64,000 bases of DNA, from the NCBI GenBank assembly GCA_035084275.1, contig CM068752.1:13144001-13208000 (forward strand), written 5' to 3'. Positions 1 through 64,000 of the stretch are shown here, piece after piece. Below the pieces are notes generated by a model. That model worked only from the letters and a program-made list of their open reading frames with translations. It was not told where the DNA came from and ran no database searches. Each line of letters begins with the position of its first letter. Within the stretch, counting starts at the first letter, position 1. A program made the position numbers and the translations under genes. This stretch comes from Hydrolagus colliei. Lineage: Eukaryota.

Positions 1-599
1 CTGGATAAAAACACCTGCAAACTTGTCTGTCTGTCTGCTGGTTTGTCAAATATGTAACAAGAAGTGAGAAGGAATATTTACCATACACCATGACATTGAT
101 GGGATGTTGTCCGGTCCAAGCATTGAAATCCTGGATCTCAAACCTGAAGCAATAGTCACCAGAATCAGCTTTATTGAGGTTGTTTATCTCAGTTGAGCAG
201 TTTTTATTTTTCAGATTTCCTGTTAATTTTATTCTATTGTATCTTTGGGGCTGGCTGCTTTCATATACCAACGTCGCTTGAGAATTGCATGGAGAACCTT
301 TGAACCATTTGCCGATTATATTATATTGTTCATTCGGTGGGTCAGGGTGTTTGAATGAACATTTCAGAATCACAGACTCTCCCTCCAACCCAGCAGCAGA
401 ACTGGAAAACGAGACTCCCCAATCATTGGCAGAAGCTGTGGAAGAGGAAACAGACAGACTCCATTACTGGTTGCCCGAGGACTAATAATAATTCTATGGA
501 ATACCAGGCAGGTGGTATCTTTCCGCACTGTCCCCTTCTTTAGGAAGATTTTTAAACAAAGGCATCATCGTCTAACAGATATGCTAATATGTAAAGTTA

Positions 600-1315
600 T
601 CTCCGCATCTCAGGACTGACAACATCAGCATTCGAGGCTGCTCTCTCCACCTCTCGAAGCCAGTCAGGAATCTGGGCACCTTGTTTGACCCTGAACTGTC
701 CTTCCTCTCTCATACAGGTCGATTATGGGAACTCTCTCCTTGATGGCCTTCCCAGCTCCTCCCTTCACAAGTTGCAGATGATTCAGAATTCTGCAGCTCG
801 TGTACTCTCCCGCAAGAGGCTCCGTAACCACATCACTCCCACCCTCGCCCATCTCCATTGGCTCCCCATCTCCCAGAGGATCAAATTCAAGATCCTCACC
901 TTCAAGGCCATTCACGGTCTCGCCCCCATCTATCTCTGTGACCTGCTGTCTCCCTATCAGCCTGCCTGTCCCCTCCAGTCAGCAGGCTCTGGCCTCCTTG
1001 CCCTAACTGCCCTACCATCAGCGGCCAGGCTTTCAGTCTCTCTGCTCCCACACTATGGAACTCCATCTCGCAATCCCTTTGCCTCACTTCCTCCGTTTCC
1101 TCCTTCAAGGCTGGTCTTAAGACCTTCCTCTTCGAGGGGAGCCTTTTGCTCCCCTCCAAACTCTTCACCCTCTCCTACTCTCCTTCCCCTTCCCCGTACT
1201 CCAACCTCCCCACCCCCCGCTCGGGTCCCAACCTGATTGTTTAGGGCCTTGGGATGTCCTCCCGACATGAAAGGCGCTCTATAAATGTAATTTTGTTGTT
1301 GTTCTTGTTGTTACA
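600..1315 (+). mobile_element. L2-clade LINE 3' fragment
   Basis: DYGNSLLDGLP..LQMIQNSAARVL..HITPTLAHLHWLPISQRIKFKIL; 3' hairpin tail with (TTG)n. Confidence 0.9.
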
Positions 1316-1729
1316 AGAAATGTATTTAAGTTGGCAGAAGCCTGACATTCCACCATAACACAGGAATTGTGGAACAGCAACACAACAACCGTGGAGGGGA
1401 GCAGACACATGGGCAGGACATGGCACCCCTCTTACAATCACCTCCCATTAAGCCAGTCCAGCCCCAGTCAATGGGATAGGATCATTATCATCTCCTTAAA
1501 AAGATGCAGGTTCACTCCTCGAGCCTCCTCCCCGAGGTCCCAGTGGCCACTACAATAATTCATGCTGAGATGTATGGCCCACAGTGAAGCTCACAGAGTA
1601 TCTACCATCCGCCTTGTCAGAACTGAAACCCGCTCTAGTCAGATGCCGAATCACCGAAAGTAATTATAGTGATTACTCTCCTTGGGGCCGGGGGAGTGGG
1701 GGAAACGGATGGTAAACAGGTTCTATTTG

Positions 1730-2215
1730 GCAATGAAATGTTCGAATAGAGCCAGCCCTTTGTTGTTGTCTTATGAGTCCAGTTCTTGAGCTAGGCAGGT
1801 CCACAGTATTCCAGGCACTGCTGATGACAGCACAGCCAATCTGGCTCATTGCAGGATTTGGAAGGGTAACCAGTCACTGGGGCAAGGAGTCATCCCACTC
1901 AGTTCCTGTTAACAGTGCAAGCCAATGTCCTAACAGGTAGGTTGCCATTGATGTACCAGACAGGAACATCAATGGCAAGCTATGTGGTTTTAGCTGGTTA
2001 GACTGCAGCTGTACCCTAATGCGCACTTTGGGGTCTCCAAGTCTTAGCTTTAGCCAACCTGCGCCTAAAACTTTTGGGATTTGGGTAAACTGGATGCATC
2101 CCTCCATGAAGATAGTACACATTCCATTCCAACAATCTATCTCTGTGATTTCCAGATGCACATGGGATGCCTGGAAATCTCAGCATTGTTAGGATACTCT
2201 TAAGAGTATCTGCCT
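1730..2215 (+). repeat. Unclassified old ~500-bp dispersed repeat, copy A
   Basis: Aligns by eye with the reverse complement of 36485-37030 (shared cacattccattccaacaatct, ggaaatctcagc, tgctgatgacagca). Confidence 0.8.
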
Positions 2216-2588
2216 TGTCCCTTCTTTCCCCTCTTGAGTTTACACCAGAAGACTTTCCTCTTTGATCATGCCACCTCATCCCTATCCCCAACCCTATCTC
2301 AGTGTGGTCACCACTGTCTATCTCTCTGAGACGCTACCTGGTGTGAGGGGAGCTATAGAAATGCAAGTTGTTATTGCTATTACTATGCCTCTTGCTATTG
2401 TTATTGCTTGTTGCTTGTTGAGATGCCATATAAATGCTTTATAAATCCAAGTTGTTGTTGTTGTTGCCTCAACTGCCCAGAAGCTCACACTGTAGGAAAC
2501 AAAATCAGCCTCAAGGTTCATCACTTCTTGGTGACAGAAGGTTCCTTGGAAAAGCTTTTACACATGGTTAGCGATTGCCACTGATATC

Positions 2589-2766
2589 AAGCTGAGAAAT
2601 AATGGTGGTAAAGGGTGGAGCCTTACCCTGGATGAGACACGCAAGCAGCAGTGCCAGGATGCAGTGAGAGGCACTCATTGTGTGGATTACAGCCTGGAGA
2701 GAAGAGCGGAGAACAATCAGACACATTGATACCTGCACAATAAGCCGTGAACAATGAGTCACTGTT

Positions 2767-2797
<31 letters not shown>

Positions 2798-2893
2798 GAA
2801 ATTGGACTGTATTTGTTTAGCAGGAACTGCTCTGTAAACTCCTACATCTGTGGACTGAGACACTGGCCATTCATTGTCCTCTCACACATTAAC
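2589..2893. repeat. Unclassified ~305-bp dispersed repeat with internal (CA)n, copy A
   Basis: Near-identical to 34920-35232 in the same orientation. Confidence 0.9.
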
Positions 2894-3407
2894 TCAGCTC
2901 AGGAATATTATAATTTGTGTGTGGAAGAAGTGATTCAAATAATTTTCCCCATTTCCTCTTTCTCTCTCACCGCAGGTGGTAAAGCAATTTCAGTTGTTTA
3001 AACTTTCTGGGTTCCCAAAGCCTTAGTTGTTTCCATTCTGTGCCCAATACTTTCCAGAATGAGGTAAGGACAGAGGTCCATCTGGAGAGTGTATATTTCA
3101 TTTAACAAGGGTATTTCCATGTGTACATGATATGGATAAAACTCTTAGTCTGGTTTGAATTAACTATAGTAAACGGTTTCTACATCTGTCATGCACTGTA
3201 CTGATTGGAACAAAACTGTTAATTAAGTTAGCTTCCCTCTGGTGATATATTACATTGTGACCATTCAGGGCTTGTTACCAGTAAAAGCAGTAGAGCAAAT
3301 TATTTTTTTAAAAGGGGAGAGACTAGATAGGGTTAGGGTTCAGTGGGACTTGGGTATCCTTGTATACCAGTCTCAAAAAGTTTGTTTGCAGCATTAGACC
3401 AGAGTGC

Positions 3408-3720
3408 TCTAGCCCAGTGGTTAGAACACCTATCTCACAAGTAAGAGGAACTGAGTTTGTTTCCCAGATAGGACAAAACAGTGGAGATATTTCCTTACTA
3501 CATATTCTTCTGTTTGCCTATCAGTAAGTAGGAACCCGGTTGATAGTCGTTTGGTGGATTGCTTTTCTGGAGTAAAAAACCCTTCAAAACAAATAATAAA
3601 AATTTGGTCCGTCAATTCACCACAGTCAATTTAGTTTACATTATATTGTGGGAAGTACTTTGAGATGTCTCGAAGACGAGATTAGGCTCTATATCAAATG
3701 CAAGGATTATTAATATTATC
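3408..3720 (+). mobile_element. Composite tRNA SINE, long variant
   Basis: Decayed tRNA head, 'aagtaggaacccggttg' segment, tail ..ctatatcaaatgcaaggattatt. Confidence 0.8.
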
Positions 3721-3789
3721 ATCATCCCATTAGAATACTAAAATGCTTCCTTAGACGTAAATTGGGTTGCAGTATGTTTTCTGTGGAAC

Positions 3790-4460
3790 ACATTGATATA
3801 AGAATTAGGAGCAGGAGTAGGCCATTCGGGTCCTCGAGCCTGCCTCGCCATTCAATAAGATCATGGCTGATCTTCTAGTCTAACTCCACCTACCTACCTT
3901 ATCCCCATATCCCTTTATCCATAAGAAATCTATCAATCTCAGTCTTGAATATATTCAGTGAGTGAAAAAGTTTTTCCTCAACTCGGTGCGAAAGGGCTGA
4001 CCGCTAATTTTAAGATTGTGACCCCTGGTTATAGTTTCTCCAACCAGGGGACAGTGTCCCACTATCTAGACTGCCATGCCCCTTAATAATCTTATAGGTT
4101 TCTACAAGATTACCTCTAATTCTTCTATAAAGCTCATTCACCTCATCCCAGGTACCAACCTAATGAATCTACTCTGTACCCCCTCCAATGTCCTTTCTTA
4201 AATAAGGAGAACAAAATTGCACACAATACTCTAGGTGTGGTCTCACCAGGGGCCCATACACTTACAGCAAGACTTCCCTACTCTTATATTCTAACCCTTT
4301 TGTAACAAACACCAACATACCGTTAGGCTTCCTACTTGCTTGCTGTACCTGCAAATTATTTTTTTATGACTGGTGTTGAAGGACACCCAAGTCCTTCTAA
4401 ACGCTAACCCTATCTAGTCTCTCCCCTTCTAAAAAAAATCTGCTGTACTGTTTTTATTAC
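3790..4460 (-). mobile_element. Old CR1 3' fragment
   Basis: Reverse complement of the CR1 3' end (ggagcaggagtaggccattc..gccattcaataagatcatggctgatc) plus decayed RT C-terminus. Similar fragments at ~4880-4950, 6125-6240, 23420-23580, 27290-27620, 28080-28400, 29620-29760, 37980-38360, 43640-43800, 54520-54700 and 55120-55500. Confidence 0.8.
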
Positions 4461-6992
4461 CTCGGTGGATGATATACCGTACTTCAGGTTACCAAAAATG
4501 AGTCCTCATTGAGGAATTCCATGAGGAATAACCACCAATAGATTCTAGACCCCCCATCCCACTGATTTTTCTCAAACCAGAAACACCTCATTCCAGTTGC
4601 ACAGCTCCTGGTATCACTCAACAGAGATCAGCCAACACAGCATAGGTTTGTGGATTCACCACAGTGAGCATAGGATTCCTTTGGACTAGTCACTTGGACT
4701 AGTCACTAGTCACTTTCTCAAACAATGAGAAAGTGGCAGAATTTTTTTTGAAACATGTCACAAAGAAGAAACGAGGAAGACAATACAAAGAGAGGGTTGG
4801 ATGGTCCAATGTAGATACATGAATTCCTTGCATTCAGTACCTGCTTCATTTTATTAGGATGTCCTAATAAGTTGAGGACTTGAGTTATAGATCAGCCATG
4901 ATCTACTTAAATGGCTCGAAGGGGTGAATGGCCTACTCCTGTTCGCATATTCCATCCTCTTCAGCTCCCGCCCCCAGCTCGCGTGCCAAACCAGCAGTGT
5001 AAAGCACTTTACTGATGTGAAAGGCACTCATAAAGTAAATTGTATTTTAAGTTGCTTTCGACAAAATTGTCTACAAAATGTAATTTGTACATTTATGGGA
5101 TATATTGCTTTCCAGAAAACTGTCTTCAAATTTAAAACTATTTAATTAAATATCTACCATTGTATTGTAAGTGTTGCCTCAAAAACATTCCTATTAAAAT
5201 TTGAGGCAGTAAATTCTGATTCATTGCATCACTCACATTGGTTTGTGATTGAGGCAGGCTCTGGGAACACGAGTCTTTTTTTTACTGAATTGGCTATTGT
5301 GTTGCAAATAATGTCCACAATCTTGTTAAAGGGGAACCTAAAGTTCCAGCCACAAAGCAGACATTTGGTATAGAGAAATTAATACATCAGTTTTGCAAAA
5401 TATGGCTGAGATATATCTATCTAGCTTTCAAAAAATATATATTTTTTAATAATAAATCAAACATTACATTTTTAATTTCCTCCGCTTCCCTCAACTTGAC
5501 TTCCTTCTCAATGTATATATTTGATCACGACCAAGTGATCATTATTCATACGTGTTTTTATGAGGTTTTGATAGAGTAGACAGGGAGAAACTGTTTACAC
5601 TGGCAGGTTAGTCAGTAATCAGTGCACATAAATTTTAAATAATTGGCAAAAGAACCAGCAGAAACCTGAGGTGCGGAGACGCAAACGCTAGCTGATTTTC
5701 CTACTTTCCTTCCCTCAACCACGACCCCTCCCCCACTGCTCTGGTGCCTACGTTTTCCCCCCCACTTTCTTCCCTCTTGTCTTCTCCCTCCTACCCCGCT
5801 CTGGTCCCAACCTTGGGATGTTGTTGTATTCTGTGAAGCGCTTTGAGACGTCGATAAGACGTGGAAAGCGCTATATAAATGTAAGGATTATTATTATTTA
5901 TTATAATCAGGTGGGCCTCTGCACCTTTACATTCTATTCCACTAAGCATTTTGAGATACCCCAATGATGTGAAAGATGTCCAATTAAATGTATGGAGTAT
6001 TATTTATTATTTACCTCCAGAGCAGGATTGCTAATGATCATTTTATAACAAAACAAGTGTGAGGACCAGGGTTTGATTCTCAAGTGGGGCAAAACCTGAA
6101 GCCAGGTTCAATGTGCTACTGTTTACATAAGAACATAAGGAGAAGGAGTTTTGACCATTTGGCCCTTTGAGCCTGCCCCGCCATTCAATCATGGCTGATA
6201 TTCCATTATAACTCCAGCTACTTGCCTTATCCCCATACCCCTAACCTAACAGTAAGTAGGAAACCAGTTGTTAGTTGATTGGCACATCGTTTTCTATGGG
6301 TAATTTCATGGAATTAATAAATAAATTAACAATAAAACTAATTTGGTGAATAAATCCGCGAATGTTTGTGGGACACTGCTGTGCAAAATCAGCTCATGCA
6401 TTTCACCCACAAAATATACATTCAAACCATTTTACAGTACAGTATATTCTATTAAGCATTTGACACATCTTAATGACATTATCAGGCACTATAGCAAATG
6501 CAAGGATTATCATTGTTATTAAACACTGCATTACACTGTAAAACAAACAGCTCAGTAAACTGTACCTTCCTTGTGTTCAATTCCAATTTTGACAGGAAGA
6601 TCTTGACTCTGTTAAACTTAGTCAGGAGTCTGGAAACACCAGCAGCACGGGCATTAAACAAAGCGACAGGTAGAGACCAAAGGAAATACAACCTCACAGA
6701 AACACATATGTGTCTAATATTAATCCTTGCATGAGCAGGGATGCATCGTGAAAAGAAAAAGGAAGTACACTGCAATATGTTTTAGTCAGCTGGGTGCCTG
6801 TTACATGTGGAAATCCACAAACATGCTTACCAGATAAGAGTTCCCTAAAATTGACACTGTTGCTTAATAAGGAACTTGAATCATCCAAAACGTTGAATGA
6901 ATGCTTCTGTTTTGCCAGGAGAGAAAGAGGACAAAATACAAGGAAACCTAAAGTAAGCCAATAAGAAGCACTCAATTTAATTAATATGAATA

Positions 6993-9189
6993 ACTCAACT
7001 GGAAAAGGGCTAATTTCAATGAGTTGAGGTGGGACCTAGCCAAGGTGGATTGGAAAGAAAAATTGGCAGGTAAGACAACTAACGAGCAGTGGGCAGCGTT
7101 CAAAGAGGAGATAGTTCAGGCACAGGTCAAAAGCATCCCCACAAAGGTGAAATGTAAGGCATCCAAACCTCCCTGGATGACTAAGGAAATCGGGGCCAAA
7201 ATAAAACAAAAAAAAGAGGCTTATGATAAGTGTCAGGGTCAAAATTCAGAAGGGAACAAAGCAGAATATATGAAGTGTAGGATAGAACTAAAAAAGGAAG
7301 TTAGAGGGGCAAAGAGACTGCATGAAAAACAATTAGCGAGTAAGATAAAGGGGAACCCTAAGGTTTTTTACCAACATATTAAGAGTAAAAGGTTGGTCAA
7401 GGAGAGGGTGGGGCCAATTAGGGACCTAGGAGGAAATCTCATTGTGGAGGCAGAGGGCATGGCTGATGTACTGAATGAGTACTTCGCCTCTGTCTTCACA
7501 AAAGAAAATGATACAGCCAATGCCATGGTATTAGAGGAGAGGGTAGGAGAAATGGATAGAATAATTATAACCAGAGAGCAAGTGCTAAAAAGGTTGACGT
7601 CGCTCAAGGTGGATAAGTCACCTGGTCCGGATGGGATGCACCCTAGGTTACTAAGTGAGGCACGGGAGCAAATAGCAGGGACTCTGGCCACGATCTTTCA
7701 ATCTTCCTTGGACACAGGGATCGTGCCAGAGGACTGGAGGATAGCTAATGTTACTCCCTTGTATAAAAAGGGGCAGAAGGACAAGCCTGGTAACTACAGA
7801 CCAGTCAGTCTAACGTCGGTAGTGGGCAAACTTCTAGAGTCCATAATCAGGGACAAGGTAGATCTTCACTTAGAAAGATATAGGCTAATAAAGGACAGTC
7901 AACATGGATTTGTTAAAGGCAAATCTTGCCTTACAAATCTGATAGAATTTTTTGATGAGGTAACGGAATGGGTGGATAATGGTAGCGCAGTTGATGTAGT
8001 TTACATGGACTTTCAAAAGGCATTTGACAAAGTGCCACATGAGAGACTTATTATGAAATTAAAGGCCCATGGCGTAAAAGGGACAGTGGCAGCGTGGATC
8101 CACAACTGGCTGCGAGACAGAAAGCAGAGAGTTATAGTGAGCGGCTGTTTTTCAGATTGGAGGGAAGTGAGCAGTGGTGTGCCACAGGGATCGGTTTTGG
8201 GACCATTGCTGTTTGTAATCTACATCAATGATCTGGACTTGGGTGTACGGAGTACAATTTCCAAGTTTGCAGATGACACTAAGTTAGGGAGAATAGTAAA
8301 CAGTGAGGAGGATAGTAGCCATCTGCAAGAGGATATGGACAAATTGGTAAAGTGGGCAGACACATGGCAGATGAAGTTTAATGCAGAGAAGTGTGAGGTG
8401 ATGCATTTGGGGAGAAGAAATGAAGGGAGGCAATATAGGCTAGATAGTACAATTTTAAATGGTGTAAAGGAACAGAGAGACCTGGGGATTTGTGTTAGTG
8501 ACTCGTTGAAGGTGGCAGGACAGGTAGACAAGGCTGTTAAGAAGGCATATGGGATACTAGGCTTTATAAATAGGGGTATAGAGTACAAAAGTCAGGAAGT
8601 GCTGACTAACCTCTATAGGACTTTGGTGAGGCCTCAGCTGGAATACTGTGTTCAATTCTGGTCACCACACTACAGAAAGGATGTGAAGGCATTGGAAAGG
8701 GTACAACGAAGATTTACTAGGATGGTGCCAGGATTGAGGGACTTCAGCTATGAGGAGAGGCTAGATAGGCTAGGGTTATTCTCTCTGGAGCAGAGAAGAT
8801 TGAGGGGAGACCTAATAGAGGTTTATAAGATCATGAGGGGTTTCGACAGGGCAAATAGAGAAAAACTATTTCCACTCGTGAGTGAATCTGTGACTCGTGG
8901 TCACAGATTTAAAATAATTTCAAGGCGCAGTAGAGGGGAGCTGAGGAGAATTTTTTTCACTCAGCGAGTTGTTCGAATCTGGAATGCATTGCCTGAAAAG
9001 GTGGTGGAGGCTGATTCGATAACAACTTTTAAAAGGGAATTAGATCTTTATTTAGGGAGAACGGGTCTATTAGACTATGGGGAGCGGGCAGGGCAGTGGG
9101 ATTGAATCGCTCTTTTCAAAGAGCCGGCACAGACTAGATGGGCCGAATGGCCTCCTTTTGTGCCGTAAAATTCTATGATTCTATGATTC
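6993..9189 (+). mobile_element. Young CR1 LINE, 5'-truncated, RT region uninterrupted
   Basis: 693-aa ORF 7024-9105 with PGPDG, YRPVSL, QHGF, DFQKAFD, GVPQGSVLGP and FADD motifs. CR1-type 3' end with (ATTCTATG)n tail. TSD TATGAATA at 6985-6992 and 9190-9197. Confidence 0.97.
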
Positions 9190-9197
9190 TATGAATA

Positions 9198-10650
9198 CAA
9201 GTAGTACTGAAGAAAAAAGGGATAGATAGATGAATCTTCTTGACCTGATGGATTCCACCCCAGTGTAGTGAAAAAAAATTGGGTGAGAATTACAAATGCC
9301 TTATTTAAAATTTGCCAAAGCTCTCTGTATTCGAGAATGCCCCGGGATCGGAAAATTACAAATGTCTCCCCATTATTTAAGAAGGGAGTGAGAGAGATAT
9401 CATGCATTAGAGACATATCATCTTAACTTGAGTTGCGGTGAAGTTACTAGAATCTCTCATTAGGGAGAGAGTGACTGAGCAATCGGATAAATATGAGCTA
9501 ATCAAAGAAAGTCAGCATGGATTTGTGAAGGCTAGGTCATGTCTGACATCTAATTGAATTTTTTGAAGAGGTCACTAACATGGTCATAAGAGAGTTTCTA
9601 TGCATGTCGTTTACATGAACTTTCAGAAGGCGTTTGCTATGCTTCCACACAAAAGATTATTAGAAATAATGAAAATGTATAGAATCAGAATTAACCTTGC
9701 AACGTGGCTTGGTAATTGGTTAGGGGGAATGTTCTCTGATTGGTGGGACAATGCAAGTGGTATTCCCTAGTGGGTCTGTGTGGGTCCTGAGCTTTTCACT
9801 ACATATATAGATGACTTGGATGAAGGAATAGAGTTTTATGTAAAAATTTGCAGACGGAACAGTAAATTGTGTAATTTTGTTGTGTTGGTGGTTGGAGCAG
9901 GAAGCAATAAAGTTTGCAAGTAGGCAAAGCTGTGGCAGATGGAAATCAATATTGGGAACTGCAAGGTCATCCACTATGGATCCCAAAATAGCAATACATC
10001 ATTTTTTAAATGGTGAGGAATTAAGAATGCGGAGGAGCAAAAGGATTTGTGTGTCCACCCACATAAATCATGCAAACCTAGGTACAAAAAGTTATGATAA
10101 AGGTTAATGGGATGTTGGTCTTTATCTCAAGGAGAACTGGAATATAAAGGAGAGGAAATTATGCTTCAACTGTATGGACCCCATCAGGAATCTGCATTCA
10201 GTTTTTGGCACCATATCTTAGGAAGGATATATTAGTTCTAGAGAGGGTGCAGTGCAGATTCACAGAATGACACCAGGGCTTCAAAAATTAAAAGGTAAGG
10301 ATAGGTTGCATAAACTTGATGTATGCTCCATTGAGTTTAGAAGGTTGAAGGTGGTTTAATTGAGGATTTTAAAATAATAAAGGGATGCAGTAGGGTAGGT
10401 ACAGATAAACTATTTCCTCTGGTAGGGGAATCCAGAACAAGGAGACATAATCTTGAAATTAGAGCTAGGCCATTTAGGAATGAAATCAGAGGGGGCAATT
10501 TTCCACCCAAAAAGTATTTGTTAGTTAAGAGTATCAATCTATACAGGGCAAGGGTGGGTAATTGGAGATGAGGTACTGATTAGCCATGATCTTATAGATT
10601 GGGGGAACAGGCTTGAGTAGCTGAATGGCCTACTCTGGCTTCTAAAGCAT
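9198..10650 (+). mobile_element. Old degenerate CR1 LINE (RT to 3' end)
   Basis: Decayed equivalents of the PGPDG/QHGF/FQKAF/LGP motifs; CR1 3' end 'gattagccatgatctt..gaatggcctactct'. Confidence 0.85.
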
Positions 10651-10699
10651 TAACCGCAAGTACAGCATTCTGACCCACTGCATTTCTGCTCTCACACTT

Positions 10700-11160
10700 A
10701 GTAACTCTTTCTCCCTCCATTTATTTGAGTGTCAGTCAGTAACCCTCTCAGCGCTCTCTCCCTCTCCCTCTCTCTCTCTCTCGGTAACCCTACCACCTCC
10801 CTCTCTCTGTTACCCTCTTTCTCTATCTCTCTGGAATTCCCTTTTATCTCTCTCTTTCTCTCTCTCAGCAGCTCCCCATCCTCTCTCTCTCTCTGTGACA
10901 CCCCTCTCTGTGTAACCCATTCCTTTTCTCTGTAACAACCCTTCTCTCTGTAATCCCCCCTCTCTCCCTCAGTAATCCTACCCCCCACCCCCCATGATGT
11001 TCTCTGTGTAATTCCCCCATCTCTCTCTTTGTGACTGCCCTCTCCCTTCTGTGTGATCATCCTTCCTGCCTCTTTCTCTCTCTCTCTCTCTCAATTAATC
11101 ACTCACTCCATCTACTGTTTCTCTCATTCAGCTAGTTATTCCTTCTTCCCTTTCCCTCAC
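10700..11160. repeat. CT-rich low-complexity / degenerate (CT)n minisatellite
   Basis: Repeated ctctctct(gtaa)ccc units. Confidence 0.85.
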
Positions 11161-12164
11161 TCAGCTACTTATATTTTCTAACTTTTTCATAAGTAGAGCA
11201 AGGCAGCTGTGGTTATAAGGAACTATTTTGTTTCTAAAAACAGGTTCACACATTGCACTAATGTCGATACAATCAAGTCTCCTGGGTTCACTTTTTGGTC
11301 ACACTGTTTCCAGAGTTATGTAAAGGAAGAGAAATGTATTAAGTAATGACATAAATGGCATAAAACGACAGAAACAGCAATGAAAGAGGAGTCAATCATT
11401 TCCTCTTGAAACTGTATATAATACCTTCTGTCACACGATTATGAAATCTTTTATTTCACATATTGTGTAGGGTTTTCATGTAGTATGACCCAGTGGTAAG
11501 ATAGTACAGAGGCAAAGGATAAACCAAAGGGGTTAATTTATTAAGCAAACAGACGATTATTAAACAGTTACAAGTTTCATGCTTACAACCACAGAAGATG
11601 ATTCAGGGCTGGCTGATCTCAACCTTCTCTGAGGACACCAACATACCAGTATCCCACAAAACCCATACAGCCCAGGGGATACAGCATCTTACATTGATCT
11701 GCTAATGCTTCCTGGCAATGTCCCAATGGTGTCCAACCTCTTAACTTTATTTTTCTTTTGCAACATAATATTTGGACACATGATGTTGAAATAAGAAAGT
11801 GTAGCCAGAGGTAATTCTACCCAATCAAAGTTCACAATCATATTCCTGAATTGATCCATCCAATAAGCTTTCCATACATGGGAGACCCCAAAGCTTATCA
11901 TGGTTTTAATCTCATGAATTTGAAGTTCCTCTGATGCCAAGTTCGATTTGACAGTTAATTGCCTTCCTTGACACCTTCACATTGTAAAATCCTTTCAAGA
12001 TCTTGTCCAAGGAGACTGGAAGGTACTCAGAATTCCAATTAATCAGGACAAGTCAGGTTAACTCGAAGCCACACATTTCTGACCTGGTGAATGTTGACTT
12101 GTGGGTCTTCTTAGCTGATTGTAGAGTCTCTTGTATCAACATAATGTCCATTTTATTGTTGTGT

Positions 12165-12300
12165 TCTGACGAAGGATCGTGAACCTGAAACATTGACTCA
12201 CTTTTCCTTTCTCCATAGATGCTGTCTGACCTGCTGGTTGCTCTCAGAGATTTCTGTTTTTGTTTCAGATTCCAGCATCTGTAGTATTTTGAATTTCTGT
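12165..12300 (+). repeat. Penelope-like terminal repeat fragment common in chondrichthyans
   Basis: ctgacgaagg..cctgaaacattgac..catagatgctgtctgacctgctg..tttctgtttttgtttcagattccagcatctg. Related pieces at ~32640-32870 and ~40005-40090. Class assigned from memory. Confidence 0.55.
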
Positions 12301-12496
12301 ACATTTTATTTACTTGAGATAGATTGTTAGACACCATCCTTTCAAGTCACTCCAATTTACAGTAAATCAAATAAATGTTTAATACCTCCATATCCCAACA
12401 CCGTAAAGTGCTTTGAACCATCTTCCTAGCATGAAAGACTTATAATCAAATTCAAGTATTTTAAAATTATTATTAGGCTATTCATCTCATGGTTCT

Positions 12497-13170
12497 GGAG
12501 TCCTGTAGCTCAGTGGTTAGAGCACTCGCCTTACAAGAAAGAGACCTGGATTCAATTCCAGGCAGGACGAAACTTTGGACAAGTTTCCTTACTCCACAAG
12601 CCTAATAATAATCCCTAAAAATAAAAAATAATATTAAAATGGTCACTTCAAGCAACGATTTTTGTGGGATACTGCTGCGTGCAATTGGCTGCCGCATTTC
12701 ATTCACATATATACAATCAATTCACTTTACAGTGTACAGTAAAAGCTCATTTATCCAGCAGTGAATATGCTGGATATTCGGGCGGCAAGTTGCCGAAAAC
12801 CCAACGCAAAAAAAATTTACTTATTTTAAAACATACCACATTAGTAATAGACTAAACAATAACAGAATGTGGAAGGATACTTAACAATAAAGCATTCCAG
12901 CACACTTGGTAAAATGATCGGTAAAAAAGCATTCCAGTGTTCGTAAATTTAATAAGTGCATATGCGCAAAGTGAGCATACTCGCGAGTGACCTGGATGGC
13001 TACGATATGAGATCTGTTCCCTGGAATGGTGAATTGTATTGGGAGGTAACCTGTTGGGGGTTGAGCATTCCACTTGGTTGGGTGCCAGATAAACGGGCTT
13101 TTACTGTATTCTGTGAAGTGCTATATTAAAAAAGATGTGGAAAGCGCTATATTAAATGCAAGTATTATTA
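12497..13170 (+). mobile_element. Composite tRNA-derived SINE (interrupted by the MITE)
   Basis: tRNA-like head GTCCTGTAGCTCAGTGGTTAGAGCACTCGCCTTACAAG..CCTGGATTCAATTCCAGGCAGGAC (A and B boxes), Deu-like core tttgtgggatactgctgcgtgcaattggctgcc, and L2-like tail gtggaaagcgctatattaaatgcaag. Confidence 0.88.
12737..13106. mobile_element. 370-bp MITE (Tc1/mariner/pogo-type)
   Basis: Left end CAGTAAAAGCTCATTTATCCAGC; reverse complement of right end CAGTAAAAGCCCGTTTATCTGGC. TA on both sides; it interrupts a SINE. Confidence 0.88.
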
Positions 13171-14799
13171 TAGGACTTTACTGCTGCATATAGTCACCAT
13201 TGGCGGGCAAGCCTTTAGCCGTTCTGTCCCCAACTTCTGGAACTCCATCAAGTCTCGCCACTGGTTATCAATATTAATTATTTATTTGCAAATCACCATC
13301 AAAGTTTTGATGAATTTCAGTTCTGCCTGCAGGTGGATCTCCATTCAGGTGGATAGTATTTCAAAAAGAAATGTGGAGTTTTTCTTCTCGTTATCCTCGT
13401 TTATATTGCCCTCCTTGTGAAAATTTACATCAAATTCAAAGTAATTGCTCATTTCATTGTTGTTTATCTAATGATGAAAACAGCTGCATATTTGTGTGTA
13501 TATCAATCAGTGTTATTTCGAATCAATAACATTGATAAAGTGTTTCAAGACTTTTGTTTTACATGAAAGGAACTATGTTATCAACTATATTATCAATATT
13601 GGAAGTTGTTATTATCAGCCTCTGTGATCTCCTTTCCACTGCCTTAGACAATGGCCCCTCAAAGTCCTAGAGATCAGGGCTGTGCACAGCATCAGTTAAT
13701 CCATAGAAGAAGAGGCTTTCAGGGTTGAATGTTGTTCGACTTGTATCATAGTTAACATTATACCGTTCACATCAAGTCATAACTTACAATTGTGACCTGA
13801 TCACGGCTCACAGAGAGTCCAGATCGATGCGATGATTAAGAATCTGATCATGTTTATTTCTCTGGTTAGCAGTTAATGTATGGGGTTACTGCATTTACAC
13901 AATCCAAAAACAAGGCAAAATTCATCAACACAGCTGTACAGTCAGAAAGAGATTCTACTAAATATCAAGATGAAAAAGACACTGGGTTCAAATTTGTATT
14001 CAATGTATTCATTGGACAATTACCCTGGTAAACATTATGTGTTGGACAAGTTTTATCCCATTGCAAGATAAAGCAGATGCTGACTTTCCTACTCCACATA
14101 AACTTGTTGAAGACAATGGTAGATTATATGTAATTAAAACTTAAATTGTACATTTTAGAACCCACAAATGCTCCACTATGATTATTTTTTATTGAACTCT
14201 CAATTGATGAATGCTCATGGACTCACAGGGCAATTCTTTTCAATTATACATATGCTATGAAATATAACCATATTCAGGTCTAACTTGCAATATTTGCAAA
14301 GTGGGTAAGTGCGAAATACTCTCTCTTTTGCAAATATTGAAAGTCATCTAATATTCATCAAAACAGCCAATTGTGATTTCTGAACACCGGGAAAGTGCCT
14401 GACAAAGGTTGAAGAATGGGTGTGTTTCGTTCCTGAGGAGCAGTGTCTAGAACTCTGAATATTTCAATAACAACAACAAAATTACATTTGTATAGCGCTT
14501 TCCACATCAGGAGGACGTCCCAAGATATAATAAACAAAATTAAAATAATTTAAGATTATTTCTATTAATTAGATGAAAAATCATTATTGGAAAGTTATTG
14601 CTCTTCATTATTTCTAAAAAGAAAATGGAAATTTACTTTGAAATTAGTGTGCTTAAATTCCGCATCTGATGCATTCAGCCTGATTTTTGTATCAGCTCGA
14701 CTATTTAAATTAAAATTTTCTAACTGGATTGAAGACTTTTGTGCTCAGCAATGTAAGTGGGATATTATAATACTCTTTTATAAATGAAAGAAAGAAGAC

Positions 14800-14960
14800 A
14801 AAATTAGAGAGAGAGAGACAACGAGAGTCAGACAGGGAAAGAGAGAAACCGTGAAAGACACACAGACAGATAGAAAGAGAGACAGAGAGAGAGAGAAACA
14901 GAAAAGCTGGGAGAAAGACATTCAGATGGAAAGTGAAAGAGAGACAAAGATGAGGGACAG
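14800..14960. repeat. GA-rich simple repeat
   Basis: gagagagaca/gaaagaga units. Confidence 0.8.
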
Positions 14961-16001
14961 AAAAGATATTCTAGGAAATGGATGAAGTTTGTCGAACAAA
15001 GCAAGGGAAGTCAGGAGGGAGAATTATAGATCGACAAAGGAGCAAACAGTACTCACTGATGGTAACGTAACTTCAGATGAGATACATACAGTGACAAATA
15101 AGGTCTCATAGTATTTAGTGTGTTTATGTGGTCACATGTGTGGTATTACTGTAATACTAAACTTAATGAGAATAAAACATTGAATATTACTCAGGATGTT
15201 CACATGCTTGTATTAGGCTTTGCAAAGATTGCTCACAAATCTTCCACATGTCTATGGGTATTAAAGAGAATCATCCCCCCACCCCCAAATAAAAACTGTA
15301 CTGGTAAAGGCCAGAGTTCAAGTCTGTATAACATTGGCAAAAATGTTTAAACAGTATAGTAAATCAGATTTGCAGTTAAAGGGGAGGGGACAGAGGTTGA
15401 CATATCTCTGTATGTGCTAGTTACAGAATCATAGAATATTACAGCACATAAATAGCCCTTTCTGCCCCCAAATGAACTCAATCCAAGAACATACAAACTC
15501 GATTGGTTAGATTGCAGTCTTGGTGTCACCTTCAATGTACAGTAACAGCATGAGAAACAGGACAAGAAACGGCTCATGCTCACGGTTTACATTTCATTCA
15601 GTGTTAGCTTAGTTTTACAGCTTTTAATGATTCCCTACTTTTCACCTTTTGTTCTTCACAACGTTACTCTCTGGACGGATCGTTTACAAAGGCTAAATGT
15701 ACGTCTCCATGAGATTCTTGACTCATATTCCAAAAATACATGAGATTTCTGAGATTCTAAATAGTGTGATCCAGAAATATTTTATAATGTTTACAATGCA
15801 GTAGAAAGTAAATAAGATACAGATTACCTCCCTCCCTCCCCCCCCCCCCCCCCCCCACACAAACAAAGTCCAGGTTTTGTTCCCAAATGGGTTTGCCCCG
15901 AGCTAGTCACATACAATTTGTTTCCAATTTAATCTGTTTTCAATCCTCACAAGTATTGAAAGAGTGAAGAGAGGCTTGCACTGCAGTCTCCCGGCAGGTC
16001 T

Positions 16002-16139
16002 TCACACTGTGCCCACAAACTCCACTTGCTGACTCTGCCCTTTCACTTGCTGCTTCCCGTTTGGTTCATGCTGCAAGTTGGCGTAGGCAAATTCCTTATC
16101 CCGCCTGCCCTGAGCATCAGCTGGAGCTCCCTGGGCACC
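16002..16139 (-). CDS. Siglec-like receptor, probable terminal coding exon (FAYANL motif)
   Basis: gtgttcccagcAG|GGT acceptor in phase 0, matching the previous donor; 45 codons plus TGA: GAQGAPADAQGRRDKEFAYANLQHEPNGKQQVKGQSQQVEFVGTV*. GC-rich island within AT-rich surroundings. Confidence 0.65.
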   Translation of the reverse strand, partial: GAQGAPADAQGRRDKEFAYANLQHEPNGKQQVKGQSQQVEFVGTV

Positions 16140-17125
16140 CTGCTGGGAACACACGGTTCGAAACATTGAGAAACAACAGTGGAATATGAAATGCCGTTTC
16201 TCATTGAATATGAACCCACTGAAAGCAGGTGCGATCAGAACACCAGTAACAGTTCTGTTTTGTGAGTTGCTGCGATGAACTGGAATGCATGGGAAAATGC
16301 AACATAGTGATTGAAAATTGATGGGCTATCAGTCACTATGTCCCAAAGCTATGGAACACTTTTCCTCTATCTCTCCGCCGTGCCTCTTCGACTATGACAC
16401 TGTCAAGCGTTCTAGGGCGCTACCCTGCATGTGGGGCGCTATATAAATTGTGGTTGTTGATGATGGGCTCAAACAGAAAATGTGAAGGAGGCTGTGACAA
16501 AAATGCAGGGAATGCATGGAAAATATGACCTTTCAAAATGTAGCCAATGTGATGATTGTGAAACATCCCATATTTCATTTTGTAGTGATTCAAACCAATT
16601 TATCGTTTTTCTTAAACACAGCAGTTCATAGAAACTTTAAGACATTTAGAGACCAAGCTCAAACCCGTACTGAAGATCTCCAGCAACAGATGACAGTTTA
16701 CAACTGGTACTCTCTATACATTGATAATGGCATAATTCTTTAACATCTGGATTGTAGGATATTGGCATCTGCAGCCATTGTTTCATTTTGTAGTTTATCT
16801 CATTGTCTCCCCTCCTCCTCCAAGGTGTGGCTTCACAAGCTTCTTTGACACTTCAGTGCAAGAGGTGATTGTTTGACTTCGGATGTATCTCACATGTGCC
16901 TCATCCTATATCCACATTCAAACCAGCAATGATCTCAAGACAGTGGGTTTTTCCCTCCTCGCACAGATACAACTGACCTTCTCTCGACCTTATACTATAG
17001 GTGGCAGAGGTAAACTGGTACAGGTGGGATGACCCCCCAGTTGTTGCTCTATGAGGGGGCTTTAATGATGCCCAATGACAACTGAGAAAGCCCATTACAT
17101 GCCAACCTCAACGTTGTCATCATTG

Positions 17126-17476
17126 TGGAGCTCAGTGGTGAAAGCACTCGCCTCATAAGCGAGAGACCTGGGTTTGGTTCCCGGGGCAGGCCACAAACAT
17201 TGGGCAAGTTTCCTTCCTCACATGTCTCTGTTTATCTAACAGTAAGTAGGAACCCAATTGTTAGTCGATTGATGGATCACTTTTCTGGGGATAATAATTC
17301 TTTAAAATAATTAATAATGGTAATTTGGTCCCTCAATCCACGACTGTTTGTGAAACTGCAGCATTTCACTCATAGAATATACAGTCAATTCACTTCAGTA
17401 TATTCCATGAAGTGCTTTGAGACATCTCAAAGATATGATATGGAGTTATATCAAATGTAAGGATTATTATTATTAT
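17126..17476 (+). mobile_element. Composite tRNA SINE, long variant
   Basis: ctcagtggtgaaagcactcgcctcataagcgagagacctggg head; acagtaagtaggaaccc segment; L2-like tail. Confidence 0.85.
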
Positions 17477-17684
17477 GTGATCAATAGTTAAGGAGATCCC
17501 CTTTCTCATCGGGTGAACATTTCAGATCATTTAATACAAAAGAGGAGACCTATTATTATCACTATTATTATTGTTATTGTTATTATTATTAACTAGAAAC
17601 TCCCCACCACCACCTCTTGGGCTCTCCTCCCCATTGAAGATCCCTAGATGCAGAAGGACAAACTTCAGTAGGACCTTTACTCAC

Positions 17685-17746
17685 CGGTTTTGTCATTTGC
17701 ACATCAGTGTACATTACTGGGTACGTCTCATTTTCCAATTCTCTTC
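17685..17746 (-). CDS. Siglec-like receptor, cytoplasmic exon with ITIM (VMYTDV)
   Basis: gtttttctcAG|GA acceptor, CCG|GTGAGT donor; 62 nt, phase 1-0. Encodes GRELENETYPVMYTDVQMTKP; VMYTDV (17700-17717) fits the ITIM consensus (I/V/L/S)xYxx(L/V). Confidence 0.85.
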
Positions 17747-18339
17747 CTGAGAAAAACACAAGGGGAACCAATTAATCATTTGATTTCAAAATATGTCTCT
17801 CATCACTTTAAAATCCGCTGATGGATAAGAGATTCACAATGATCCTTCCTGTAAAGAAAAAAAACCCTGTATTTTTATTGCACTTTGTTGGGTCACAATA
17901 TCTGATAGTAATTACTGTCACGTGTTGTCGTTGATTCTTGTGACTGATCCATTTGCTCCAGCAATGCTTTTGTTGCGAAACGGTTAGAATGAAGAGTTCA
18001 TCTTCCCAAAGGTGATTGTCACTGTTTTAAATTCCAACTCTTTCTGATCACGTTCAAACCAAACCAAGAAAGTGAGACCAGAGACTGGAAATGAATGACA
18101 AGTGAAGAACATACTTGCATCGAAACACCTCAAAGTGCTTGCTGTCAAATATAATTTTGCACACAGCCAACAAACAGCCACAAGGTGATCCAATATCTGG
18201 GTGAATGTTGGCCAGGACACTGTGGGGAGTTTCCAATCATGTCATGAGATTTTTAGTGTCCACCTGATAAACAGGTAGAGAAATTGCAAGGGAATTAAAG
18301 GAATTTTGTGGGGAAAAAAAAAGAATGATGAGCGCTCAC

Positions 18340-18450
18340 CTTCGATAACATGCTTCTTCCGTTTCCACGACACAATAACAAAGATTATGATGGCTACAGT
18401 CGTCCCGGCGATGAGGCCCACAATCAGCAGCAGCATCCTGGTGAAAGTGC
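18340..18450 (-). CDS. Siglec-like receptor, transmembrane exon
   Basis: caaccAG|GC acceptor, GAA G|GTGAG donor; 111 nt, phase 1-1. Encodes GTFTRMLLLIVGLIAGTTVAIIIFVIVSWKRKKHVIE: hydrophobic span followed by a basic stop-transfer cluster, no charged residue in the membrane core. Confidence 0.9.
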
Positions 18451-18456
18451 CTGGTT

Positions 18457-18760
18457 GACAACAACAACAACAACTTTGATTTATACAGCGCCTTCCACGC
18501 CGGACGGTATCTCAGAGCGCTTTTCAATAGCGGATCCCAGGACCAAGCCAGGGGCAGGGGCAGAAAGGTGACCAAAGGCGTGGTCGAAGAGAAAGGTCTT
18601 CAGCTGTGACCTGAAACTGGGAAGAGAGGGGGCGAGGTGAAGGGAGTGAGGAAGGGAGTTCCAGAGCCTCGGGGCGTAGTGGCTAAAGGCACGGCCGCCG
18701 AGGGTGGAGCGGAGGATTCGGGGGACATGGAGAAGGCCAGACCCAGACAACATAGCACCA
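18457..18760 (-). mobile_element. L2 3' fragment abutting the Siglec TM-exon acceptor
   Basis: GGRAFSHYAPRLWNSLP..FRSQLKTFLF; tail gaaggcgctgtataaatcaaa(gtt)n. Confidence 0.88.
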
Positions 18761-21139
18761 TTGAGGGCAGAGCCACTGCAAGCTTCAAACTCGTTACACG
18801 GTTATAGCAGGTTACAGCTTGCAAATCAGTGAGACCAGAATCATTTCTTCACACAGCGAGTTGTGGCAAGCTGCAGAAGATAATTTTTTCACAGACTGAT
18901 TACATGAGAAAGAGGATTCTGAGCTGCTTCCATCCCTACAGTCTAAATGCTCGTAGCATATATGCATATACTGCACAGTGCAGTAGTCTCCAGGCATTAA
19001 ATATTAATCTCCCAGACAATGCTGCAAGCAATCCGGATGAGCCATGATAGGGAATTCTCAAAAAATGTAATATTTAATGGCATTGGTGAATCAGAATTAT
19101 GCTGTTATCAGCTTCTCATTTGTTTCATACACACCTAGAGAATCTAAAATCCAGCTGAGTTTGAAATGTCAAGGCGATATGCTCTTACCATCTCAACCAT
19201 CTGGTGCTGTGATGTATGTTATCTAACTACAGTCAAGTTATTGCTGTCTCACTTTATGATAGCAACCGAACATAACCCTGGCATCAGTGACACTTTCTGC
19301 TCATGTGAAGCCTGCACAAAGTGATATCAGTGGTGACCTTATGTCCTGCACGTCTGTCTGATTAGACTTCCATTTGCTACTCAGAGCCAGAAGCAATGTG
19401 TATTGCAGTTCTGGTTATCATGGGCCCATGGGAGACCTCTATTCGTGTACCCCTGAGAACTCCGGCAACCATCTGCCCTGGAAGTTTCCTGTTTCCCATC
19501 CGTCCGCCATACCTGTGAAGCAGCTTTCAGTCATTCTGCTCCTGCTCTGTGAAATTCCATTCTGCAGTTCCTACCATTTACCCCCTCCCTCCCCGCCATT
19601 AAAGCCCACATTAAGACCTATCTTTTCAATCGCTTTTTCAGTCATACTTTCGTCCTTGACATCAGCTCAGACCTCTTCACAAAGACAAGTTCAGACGGCA
19701 AGAAAGGGCAGGGGAAAGGCGGAGAAGGCCACTGGATTGGTTGAAGAGGTAGGTTTCAAGGTGGCATTTAAGGACATATAGATAGTAAATGGGAGAGAGT
19801 TTCAGAGGATAGGGGATAATTGAGCAATGATGCTGAGCGTTGGCATCAGGAACTTCTTGATTAAAAAAATCCATTTAGAAATACCATAGAATCAATAATC
19901 CAACATTGACAAGATCATATCTGGGACTTCTTCATGTCAACCTTCTGAGTCTGATTAATTGAGCTGCCAGTCTTTCGAGCCAATATATTAGTGAGTCAGA
20001 GGTTATTTTACAGACTGGGACCTAAACAGATGATGGGACTTGGGAGATAGCAGCAGCACTGGTAAACTAGAACAATTACCTCATTAACAAATAAAGTTAT
20101 AGAGCATTACAATAGGGTTTATCAGTTAGAAAGAACAATTTTATTTAAAATAACTGTTCAGAGAAGAAATAAGGAATAGAACAGAAGTAGAATATTTTAA
20201 CAACTCAAATTATATTTAAAATTGTTTAAATGTTCATTCTTAAAATATCAAAATCACGCTAGAGGCTTGAAGTTTCTCCTGATTTTACGCTGATGATTTA
20301 AATTTAAGATAGTGCAGCATGTTGCAAAATTCTTCAATTCAATCTTGATTTAGCAGAAATTGGAAAACTGGCTTCAAAATTCACTTTCAAATTCTACATT
20401 TTCTTAAATGTTAAGGCAATAGACGTTCAAGGCTAAGGCCTTATTGAGGAATTTGAGCCTCAGATACATAACAACAACAACAACAACTTAAACTTAAACT
20501 TATAAAGCGCCTTTCACGTCGGGAGGACGTCCCAAGGCGCTGCACAGGAGGCGTGTGACCCGAGCTGGGAGGGGAGTGTTTGGGAAGGGGTGAAACATGT
20601 AGGGGAGGTCGAAAAGTTTTAGCCTTAAAGATCATTTTAAGATATGAAATTGTGCATTCTTAAATGCAGTATTAATTTTGAAAATGGTTTTCCTTAGTTC
20701 TTAAATAGAATCAAATTCCAAATTTAGATTGAATTTGGATCCCTGTCTGTCCAGTGCCTTGGGACACCTTCCTGATGTGAAAGGTGCTATACAAATGTAA
20801 CTTGTTACTGTTGCTGAATTTTAAAATATGTTCAGATCTCTGTAGAGACTCGAATGTTCAACAACAAAAATATTGGCTGAAGCATGGACTAGGTACCATT
20901 TGGGGCCTTGGGTATCTGAGCAGTTTTATTAATATAATATTAATGCTTTTTGCAGAGCTAAATCTTGTGAATTAAAAAATGTGTGTTTGTTTAAAAAACT
21001 GTATGAACACCTGGAAACACAAATGCCTTGAACCTGGTGACAGATATTTCCTGAACTTGGTGACAATCATGAATTGAAAAAAAAATTTTTTAACTGCAGG
21101 TAACTCTTTAGTAACTGGAAAAATACATTTTACACTTAC

Positions 21140-21394
21140 CTGGTGGGCATTTTTCTGAGACTGTGACCCCATGTTTGTTCTGAGCAAGGCAGGATACACA
21201 AAACATGGCAGTTGTATCCAGTTGGAGTGTGCTACTTGAATGAGTGCCATTGACATCCTGCATTATACTGACTGCAGGATCAGTGAGATTTATGTTGGGG
21301 TCACTGATCTTCCACGTGATCTTCGCAGGAGGGCTGGCCTCAGCCACACACTTATACATCAAGTCTTGGGTTATGGTGACTCTATCGGGTTTGT
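21140..21394 (-). CDS. Siglec-like receptor, membrane-proximal Ig domain exon
   Basis: ttccttttgcAG|AC acceptor, CCA G|GTAAG donor; 255 nt, phase 1-1. Encodes YKPDRV..YKCVAEASPPAKITW..SSTLQL..VSCLAQNKHG..CPP, like the membrane-proximal domain of MAG/CD33-related Siglecs. Confidence 0.9.
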
Positions 21395-21800
21395 CTGCAA
21401 AAGGAAATTAAATTTGATTACTACAGCTTCAGAAATAATACTCGTACCAAGTTAACTCTTGGTACCAGCGCCTTAGGATGTCCTCCCGACATGAAAAGTA
21501 TATACGTATTATAACAATATAATTTTGTATTATAACAATACCTGCAGCCAGAATTCCTTTGTTTCATGTTATCAAAAAAAAAGATGAACAAGGCACTTCA
21601 GCTCATTTGATCTCACCTTTCCCTCTAAACCATTACAGCATCAAGCCCCTTCTTTAAAAAAAAAGTCAATGTTTAGGTTTCCACATGCCTTCTTAGTTAC
21701 CTTGGTTTCACACAACACTGGAAAGGACTGTAAGAACTGGAGCTCCTTTAAATAAGGTGATGTGTTATGATGGCCCATTGCCGTCATAAGCATTATTTTG

Positions 21801-22175
21801 TGGAGTCCTGTAGCTCAGTGATTAGAGCACTCATCTTGCAAGTGAGAAACCTGAGTTTGATTCCAGGCAGAACGCAACCTTGGGCAAGTTTCCTTACTCC
21901 AAACACCTGATAATAAACTCCCCCCCAAAAAAAACCAATAATAAAATTGTAATTTCAATCCCCAACTATGTGTGGGATGTTGCTGTGCACAATTGGCTGC
22001 CATGTTTCGCCCATAAAATATACAGTCAATTCACTTCATAGTATGTTCTTGGGAACGTCCTCCTGACAAGAAAGGTGTATACAAGTGAAATTTTGTTGCT
22101 GTTGTTGTTCTGTGATGCGCTTTGAGACATCTAGAAGATGTGAAAAGCGCTATATCAAATGCAAGGATTATTATT
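21801..22175 (+). mobile_element. Composite tRNA SINE with a nested L2 3'-tail
   Basis: Full head, core and tail; ~60-bp L2 tail inserted at ~22051-22110 between tgttct repeats. Confidence 0.85.
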
Positions 22176-25100
22176 AATTTTACCCATGTCGATTTCTCAG
22201 TGTGAAAAAATATTTTCTTGTCCTGCTGCCTTGGGATATCTGAATGTATCCTGGAGTTACATCCTTTGTTTTCTAATATTATAATAATACTACTTGCATT
22301 TGATATAAATAATAATCCTTGCATTTTGATATACCCCTTTCACATCTTCTAGATGTCTCAAAGCGCTTCACAGAATTTATTGTAAAGTGAATTGACTGTA
22401 TATTTTGTGGATGGAACATGGAAGTCAATTGCACACAGCAGTGATTGACAAACAGTCCTTGATTGAGTGACCAATTTATTATATATTGTTCTGAAGGAAT
22501 TAATACTTGGAAAAGGTGATCTGCCAATTGACTAACAACCAGTTTCCTACATACTGCCAGGTATAAAAATACTACTTCCATTTGATATTTCAACTTTACT
22601 GTGTGGTGTAATGACTGTATACTTGAGGAAGGCACAAAGCAATGTTCCACAAATAGTTATGATATGAGTGACTATGTTTTTTATTTGTTTGGTATTGTTG
22701 CCTGGACATGAGGAGAACTCACTTCTCTTTTTGAATAGTGGCAAGGGATCTTCAACGTCTACATAAGGAGGCAGATGCGACCTTGGTTTAACGTCTCACC
22801 TGAAGGACGGCACCTTTAATAATGGAGTGCATTCCCACACTGCACTGGACACCGTTTTTCAATGCTGGAGTCAGGGTTTGTGTCTGATTCACAGGATCCT
22901 GACTGAGTTTGGACAGCAGAGCAATCCTCAGAGAACCATTATGTTACAGACAGGAGAAGCACACAGTTCAGTTCCATGCCCATTCTCAGGAAATGATGGA
23001 AACAACCAACAACAAATTCCATGACAATTATGTGGAATTTTACAAATATCGCAGGCCGCATGTATCAGACTAGCTCACTCTCGCCTGTTGAGTCAGAAGC
23101 CACATGTTTTGAACTTGAACAGTCTAAACTAACACTCCAATGCAGTGCATCAATTTGCATACAACAATGTACTATATTACAAACAACCATGGGGTAAATG
23201 AATGTGATTTTTTTTCTATTTGTGGGAATGTTGCCCAAGACACTGAGATGAACTCCATTCTCTTAATCTCCCTGATCTTAGTCACTTCACAGGGTGTCAC
23301 CAGCAGTTCTCTCTGATCTCTCCTAGCTGTGAAGTTACTGTTTCTTTAATCTTCAGGGTGAGGGTAAATGGCCGAGTGCTTATGCTTAAAACCTCTTTCT
23401 CTTTTAATTGCTTCAGTATTTTTAGGTAAATCATAGAATCGTATCCTTGCCCTTTAAATATTCCTCCTCTTCAAGCATCTATCTAATTCTCTTTCAAAAG
23501 AATCTATGGACTCTGCCTCGACAACAAATTCCACATTCCAACCTCCCCCTGAGTGAAGCATTTTCTTCTAATTTCCCCCAAATCATACTGATTTCTAAAT
23601 TAATTCATTCAGGATGATTGATTTGACTGCCACTAGGCAGTGAGGAGGCGGAAGGGGGAAGGAGATGGAAAATATACACAGTCATATCACTTTACATTAT
23701 ATCCCATGAAATGCTCTGAGAGATTTCAACAGTGCAAGGAGTATTTTTCTACAAAGTAATAGTCCTAGATTACTATCCACTGACTATGGCTAGGAAGTGG
23801 ATAAAATCAGACATATAACCAGGGGACATATGTAGTCTAGATATTCAGAGAAGAAATATAGTCTGAGCTTCTCATTCCTGTCATCTTTATGATTTTGGGT
23901 AGGTTCAAATGAATAAAAATAGCAATGAGCTGAAATGACAGGCAATGGAAATAACAGTGTTTTGTAGAAATAAATGGTCTATTATTAGAAGCCGAAATTA
24001 CAATTCAAAGCAGGAATTATGTGAAGAATGTTGTAATGGTCAGGCGATGGTTACAGATGCATGGTAATAAGTATGTATTTTACTGAAGAACTTTATATGT
24101 GACTAAGGAATTTTATAAATTCCTCTATTCAAAAAGTTGCCGGGGAGTTCTACTATATCTGCTATCCACCTCAGGAGGACACAGTTCTCAAATATATTAA
24201 CAAATGACCAAATGAGGTGGGGGTGGAGGTGGAGGTGTGTGTGGGGGAGTGGGAGGGTAAATGGAGCATTTGGAGTTAAAAGATGTCATAGGTGACATGT
24301 AAGTTGTTGTGATTGAATCAACGCTCTGTGGCGGACTCAATACTGTGTTTCTTGAAGGAAATGGGTCTACAGGATTTCAAATCACTGCTAATACAGACCA
24401 GCCACACCGGCTCATTTGCAGAACAAAGAGGCAGAGGAGACACTGGGGCTGAGCATACCGACTGACTCTGTGGATACCAAATTCAAAGGTTGTTGGTTCA
24501 ATCCCCACTTCGGGACTTTGAATTGATAACAACAACAACTTTTATTTATATAGCACCCTCCACGTCAGACGGCATCTCGGGGCGCTTCACAATAGCGGAT
24601 TCCGGGACCCAGCCAGGGGCAGGGGTAGAAAGGTGACCAAAGGCGCGGTCGAAGAGAAAGGTCTTCAGCTGGGACCTGAAGCTGGGAAAAGAGGGGGCGA
24701 GGCGAAGGGAGTAAGGAAGGGAATTCCAGATTGATATAGTTGAGTTGATACTTCAATACGCTACAAGATTGGAGGTACTGCCCTTTATATGAGATGATAA
24801 ATCAAGGTCACATCTGCTTGTTCAGGTGGACATTAACGATCTCATGGCACTATTCGCAAAGAGGAGAGACTCTCTTTTGGTTTCCTGGCCAATAATTCTC
24901 CAAGTAAAATTGGTCATTCACTCTATGGCTGTTGTGGATTGTTGCTAAGTATAAATTGGGGTGTAAGCAAATCAAGAGAGGTAGTGAGGTGTGCCAGGGC
25001 ATGGAATTATTTCAGGCAAGTGTGAGAATCTTGAAATTGATCCATTCTGCATTATGGAGCCAATGGAGTCAGGCATTACTAGGTGATGGGGGTACAAGAT

Positions 25101-28100
25101 TTTGTGTGGTTGAGGTTATGCATGGCCCAGTTTTGAATTGAATTTATGAATGATAATAATCCTTGCATTTGATATAACACCTTATCACATTTTCGAGCTG
25201 TCTCAAAGCTCTTCACAGCATACAATGTACAGTGGAGTGACTGTATTTTGTGAGCAAAATGCGATAGCCAATTCTGTTAGATATTAACTCACTCATATTT
25301 TTGGGGAGCGAAGAATTACCCCCCGAAAAACGATCCACCCATTCACTTACAACTGGGTACTTAATGCTATCAATGCTACACAAATAAAGGAAAAATACCT
25401 CATGCAACATATTGATGTTATTGCTAATATGTCTCTGTCAGCAATAGAGCAGGGCTTTCTGTGATCAATATATAAACTGATGACTAGCGGGAATTTAACA
25501 TCAAAATGTAAAGCAGCAAGTTATAATGGTAGAAAAAGAAAGAAATCTTTCTTACCAATGACACAGTTCATATGGTTATCTAGTTCCTATAATTTCAGCA
25601 TGATCAAACTTAATCTATTCATGGTGTGCATATCCAGTAGAAATATAAATATAGTATGAGTTACAAATGGCAAAAACAAATTATTCTCAACAAGCAGAAG
25701 TGAGAACATCTGTTTCAGTGCTCACTGACCACAGTGCAACCTCAGTGCATAATTGCACAAATTGTCTCCGGGTCTGTGGTTAGCAGGATTCCAGTAAACA
25801 GCTGATGTGGTAATAAAATGTACGGATTTTAGGCAGGGATATCTGTTCATCCAGTAAAAACACAAATTCCCCAAAAGAACTACCCAATGCAGAGAAAAAT
25901 ATATAATTAAGATTCACAATGCATATGATGAATGTGACCTAATTAATTGGCATATTAATCCAAGTCAGGTAAACAGGTAACAGCTGTATTTGGGTACAGT
26001 AAGTATAAAGATCCATACTTGAATGTTCCACTTTCGAACCTGTTCAGTTACATTACTAACTGGAAAAAAGCTGTAGTAAACCTCATTAACAAGACCCTGG
26101 ATCAATCAGCTATGGCAAATATTTGATACGTTAAGAGAATTATCGTCCGACCTCATCGCAAAAAGCTTGGATAATAATAATAATTCTTGCATTTTGATAT
26201 AGCGACTAACTGTGTGTATTACCAGTATAACCTCATTAATAATAATAAACCTTGCATTTGATAGCCATCTAGATGGCTCAAAGCGCTTCACAGAATATAA
26301 AGTGAATTGACTGTATATTTGTGGATGAAACATGGCACCCAGTTGTGCAAAGCAATGTCCCACAAACGGTCATTGTTTGAAATGACCAATTTATTATTGT
26401 TTTTTTTCAAGGGATTATTACTTATGGAATAAGGAAACTTGCCCAAGGTTTTGGCCTGTTGGGAATTGAACCCAGATCCTGTGGCAGAGATGGAGGAATG
26501 CAGTCCTGGTCAGAATGTAGGGAAGGAAGGAAAGGTGAGGATTGAATCTGATGTCTGGGTTGTGCACAGGTTCAATGAGTCTGGGGAATAGGCTAGGGAG
26601 ATTCAAGAGGTCAGAGTCATCGGTGCGAACACATTGACAGGAGCGAAAAAGGATGGCTTTTGTTTTGTCAACATTCAGCTGAAGAAATGTAATGCTTAAC
26701 CAGCCCTTGATATCTGAAGCAAAAAGACCTGGAGTTGCGATTAGAGGAAGAGAAGTAGATTTGGGTGTAATCTGCATACAGGTGGAAGTTGAGTCATATC
26801 TGCAGAGATGATGATGTGGAGGAGGATGTGGTGGGAGCAAACAACATTAGCAGAGGCATAGATGGATATACTGTCAAGGGGACTGTATTGTTTGGGAGAA
26901 TGTGCAAATCAGATTGCAACAGAGCAATGCTTTAGTGCTACAGTAGTTCTGCATCAACAGATAGCAAATTGAGCTTGCAACACACATATTATTGGGGTGG
27001 TGATCTGAAGTGGGAGATGAGAAATCATCCCTGTGATTCTCAACTAACATTGAATCATCCCAAGATGCTTAAATGTCAGTTGGGAATCATAGGGATGCAA
27101 CTGGGCTCTTCCATTCACAGAGGAAACAGCAGAGGCCTGGTAATTTATTTGTTTTAGGGATTTACAGAACTAGAAAAGTTGTCCTTCTGACCCCCAAATA
27201 AAGCAAAAAATATATAAATAACCTGACATATCAATCAGAATGCTCATTTTTTTCTTTTGTCAAATAATTATCTAACTTCCTCTTGAATTTGCTACACAAT
27301 CTATTATGTACTGTATTCAGTTTTGTGGAGAGTCTAGAGAGGCTGGGATTATTCTCCTTAGAAGTTACTGAGAGATTTAACAGAGGTGTTCCAAATTTTT
27401 ACCCATTTGAGTTGTTACCATCTGGGATGCACTTGCCTGAAAGGGTGATGGATGTAGATTTGATAATAGCTTTTAAAAGGGAATTGGACAGGTAGGTAAA
27501 AAGGAAAAAAAAATTGCAGGGCTCCATAAGAGTAAGAGTGGGGAAGTATGACTAGTTGGATAGCTCTTTCAAAGAACACAGACACAATGGGCTAAATGGC
27601 CTCCTTCTGCCTAAATGTTAATTGAGAATCATTGGGATCATTCCTTGTGCCCTACTCCCAAGTCTCCAATCCAACATCCTGTAGTGTATTGGTTGGAGCA
27701 CTCCCCCTCGCCACCAAGAGGATCCTGCTTCAAGTAGGAACTGGGTTGTTAGTCAATTTGTTGATTGCTTTCTGGGGGCTAATAATCCCATCAAAAATAA
27801 TTATAATTTAATCAATCAATCCACGTTTGTTTGTGGGACACTGCTGTGTGCATTTGCACCACAAAATATACAGTCAATTCACTTCACAGTATATTCGTGC
27901 AGCACTTTGAGATATCTTGATGATATGATAAGACACTATATCAAATGGTAGGATTATTATTGTATGACTATTATTATTCTCTTTACGTAAAGTAATTTAA
28001 ATGTGAACTGTGTTTGTTATTCTGATGTCAAATCCATTCTGGTTAATATGACAAACATATTGCATAACATTGCTTACAATAAAGCATAGAATCAGGCTAT

Positions 28101-28547
28101 GCAGCCCATTCTATGATTCTACTGGGGAGAGAGCCAGAGAGTGGGATTGACTTTGAATAGCTCTTTTCAAAGAGCCGGTACAGACTTGATATGCCTTTTC
28201 TGCTGTAAAATTCTATGATTCTATGATCTAGTCTATGATGGTGTTTATACTCCACATGAGCCTCCACTATTCCAGGTTTATTATCTGAATCCTTTAGGAT
28301 CTCGAATACTTCAATAGCATCTCCACTGAGCCTTCTCTTGACCAGTGTGAACATTTCTCATTTTTGAGGCATCTTCTCCCAATTTCTACATATTCAGGAA
28401 CTATCTACATTTCCCAAATGAAGGTCTGTTAATGGACACCTTGTCCGTTTCTTGGCTGGGCATGGTATATGGGGTACACATTGTAAGAGCCTATAATTGA
28501 AAATACAGAAATGTCTCAATTGGGAACATTTTAAACCAAATACTCAC

Positions 28548-28826
28548 ATTGGACATCAACCTCTACCTCTGTGGCGATGTTGTTTCCTAGAAAATTCGCT
28601 GCCAAGCACGTGTAGAAACCGGAATCTAACCTGGATATCTTATGGAACAACATGACATTGCTTGTGGTATCTAAGATCTCTGTGTTCTCTGTGATTTTAT
28701 CTTTTTTGTACCACGTGTAATTGGATTCAGGGTAACTGTTACTCGCACAAGCCAGGGTCACACAATTCCCTTCTTTGATTTCTTCCTGCGTTCCATTCAC
28801 TAAAACCATTGTATTTTTGGGAGAGT
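28548..28826 (-). CDS. Siglec-like receptor, Ig C2 domain 2 exon
   Basis: ctgcttgcAG|AC acceptor, CAA T|GTGAG donor; 279 nt, phase 1-1. Encodes YSPKNT..EGNCVTLACASNSYPESNYTWYK..DSGFYTCLAANFLG..VDVQ. Confidence 0.93.
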
Positions 28827-29764
28827 CTGCAAGCAGAAAGATAGGATATCAATGTGTCAGTTATCTAGACATTTGAAAGTTGAAATTCTGCTGACATGGA
28901 TATCATTTCTGTAAAGTTGTCTGGATGGTGGTGACGCAAATATTTTTTATTGTTAAAATATATATACAATTTACTTTCATGTCAGGAGTAAGTCTCAAAG
29001 TACTCGGCAATGCTGGATGGGCACCTGAATTAGGGGTGGGAACCGAGAGATCAGGGAGGGGTTAGATGACATCTTGGTCAAAGAGCTACATCTTGAAATG
29101 TTATGTTAATGTGAGAAACCCACAATTTGTGAGTGTTAGTTTCTGGCAGGTACACAGAATAATGGAGTATGCAGCTGCAACTCATCAAAGGTGTAACTGT
29201 TCCTGGTCAGCTTTATGAAGTCAATAGCGTATATATGCTTTTACTGTATATTGCTTTGCATAAGTTATACACAGGTACCGTATCCTGAAAAAATAAGTGC
29301 TTGTTCCTCATAGGAATGATCAATGATATTTAAAAATCACAGTTCTCATTTACTGTCCAAATTGCGTGGCATATCTTAATTGATGCAGGTGTTTATTATG
29401 GATTTCGACCTAATTAAAGTGTCTAATTCAAGAATGCAGGAGCAGATTAAATGAAGAATTCTTTCAGAGTATTTTCAGAAGAAATATGATTAGTTGAATG
29501 GCCTGCACCATGCTGTAAAATTCACAGTCAATCAGAGAGTGTTGAAAGGTGGAGGTGAGTTAAAGACATTAGAAGATACATGGATTGCAGAAGGATCATT
29601 GGGTACATTAACAACAACAACACTTGTATAAGAATGTAAAAATTAGGAGCAGGGTTAGGCCATTCAGCCGCTCGAGCCTGCCCCGGCATTCAATAAGATT
29701 ATGGTTTATCTATTCTAACTCCATCTGCCTGCTTTATCCCCATAATCCCTTTATTTGCCTTTAT

Positions 29765-30500
29765 CCTCCCAAGGGGGCAGGCAGGTTGGTATAACGCCTT
29801 TCACATCTGGAGGACATCCCAAGGTATTGGACAGTTACTGCTTCAGACCCGAGCTGAGGACGGGGATGGTGAGGGAGGGAAGAGGGTGGGGGATTAGGAG
29901 TTGCTGATGGGTCCATCGAAGAGGAGAGTCTTGAGGCGAGACTTGAAGGCGGCCAGGGAGGGGGCGAGGCAGAGGGACTGCGGAATGGAGTTCCAGAGAT
30001 TGGGGGCAGAGTGGCTGAAGGCTCGGGGGACATGGAGCAGGCCAGGGCTCACTGAGTGGAGCGGGCAGGTAGGTTGGTAAGGTCACAGATAGAGGATGGG
30101 GCGAGGTTGTGGAGGGCTTTAAATGTGAGGAATGGATCTTGAATTGGATTCTTTGGATCCAATGGAGTTGGGCAAGGATGGGGGAGATGGGGTCATGGAG
30201 TTTGGAACGGTCGAGGACAGGGACCGCAGAGATCTGGATTATCTGCAGACTGTGGAGGGACGAATCAGGAAGGCTGACCAGCAGGATATTTGCATAATCT
30301 AGCCGGGATGTAATGAAGGCGTGGATGTGGGTTTCAGTTGGCTTTGGGGGTGAGGTAGTGGTGGAGTCGGGCAATGTTGCGGAGATGGGGAAAGGCAGAG
30401 CGAGTCATATATGTGGGGGAGGAAAGACAGTTGAGGGTCAAACAACACACCTAGGTTCCTGAATGGCTTGGTGAGGTTGAGTGTGCAACCATGGAGGTTG
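29765..30500 (-). mobile_element. L2 3' fragment
   Basis: IHAFITSRLDYANILL..LHSLQIIQ..ILAQLHW.QRIQFKI motifs plus L2 tail. Confidence 0.88.
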
Positions 30501-31848
30501 ATGCTGCCATTAAGCCCTCTTTATACACAGTCCATGTAATCCTACTCTACCACAAACATTACTGGGGATGAGAGGTTTCATTTATGGCAGGGCTGGGGTC
30601 ATGGTAGCATTTTTTTTATGACTATGAAAGGTAATGGCAGGGTACATAGCAATAGATTATTTTCCCTGGTTTATGGAGAGGTAAAATCTGAATTATTTGA
30701 TCACATAGTCAATCACCATATAATCACACAATTGCATCCCATTTTAGGTTATTTTATTTTCTCTTCCTATTGTCTCTTATCTACATCACCCCCAAACTAT
30801 AGTGCACCATGGTTGACCCAGTAGCTCAGAGATCCCCGAGAGGAACCTAGATGCCTGACAACTATCACATGCCGCTACAGCTGTGCACTCATTGGGCTCA
30901 CTACTGGCACAAACCTACTTCTTATCACTCTGTTACCTGGAAAGTTACGGTGGCGTTGCTCCACAAACCGTAGAAGAAATGTAATGGGAAACTATAGAGC
31001 TTTCCCTTTTGTAAGGCATTGTATTTACATTTGATGCAAATTGTATTTACATTTGATGCAATTTGGTAGATTTTAGTCCTACTTTTCAAACTTCTGAACA
31101 AATCTCTCGGACCCTCCTGTCTCAGCAAACAGGTTTTGAATCCTTTTAGTGTGTTTGCTTCACTGGGTTTCCCAGTAACTTGTGACATCTATTAATTTTT
31201 GCGTAAAATATTCGATTTGTTTAGTTTTTAAATTTGAATGTTAGGTTTCTTTCTCCTTGGCAGCTCTTCCCTGATGTTTTGCAGAGGTTGTTGGCTATCC
31301 CACCACCGAATCATGCTCTACCATGGCCTGCGCTCTTTGCTTCCCCTTCAGATGGTCTTATTTATTTTATTCTTGCTTTATATTCCATTGCCAGAGCAGA
31401 GGGATTGCGACAAAATGTAGCTCTTTAGAGCAATCAGTCTTCACATTTAGAAACCTTGTTGGATTCTGGTTTATTGTGTGTGTTATCACGTTTCATGATT
31501 TACTGTGAAGGCACTGGAAGATCGGATGCCAAAAATTGTTTGGGGTCAGTTTGCTACCAGGAAACTCTTTTCATTAAGGTTTTGTAATGCCAACAAAACC
31601 CTGCAATGAACAAGTCTGCAATGATCAAATAGCATCAGATGCAGTCTGCAATATTTCCCTTACTTTTCATCCAGTCTACTGCTGCAGAACATGTGTCTGT
31701 GGGACTGATCATAAGTTTGTGTATGGGTCCCTATACGTGAATGCATCTCTCCATTATATCTTCTATTACAATTCTGCTTCAATAATATGCCTCGATATGT
31801 GAATGTCAAATTTGGGTTATTTGAAAGCAATCTTAGCCAATAACTTAC

Positions 31849-32157
31849 ATTTCACCTGCAGCGTGACATTCGTATCTTCTGAATAAGGGAACGGGATGTA
31901 GTCAACAGCACATTTGATCATTTTTTGATGGTGCTGGTATGATGGGATGAAATTGACCTTACTGATGACTGTCCAGGTAGATCCGGACAATTGTTCATCA
32001 ATGACCGGTGAATCGTCTGTCAAATCGGAGATGCCCTCCCAGCTGAGGCGGACTCTGCTACGGTGATCAACGTTGGAAGTGGAACAGGTGATGGTGCTCA
32101 TCTCATCGCTTTCAAGCAGTTCCATTGGGATGGATATCTCTGGCTTTGTTGGTTGAC
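31849..32157 (-). CDS. Siglec-like receptor, Ig C2 domain 1 exon
   Basis: ttccaaatAG|GT acceptor, AAA T|GTAAG donor; 309 nt, phase 1-1; follows an 81-nt intron. Encodes GQPTKPEI..TITCS..LSW..SKVNFIPSYQHHQKMIKCAV..VTLQVK, resembling Siglec domain 2. Confidence 0.93.
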
Positions 32158-32238
32158 CTATTTGGAAAAGGAAATAGGTGCCTTTAGTCAATAAATTAAC
32201 AAACTACGTTCAAAGAAAAGACAAAGAGAAGGAGTTAC

Positions 32239-32601
32239 CATAAACTGAGACTTTGACGCCGTGATCTCCTGACCAGTTGTTGCCCTGGCCCATTTCAAAC
32301 CTGAAGTAGTAAATCCCACTGTCAACTTTGTTAATGTTGGTTATCTGAAGGGAGCAGTTCTTCTCAGACAGATTCCCCACCAGTGTTATGTCAGGCGAGA
32401 GCCTCTTGGTATTCCTGCTGTTGTATATTTCGGCGGCTTGAATGTTATTGGGAAAAGGAGAGTTCTTCAGCCATCTGGCAGTTATCTCTAGGGTATCTTG
32501 GACTGTTTCTGGGTACTCGAAGGAACAGTTCAAAAGCACAGTTTCTCCTTCCCAAGCAGACACGGACGTATCAACCCAGACAGACCACTGGCAGACTGAC
32601 C
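32239..32601 (-). CDS. Siglec-like receptor, V-set Ig exon (first coding exon found)
   Basis: cctgcAG|GG acceptor and TAT G|GTAAC donor; 363 nt, phase 1-1. Encodes SVCQWSVW..WEGETVLLNCSF..ARWLK..GNLSEKNCSLQI..DSGIYYFRFE..NNWS. B/E-strand Cys pair, F-strand Arg (codon 32300-32302) and A/G-strand Trp are typical of Siglec V-set domains. Confidence 0.93.
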
Positions 32602-33804
32602 CTGCAGGACGAGAGACATGCATATCAGTAGTTGTTATTACATCTATAGACAGAAGTAAGTGAGTTAACGTTTCAGGTCGATGACCTTTCATCAAAACTG
32701 AGAGATGTTGGAAGGCAGTAGTTTATAAGGACGAACAGAGAAGGGGGCAGAGAAAGGAAGGCAAAGGAAAAATTTAGGTGGAGGACAGGAAATGATGAGA
32801 TCACAATATCCTCTCTCTATAAATGCCACCTGACCTTCTAAGTGTTCCCAGCAACTTCTGTTTTTATTCATTTCATGGTTATGTGTGGGATATTTGTTCT
32901 GCATTTTCCATAGTCACCATACTTCACAGCAATTACCTATGAAGTATTTTGAGTTGTTTCAGAATGATAGATGCTGTATCAAATACCATAATTATTCTTA
33001 TCAATATTTTACATTTGATGCAATATTGACGGCTCATTTGATTGAAGGTTATGAATCCCAGTCATTCTTTTGAGGTTGATAAAATCCTTTGGGGGAGGAA
33101 AGTGTTCCTGGGATTAAACATGCAAAAATGCAACAAGGTCTTAAGGTCTGGACAAAGCCAGGCAGCTCTGCAATAATCTGCACTGTTGTGATTCATCCAT
33201 AGAAATATTAAAAGTACTTGCATGTTTCTAGCACTTTATATGTCAAAAGACTCAAAATAATTATCGTCAAGCGCAGTCAATTTATTCTGTGGACAAATAC
33301 AGCAGCAATTTTGAGCACAAAGAGGGGTTGCACAACAACAACTTGCATTTATAAAGTACCCTTCACACCAGATGGTCTCAGAATGCTTAACAATGGCGAA
33401 ACCCAATTCTGAGCCCCAACAGCCATGAGGTGAATAATTAATGAAGTGTTGACCATACAGCAATAATAACAATGAAATTACATTAGTAAAATGTCTTTTA
33501 CGTTGGGAGGAGGTCCCATTGCCACTGGACCAACAGTATTCCAACAGTATTCCAATATCCAACTATATATAAATTACAGCACCTTGGGACGTCCTCCCAA
33601 CATGAAAGGTGCTATACATATGTAATTTTGTTGTTCTGTTGTATAAGCGCTTAGCTTTTTTTTAATTTGAACTGATATTCCATTCAGATGGGAAGCTAGC
33701 AAAATACAATGCCACCCATTGGGCAAGTCCAAATGCCCTGGGTACAGTGTTGCCACACTTATAGTTAGTTCTCATGCCCAATGTCCTTATGGTATGCTGG
33801 AATG

Positions 33805-33925
33805 TACAGGAAATGCCACTGACACCACTTCCTGCGCTCTGTGCTTGTATATGCACACATGAAGAAAGTGGAATCAGAAATGCTTCTTGCAAATACCGTA
33901 AACACGCAGCAGCAGGAAGTGACAT
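33805..33925. promoter_or_regulatory. Cluster of ETS-type motifs upstream of the Siglec V-set exon (candidate promoter/enhancer)
   Basis: CAGGAAAT (33807), CACTTCCTG (33826) and CAGGAAGTG (33913) in ~115 bp of non-repetitive sequence. Function is inferred only. Confidence 0.3.
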
Positions 33926-34639
33926 TAGTGGTGACCTGACGACCCAAGTCAGCTTTTTGGTACTGCAATTATAATGTGGCCTCTGAGATATTGGAATATT
34001 ATAACAAGATTGCCATGCAATTGTCTTCACAATTGTAGCTTCTGGTTTAAGTGAATCTTTAGAGCCTTTACGGTATAAATGCCAGTTACATTCTAAAATA
34101 TTTTCCTAAGAATATTATTTCCTAGGAAAGCAAAAAATAAATTAAATTGTTTAAATGTCAGTATAATATGTATATTTACTCTCCTCCCGACAATGTAATT
34201 ATCAAGAAATCAAGATGAAGTGTGTTAATGTATATGTGTCCAACCTCCTAATCCCATATCAGGCTATCCACTCCCTACATTCGGCAGACACTGGCTTACT
34301 TCAGGTCCCACACACTTCCTGCTACATCATTGGTGAGTGGGCATTCAGCTTCTCTGTCCCTACACTACACTCTGGAATTCTATCTTTCAATCCTTCCATC
34401 TCACTCCCTCTCTTTCGCCTTTCAAGTCCTGGCTAAAGGCATTCATCTTCATACGTGTCTTCGGCCAACTCCCACTCCCACCCACCCCACTCTGTCCTTT
34501 ACTCCTCCACCCCTCCAGACCTCCAACTCCAAGCTCAGGTCCAAAATACCCTGACTGCCAAGCGCCCAGGGATATCTTTCCAACATTAGTGGCGCTTTAC
34601 AGCTGTAATTTGTTGTTCTTCTGAGCCTAGGCATTGCAT

Positions 34640-34880
34640 GTTGGCTGGTTATTCGATTGCAGAGGACATCACAGCTGAGTCTGATCCTGTCCATCCATGA
34701 ACATACATGCGCTTTCCAGCAGGGGTCTCTGGACAGGGATCAGCAGAAGGACATCTGGCTGATTCTCCCCTCTCTAACCCAAGAGCACTGAAGCTAATTG
34801 TATCCTCCACTGAGGTCAACCTGGCGTAGACCAGGGATCGAACCATGACCTCTGTTTATGACCACTTAACACATCCGTAC
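34640..34880 (-). mobile_element. Fragment of another SINE-like family
   Basis: ..gaagctaattgtatcctccactgaggtcaacctggcgtagaccagggatcgaacc reads as a reverse-complement B-box head. A related piece lies at ~4560-4680. Confidence 0.5.
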
Positions 34881-34919
34881 AATCAGTTGATGCTTGAAGA
34901 ACATCAGATACTCGAGTTA

Positions 34920-35232
34920 AAGCTCAGAGATAATGGTGGTAAAGGGTGGAGCCTTACCCTGAATGAGACACGCAAGCAGCAGTGCCAGGATGCAGTGAGA
35001 GGCACTCATTGTGCGGATTACAGCCTGGAGAGAACGTGGAGAGAAGAGCGGAGAACAATCAGACACATTAATACCTGCACAATGAGCTGTGAACAATGAG
35101 TCACTGTTCACACACACACACACACGCACAGTATTGAAACTGGGCTGCATTTGTTTAGCAGGAACTGCTCTGTAAACTCCTACATCTGTGGACTGAGACA
35201 CTGGCCATTCATTGTCCTCTCGCACATTAACA
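34920..35232. repeat. Unclassified ~310-bp dispersed repeat, copy B
   Basis: aagctcagagataatggtggtaaagggtggagcc...cattgtcctctcgcacattaac; matches 2589-2893. Confidence 0.9.
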
Positions 35233-35669
35233 GAGTTCTATAATGGTTTGCAAGATGGATTACAATATATAGATTTTTTACAAATCTGAATTTTCTGTTT
35301 TATTATTACGAATTAAACATTGTTATTACTGTCAAAACTATAATCAGCTGTGCATCATTTCAAAATAGATGGGAATCAAAGGACAGTAAAAGTTATATTT
35401 TTAAAACAGAATCTGTGATTATCAGTGCAGCGTGGAGTGTTTATCAGGTTGGCATCCTCACAGAGAGGAACATATAATTGTGTCATATATAAGTGTAATT
35501 GAGCAAGTAGCCAAATAATACTTTGAGATACATGAAGACTGTATGACAAGAGAGCAGAGTGCACGTAGAGTACGTAGAGAAAAGCAAGTTAAGGACTCAT
35601 GCTGGAAATATTTCTTTACTCAGATTACAATCCAGAGCTGCAACGATTTACCAGAATTTAGAGACTCAT

Positions 35670-35985
35670 TTGTGGAGTCCTGTATCTGTCTCACTCACAC
35701 TTCTGTAGCTCAGTGATTAGAGCACTTGCCTTACAAGGGAGAGACCTGGGTGTGAATCCAGGCAGGCCAAAACCTGGGCAAATTTCCTTACTTCACATGC
35801 CTGATAATAATCCCTCAAGAAAAAAAATAATAAATCGGTTATTTCAATCCATGATTGTTAGTGGGACATTGCTGTGTGCAATTGGCTGCCACGTTTCACC
35901 CACATATATACAGTCAACACACTGAACAGTATAATTTGTAAAGCACTTTGAGACATCTAGTAGACATCAAATGCAAGGATTATTG
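35670..35985 (+). mobile_element. Composite tRNA SINE
   Basis: tgtagctcagtgattagagcacttgccttacaagggagagacctggg head, core and tail. Confidence 0.85.
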
Positions 35986-36484
35986 TTTAAGAAAGACTGC
36001 AATGATAAGACAGTAAAATGGGTAATCTGGAAGAATTGTTCTCAGAACCACAGTGTTTTTGTTCCTGTAACACTGGCTCTTGCTAGGGAGAATAGTTCTT
36101 CAGCCAGCAGCCTCTCTTGACCACCACCCACCCCACCCCCCTCCCCACACACACAATCACACAGATATGTATCTTCCTTGGGCTATCCTCCCAATGCAAT
36201 TTGTTTGTTGTGGCTGCACTTCATGTGTGTGGCAACATTGTGAGTGATGGCAGCCTGTTTGGATGTAACCATTGAAGCTCTCAGCTGAATTTTAATTCTG
36301 TCCTTGTCCAGCGCTTACACACACAATTTCCACAAGGGATTCCCCTCTCCTCCTCAGGTCTAAGGTCACTGGCTGATTTCCCTCTTTTCCCCACCCCCTC
36401 CCCACATCTCTCAACTCTAGGAACACCAATTGTGTCCTTCCATCACTTTTTTGGGGGTCTGCCACATGCGGAAATCCATCGCCG

Positions 36485-37030
36485 TGCTTAAGAGTCTCCA
36501 AACCAAGCTGAGATTTCCATGAATTCCCATCTACACATGGAAATCTCTGGGACAGATTGTTGGAATGGAATGTGCACGTTCTCTCTCTCCCTGCAAGGAC
36601 TCATTCTGTTTACCTAATTCCAGAAAGCGTTAGTTGCAGCTTGGCAAGAGCCAAGGCTTGGGGACCCCAAATTGTGCTTTGGAGTACTGCTGAAGTCTAA
36701 CTAGCAAAAACTGCACAACTTGCCATTGATATTACTGTCCCACCCTACCTGTTAGAGCTTTGCCTTGCAGGGTTAACAACAACAACAACAACAACAAAAT
36801 TACATTTGTATAGCACCTTTCATGTTGGGAGGATGTCCAAAAGCATTGCAGGAGATGAGTGGGTTGACTATCTGCCCCCAATCATTGGTCTGCCATTTCT
36901 GGTCAAGCTGATAAACCAGGCTGGCTTTGCTGTCATCAGCAGTACCCTGGAATATTGCAGACCAGCCTGGTTTAGAAACCGGACTACCGAGACCGGCACA
37001 GAAGGCTGGCTCGATTCCAACATTCCATTA
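36485..37030 (-). repeat. Unclassified old ~500-bp dispersed repeat, copy B (with L2-tail insert ~36778-36845)
   Basis: Reverse-complement similarity to 1730-2215. Confidence 0.8.
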
Positions 37031-39534
37031 CCATCATCCTGAACTACACAACTAGCATTTATATAGCATCCCTTCACATGGCGTAGGATCCCGGAGCAGT
37101 ATCCTCAGATGAGATCAGCATTGAACAGGAACTGAAGCTGGAACTTTCCTGTTCTGTGTGGGTCAGTTCGACACCAGCCGTTACATTAATGGATTAGAAA
37201 CAAATGTCGGTTTAACTGTACAACACATAAATATTGAAAAAAAAGATATTCACAAATAGGTTAGTACAAATATATCATTAAATCAAAAATGAGAATTCTG
37301 CTAGATTGATTCTTGCTTTTAAGTATTACTCCACTATTACCCCAAAACAGAATTGCTAATGCTCACTTTGCACAAACCAGTGCACTTCCCTTTCATTATA
37401 AATAAGACAGTTCAAAACACCGTACCTTCTTTGTGCTCTAATTCCTCTACCAGAGCAGGGCTCCTTCACACTATGCTAAAGAAGCAGAGCTGCAGGCTCA
37501 CTCAGTAAGATCTCTCCTATTGATAAACTAGCCTTCCCTCTTGTTAAAGGGCATTAAAATAAAATATAAACAATGCAATACATAGAGGCAATGGGAAACA
37601 CAGCATCACAGGCACACATATATGTCTGACTAATGAACAACTCATTATATCTCCAAAGGTCAAAGAATTGAAGCAATTCATAAATCAGTGAGCACAAGAA
37701 CATGGAAATGTTAATTTGATCAAGACTTTGATACTACAAGTCTGTGCAGACAGTTGACATTTAGTAACACTGAGCTGAAAGACAGGACTTATTCATTCCA
37801 GTCTGCAATTTAATGGAATCATTGACAATTTATTTATTGTTGTAGAATATTTGTCCAATAAATCCATAAAGATTTTTCCCACCATTTCAAACTAATTAAC
37901 AAGACAAGGGATTCTCAACATTTAACATTTAAGAGACTGGTCACGCTCAAACTAATGCCTGTAGCTCAACACTTGTAGATCTATTTATGACAGGAGATCA
38001 TTTAGTCCATCATCTCTGTGCTGGTGCTAGCTTCCTCAGCATATTGCATTCCCTTGCTCTTTCCCTACACTCTCTTAATTTGAATCATCTACATGCATTT
38101 ATCAATCTGTTTGCCAACAAAATGCAAAAACAATCCTTTTTGAAAACACATTATTAAATTCTGTAAGAGACTCAACTTCCATAGCCACTAGTGATAAGGA
38201 ACTCCACATTCCGACAATGCTATGTGCAAAAATATTTTTCAAACTTTCTTTTGGTGAAAATCCTCAGTTTATGCTGCTTGTTACTGTTTCACCAATCGTT
38301 GGAAATAATCTGCCTTCTTAAAACCCAAATTTTAAACATATCCTTTTTAACCTCAACATTTTTTTAAAAAAGCGTAACATGTTGTGCAGTCTTACTTCAA
38401 GTCAATTATTTATTCTAAATTAAGAAATACATTAAGTAACACAACGCAAAAGTACCACAGGCATGAAGATGAAAAAATGTCCAACCTGCACAGGAGGGTT
38501 TAGTGAGAGTCCAATCTGTCTGTGTAGACTGAAGGTATTGCAGGGAGTCAGTCACAAACCTGAGCTGTGCATGGCACAGTGCTCACAGTCAGCATTACCC
38601 ACTGGGTTGCCTGAAGTCACAACAAGAGCTTGAGAGATGGAACAATACCACACAATAGAGGGTGAACATAAGAGAATGATCACTTTCAATCAGCTGTTTG
38701 TACTCCCTGTTCCACAAGCCCTCCCGCCAAGAAGTCAACCCCTGATAGGACTGAGACCAAGTCAGTCCCTATCTGGTCCTGGAAAAGTGAGGCTGAATAC
38801 AGACTCTGTTGTCAGTCCCTCCTCACTGATTATTCCACTCCATTTCATTATTGTTCAGCACAAACAGCACACCCCCCAGCAGATAAACTGTGATTAAAGA
38901 AATCTACATTGAGTCAGTGATATCCTAAATAATCGATGGCAACATTTCCTTTTAAAGTGAAATTTCAATTACGTTTTGGCTGATATGAAAACGTGGTGTG
39001 TTATGTCCTTTTTTATTGGTGCAAAATTACAATAAAACAGTATATTTGTGTGGGATTTAAATTTCCAGTTAAGAGAAGCCTGACCTTTTGCATTGCATTT
39101 TTTTAAAAAAATGTTGAATCCCACACAAGTTGTGGGTTTTATGACGGTGTTAACTCTGCCTTACAGAAGCTGGATGTTGTTTCACTTATTATTGTGGCCA
39201 TGCATTGAGTTCATATATCATGGACACAGCAACAACAAATTACAATGGTATAGTGCCTTTAACATTGGAAGGACATTCCAAGCCATTGACACTAAGTGAG
39301 AAGAGTGCAGGTGAACAGAGAATTATGATTTAATTACTTTATGCGGATAAAGGTGAACATGTGGAATGGGTGGAAGAAGATTGAGTCAGCAAATTCAAGA
39401 ATAAATTAAGATGTTATTTGGAGAAGAAATGGCTTCAGGGGCTACATAGGTTTTTACATTAATCATTAATATAGCAAAATATTTCACCTAGTCTTAGTCG
39501 GAAAACCCTTTATCTCTTAACATTTAAAGTTACG

Positions 39535-39840
39535 CAGCATTATGGTTAGAGCACTCGCTTTACAAGTGTGACACCTGTTTTCGAATCCAGGCAGGTCATG
39601 ATGAAACCTTGAGCAAAGTTCCATATTCCACATGCTTAATAATAATCCCTCAAAATAAAAATACAATAATAAAATTTCTATCCACGACTGTTTGTGAGAC
39701 ACTGCTGTGCATAATTGGTTACCGCATTTCGCCCTCAAATATACAGTCAATTCACTTTACATTATATTCTGTGAAGCGCTTTGAGTCGTCTAGAAGACGT
39801 GAAAAGTGTTATATCAAATGCAAGGATCATGTATTATTAT
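39535..39840 (+). mobile_element. Composite tRNA SINE
   Basis: ggttagagcactcgctttacaag..gttttcgaatccaggcagg head, core and tail. Confidence 0.85.
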
Positions 39841-40494
39841 AAATGGCAGGGACTGAAAGTATTACTCTTTTTTAAAAAAAAAAGCCGGCTTGGACATAAT
39901 GGACTTCTCTTTAAGGTTTAAGGTTTTAGTGAAATTTCAGGCCTTGAGTCTCAAAATAGGGAATCCTGCCACTGAGCAGGGTATGTCACATAATCTCAGG
40001 ATTGCTGAGATGCTGCCTGACCTGCTAAGTTTTCCCAGCAACTTCTGTTTTTGTTTCAGATTTCCAGCATCTGTAGTATTTTGTGTTTTGTTTGCTGAGA
40101 CTTCCTTCTGGTTTGGTTGAGGCAGGGATCTGCACTGTGTTGTGGTACATGGGATTAGACTGTGGCATTGTCAAGCTACCCCGTGTGAATGGAGCTATGT
40201 AAATGCAAATTGTTGTGGTTGTGGTCTGAGGATATCTGTGCCCTATCTTGTTCCTGATGGAATTAAGAGATTTAATAGTAAAGTCCTTTGAAGCGTAGCT
40301 GAGATGCTGTGCTCCTGGTTACAAGAATTGCTACCGTAAGTATGAGCCCAAGATGATGGCGTTGAATCACTTGGAAACAGCTTCGCTCACAACAATCATG
40401 CCAAAGCTCCAGTTGAAGGATAAGAATGATGTGTTTTTCTAAATAAGGGGAACAATTAACTTTTAACCAATTTGGGATTTTTACGTAGTCTATA

Positions 40495-40720
40495 TGAGTT
40501 TGTGTGTCTGCAGATATGTACATGTACATGTTTATGAACATATATGAGTGTGTGTGTATGCACTCAGATGTGTTCATGTGTGTGCTTGTATGAAATAGCA
40601 TGTACATGAAAGCATGTGTGTGCACACAATAGTGTGTATTAAAATGTATGTGTTCACGTGTCAATGTTTCTGGATGGTTGTATAGTTGAGTGTATGTGAA
40701 TGGTGTTTGGCTATTTTAGT
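40495..40720. repeat. Degenerate (TG)n/(TA)n simple repeat
   Basis: tgtgtgtatg/catgtacatg units. Confidence 0.75.
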
Positions 40721-42694
40721 AACGTGCTTATTCTAATTATGTTGATCGCACTTTAATGCAACTTTTCTGCATTGTTAACAACAACAACAACAAAATTGCA
40801 TTTGTATAGCGCCTTTCAGGTTGGGAGGACGTCCCAAGGCACTGGATAAACAAGTAAGTAAACAAGATTCAAATGTAAATACAAGTGACTTTGGTTCCTC
40901 AGTTCATGGGTGTTTGAATGATAATAATAATTCTGGCAAACATAATAAACTGGATTCAATCAAGTGATTAATTGCACAAATAACAACACTTTGAAACCCA
41001 ACATTTAGATGTGATCTTTGGGTGTGGAATTGTATATTTTTTTGGATACTATACAAAATGCTGAAGAGATAACTTAAGTAACTCCCCACGATGCTGTGTT
41101 TGCTAAATTAAACATTATGTCAAACATTTAAGTCGGGTGTGGATTTGATCCAGTTTTTAAACCAGCTGAAATTAACAAACCAGCTTCAAACAACATCAAC
41201 AACTACTTGCATTTATAGAGCACCCATCATACGGGCATCGTCTTGCAGCAAACACTGACAGAAAGGAACTGATCGGAATTAAATGAGTAACTAACTTGGC
41301 TGGATATATAGAAAATAATAGTTCTGACTGCAGACCAGAGCCAAGCACCAAATGTCTGATTGTGGGATTCTTGTCTCTGTTATATTTTCCCTGCTAAGTT
41401 ATATCCTCTAATAGGGGCTTTTCATATCCTAGATCTCATCTCTATTTGACTTAATTTCATGTATAATGAAGGAGATTCTCTACAGAAATACATTGATAAA
41501 CTTACACCTCCCTCCATTGTTCTTCAGTCCCTTCCCAGTTTTCTATATCTGGCCAAGCTGCTTCCTTATTTTAGTTCCTTTCTGTCTGTGTTTGAAGCAC
41601 TCATGCTTGTTGATATCAATACTCAATAGCCAAAGGTTCATCTCATTGTCTGGAGCTCTGACCAACCCTACTTTGCCTTGATTTCTCTCCTGGTGCATTG
41701 AAAACCCTCATAAAATGACACTTCTTCTGGTCTATGCTTTTGGCCTGTGCAATCCCTTCTGTACTGGAGCAATGCCATGGCATGTAGGTTGCTGCAGCTG
41801 CACATTCCAGCCGCCCTGCCGTCTGACCTCAACACCCGGGCAGTGCATGGCACTGGGCAAAATCCACTGGCAGGACATTGTTCAAACCTACCAGCTGACA
41901 GATAATGGCTTTAACTATATTAAAGAGCAATCAACAAAAATAATCAAAATAATCAAAATCATCGTTCGTTATTTCCCCTCATACAAAATCTGTTTTAAAA
42001 AAGGATATTTAAATTACAGCATTAAAACATGCAATGTCATGCTCCTTTAGGCAAGCAAAGCACTTCATTTTCTGAATGCCTTGTGTGATTTTATCCCACT
42101 TGTGTTTCTGACGGTGATATCTTTCATCCCACTCGGCCTGTTGTGTTGTGAGTCACTTGCCTCACCAGTGATGTGGAAGCTCTGTTTAATTATTTGCTGA
42201 CAGATGAAACTGTACAAAGAAAAGAGAGGAGAAATCATTGTTTATAAAAGACAAATAACACTTACAAGTCCAGCTATTGAACAACAGGCAAATGTTGAGG
42301 CAATCTGTCAGCTGGTCCTAAAATCTCAATCAGTAACTGTTTGAGGCGAACAGTTAGGAGCATTGGAACAGGAAGAGGCCATGTAGCCCAGCAAACCTGT
42401 TCAAACTAGTTTATTAGATCTTGATAGATCTTTTATTCCCAATGTCCCTTAATTTCCCCCCCCCCAAAACCCTTGATTAACTTTCCCCCAAATCCTTAAC
42501 TCAACTACCCAAGTCTCTGTCTGTCTCTCCTCTAAACATCTCTATTGATTGGTGGATGAGGGTTTCTCTAATTTAAAGCAGCCAGCAGGGATATTATGTA
42601 AGGTCAAGTTTGAATCTTCTTATTATATAAGGAGAGTCATACTTGACCTTATATATGATTTTCTTAAGAAAGTAACCTTAGAGTATCAATAGAC

Positions 42695-43300
42695 AACAAC
42701 AAAATTACATTTGTATAGCGCCTTTCACGTCAGGGGACGTTCCAAGGTGCTGGATAGTTACTGCTTCAGACCCGAGCTGAGGACAAGGGGTTGCCGATAG
42801 GTCCATTGAAGAGGAGATTCTTGAAGTGGGACTTGAAGGAGGCCAGGGAGGGGGCGAGGCGGAGGGACTTCGGGATGGAGTTCCAGAGGTTGGGGGCAGA
42901 GTGACTGAAGGCTTGCCTGCCAATGGTTGGGCGGGTGGGTTGGGGGACGTGGAGCAGGCCAGAGGGGAGGGGGCAGGCAGGTTGGTAAGCGGATAAGAGG
43001 TCATGGATGTAGGGTGAGGTGAGGTTGTGGACGACTTTAAATGTTAGGACCAGGATCTTGAATTGGATCCTCTGGATGATGGAGTCGGGCAAGGATGGGG
43101 GAGATGGAGTCATGGAACGGTAGAGGACATGGGCTGCATAGTTCTGGATTATCTGCAGCCTGTGGAGGGAGGAATTGGGAAGGCTGACCAACAAGGCATT
43201 TCCATAATCGAGCCGGGATGTAATGAAGGTATGGATGAGGGTTCCAGGGACTTTAGGGGTGAGGTAATGGCGGAGTCGGGAAATGTTGCGGATTGTGTGA
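42695..43300 (-). mobile_element. L2 3' fragment
   Basis: LHRLQIIQN..QRIQFKILVLTFK..GRQAFSHSAPNLWNSIP motifs plus tail. Confidence 0.88.
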
Positions 43301-43804
43301 ACACATGGCAGTGAATGTAGTGTACGCGAATATCTGGAAGATCATTGATAATGAAGTGGGAGATGATCAGAGGAAATTCTTGAGATGGGCTTTGAAAATG
43401 TTTGTTTACTTATCTATTGAGGCTGCAGAATTAGGGAAAAGTGGGGTTGGGTAGGAATTTCAAAGTGAGGATGAGGATCTTAAATTTGATCCCTTCGGGG
43501 ATGGCAAGAAGTGTGGCTGAGCCAGGATGGAGTGATAGGTTGATGGTATCTGGTCCAGGAGAGGCTGTAGAGCCCTGGATAGGTTGCAGCTTGTGTAGCG
43601 AGGAGCTAGGAAATCCGGTGAGGAAACTGTTACAGGAAACTAGATGATCAGATAGAGGTGTTTAAATTATTAAAGGGTTCAATAGGTCAGTTGGTATGGT
43701 CCAAAATAGGGAGGTATAAGACAGCGAAAATGTAGCTGAGGAGGAAATTTACACAAAAGATGTCTAGAATATGGAACTCATTGCCAGGAAGCTGTGATTG
43801 AAGT

Positions 43805-44500
43805 AGAAAAGAACAACAATAAAATTACATTTATAGTGCGCCTTTTCACATTGGGAGGATGTCCCAAGGTGCTGAACTGTCAGGGGTCGGGACCTGAGCA
43901 CGAGGGTGGGGGGGCTGGGTGGGAGGGAGGGGAGGGAAGGTGGGAGGGTGGCAGAAGGCATAATCGAAAAGGGAGAGTCTTGAGACCATCCTTAAAGGAG
44001 GTAAAGGAGGAAGCGAGGCGAAGGGGCTGTGGGATGGAGTTCCAGAGTATGAGGTCAGAGGGGCTGAAAGCCCGTCCACCAATGGTAGGGTGGGTCGGAT
44101 GGGAGACAGAGCAGACTGGAGTCCGCTGAATGGAGGGGACGGGCAGGCTGATAGGCAGGTCAGAGAGATAGAAAGGGGCAAGGCCGTGAATGGCCTTGAA
44201 ACTTAGGACGAAGATATTGAATTTGATCCTTTGGGGGATGGGGAGCCAATGGAGCCAGGCGAGGGTGGGAGTGATGTGGTCATGGGACTTAGTGCAGGAG
44301 AGGACATGAGCTACAGAGTTTTGGATGATTTGCAGCCTGTGAAGAGAAGAGCAGGGAAGGCCAACGAGGAGGGAGTTTCCGTAGTCGAGCCTTGATGTGA
44401 CGAATGCATGGAGGAGGTTTTCGGCAGCCTGACTGGTGAGGTAATGGGAATGTTACGGAGGTGGTGGAAGACAGTGCCGGTCATGGCGCGGCTGTGGGGG
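43805..44500 (-). mobile_element. L2 3' fragment
   Basis: Same L2 C-terminus and tail. Further L2 fragments at ~5690-5900, 19490-19800, 20465-20600, 24530-24730, 26470-26860, 34230-34620, 45020-45540, 45875-46090, 55840-56200, 56740-56860 and 57370-57780. Confidence 0.85.
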
Positions 44501-45539
44501 AGGAAGGAAGGAATTAGTTGGAAGGAAACCTAATCCATACATGAGGGAGAAAGGAATAAAGGGATATGGAACAGGAGATTCAAAGGGATACAAGTTTATA
44601 TGGAACATAAAAACTGATATGGATTACTTGGACTGAATGGCCAGTTCCCGTATTGTACCATATATTCAAACTTTCATCAGACCCCTTAATACTTTAATAT
44701 CCAAATATCTGTCCATCCCTCTTTTAAACATCCCTAGTGCTTCCCCCCTGGCTTTCTGGTATTTCCTGACCTCAGATTGAACTGACTTAGTTATGGTTGG
44801 AAAGTTGTGCTCCCTTGTAATAGATCATTCTATCAAAGGGAAGACCTGTCCACTATCTATCCTATCAATTATTGGAAATTAATTATTTAATTATTGGAAA
44901 TATGGAAATCAAATCACTCCATTTCCGAAACAACTACAACAATCTACACTTATATAGCTCCCTCCATGCTGGGTAGAGTCTAAGAGTGTTTAACAGTGGT
45001 TGAGCCTGACATTGAGCCAGGGTAGGGGGTTGCGAAGGTTAGATGTAAGTATGGTTGAAGAGGAAAGTTTCCAGGCAGGACTTGAAGAGGGGAAGATGGG
45101 GGGAAGGTGGATAGATTGATGGAGAATGTTCCAGAGTTTCAGGGTGTAGTGGCTGAAAACACGACTTCAGATGGTAGACAGAGGGTGCGAGGGATAAGCA
45201 GGAGGTCAGTGGCAATTGCGGTGAGGCGCCGGGAGGTGGTTTGTGGAATGAGGAGAGGTAGGGAGGTACCAAGGAATTAATGGATTTGACCACGAGTGTG
45301 AGGAGCTTGAAGCTGATGTGTTCGGTGATGAGAAGCCAGTGGAGCCTGGGTCAGAACTGGTGAGATGTGGGTACGGAGTACGGTATGGGTCAATATGTAG
45401 GCCACAGAGTTCTGAAATCAGATGGATCTTTTATATGGTGGAGCTGGGGAGACCGGCTAGGAGTAATCTAAATTGGAGTAATCTAAGCGGGAGGTGACAA
45501 ACGCATGCTCGAGGATTTCGGGCTGTATTTGGGGTAAGA

Positions 45540-45872
45540 TATAATAATAATAATAATAATCCTTGCATTTGATATAGCGCTTTTCACATTTTATCGATGT
45601 TTCAAAGTGCTTCACAGAATATACAGTGAAATGAATTGACTATATTTGTGGGTGAAACATGGCAGCCAATTGTGCACAACAATGTCCCACAAACAGTAGT
45701 GGATTGAATTTTATTATTCATTCCAATTTTATTTTTGTGTTTTTTTTTGATGAATTATTATTAGGCGTGTGCAAGGAAACTTGCCCAACATTTCACCCTG
45801 ATCTGCCTGGATTAGAACACAGGTCTCACGCATGTAAGGCGATTGCTCTAACCACTGAGCTACAGGAGCTCC
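45540..45872 (-). mobile_element. Composite tRNA SINE
   Basis: Reverse complement of the full head, core and tail. Further full or partial copies at ~6240-6530(+), 22290-22445(-), 25148-25345(-), 26170-26365(-), 27690-27965(+), 48235-48400(-), 52845-53045(-) and 61660-61790(+). Confidence 0.85.
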
Positions 45873-46399
45873 ACTGTCGGAGATGAGCAATTTGCCAGAG
45901 GTGGAAAAAGGCAGCCTGGTCAGGGACCAGATGTGGGGGAGGAAGGACAGCTTGGGATTGAACTGGATGCCTAGATTGCACACTTGTTTGGTGTGTCTGA
46001 TGGAGAGCCCAGGGAGGTTGTGAAGTTTAAAACCACAGGAGTGAAGATGTTGACGGGAACCAAGGAGTATGGTTTTCATTTTGTCCAATGATCACCTGCT
46101 CTCCTTTAAAATAATAGAAGCCCTTTTAATCCAATTCTCTACATCATTTAAAATACTTTGGGGGGACATGGCATTGAGCATTATATCCATCACCTTTTAG
46201 TGAAGCACAATCATACTTGAAAAAACTATTCTACATCTCTCTTTTAAACAACCCTGGCCTCGCCAACAAGCCCCCAAATGCCCCCAAAATTCACGGCTGT
46301 TGTGCAATGAGATGTTAAACTGTGGCCCAGTCTGTCAGTCGGATAACACATTCCAGCAACTTTGGGTCCAAACCTCAGTTTCCTCATCAGCTATCTTTG

Positions 46400-47160
46400 A
46401 TGACCTTGATGTTCTAGAGATCCAAGTCCAATGCTGAGCACCAGGCTTACTTAGCACCAGTTCAATCCAGGTCCTCATGTGAGCGGCCTTGGCAAACAGA
46501 CCACTCTGAATCCGCCTCCCTCTCCATGGTGCATAGTAACAGGTTAGTGTAGGCTGGAGTACTCCCTCCTACAGGCGCTTGCAGATGTTTGCCACAAATC
46601 CACCTTGACTTTGCGGATGGATACCACTGCCTCTCCACTGCTTCCCCCGGAGCTCAGATCTATAAAGGAGGATTGTTTACACATGAGTCTTGCATGCCAC
46701 AAGCTTGACCTGCATTGGGGCTTTGTTGTCCTTGAAGAGAATGAGCATGACCAGAGAGCCCCTCTCCCATTCTCAGCGTGGTCCTTCAGGACATTGTCCA
46801 GGCCACAGTTGGTGTCCACCATGACCCAGTGGTACTGATAAGAATCAACAGTTGGGACTGATACCCCTTGTATCTTTCAATCAATTCCTTTGATGTCTTC
46901 CCTTGGGCCGTGCAGAACCGTGATTCCACACTTGGGGGGCAATTACCATCAGGTGGCCTAGTGTTCAAGATGGCGGGTGCAACGCAGAAAGTCCCCAATG
47001 AGTCCACTAGCCACATAATATCATCTGCAAACAGAAGCAAGGCAATCCTGTCATTGGGGCCTTGAACATCCTTCCTCCTCAATGGCATCCAACATATCAT
47101 TAATGGACACATCAAACAGGGTGGGAGACAATATGCAGCATTGCCTCCCCCCACCTTTCC
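46400..47160 (-). mobile_element. Degenerate non-LTR retrotransposon relic (clade uncertain)
   Basis: Minus ORF 46786-47154 contains RIALLLFADDIMW (RT YADD-type motif); GC-richer than flanks and unlike the local CR1/L2 copies. Confidence 0.45.
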
Positions 47161-50100
47161 AGCGGGATGGGCTCAGAGAGCTCTAGTGGCAGAACGAGCC
47201 TCAGTCCAGAGATAGTAGGCCAATGGCCTCCGCTTATTGTGAACTTTCTATGGTTTTATTTCCCAAACTGAAACACACCATTGTTTTGAGTCCTTTGGTA
47301 AACAAAGCCTAATTGTAAACTTGTATACTACGCATTGATCATACAAAAAGGCAAGCTCCCAACAGCACCATTTGTAGCTGTGCTGCCAGATCAGTGTTTG
47401 GGGAATTTGTAGCTGAAGCACTGATAATAAAAATAATGATCCTTGTATTTGATGTCGCACCTTTCACAATGCGAAGTGCAGTTGCTGTGGGTTTTTTTTC
47501 GGAAAATGCGAAGCAATATCCCACAAAATAGCTATGAAGGAAATGACCAATATTAACCGGGGAATTGATGGCTAGGATATCAAGAGAAACTTTCTCTGTT
47601 TGGGAATGATGTCATGGGATCTTTAATATTCACTTGAACAAAAAATATAGCATTCCCCTTGTATTGGTGTAGTAAACTAGACTGTTCAAAGTCTCAACAT
47701 AGGTTTTAAACTTAAAACCTTCTGACTCAGAGGTGAGAGTGCTACTAGCTGAGCAAGGCTGATAATGCAGTGTAAAGTGACCCAATATTTTTGTTTCAAA
47801 CTAATGTAGGGGTGTGTAGGATCAGAAGTGACCATTGAATGGTCCCAATTTAAAACAAATCTTTGATATTTTATTTTTGATACTTCTCGAATAGCAGAGC
47901 CAGCGAAAGTTCACCAGAGAACAGCAAATTCTTGCTACTTTCAAAATATGCTTCCACAGCTGTGTTGCTCACCATTTCTCTCAGAACTCAGCAGTTCTGG
48001 TGCCAAATATCCATTTAGGGAGGGGGAGAAATGAGATTACGGAAAAACGCTGCATGGCTAACAGATACCTTAAGTCTTACGTTATATTATTATTATAAGA
48101 ATTATTGTAATTAATATTTGCCTTTAAAAGCTAGGAACATGTAAAAGATATTTTGGATTGAAGAAAAATACAATGGTTTGAATAAAATCAGCTTCCGTTG
48201 TTTTAGTCTCATTGAGGTGATGAAATAAGAGAAAGATAAGAATAATCCTTGCATTTGGTATAGTGACTTTTACGGCTTTTAGACACCTTAAAGCGCTTCA
48301 CAAAATATACTATATTTTGATTATAGATTTGTGGGCGAAACGCGGCCGCCAATTGTGCGCAGCAGTGTCCCACAAACAGTGTTGAATTGAATGACCGAAT
48401 TTAAAAATAAACTTTTTTTTAATATTCAGATTATTACCCCCAGAAAGTGACTGTGTGTTATGTGAGTGAAAGTTACTGCACAGAAGAAGGCCATTCAGCC
48501 TATTGAGTCTGACAATTATTTCAGTCCCATTAACCCACTCTTTCCCTATAACCCTGTAGTTGACTCTTCATAATTCATCTTTAAAATGCAATGTAAATAA
48601 ATTGTTATTATCATGTAGGTGTTAATTGCAATTCTAGATCATAGTTAGATTTATAATCTGTTAAAAGGAGTTCTGTGTTTTTAAGTTTTATTATCAAAAT
48701 AGAAATGATGTAATGTAATGATGTAATAAAAATTTTTGAAGTAGGAATAAGTTTCATACATCAGTACATGTTTTATTCTCTATAGTATAACCCTGTAATA
48801 ATGCATTTCATTGTGGTGTCAATTTTCTTAAGCGGTTGGAATGTGGACTTTATTCACTGCATATATTCACAGCTCACTTCCTCTGCGACAGCTATCTTTT
48901 CACACTAAAATAGCTGACTTCCAGTTGATCAGATCACTGTCAACATCACCTTCTGTTTTTCTGTGCATGTGATGGTGATAACCTAATAGCTTAGAAGTCA
49001 ATCATTTTAACTTCCCATTGGAAAGCAAATAGCCCAATTCTGATTCATTTAGTGCTATATCATCTCCCACTTTGTGAATGTGCAGAAATCAGGAAGCGAT
49101 GTTGTGGTGTTCCAATGTCACTGAAGTCATCCATTTCACATAATAAATAATCCTTGCATTTGAACTAGATGTTTGCCTTATCCTATTTGTTGTGTTCTTT
49201 GAGCTTTGCTGGATAAACGTCTCAAAGACCTTCCTAGATACTGAAGGAGCATTGAGCATGGAGAGCAAGAATAATTTAAAGTTGTGGACCAAAGACACTG
49301 TCAAGGAGAAAAAACTTTAAAAGGAATTTGAAGGCAGGAAAAAAGGAACATGGAAAGGGATATGGGGGTGCAGAGAGATCCACGCATTAATAAATGTCAA
49401 GACAACATTAATTCATCCAGAAATATATTTGGTAATCCAATTTACTATTCTCTTCACTTTACTTGTGAAGTTCCTCATTCACAAAATAATAATCTAAACC
49501 TAAACAAACCCTCCTAAGGGACCATCGGTTTCTTGCTGCGGGGCTGGGTGACTAAACCACGAGATCCCACTCATGCTTTCAATAACATCAATGAATTGTT
49601 GCAGCAAAAGAATACAGCCAATGAAAGAACCATGGTCTCAGAACACCACAGAACAGTCATTACCATTTAATCAATAAGGGCTGCTATTGTCATCTCCACT
49701 GAGCAGCACTGCTCTCATGGGCTTTTGCAAACAGCAAAGAACCTCCGACAACTTCGTTTTGCTAAGATCACTATCAGAACTTGACAAGAAAGCTTTTAGA
49801 AACAGCTACTTATCACTTGGATATTCCAAGCACACACAAAAAAGACTGACAAATATTTTGAAAAACTCATTTGCAGCTCCACTTTGTTTATTTGCTCTGG
49901 AACTAAAGTTCTGCCCTACCCTACCCACACAGCACAGCAGAAATCTGGACTATGCGACCCGCACTCAACTTGTACAACAAACAATGAGTGTTGATTTGGT
50001 TACCAGCTGAATGATATTATGATTGACAAACTGTACTTGGAGGTGTCACAGAATATTTTTCTGTATTATTACTGACCAGGTGAAGGGTCTGCCCTGTGGT

Positions 50101-51269
50101 GTAAATCACCAAGTGTAAAAAGTAGATGAAAGATACACAAGGTCATATTTTAGTCCTATAATTAGCACTCACTGGCGTAAATTTACTGTAACTTACGCAA
50201 TGGCACCTGAGCGAAAAGTTTGCAACATTCAACCGCATTGGTGAGCAGTAGAATGTTTCTTCCCTTGTGCCACAAGTAACAGGAAGTGCAATCTGCAGTA
50301 CTTTAGTGGGGGTAGGACAGCAACACAACGCCTGAATTATCAAAGCAGAAAAAGTATTGTTTCAAAGATATCCTCGATGATGACCCAAGTTTTCTAAGGT
50401 GTAACATTGTAATGCTTCTCAGCCAGGGTACGTGGGTGTGACATGGAGGTAAGGAGTCATGGACTGAGGGCGTAGCCTCTGACACCACTGTGCCGTTTAT
50501 ATAGTGTGTCAGGCCCACAGAGGGTCATGCACTTGAGAATTCCTCAATATATGTGGATTATGCATGGACATTGAAGAGATTGTTGACATGCACTTATATG
50601 CATTCAAATACAAGTGCTTGGTATAGAAGTCAAATCACCAATGGCACAGACATATTCAATGGAGTATAATTTACTCCAGGATTTCAAACATAATTCTTAC
50701 CACAAACATAATTTTCTGAGCTATACATCCACTAAATCTAATCCAACCACAGTACTTCCTTCTTTCATCCCTGAAAGAAACTGTTTTGGCACCATTCCAA
50801 TTTTCCAAGATAAAGTTTTACACAGATCGTTATTAATTACCTACAATCATTACAACAGTTTTCTTTTGGAAGCATTTCATTATTCTACAGTACCATACAG
50901 TTACAGTATATGGTTTATTTCTTGAGTGGAAATATCTTTAAAGGTGAGAATGAAAATCTCGAATTCAATCCACTGGGAATACAATGGAACTCTTTCCCAT
51001 TTTAGGCACCCATTGTCAACATCCAGCACTCACTTGTCATGTCTCCAGAGGGGCCCAATAGTTTGAAAAAAACTCTGTAGAGGGGATTTTCTGCACATCT
51101 TGGACCACCTGTGTCTTTAGGAGAGGAGGCGAAGAAATTGAAAGGGAAAAATTCACACAGCAGATTGTTGGACTTGATACGGAGTAAAGCTTCATTTATA
51201 CTGTCCTAACTGGTACTCCCAAGTCAGGTGCAGTATTGATTAGATACAGAATAAAAGCTTGTGTGTCAG

Positions 51270-51675
51270 TTTGGCTCACTGATAGCACCCTCACTTCCGA
51301 GTCAGAACATTATTGGTTCAAATCCCACATCAAACTTCAATGCACTGATGGGGGTGGGCCACATTGTGGGAGGTGTCATCCTTTGGATGAGATGTTAAAC
51401 CAAGGTCGCATCTGCCTGCTCAAGTGGAGATTAAAGATCCCATGGCACAAGTAGAAAAGAGAATGGAGTTTCTCCTGGTGTCCTAGCCAGCAATCCCCCA
51501 AATAAAATTGATCACTCACTGCATGGCTGTTTGTAGGATATTGCTGTGTGCATTTGTGCTGCTATGCTTTCCTACAAATACACAGCCCCTCTACTTCACT
51601 GAAATTCCTGTGAAGCACTTTTGAGACATCTTTCTAATATGATAAGGCACTATACCAAATCAAGTATTATTATTA
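51270..51675 (+). mobile_element. AmnSINE/SacSINE-like Deu-SINE
   Basis: cctttggatgagatgttaaaccaaggtc..aaagatcccatggcac..ctcctggtgtcctagcc..gctgtttgtaggatattgctgtgtgc resembles the DeuSINE body as I recall it. Related copies at ~22400-22860(-), 24780-24960(+) and 47560-47760(-). Confidence 0.75.
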
Positions 51676-53727
51676 CTTTGCCCCAACAGTTGCTTAGTCC
51701 TCAACTTCCTTCTATGTCAGTGGGAATATTTCCATTTCTATTCAAACAAATCCACATGGCCTTTCTGAATCAAGAATCCATTCTTTGTCAGTGAATGCAA
51801 ATTTGGAGTGATCTAATGTTTTAGTCCTGGAAACTGGGTGAGTTTAACCTAAATTCCTTAATTACATGTGGACTGGATCTAACTCCAGCCTCCCCATCCC
51901 ATCTCATTTGATTCTTGATTGTCAGCCGGCTTCAGTGTAACCGAAGGTTCAATGATCTTTGCGTCTATTGTTGGCTTGATTTGTTGTGCAAGTGCAAAAT
52001 GGTCTTAGTTGAGTAATTTGTATCCTTTTTAAAGGCTTGTTTGTAGAAATATATTGATGTGCTGTATGAAGCCTTTGTGCGATGCAAAAAACTTGGATGA
52101 AGATTGAGAAGCACCATTGTGTGGAAGCACTCAGCTGTTGTGGCTTGCGTTCATCCAATATGTCTGCATTTCAGGGCCATCCACCTTCAAAGAATCTGGC
52201 AGTGGTTCAACAGATTATTATTACACACAAGAGGTGACATGTGGCACCAAGCACTGGATGGGGAATGGGGTGGGGGCGCTCTCAGAGAATGTCAATGTTT
52301 TAGATCTGTGGTGCTGATGGTGTATATTGAAACGTACAATGAACATCTTCTCTGGTCACAATGGCAAATCTCTGAAACAAATAGTAAGGTTTTGTCAACC
52401 CCCACTCCCCCTACATTGCAAATAACCCTGTGATGCATTTTTATGACACTATCATCCATCATGCCTTTGACTGAAACACGTGTATATGTAATGAGAAGCG
52501 CCCAACAATCTCTAGGCTGCTGCTTGTTCATTTTCCCTTTCAATTTCCTTGCCTCCTCTCTAAAGACATGTATTGGGTTAGGTTTGAGTAGCACAGGTAA
52601 TCCTCCGTACATGGATTTTTAAACTGTGAGGCCCCTGAGGGGGAAGGCAGAGATTATCGAGGTGCATTAGCAATTGTTTTTGTACTGCCTTGCTAGTTGC
52701 CGGGTCCTTACAATTCTGGGATGTGCGTGAGAAAGCATACATGCATCGTGGATGGAGAAACGAGGTGAGAGCATAGGCTGGGAGAAAGCCTGGCAACTCA
52801 CATAAATGACATCAGAGGGAAGGTTTTTGGATAAAAGGTAGTAACAATAATAATCCTTGCAGTTGATATAGTGTCTTATCACATCTTTGAGACATCACAA
52901 AGTGCTTCACAGAATATATTGTATTTATGAATTGACTGTGTATTTTAATAATAATCCTTACTTTTCTTTGTGGGTGAAATGCAGCAGCAAATTGGACACA
53001 GCAGTGTCCCGCAAACAGTCATGGATTATTACCTCCCCGCACAAAATTTGCCAATCAACCCAAACCAATTTAATAATTTAAGTTTAATTTTTTTAAATGT
53101 TTTTAAAAACGTGAGTCTATTTTTGTTGTTAAATATTAGCTGCTTTTCTTGATAAACACGTATGTAGTTAAAAATATAGGGTGGTGCCAGGGAGAGATAT
53201 ATGAAACACATGAAGGTTATTCAATAGTTGTGCTACTGGGCTATTTATGTTGCTTTCTATCAAGTAATCTGACATATTAGCCTAGAAATATCAGTCTAAA
53301 ATTGTCTTGTTCTATGCAACTACACTGTTACTTAGAAAGAGAGGTGCACATATGGGTCATGGATCTCAACAATAATTTACATTTATAAAATGCCCTTCAC
53401 AAGGGGTAGCATCCCAAAGTGCTAAGAATCTCTGAAGGGGTACACATTAAAACACTAATACCTGACTGAGGTACCCATTATTCACATGCCCGCTCAGGGA
53501 AATTCCTTGTGCTCTACAATTTTTAATTGACATCTTTGATTTCTTTTTTGTGTGTTGGGGGCTGCTCTCACAGTCATAAACACCACCATTATTTTATGGT
53601 TCTTACTGAAGCTTCAGAGGACTGTATGAACAATTATATCTACGAGACATTAAGGTCACGTGGGACATTCAAAAGTTGATCTGCATTTGGGATGAAATGT
53701 TGAGCTGTTTTAGAGGCTCTCAACATG

Positions 53728-53823
53728 TTAGATTGCATTTCCAGTCAGGTTTCTAATCCTGGGCAGGCATTTGATGTAGGCATTCCAGATACGCACAGTG
53801 TGATCCCAGGATGCAGAAATGTA
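53728..53823 (-). CDS. WD40-repeat protein, last coding exon
   Basis: tattctttccctAG|TAC acceptor; YISASWDHTVRIWNAYIKCLPRIRNLTGNAI* completes the final WD repeat. Confidence 0.9.
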   Translation of the reverse strand, partial: YISASWDHTVRIWNAYIKCLPRIRNLTGNAI

Positions 53824-54752
53824 CTAGGGAAAGAATATAAAAGAAAATAACAATATCAAACGCAATACAAACTTACATTTTTATAGTGCCTTTCTTGTTG
53901 GGAGGACATCCCAAGGTAGTGGAAACAACTGATAAGTATAGATAGCTTTACTTGAGAGTGTCTGTCTGATTTCAAGTCGTAAATGAACCTTAACTTCCTT
54001 CAGTTGAATAATAACAGAATCAAAGCAAATTTGTTTCTCACCAGTGACATTTTACTTCTGGTTCTGAGAGAACCGTGTTCTCCTCAATCTAAAATGATTC
54101 CTTTACTGATCAAATCCAGCCTCCGACTCAATAGATAACAGTGAATTGTTTGGCTTGGAAGAAGATTGTGTTTCTCCATCTTCAAAATCATTTTCAAACT
54201 AAAACAATAATCCTCAACAGCTGCTCCAACCCCATAATTTACAGTAACACTCACCGTTTGTGTGTTCAACATAAAACATGATCAACCTATGAAGGGTTTG
54301 CTGCCATCTAATGGATAATAAGTTAATGCTGCTGATCGTTGTTTGAAATGCTGCAATTTAACTATGATTACTTCTCCCCAGTTTAACTGCAAATACATTT
54401 TGTCCATTCAGTTCTTTATACAGTAATAATAATGTTCCTTGCATTCAATATAGCGCTTTTCATGTCTCCTAGATGTCCCAACACATTTCACTGAATATTC
54501 TGTTCTGTGCTGCAAAATTCTATGATTCTATGAACTTGCCAATGGAACAGCTGAAAAGTATTTAGGGATGTTAGTTGACTCTGTATCAAAGTTGTGTGAG
54601 GCAGCAATAAAGAAAGCAAATACAGTAGAATCCTGGCCTATGTTTCTAAATCAGTTGAGTTTAGAGAAAAAACTAGAGGACATAGGTTTAGGGAGATTGT
54701 TTTAGAATTGAACACAATGCTTTAAATACAAATATTGAAAGGTTACTGATAC

Positions 54753-54846
54753 CTGCTTTCTCTCGGGGATATGGATTATGGTCCGGATACAATCAGTGTG
54801 TCCAGTATTGCTCTGCACTTGGATAAACGTCTCAGCATCATAAACT
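54753..54846 (-). CDS. WD40-repeat protein, internal exon f
   Basis: tgcttccAG|A acceptor, CAG|GTATC donor; 94 nt; VYDAETFIQVQSNTGHTDCIRTIIHIPERKQ. Confidence 0.9.
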
Positions 54847-56424
54847 CTGGAAGCATTCACAGCAAGAATTAAACAGAACAAAGACACTTGGATGTAATTG
54901 AGACAATGAGGGGTGATCATATTGAAGTCTTCTGGATTACAGAGTATAAAGAAGCTGGACAATACAGTACAATTAATAAATAAATTATATTGGTGATATG
55001 GTGCCTTTCGAAATGGGGAGGATGTTCCAAATTTCTTAACAGTACCGTTTGGGCACCTGAGCTGTGGGTGAAAGCTGTTGGGGTGGGGAAGAGAAGGATT
55101 GCTAGACTTGGTCAAGAGGTACAGAGATGAGAGGATTATATGTTAACGTATCTGGGAATTGGGCAAATCGATGGCACATGAATTTCAATGCAGTGCTTTA
55201 CATGGGGAAAACAGATCCAGGAAGGGACTATTTAACTGGAAAGAATATAACCTGTACAGAAAGTCAAATGGACCTAGGGGTCCCAATTGACAATAAATTG
55301 AAGCTATTGCAACAATGCTTGTTAGTAGTGAGTGAGGAAAACCAGATGCTGGGTATTAAAAGGACAACATTGAGCTGAAATAGTGAGGTTAAACCGGCCA
55401 TTTTATAAATCACTGATGCGACCACACTTGGAACGTCGTGTGCAGTACTGGTCACTGCAATAGAAACAGGATATCGCAATGATTGAGAAGTAGTGACTGT
55501 ATGGCTCAAACTCCCGAGGGCAGGGGCCGGCAACCCAAATAACAAGAGCCATTTTTCAAATGTAGTCAAAAACAAAATATCTTAAGAGCTGCAATAAATT
55601 CTGGTTAAATTAGCTTCAGTCAAACCCGTCAGCTGGTATGTGAAAGGAATTGGCCACTGTGAGAAGAACTGTAGAAGAAAGGCCTTAAGCGAATCAGGGA
55701 CGGTGTCTCATCTGCAAATCCACAGGTTAAGCCAATCAGAGACAGCGTCTCTGTAATAAAAATGGGTTCCATAATCAAGTTCAGGAGCCGCACGAGTCCT
55801 TAATGAGACGTATTTTAGGCGGAACTTGGAAATGGGGAAAGTGGGCAAGGTGGAGTGCTTGAGGGTTTTGGGGCATAGTGGCTGATAACATAACCTGGTG
55901 GGGTGGAGGGTGTGGGGTATGGTGAGGTATGGAGAGTGGAGTGGAGGTGCTGCATGGTGGATTGGCAAACGAGGAGGTCAGAGAGGTAGAGAGGTACTGT
56001 ACCAGGAAGTGAATGGATTTGAACACGAGTGTGATGATGTTGAAGTTGATCAATTTGGTGATGGAGAGCTAGTGATTCCAGAACCGGTGAGATGTGGTTA
56101 TGTGGTTACAGAGTTTGGTCCGGATCAGTATGCAGGCCGCAGAGTACATAATCAGCTGGATCTTTTGAATGGGGGAGCTGGGGATACCGGTGAGGAGTAT
56201 GTTGGAGAGAGGATTACACAGAGGATCGTTACCATGTGGAACAGGTTGTGCAGGAGGCAGTGATTTTGACAGTAAAAAGAAGGTATGTGGGAATGCTGAG
56301 AAATAGTGCCCAACGGTCGTATTTTGTTCTGGTTATACACATCCCTCTATCTGTTCTATATGTAATATATGTTTTATCTGTTGTATAATATGTGCCTATA
56401 GATTAGGGTTCTATAAAATCATAC

Positions 56425-56537
56425 CTCATGATTTGCTGAATCCCAGCTACTATACAACCGTTGATCTGATCGACACAGAGACAGCTCACAGCTCCACGAG
56501 TAACCAGGACTTGCTCACACTGCATTCCGTCTTCACT
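56425..56537 (-). CDS. WD40-repeat protein, internal exon e
   Basis: tttgtaacAG|AGT acceptor, AG|GTATG donor; 113 nt; SEDGMQCEQVLVTRGAVSCLCVDQINGCIVAGIQQIM(R). Confidence 0.9.
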
Positions 56538-57148
56538 CTGTTACAAATAATCATTTCTGTAAGCTCTCTGAAATAGCGGCTTCAACTAACCTACTTCTCT
56601 GTAAGCAGAACACCATCCAAGGCATATGATTCCACAAAACATCTAACCCACCCACCTCCACGCCAGGTGGGCTCCTGATCAGCTATGTGTAACACTTTGA
56701 GTGTAACACTCTGCAGCTCATGTCCTTACCCACACCAAGCTATATGACCACATCACTCCCACCCTCACCCGGCTCCATTGGCTCCCCATCCCCCATCACC
56801 TTGGGATGTCCTCCCGATGTGAAAGGCGGTCTATAAATGTAATTTTGTTGTTGCTTTACTGTTGAAATCTCCTACAGTGCTATTTTCCTGTCTGTGCGCT
56901 CTGCGCTTATTGTAATGGATCTACACTTGTGGGCAAGTGAGTATAGGTTCAGGCTGTGACCACTGTCACTCACTAGACTCACACAGGAAGAATGGACTCA
57001 CTCAGGACGTAATTAATAACTGGACAATTGCATGAAATCATACTCCCCAGAATGAGGAGTACAAGGAAAGAAAGATGGGGAAATGTCATTAAAAAAAATC
57101 ATCAGTATATTATTGTTTCAACACTCAGTCTGTGAGTGAGATACTTAC

Positions 57149-57332
57149 CCAAATGCGTATAGTTCCATCCTCTGAGCCACTGAGCCACTTTTCTAGGCGT
57201 GAATGCCACACAACTGATGTGATATCAGCCTCGTGACCTCGAAGTACTTTCAGCAGAGTCATCTGGGCTGCAACAGGGCTGAAGCATCGTAGGTAGACCA
57301 TGCCTTCGCTTGAGGAGTAGGCAAATTCATTC
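57149..57332 (-). CDS. WD40-repeat protein, internal exon d
   Basis: ctgtctcccAG|G acceptor, TGG|GTAAG donor; 184 nt; NEFAYSSSEGMVYLR..LLKVLRGHEADITSVVWHSRLEKWLSGSEDGTIRIW (canonical WD40 repeat). Confidence 0.93.
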
Positions 57333-58217
57333 CTGGGAGACAGAAAGAACAGATCTCAGAGGGATTCCCATAGTCAGTGGTATTGACTGGTGGTGAGACA
57401 GAGCTGGTGAGGATTTGAAGGAGATCTGTTCACTGAGGGGAGGGAGAGGTCGGGGCAGTGTTGCAGGAGGTCACAGAGTGGGTGAGATGAGACCGAGGAT
57501 GCATTTGTAATTGAGGATACGACCATTGAATTCAATCCGATGGGGCATGGTGGGTGGATGTGGGGTGGACAGTGAGCTGAGTGAAGATGAGGGAAATGGG
57601 CTCGTGGAGACTGTCGGAGGTAAGACACTCGCTGCGGAGTCTCGATGTTCTGCAGCTTTTATTGAGAACACCTTAGGAATGTGGACGTACAACTGGGTGT
57701 ACAAGTGATCAAGTTTGAAGATGATGATGGCATGGATGAAGTTCTCAGCAGCCTTGACAGACTTGAGTGGGAATCTGATTGTCGATGACTTTTACTGACA
57801 GTACTGGTGGTCAAGTTGTATTGAGCTGAGGCTGTAAGGACAGTTTCCCTTTGTAGAATTGTCTGAGACTAAGAGATTACAATAATACTTTTGCTGTAAA
57901 TTAGTTGGTGGGTGTGTGTGCCAGTTTCCCTTGAATATCTGATTCAGTTGATTCAGTTTGCGACACAGCCCATGTGAATATTGGTGTTGAACATTCATCT
58001 GAACAGTTAGACAAGATCTTGGTTAAAGTCACAGGAACAGTCCCTCTGACAATGTATCATTCCTCCAGTACTGTGAAAGAATGTCAGTCTGGAGTCTGAA
58101 CTCAAACAACATGAGCTTTCTTATCATAACCTTGCATCCGGGACGCTACCTCATTAGATTTCCCCTTTCAGAGTGTGCCACTGTAATGATTGTTTCTCTC
58201 CACAAACACCATCTTAC

Positions 58218-58372
58218 CGCTTTGGGTTATATGCAAGATCCAAAATAGCACCATCATTGGCCAGGTCTTGAACATCACTTTGACTGTCTGACGCAGCGTG
58301 GCAGAATGTGTCTTTCAATTCCCCAGTTTGCAAATCCCACACACACAATCTCCCATCCCAGCCTCCACTTAT
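58218..58372 (-). CDS. WD40-repeat protein, internal exon c
   Basis: gtttgtcAG|ATA acceptor, CG|GTAAG donor; 155 nt; ISGGWDGRLCVWDLQTGELKDTF..DGAILDLAYNPK(R). Confidence 0.9.
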
Positions 58373-58934
58373 CTGACAAACATTTAAGAATAGAAACAGT
58401 TAGGAAATCAAATGATTAAAACCAGCATCAATGTCACATTTGTAATGGAAGTTTTCTTCTTGGTGATATTTCTAGGCAAATGTAACTCAACAAACAACAA
58501 ACAAAACTTACATTTATATAGCGCCTTTCACGTCGAGAGGACGTCCCAAGGCGCTGTACAGTCAGGTAGGACAAGAGCAGGGTGGGAAGGATCAGGGCAG
58601 GATGAAGAATAGTAGGAAAAGTAACTGTATAACTCATCAGCAAAGATCAGAGGGTGGCATCTTGCCTCCAGGCCAGAAGTTGGTGAGTTTTACCTCCCAG
58701 TTCAGGCTGAGTTGAGGTGCAAACTGTGCAATCTAGATGCTTTGTTTGGCCACAGGTGCACTCACTACCTCTGATAGCAATTGGATGTTTTAACAACACT
58801 TTCACCCTTATGAGTACTCTCATCAAATATAAGAATTATGAATCAATTTATACTTGGCTTCATCACATAAGGGCTCAAGCAAATGTAAATCCATGAGCTT
58901 TGTACTGACAACTTAATATCATTCTAGGCAGAGC

Positions 58935-61666
58935 TAAACCTTGGGCAAGTTTCCTTACTCCACATGCCAAATAATAATCCCGAAATTTTTAATAAAAATT
59001 AGTCTTTGCAATCAACGACTGTTTGTGGGACACTGCTGTGCACAATTGGCTGTCGCGTTCATCCACAAATATACTGTCAATTCACTTTACAGTATATTCT
59101 CTGAAGTGCTTTGAAACATCAAAGCACAAAGTAGTGATAATGGGTGACTTCAACTATCCCAACATAGACTGGCAGAATAGTAGAGTAAAGGGCAAGGAGG
59201 GAGAAGAATTCCTGAAGTGTGTGCAGGACAACTTTCTTGATCAGTATGTTTCCAGTCCAACGAGGAAAGAAGCATTGCTGGATCTAGTTTTGGGAAATGA
59301 GGTAGGGCAAGTTCAACAGGTTTCTGTAGGTGAGCATCTAGGGAATAGTGACCACAATATCGTTAGATTCAGAATAATTATGGAAAGGGAGTAAGGAACA
59401 ATCACAGGTGAGGACACTCAACTGGAAAAGGGCTAATTTCAATGAGTTGAGGTGGGACCTAGCCAAGGTGGATTGGAAAGAAAAATTGACAGGTAAGACA
59501 ACTAACGAGCAGTGGGCAGCGTTCAAAGAGGAGATAGTTCAAGGCACAGGTCAAAAGCATCCCCACAAAGGTGAAATGTAAGGCATCCAAACCTCCCTGG
59601 ATGACTAAGGAAATCGGGGCCAAAATAAAACAAAAAAAAGAGGCTTATGATAAGTGTCAGGCTCAAAATTCAGAAGGGAACAAAGCAGAATATAGGAAGT
59701 GTAGGATAGAACTAAAAAAGGAAGTTAGAGGGGCAAAGAGACTGCATGAAAAACAATTAGCAAGTAAGATTAAGGGGAACCCTAAGGTTTTTTACCAACA
59801 TATTAAGAGTAAAAGGTTGGTCAAGGAGAGGGTGGGGCCAATTAGGGACCTAGGAGGAAATCTCATTGTGGAGGCAGAGGGCATGGCTGATGTACTGAAT
59901 GAGTACTTCGCCTCTGTCTTCACAAAAGAAAAGGATACAGCCAATGCCATGGTATTAGAGGAGAGGGTAGGAGAAATGGATAGAATAATTATAACCAGAG
60001 AGGAAGTTCTAAAAAGGTTGACGTTGCTCAAGGTGGATAAGTCACCTGGTCCAGATGGGATGCACCCTAGGTTACTAAGTGAGGCACGGGAGCAAATATC
60101 AGGGACTCTGGCCACGATCTTTCAATCTTCCTTGGACACAGGGGTCGTGCCAGAGGACTGGAGGACAGCTAATGTTACTCCCTTGTATAAAAAGGGGCAG
60201 AAGGACAAGCCTGGTAACTACAGACCAGTCAGTCTAACGTCGGTAGTGGGCAAACTTCTAGAGTCCATAATCAGGGACAAGATAGATCTTCACTTAGAAA
60301 GATATAGGCTAATAAGGGACAGTCAACATGGATTTGTTAAAGGCAAATCTTGCCTTACAAATCTGATAGAATTTTTTGATGAGGTAACGGAATGGGTGGA
60401 TAATGGTAGCACAGTTGATGTAGTTTACATGGACTTTCAAAAGGCATTTGACAAAGTGCCACATGAGAGACTTATTATGAAATTAAAGGCCCATGGCGTA
60501 AAAGGGACAGTGGCAGCGTGGATCCACAACTGGCTGCGAGACAGAAAGCAGAGAGTTGTAGTGAGCGGCTGTTTTTCAGACTGGAGGGAAGTGAGCAGTG
60601 GTGTGCCACAGGGATCGGTTTTGGGACCATTGCTGTTTGTAATCTACATCAATGATCTGGACTTGGGTGTACGGAGTACAGTTTCCAAGTTTGCAGATGA
60701 CACTAAGTTAGGGAGAATAGTAAACAGTGAGGAGGATAGTAGCCATCTGCAAGAGGATATAGACAAATTGGTAAAGTGGGCAGACACATGGCAGATGAAG
60801 TTTAATGCAGAGAAGTGTGAGGTGATGCATTTTGGGAGAAGAAATGAAGGGAGGCAATATAGGCTAGATAGTACAATTTTAAATGGTGTGAAGGAACAGA
60901 GAGACCTGGGGATTTGTGTTAGTGACTCGTTGAAGGTGGCAGGACAGGTAGACAAGGCTGTTAAGAAGGCATATGGGATACTAGGCTTTATAAATAGGGG
61001 TATAGAGTACAAAAGTCAGGAAGTGCTGACTAACCTCTATAGGACTTTGGTGAGGCCTCAGCTGGAGTACTGTGTTCAATTCTGGTCACCACACTACAGA
61101 AAGGATGTGAAGGCATTGGAAAGGGTGCAGCGAAGATTTACTAGGATGGTGCCAGGATTGAGGGATTTCAGCTATGAGGAGAGGCTAGATAGGCTAGGGT
61201 TATTCTCTCTGGAGCAGAGAACATTGAGGGGAGACCTAATAGAGGTTTATAAGATCATGAGGGGTTTCGACAGGGCAAATAGAGAAAAACTATTTCCACT
61301 CGTGGGTGAATCTGTGACTCGTGGTCACAGATTTAAAATAGTTTCAAGGCGAAGTAGAGGGGAGCTGAGGAGAAATTTTTTCACTCAGCGAGTTGTTCGA
61401 ATCTGGAATGCATTGCCTGAAAAGGTGGTGGAGGCTGATTCGATAACAACTTTTAAAAGGGAATTAGATCTTTATTTAGGGAGAACAGGTCTATTAGGCT
61501 ATGGGGAGCGGGCAGGGCAGTGGGATTGAATCGCTCTTTTCAAAGAGCCGGCACAGACTAGATGGGCCGAATGGCCTCCTTTTGTGCCGTAAAATTCTAT
61601 GAATCTATGAATCTAATCTAGAGGACGTGAAAAGTGCTACATCAAATGCAAGGATTATTATTATTA
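58935..61666 (+). mobile_element. Headless composite SINE split by the CR1 insertion
   Basis: ..aagtgctttgaaacatc (59120) resumes as tagaggacgtgaaaagtgctacatcaaatgcaaggattatt (61619 onward). Confidence 0.85.
59121..61615 (+). mobile_element. Young CR1 LINE, 5'-truncated within the endonuclease, two +1 frameshifts
   Basis: EN remnant VVIMGDFNYPNIDW..LLDLVLGN..HLGNSDH (59121-59394) and RT ORF 59571-61529. Extra G near 59388 and extra A near 59541 relative to an open frame. Same 3' end as the 7-kb copy; ATC duplicated at the junctions. Confidence 0.97.
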
Positions 61667-61995
61667 TGTGTAATTGGCTGCTGCATATCACCTACAAAAT
61701 ATGCAGTCAATTCACTTTACTGCAAAGTGCTTTGAGATGTCCCAATCATGTGTTATATTAAATGCATGGATTATTATATTTATTATTTTATTATTACAAG
61801 GAACCAGCTTCTAAATTATGACTGAATTTAAGAATTTTCCACAATTCTGCTTGATTTTCAATTTCGCTCTTGCACATTTAGACTGAAAGTAATTTTAAGA
61901 CCTTCACAACAATTGATCTATTTGTAATTCCCAGCATTGTCTGATTATTTTCACGAGAATCTCATCATACAATGAGCTTCAGAAGATTCACTCAC

Positions 61996-62090
61996 AAGGT
62001 AGTTGATGTTGTAACTTCCACCTCTCTCCACTAGAGCGAGCCCTGTCACTGGCTGTAGGTGCCCAGATAAAACCTTCTTGCAAACAAAGC
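61996..62090 (-). CDS. WD40-repeat protein, internal exon b
   Basis: gaatttAG|GC acceptor, CTT|GTGAGT donor; 95 nt; GFVCKKVLSGHLQPVTGLALVERGGSYNINYL (GH start of a WD repeat). Confidence 0.85.
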
Positions 62091-62477
62091 CTAAATTCAA
62101 CAGATAAAACAGACTGGAGGTAAGACACTGCATGTGAGCTACACACAGGGACCTCAGGGCCTAATATGCTACATTCACAAATGGTCAATTTTGAAGTGTA
62201 ACCTGCCTCCCACCTCAAGAGTGCAGATAAATCCTAATTACTAATTAGCGCCAGCAACATTAAACAAGTCTCAGGGCATTTCATGTCAAGTGAAATGACT
62301 TAATTCAACCCAAATTTAACCATTTCAACCACAAAATAGTCAATCAAGTTTACAGTATATCCTATGAAGCACTTCGCAATCTCTCAAAGATGTTATATGT
62401 AATATAGTTATTACTATTATTATTATTATTCTCACTTGCTTCAACATCCTGTAATGTGCCTCCTTCGCAAGCAATTA

Positions 62478-63622
62478 CAGGTAAGCCTCTATTTAGGATG
62501 CTTCTATTTAGGATGTTTCGATTGAAGGAACATAATTTTTTTAACACCTTTTGATCAATATAGGACACTTGGATTCATTTTAATGAACACAATTTTTATT
62601 TGCGCATTCGCAGTACATATTTTGAATATCGCGGTTGCACTTCGCACATCCTTTTTGTCCATACGCACAGTACATAGTGTATTCGTGGCTAAATCGCGCT
62701 CTCACCTGATATCCAAGCGTTTGAACTGGCCAATAGCATGTTGTCACTTCATTGTTTAAAAGCAGCTGATTTTGAAGCGACACCAAGCCACGTCAGTATA
62801 ACAGTAACTTCCGAACATTCCTGAGCAACTTTGAGCGATTTACAGCCTCTATTGCGATTCCAGCAAGTTTGTAGAAAATGAAATGAGCAGTGATAATACC
62901 GCTTGTGGCCAGAGACCCCGCAAAGTCATCACCTCAAATACCAAATTGGAGGTGATAAAGCGCATCAATTCTGGTGAAAAAGGTACGGATGTCGGGAGGG
63001 CTTTAGGGCTAGATTGATGGTGGCTACGACAAAGCAGAATAAGGACAATATACTGGTAAGTTCAAGGTGTGTTACAGCTACAGGTGCAAGCAGATTAGCA
63101 AAACATAGGAGTGATGTGATGGAAAACATGGAAAGAATGCTGAATGTCTGGATTGAGGATCAGAACCAGCGTAATATACCACTCAACACCCTGGTTATCC
63201 AAGAGAAAGCAAAATAATTGTTTAAGGAGTTAAATGATCAGGAAGGAGAAGGCTCAACGGCACCATCTTTCAGTGCTGGCAGAGGGTGGTTTCAAATGTT
63301 TAAAAGATGCTGTGGGCTCCACAACATCAAGATGAGTGGGGAAGCTGCAAGTGCCACTGTCACTGTCACACTGCCAGGATTGCCAGTATTAAAGTACAAT
63401 ACTATACAGTTACCCCAAGTACCCCTTCTTGCCTTTGTGTGTTATGTTGTGTATTTTTGTGTGTTATTTAGTGGGTTTAAGGTCCGAAAAGTTTGTGAAA
63501 AGAATTTGGCATCTCTGGTTATATAATGGGGCCGCATGGGAAATCGTGTTTCTATTTAGGACATTTCGATCTAGATACAGTTTTTCAGGAACACAACCTC
63601 GTCCTAAATAGAGGTTTACCTG
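62478..63622 (+). mobile_element. Tigger/pogo-family DNA transposon, internally deleted
   Basis: TIR CAGGTAA(G/A)CCTCTATTTAGGA at both ends, each flanked by TA (62476-77, 63623-24). Decayed transposase N-terminus from ATG 62883: RKVITSNTKLEVIKR..LNVWIEDQNQRNIPL..IQEKAK..FSAGRGWFQMFK..IKMSGEAASA (HTH plus CENP-B-type HTH). No DDE domain. Confidence 0.92.
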
Positions 63623-63734
63623 TATTTCTTTCCCTTTTAGAAAAATCTATTGCATTCTGCTCCAACACATTTTACAGGCTTTCTAATCAGCAGGAATCAA
63701 TTGCCTAAATTAACTTGTTGGATGCTTGCTTTAC

Positions 63735-63831
63735 CTGAAACACGGTTTGTAGCAGAATCAGCATCGTTTTCATTGTCTTCAAGGTCAAAGAGATGGTCTT
63801 TGGGAGTTTGGTCCAAGAGAACTTCAAATCT
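63735..63831 (-). CDS. WD40-repeat protein, internal exon a
   Basis: ttcctgtgttttccAG|AGA acceptor, TCA G|GTAAAG donor; 97 nt; RFEVLLDQTPKDHLFDLEDNENDADSATNRVS; phase 1 matches the next exon. The 5' boundary could lie further upstream because the frame is open to ~63950. Confidence 0.6.
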
Positions 63832-64000
63832 CTGGAAAACACAGGAATAAAAACTTGTTGTGCCTTGTGACGGAGTAATTTGCAGCCTTTCAGGAGAATG
63901 TGCTGTTCTGGTTTTTACACGAGAAGTTTGGATGAAACGGAAATATTCACTCCATGCGATCTCATCCTTCCTAAATATCTAACCTACTGCCTTTCTATTA

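Follow-up and report, generated by a model that had tools for sequence, protein, structure and literature searches.

The Siglec-type locus of the chimaera

The analyzed stretch of Hydrolagus colliei DNA (64 kb, free of N; hereafter the window) contains a real, intact gene for a Siglec-type membrane protein with a tail for inhibitory signalling. The gene is located on the minus strand and its eight exons, bordered by canonical AG...GT at all junctions, encode a 522-aa type I receptor composed of a V-set domain, three C2-type Ig domains, a transmembrane (TM) helix, and a tail (Table 1). The exon phases are 1-1-1-1-1-0 and the acceptor of the V exon is likewise of phase 1. The earlier note on this DNA had described seven exons, all of which were found at the positions given there, on the minus strand and with these splice sites, but it had overlooked the signal-peptide exon and a tandem paralogue. 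Exon 1 agrees with the N-terminus of protein P0001 and shows a 94% match to L001 (10001-10052).

Table 1. Features of the Siglec-type locus (positions within the window)
Feature	Position	Strand	Description
Exon 1	34958..35009	-	start codon, signal peptide MSASHCILALLLACLIQ, first base of Gly18; donor gtaagg
Exon 2	32239..32601	-	V-set, residues about 18-139; splice sites and Pfam
Exon 3	31849..32157	-	first C2-set domain (D2); splice sites and Pfam
Exon 4	28548..28826	-	second C2/I-type domain (D3); splice sites and Pfam
Exon 5	21140..21394	-	short membrane-proximal C2 domain (D4); splice sites
Exon 6	18340..18450	-	end of stalk, uncharged TM helix, stop-transfer KRKK
Exon 7 (62 nt)	17685..17746	-	membrane-proximal ITIM VMYTDV
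Exon 8	16002..16139	-	end of tail, EFAYANLQHE, VEFVGTV, stop TGA 16002-16004
Promoter-proximal / 5'UTR block	35010..35250	-	upstream of exon 1; about 93% identical to Callorhinchus
Neighbour paralogue, exon 1	2627..2678	-	tandem, downstream; signal peptide identical to that of the window gene
Neighbour paralogue, V-set exon	77..444 (boundaries approximate)	-	keeps the Arg (CFRFE)

Cutting the collinear locus of Callorhinchus milii at the same eight boundaries yields exactly the RefSeq protein P0001 (a 522-aa model named 'myelin-associated glycoprotein-like'), which represents the same gene. The two proteins are 91% identical (dN/dS 0.158, dS 0.274; V exon dN/dS 0.128), with introns at about 81% mean identity. 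The gene model is thus far beyond chance, and the receptor, as judged from these comparisons, is intact and selectively maintained. The intron and protein identities also specify the source, named earlier as a probable cartilaginous fish, as a holocephalan distinct from C. milii.

Screening of the window by tblastn with 230 diverse Siglec proteins (E<1e-3) revealed no further Ig exon, the V exon of the neighbour excepted, in line with the four Ig domains counted in the earlier note. Moreover, orthologues from Callorhinchus, Stegostoma, Rhinoraja, and Narcine are 519-522 aa long with hardly any indels, and therefore the four-Ig architecture is considered fixed.

The V-set of the neighbouring paralogue is 44% identical to that of the window gene, and the remainder of this gene lies beyond the window edge. 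The block 35010-35250 is duplicated upstream of the paralogue (2748-2893, 94% identity) and may have a regulatory role. The tandem arrangement is also kept in sawfish. Members of the paralogue group have a multi-ITIM tail with CD22-like motifs (YENV, LVYASI, and ILYACI), and in at least one shark there is also an activating-type isoform with an Arg in the TM helix.

Ectodomain and signalling tail

Pfam models matched exon 2 (V-set, 5.3e-16; Ig_CD22, 4.4e-12), exon 3 (C2-set_2, 4.8e-11), and exon 4 (Ig_3, 2.3e-19). The D3 domain can be aligned to D3 and D4 of MAG alike and has an extra, orthogroup-specific cysteine (Cys263), while D4, bearing four cysteines (350, 400, 403, and 417), aligns weakly to D5 of MAG and forms a beta-sandwich (pLDDT 81-93) in the AF2 model of the Callorhinchus orthologue. 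The best solved relatives by sequence are MAG (2.9e-35), CD22 (4e-20), and Siglec-8 (4.5e-13). A Foldseek search with the AF2 ectodomain of the 91%-identical Callorhinchus protein (pLDDT 89.7) gave MAG as the top match (9e-25) and CD22 as the second (9e-19). By sequence and predicted fold, the protein belongs to the Siglec family, as the earlier note had presumed.

Alignment to MAG, CD22, CD33, and Siglec-1 allowed placing of the V-set and D2 residues. The V-set contains WSVW (22-26), Cys43 (B strand), Cys100 (E strand), Arg118, and Trp127. Arg118, the essential arginine within YYFRFE (codon 32300-32302), aligns with the sialic-acid-carboxylate-binding Arg of MAG, CD22, CD33, and sialoadhesin. 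It is retained together with the B-E cysteine pair and both flanking tryptophans of the A and G strands, the two used by CD22 and sialoadhesin, which bears out the binding-site residues pointed out previously. The Arg, the cysteine pair, and both Trp are invariant in 15/15 members of the chondrichthyan clade described below.

The D1-D2 interdomain disulfide is a Siglec hallmark and its absence here is a departure: the window gene has neither cysteine, and D2 lacks the extra Cys that pairs to D1. Both interdomain cysteines are absent from 17/17 members of the clade that includes Huso and Polyodon (see below), as opposed to 1/109 of the other alignment rows.

The TM helix (residues 425-448; MLLLIVGLIAGTTVAIIIFVIVSW) has no charged residues, as had been claimed for Lys and Arg, and so a DAP12-type adaptor is not expected for this receptor. 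The tail contains a single canonical ITIM (VMYTDV, Tyr469, 17700-17717), for which the window gene and its four full-length orthologues, covering the range between chimaeras and rays, share the pattern PV(M/I)YT(D/E)V. The second motif, EFAYANLQHE (Tyr496; FAYANL at 16074-16091), was also correctly recognized before and is conserved over the same range; EFAYANLQH shows no substitution among the window gene and the five orthologues with models extending this far. FAYANL, with Phe at -2, takes the position of the main ITIM of other Siglecs and is compatible with a pYxN site of the Grb2 type as well. The distal motif is degenerate: in VEFVGTV and VEILGAV, Phe or Ile stands where an ITIM-like Tyr is usual.

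A slowly evolving lineage of cartilaginous fishes

Elasmobranch orthologues (519-521 aa) show 63-66% identity to the chimaera protein and have the same exon boundaries, four-Ig layout, ITIM, and FAYANL. Their automatic names (Stegostoma, 'MAG-like'; Rhinoraja, Narcine, and Heptranchias, 'CD22-like'; Pristis, 'PSG7') disagree with each other and are contradicted by phylogeny, 'MAG-like' and 'CD22-like' being mislabels. Shark and ray orthologues of the window gene are 80-85% identical. By comparison, identity within the P0050 group is 42-52% from shark to shark, and tandem paralogues reach 46-52% when shark sequences are set against those of rays. By this measure, the window-gene lineage is slowly evolving, unlike the CD33-related Siglecs.

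Maximum likelihood (ML) trees of the V+C2 domains with vertebrate Siglecs, a comparison proposed in the earlier note, placed the window gene inside an all-chondrichthyan clade (15 rows, support 99/95), which also takes in the tandem multi-ITIM paralogue and is joined by 'Siglec-10' of Huso and Polyodon (100/96). This assemblage is sister, with moderate support (94/72), to a group of shark CD22-like proteins, Siglec-1, and mammalian CD22. On these trees, the lineage is distinct and present in all major groups of cartilaginous fishes.

The acipenseriform 'Siglec-10' (Huso P0159, Acipenser P0167, and Polyodon P0234; 527-543 aa) is a probable bony-fish counterpart. It likewise has four Ig domains within about 530 aa, lacks both interdomain cysteines, and carries VIYDVV and LVYADL at positions matching the tail motifs of the window gene. 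In the comparisons made, the two groups are mutual best matches outside their own groups: P0159 is the top non-chondrichthyan match of the window protein in a 15-protein panel (160 bits), and the best match of P0159 outside acipenseriforms is a window-type orthologue (Narcine). However, their identity to the window gene is only 28%, the distal TEYSDL motif is retained, unlike in the window gene, and the Polyodon protein (P0234) lacks the Arg. The acipenseriform neighbours (NHP2 and a bromodomain gene) were not found in the chimaera window. The link depends on a long stem (branch length 1.43) and did not appear in a tree of the last two Ig domains, which is the weaker tree and in which the window gene joins its tandem paralogue, with MAG apart. 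The lineage is probably shared with sturgeons and paddlefish, judging from the V+C2 trees; if so, it extends beyond cartilaginous fishes and is not lineage-specific in the sense of the earlier note.

Relation to known Siglecs and predicted function

The explanation which we regard as probable is that of an intact Siglec-family receptor representing a distinct, slow lineage of cartilaginous fishes and probably also of sturgeons and paddlefish. Four other readings were weighed against it. An origin of the window gene and of its neighbour with the multi-ITIM tail as chondrichthyan duplicates of the CD22 (Siglec-2) lineage, the window copy having been cut down to four Ig domains and a single ITIM, is considered rather unlikely. 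This CD22 co-orthology would agree with the sister position in the ML tree, the match of the V domain to the Ig_CD22 model, the 'CD22-like' names of several orthologues, and the CD22-like motifs of the neighbour paralogues. Common to both proteins are a MAG/CD22-type fold, the G-strand Trp used by CD22 (W128) and sialoadhesin, and an inhibitory tail in which an ITIM is combined with a YxN site. Nevertheless, the placement leaves alternatives standing in the AU tests, mammalian CD22 pairs with Siglec-1 and not specifically with the window clade, and other shark 'CD22-like' genes (P0018 and P0029), with their interdomain cysteines retained, fall into the sister group. CD22 has seven Ig domains, as the earlier note had argued from domain count, more ITIMs, and the interdomain disulfide, unlike the window gene, and the membrane-proximal domains do not align as a unit with those of mammalian CD22.

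It is unlikely that the gene is the cartilaginous-fish MAG (Siglec-4), i.e., an axon-myelin glial adhesion and signalling molecule minus one Ig domain, although several features speak in its favor. Beyond the RefSeq name of the Callorhinchus orthologue, MAG (mouse structure 5LF5; gecko, frog, and paddlefish sequences) is the best solved match in sequence and fold. Both proteins have WxxW at the N-terminus and an Arg at the position of Arg118, run collinear through D1-D3, are related in the membrane-proximal domain, and evolve slowly. WSVW resembles the motif around W22 of MAG, a C-mannosylated Trp, and the order of the tail motifs (PPxIY... followed by xYANx) resembles that in MAG of gecko, frog, and paddlefish. 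The bona fide MAG clade contained no chondrichthyan protein among the 150 best representatives. In human, CD22 follows MAG immediately downstream and on the same strand, an arrangement reminiscent of the chimaera tandem pair. An ITIM is known in fish MAG as well (PMC7226832).

MAG orthology of the window clade was, however, rejected by the AU test (p=0.0046, delta lnL 52), which upholds the exclusion of MAG in the earlier note. A 100/99 branch separates MAG from the window-gene group in the first tree, MAG is still outside in the larger one, and the C-terminal Ig domains cluster with the tandem paralogue instead of MAG. MAG has five Ig domains; the D1-D2 cysteine pair lost from the window clade is kept by 4/4 bona fide MAG proteins in the alignment; Tyr or Phe stands in the G strand where the window gene has Trp; and the C-terminal EYAEIRVK motif of MAG is absent from the window gene. 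The paralogue sharing the promoter has an immune-type multi-ITIM tail. Moreover, sturgeons and paddlefish carry both a true MAG (P0068 cluster) and a P0159-type gene, so the two lineages were already separate, provided that the acipenseriform link is real.

The earlier note had related the gene to the CD33-related Siglecs. The position of a stem or sister lineage of that group, which we regard as quite unlikely, was not rejected by AU tests (p=0.284 and 0.394), and thus this part of the proposal is neither refuted nor borne out, while the ML trees place the gene elsewhere. CD33-related Siglecs (human CD33 and Siglec-8; amphibian and reptile members) share the short inhibitory layout of V and C2 domains, uncharged TM helix, and ITIM with a second Tyr motif, and the activating-type isoform of the paralogue group gives the inhibitory/activating pairing typical of them. 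In the ML trees, though, human CD33 and Siglec-8 belong to a separate, well-supported group, to which Scyliorhinus 'Siglec-8' and Heptranchias P0050/P0139 are the closest shark genes; the clade of the CD33-related group with these shark sister genes (99/93) excludes the window gene. In contrast to the CD33-related Siglecs, the window gene shows slow evolution; the interdomain cysteine pair kept by human CD33 is absent, the Tyr of the distal TEYxEI motif has been lost, and the proximal PVxYTxV is of the MAG/'Siglec-10' type.

It seems very unlikely that the protein is Siglec-like by ancestry only, serving in adhesion or signalling as an Ig-superfamily receptor without sialic-acid binding: the disulfide loss could re-orient the head, and the Arg is missing from several aligned relatives (e.g., P0149 and P0234), so that loss of lectin activity is common in the family, but the binding-site residues are invariant in a chondrichthyan clade spanning more than 400 My of divergence, and the V-exon dN/dS counts against such a loss.

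For the distinct Siglec lineage favored here, the protein sequence points to a likely role in sensing sialoglycans, with ITIM/SHP inhibition as the predicted output. Following a cleavable signal peptide, the N-terminal V-set head with its Siglec-type B-E cysteine pair, Arg118, and two Trp is kept clear of the membrane by the three C2-type domains and would bind sialylated glycans in cis or trans. The high conservation of the gene suggests that the ligand may be endogenous (self) and not pathogen-driven. Beyond the uncharged TM helix, Tyr469 of the ITIM and Tyr496 of the invariant second motif could be phosphorylated by Src-family kinases, and the phospho-ITIM would recruit SHP-1/SHP-2, by which signalling of nearby activating receptors would be damped. 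With a shared promoter/exon 1 module and a multi-ITIM tail in the paralogue, the two tandem receptors may work alongside each other. The high conservation, WxxW, and MAG-like order of tail motifs are also compatible with a non-immune (glial) role. The chimaera gene is a new member of the already known Siglec family and not a receptor of a new kind.

The gene and its surroundings

All seven exons proposed in the earlier note proved correct to their end coordinates, with canonical splice sites and a single reading frame shared by the seven ORF pieces (exon phases 1-1-1-1-1-0), but the set was incomplete, as an upstream signal-peptide exon had been overlooked. With this exon included, the complete precursor comprises 522 aa; it contains nine sequons for N-glycosylation, and its ectodomain has 12 cysteines. 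The window holds no N and has a G+C content of about 40%. The coordinates of the exons and of other features are presented in the table below.

Table. Positions of the receptor gene, its tandem neighbour, repeats and conserved non-coding segments within the window
Feature	Position	Strand	Remarks
Signal-peptide exon	34958-35009	-	MSASHCILALLLACLIQ/G, donor gtaagg
V exon	32239-32601	-	canonical AG acceptor/GT donor
C2a exon	31849-32157	-	canonical AG/GT sites
C2b exon	28548-28826	-	canonical AG/GT sites
C2c exon	21140-21394	-	canonical AG/GT sites
TM exon	18340-18450	-	canonical AG/GT sites
ITIM exon	17685-17746	-	62 nt; canonical AG/GT sites
Last exon	16002-16139	-	in frame with upstream exons
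Candidate 3'UTR	14320-14859	-	94-95% identity to Callorhinchus in sliding-window peaks
Tandem paralogue promoter copy	2748-2893		part of duplicated promoter/exon 1 module
Tandem paralogue exon 1	2627-2678	-	signal peptide identical to that of the receptor; about 13 kb downstream
Tandem paralogue V exon	about 77-444	-	44% identical to the V exon of the receptor; remaining gene off window
CR1-like LINE copy	7024-9105	+	ORF2 intact-looking
CR1-like LINE copy	59023-61529	+	ORF2 intact-looking
tRNA-like Rfam matches	12499-12570, 17129-17184, 21804-21875	+	36-43 bits
Conserved non-coding blocks	36280-42330		single-copy; ~90-92% identity to Callorhinchus

A protein search identified the Callorhinchus milii RefSeq model P0001 ('myelin-associated glycoprotein-like'), also of 522 aa and 91% identical to the window protein, as well as orthologues of 519-521 aa in Stegostoma, Rhinoraja and Narcine; the models of the Heptranchias and Pristis orthologues are partial or built differently. 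The C. milii locus is collinear with the window (identity of ~81% in introns and 82-94% in exons), which marks the window as DNA of a different holocephalan. The eight exon boundaries, when transferred to this locus, are again flanked by AG/GT sites and yield exactly the P0001 protein. The dN/dS ratio between the two chimaera genes is 0.158 (dS 0.274), ranging from 0.11 to 0.23 across every part of the gene. Identity among the orthologues is 80-85% for shark-ray pairs and 63-66% for chimaera-elasmobranch pairs, and indels are almost absent.

A tblastn search with 230 Siglec-family proteins found, within the window, no further Ig exon, only the exons of the receptor and the V exon of the neighbouring gene; neither the 3-kb nor the 7-kb intron showed a concealed one. 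Those intronic conservation peaks relative to Callorhinchus that were checked as possible exons (e.g., 23350-23549) hold a CR1-LINE tail or stop codons in all frames. The four-Ig architecture is therefore a property of the locus and not an artefact of missed exons; the orthologues, with 519-522 aa, likewise speak against the additional Ig exons that the earlier note had considered fatal to its reading.

The search for further genes in the window yielded nothing but LINE ORFs, SINE heads and conserved non-coding blocks. The two CR1-like LINE copies are near-identical (RVT_1 1e-35; Exo_endo_phos_2 2e-12), and many LINE 3' tail fragments are spread through the introns. Each of the tRNA-like matches adjoins a repeat family with several copies in the window and in the Callorhinchus locus; in all likelihood they represent tRNA-derived SINE heads and not tRNA genes. 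The conserved non-coding blocks lie 1-7 kb upstream of exon 1 and exceed the intron mean of ~81% identity; the block at 41.6-42.45 kb, examined for ORFs, has no convincing coding frame, an Rfam search of the window gave no match there, and a weak counterpart of the block at 38460-39210 lies in the sawfish, ~9.5 kb upstream of the orthologue. The blocks are possible enhancers. The conserved segment 1.1-1.7 kb downstream of the stop codon may belong to the 3'UTR.

Siglec-type ectodomain and ITIM-bearing tail

Pfam recognized V-set, Ig_CD22, C2-set_2 and Ig_3 domains in the protein, and phmmer searches against the PDB returned mouse MAG (2.9e-35, D1-D3 collinear) and human CD22 (4e-20), followed by Siglec-8, Siglec-5, sialoadhesin and CD33. 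The AlphaFold2 model and the search for representative relatives were based on the 91%-identical Callorhinchus orthologue, so both results are the orthologue's and not those of the window protein; its ectodomain model is confident (pLDDT 89.7) and was matched by Foldseek to MAG first (9e-25) and CD22 next (9e-19). MAG is thus the nearest solved relative by sequence and by fold, and the similarity to known Siglecs in the V-set and the adjoining C2-set, on which family membership is judged, was found by all three approaches. Two further family features are present in D1. The strand-F arginine that contacts the sialic acid carboxylate corresponds, by alignment, to Arg118 in YYFRFE (MAG YYFRGD, CD33 FFFRME, CD22 LGLRME, Siglec-1 YNFRFE). 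Cys43 (LLNCSF) and Cys100 (KNCSLQ) share columns with the cysteines of the B-E pair of MAG, CD33 and CD22, strand F having no Cys, which predicts the B-E intra-sheet disulfide. Trp23 and Trp127 align with the aromatic residues of strands A and G, and all five residues are invariant in the alignment of 15 chondrichthyan relatives. The essential arginine and flanking aromatics reported in the earlier note are thus located in the corresponding Siglec columns. Strictly, the protein should be called 'Siglec-like' until glycan binding is demonstrated.

A usual Siglec hallmark outside the formal definition, the D1-D2 interdomain disulfide (formed by the cysteine of the D1 GxC motif and an extra D2 cysteine), is absent, the two positions being occupied by Thr in D1 and Asp in D2. 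Both cysteines are missing in all 17 members of the clade containing the window gene (15 chondrichthyan proteins and those of the acipenseriforms Huso and Polyodon) and both are present in 104 of the 109 other aligned sequences, so their loss is a clean marker of this clade. The receptor also has two extra cysteines, Cys21 (GSVC/QW, in the predicted signal cleavage region, window about 32591-32593) and Cys263 (EGNCVTLAC, in D3, within 28548-28826), which occur in every orthologue model covering the positions and are missing from the paralogues and the sturgeon gene.

The transmembrane helix is uncharged (no K, R, D or E) and hence, as had been claimed, offers no Lys/Arg for pairing with DAP12. 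Both tail motifs named in the earlier note are present and conserved across orthologues: V-M-Y469-T-D-V matches the ITIM consensus (I/V/L/S)xYxx(I/V/L) and is kept as PV(M/I)YT(D/E)V from chimaera to rays, and EFAYANLQH is invariant among the receptor and the orthologues compared. A cytoplasmic ITIM with an uncharged TM helix is the combination that defines ITIM-bearing inhibitory immunoreceptors, among which the protein may be counted by its sequence. Where the receptor has these two motifs, the tails of MAG, sturgeon 'Siglec-10' and CD33-type proteins have the proximal PPxIY motif and the main xxYAxL ITIM, respectively; the third, distal TEYxEI motif is degenerate in the receptor (VEFVGTV, the Tyr being gone). 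Because of the Phe at -2, FAYANL is only ITIM-like; it also matches pYxN, and the tail therefore contains one canonical ITIM and one YxN motif.

What the sequence itself shows is a secreted ectodomain of four Ig domains, glycosylated and with its Siglec-type binding site intact, ahead of a TM helix free of charge, the conserved ITIM and another Tyr motif that is likewise conserved. By analogy with known Siglecs and ITIM receptors, Arg118 would bind sialoglycans, Src-family kinases would phosphorylate Tyr469 and Tyr496, and the phosphorylated ITIM would recruit SHP-1/SHP-2 (and the YAN motif perhaps Grb2), which would damp activating receptors. The strong constraint on the gene argues for an endogenous ligand. 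The main functional rival of the inhibitory immune reading is still a glial, MAG-like role; MAG is the closest solved structure, and fish MAG carries an ITIM (PMC7226832).

Position among the Siglecs

The D1-D2 region of the Callorhinchus orthologue was searched against 1.84 billion representatives, and the best 150 relatives were retrieved (source names were obtained for 30 of the 150). Mouse MAG, human CD22, CD33 and Siglec-8, taken from PDB alignments, were included as anchors, mammalian CD22 and others came from a further search, and IQ-TREE trees were calculated for 108 and 126 D1-D2 sequences. The window gene and its orthologues group at 100/99 (branch supports), then join chondrichthyan paralogues with multi-ITIM tails (99/95), and the resulting clade joins the 'Siglec-10' proteins of Huso and Polyodon (100/96), which gives the 17-member group. 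This group is sister to shark CD22-like proteins, Siglec-1 and mammalian CD22 at 94/72. The phylogeny of V-set and C2 domains proposed in the earlier note, run in this form, places the receptor apart from MAG; alternatives to the CD22 sister grouping were not rejected.

The CD33-related likeness suggested in the earlier note fared less clearly. Human CD33 and Siglec-8 sit in a 99/93 group that excludes the receptor and whose shark members are other genes, but a union of the window clade with the CD33-related Siglecs was not rejected in AU tests (p=0.284 and 0.394). The tails differ as well: CD33-related ones carry a membrane-proximal LxYAxL ITIM and a distal TEYxEI, in place of which the receptor has FAYANL and VEFVGTV, its canonical ITIM VMYTDV being an additional proximal motif relative to that layout. 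CD22 (Siglec-2) has seven Ig domains, several ITIMs and a Grb2 site; the receptor has only four Ig domains, and its tail a single canonical ITIM with a single YxN motif. MAG (Siglec-4) has five Ig domains, so that the four Ig exons bear out the earlier statement that the domain count fits neither of the two, and orthology with MAG is rejected by the D1-D2 trees, in which bona fide MAG (mouse, gecko, frog, paddlefish) falls outside the 17-member group, by the AU test (p=0.0046) and by a separate tree of the two C-terminal Ig domains, in which the receptor joins the tandem paralogues and not MAG. Because of this last result, a mosaic origin, i.e., N-terminal gene conversion masking a MAG/CD22 pair, has no support either. 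No chondrichthyan sequence was found in the bona fide MAG clade among the relatives fetched (best 150 representatives and further fetches); the Heptranchias protein P0050 ('MAG-like', 629 aa), considered as a true shark MAG, has relatives that are shark-only, then reptile CD33-type and mammalian CD22, not MAG.

The layout that does match is that of the acipenseriform 'Siglec-10' proteins (about 530 aa, four Ig domains, VIYDVV / LVYADL), which have the double interdomain-cysteine loss in common with the chondrichthyan members of the clade. In the panel compared, the receptor has its best non-chondrichthyan match in the Huso protein P0159, whose own best match outside acipenseriforms is a window-type orthologue. 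The lineage is thus probably linked to the sturgeon and paddlefish genes, a link that depends on a long branch. A tblastx search with the neighbours of the sturgeon counterpart (a bromodomain gene and NHP2) gave no match in the window.

Tandem paralogue and the shark Siglec repertoire

Downstream of the receptor gene lies a tandem paralogue, whose V exon has its top database match, at only 56%, in the Callorhinchus protein P0022. Despite the low identity of the two V exons, a 300-bp promoter/exon 1 module is 94-95% identical between the two genes, suggesting either a common regulatory module or 5'-end gene conversion. The arrangement recurs in the sawfish Pristis pectinata (CM019858.1, about 51.46-51.55 Mb), where 12.6 kb separate the orthologue (P0006) from a paralogue named 'CD22-like' (P0027), head-to-tail on one strand; the order is that of the chimaera window, and the distance is almost the same. 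Divergence is far greater within the tandem paralogue group and within the P0050 group than among the orthologues of the receptor. In the paralogue group, P0019 of Hemiscyllium ocellatum is an isoform whose TM helix contains an Arg and whose short tail has no tyrosine motif; this signature of a DAP12-type activating partner suggests that paired inhibitory and activating Siglecs may exist in sharks. Other shark groups comprise P0050/P0139/P0026 (sister to CD33-related Siglecs), 'CD22-like' P0018/P0029, P0149 and the Siglec-1-like P0146.

According to the teleost-based literature, fish have only Siglec-1, CD22, MAG and Siglec-15 and are without dedicated, CD33-related inhibitory Siglecs (PMC7226832). 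Our literature searches found no paper on the Siglecs of cartilaginous fishes. As automatic RefSeq models already exist under inconsistent names, the gene adds an uncharacterised new member to a known family; its evolutionary interest is modest, the accepted picture of how Siglecs work is unchanged, and it does not amount to a new type of system. Cartilaginous fishes contradict the four-Siglec view, with at least one additional, strongly conserved ITIM-bearing lineage beside a faster-evolving multi-ITIM paralogue, and with several more Siglec groups in sharks, one of them sister to the CD33-related Siglecs. The misleading automatic names 'MAG-like', 'CD22-like' and 'PSG7' are corrected by this finding, and the slowly evolving receptor makes it possible to test how inhibitory signalling by Siglecs and the recognition of self-sialoglycans arose.

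A more far-reaching reading, which we put forward tentatively and consider rather doubtful, is that the gene belongs to a fifth 'conserved' lineage of Siglecs, as old as the jawed-vertebrate common ancestor. Such a lineage, four-Ig and ITIM-bearing, would have dispensed with the D1-D2 disulfide and remained strongly constrained in sturgeons, paddlefish and cartilaginous fishes, and it would have disappeared from teleosts and tetrapods. If so, together with its tandem multi-ITIM or activating partner, paired inhibitory/activating Siglec signalling would be older than, and independent of, the tetrapod CD33-related cluster, and the receptor may fill roles, possibly even MAG-like ones, that are held by other Siglecs in bony vertebrates.
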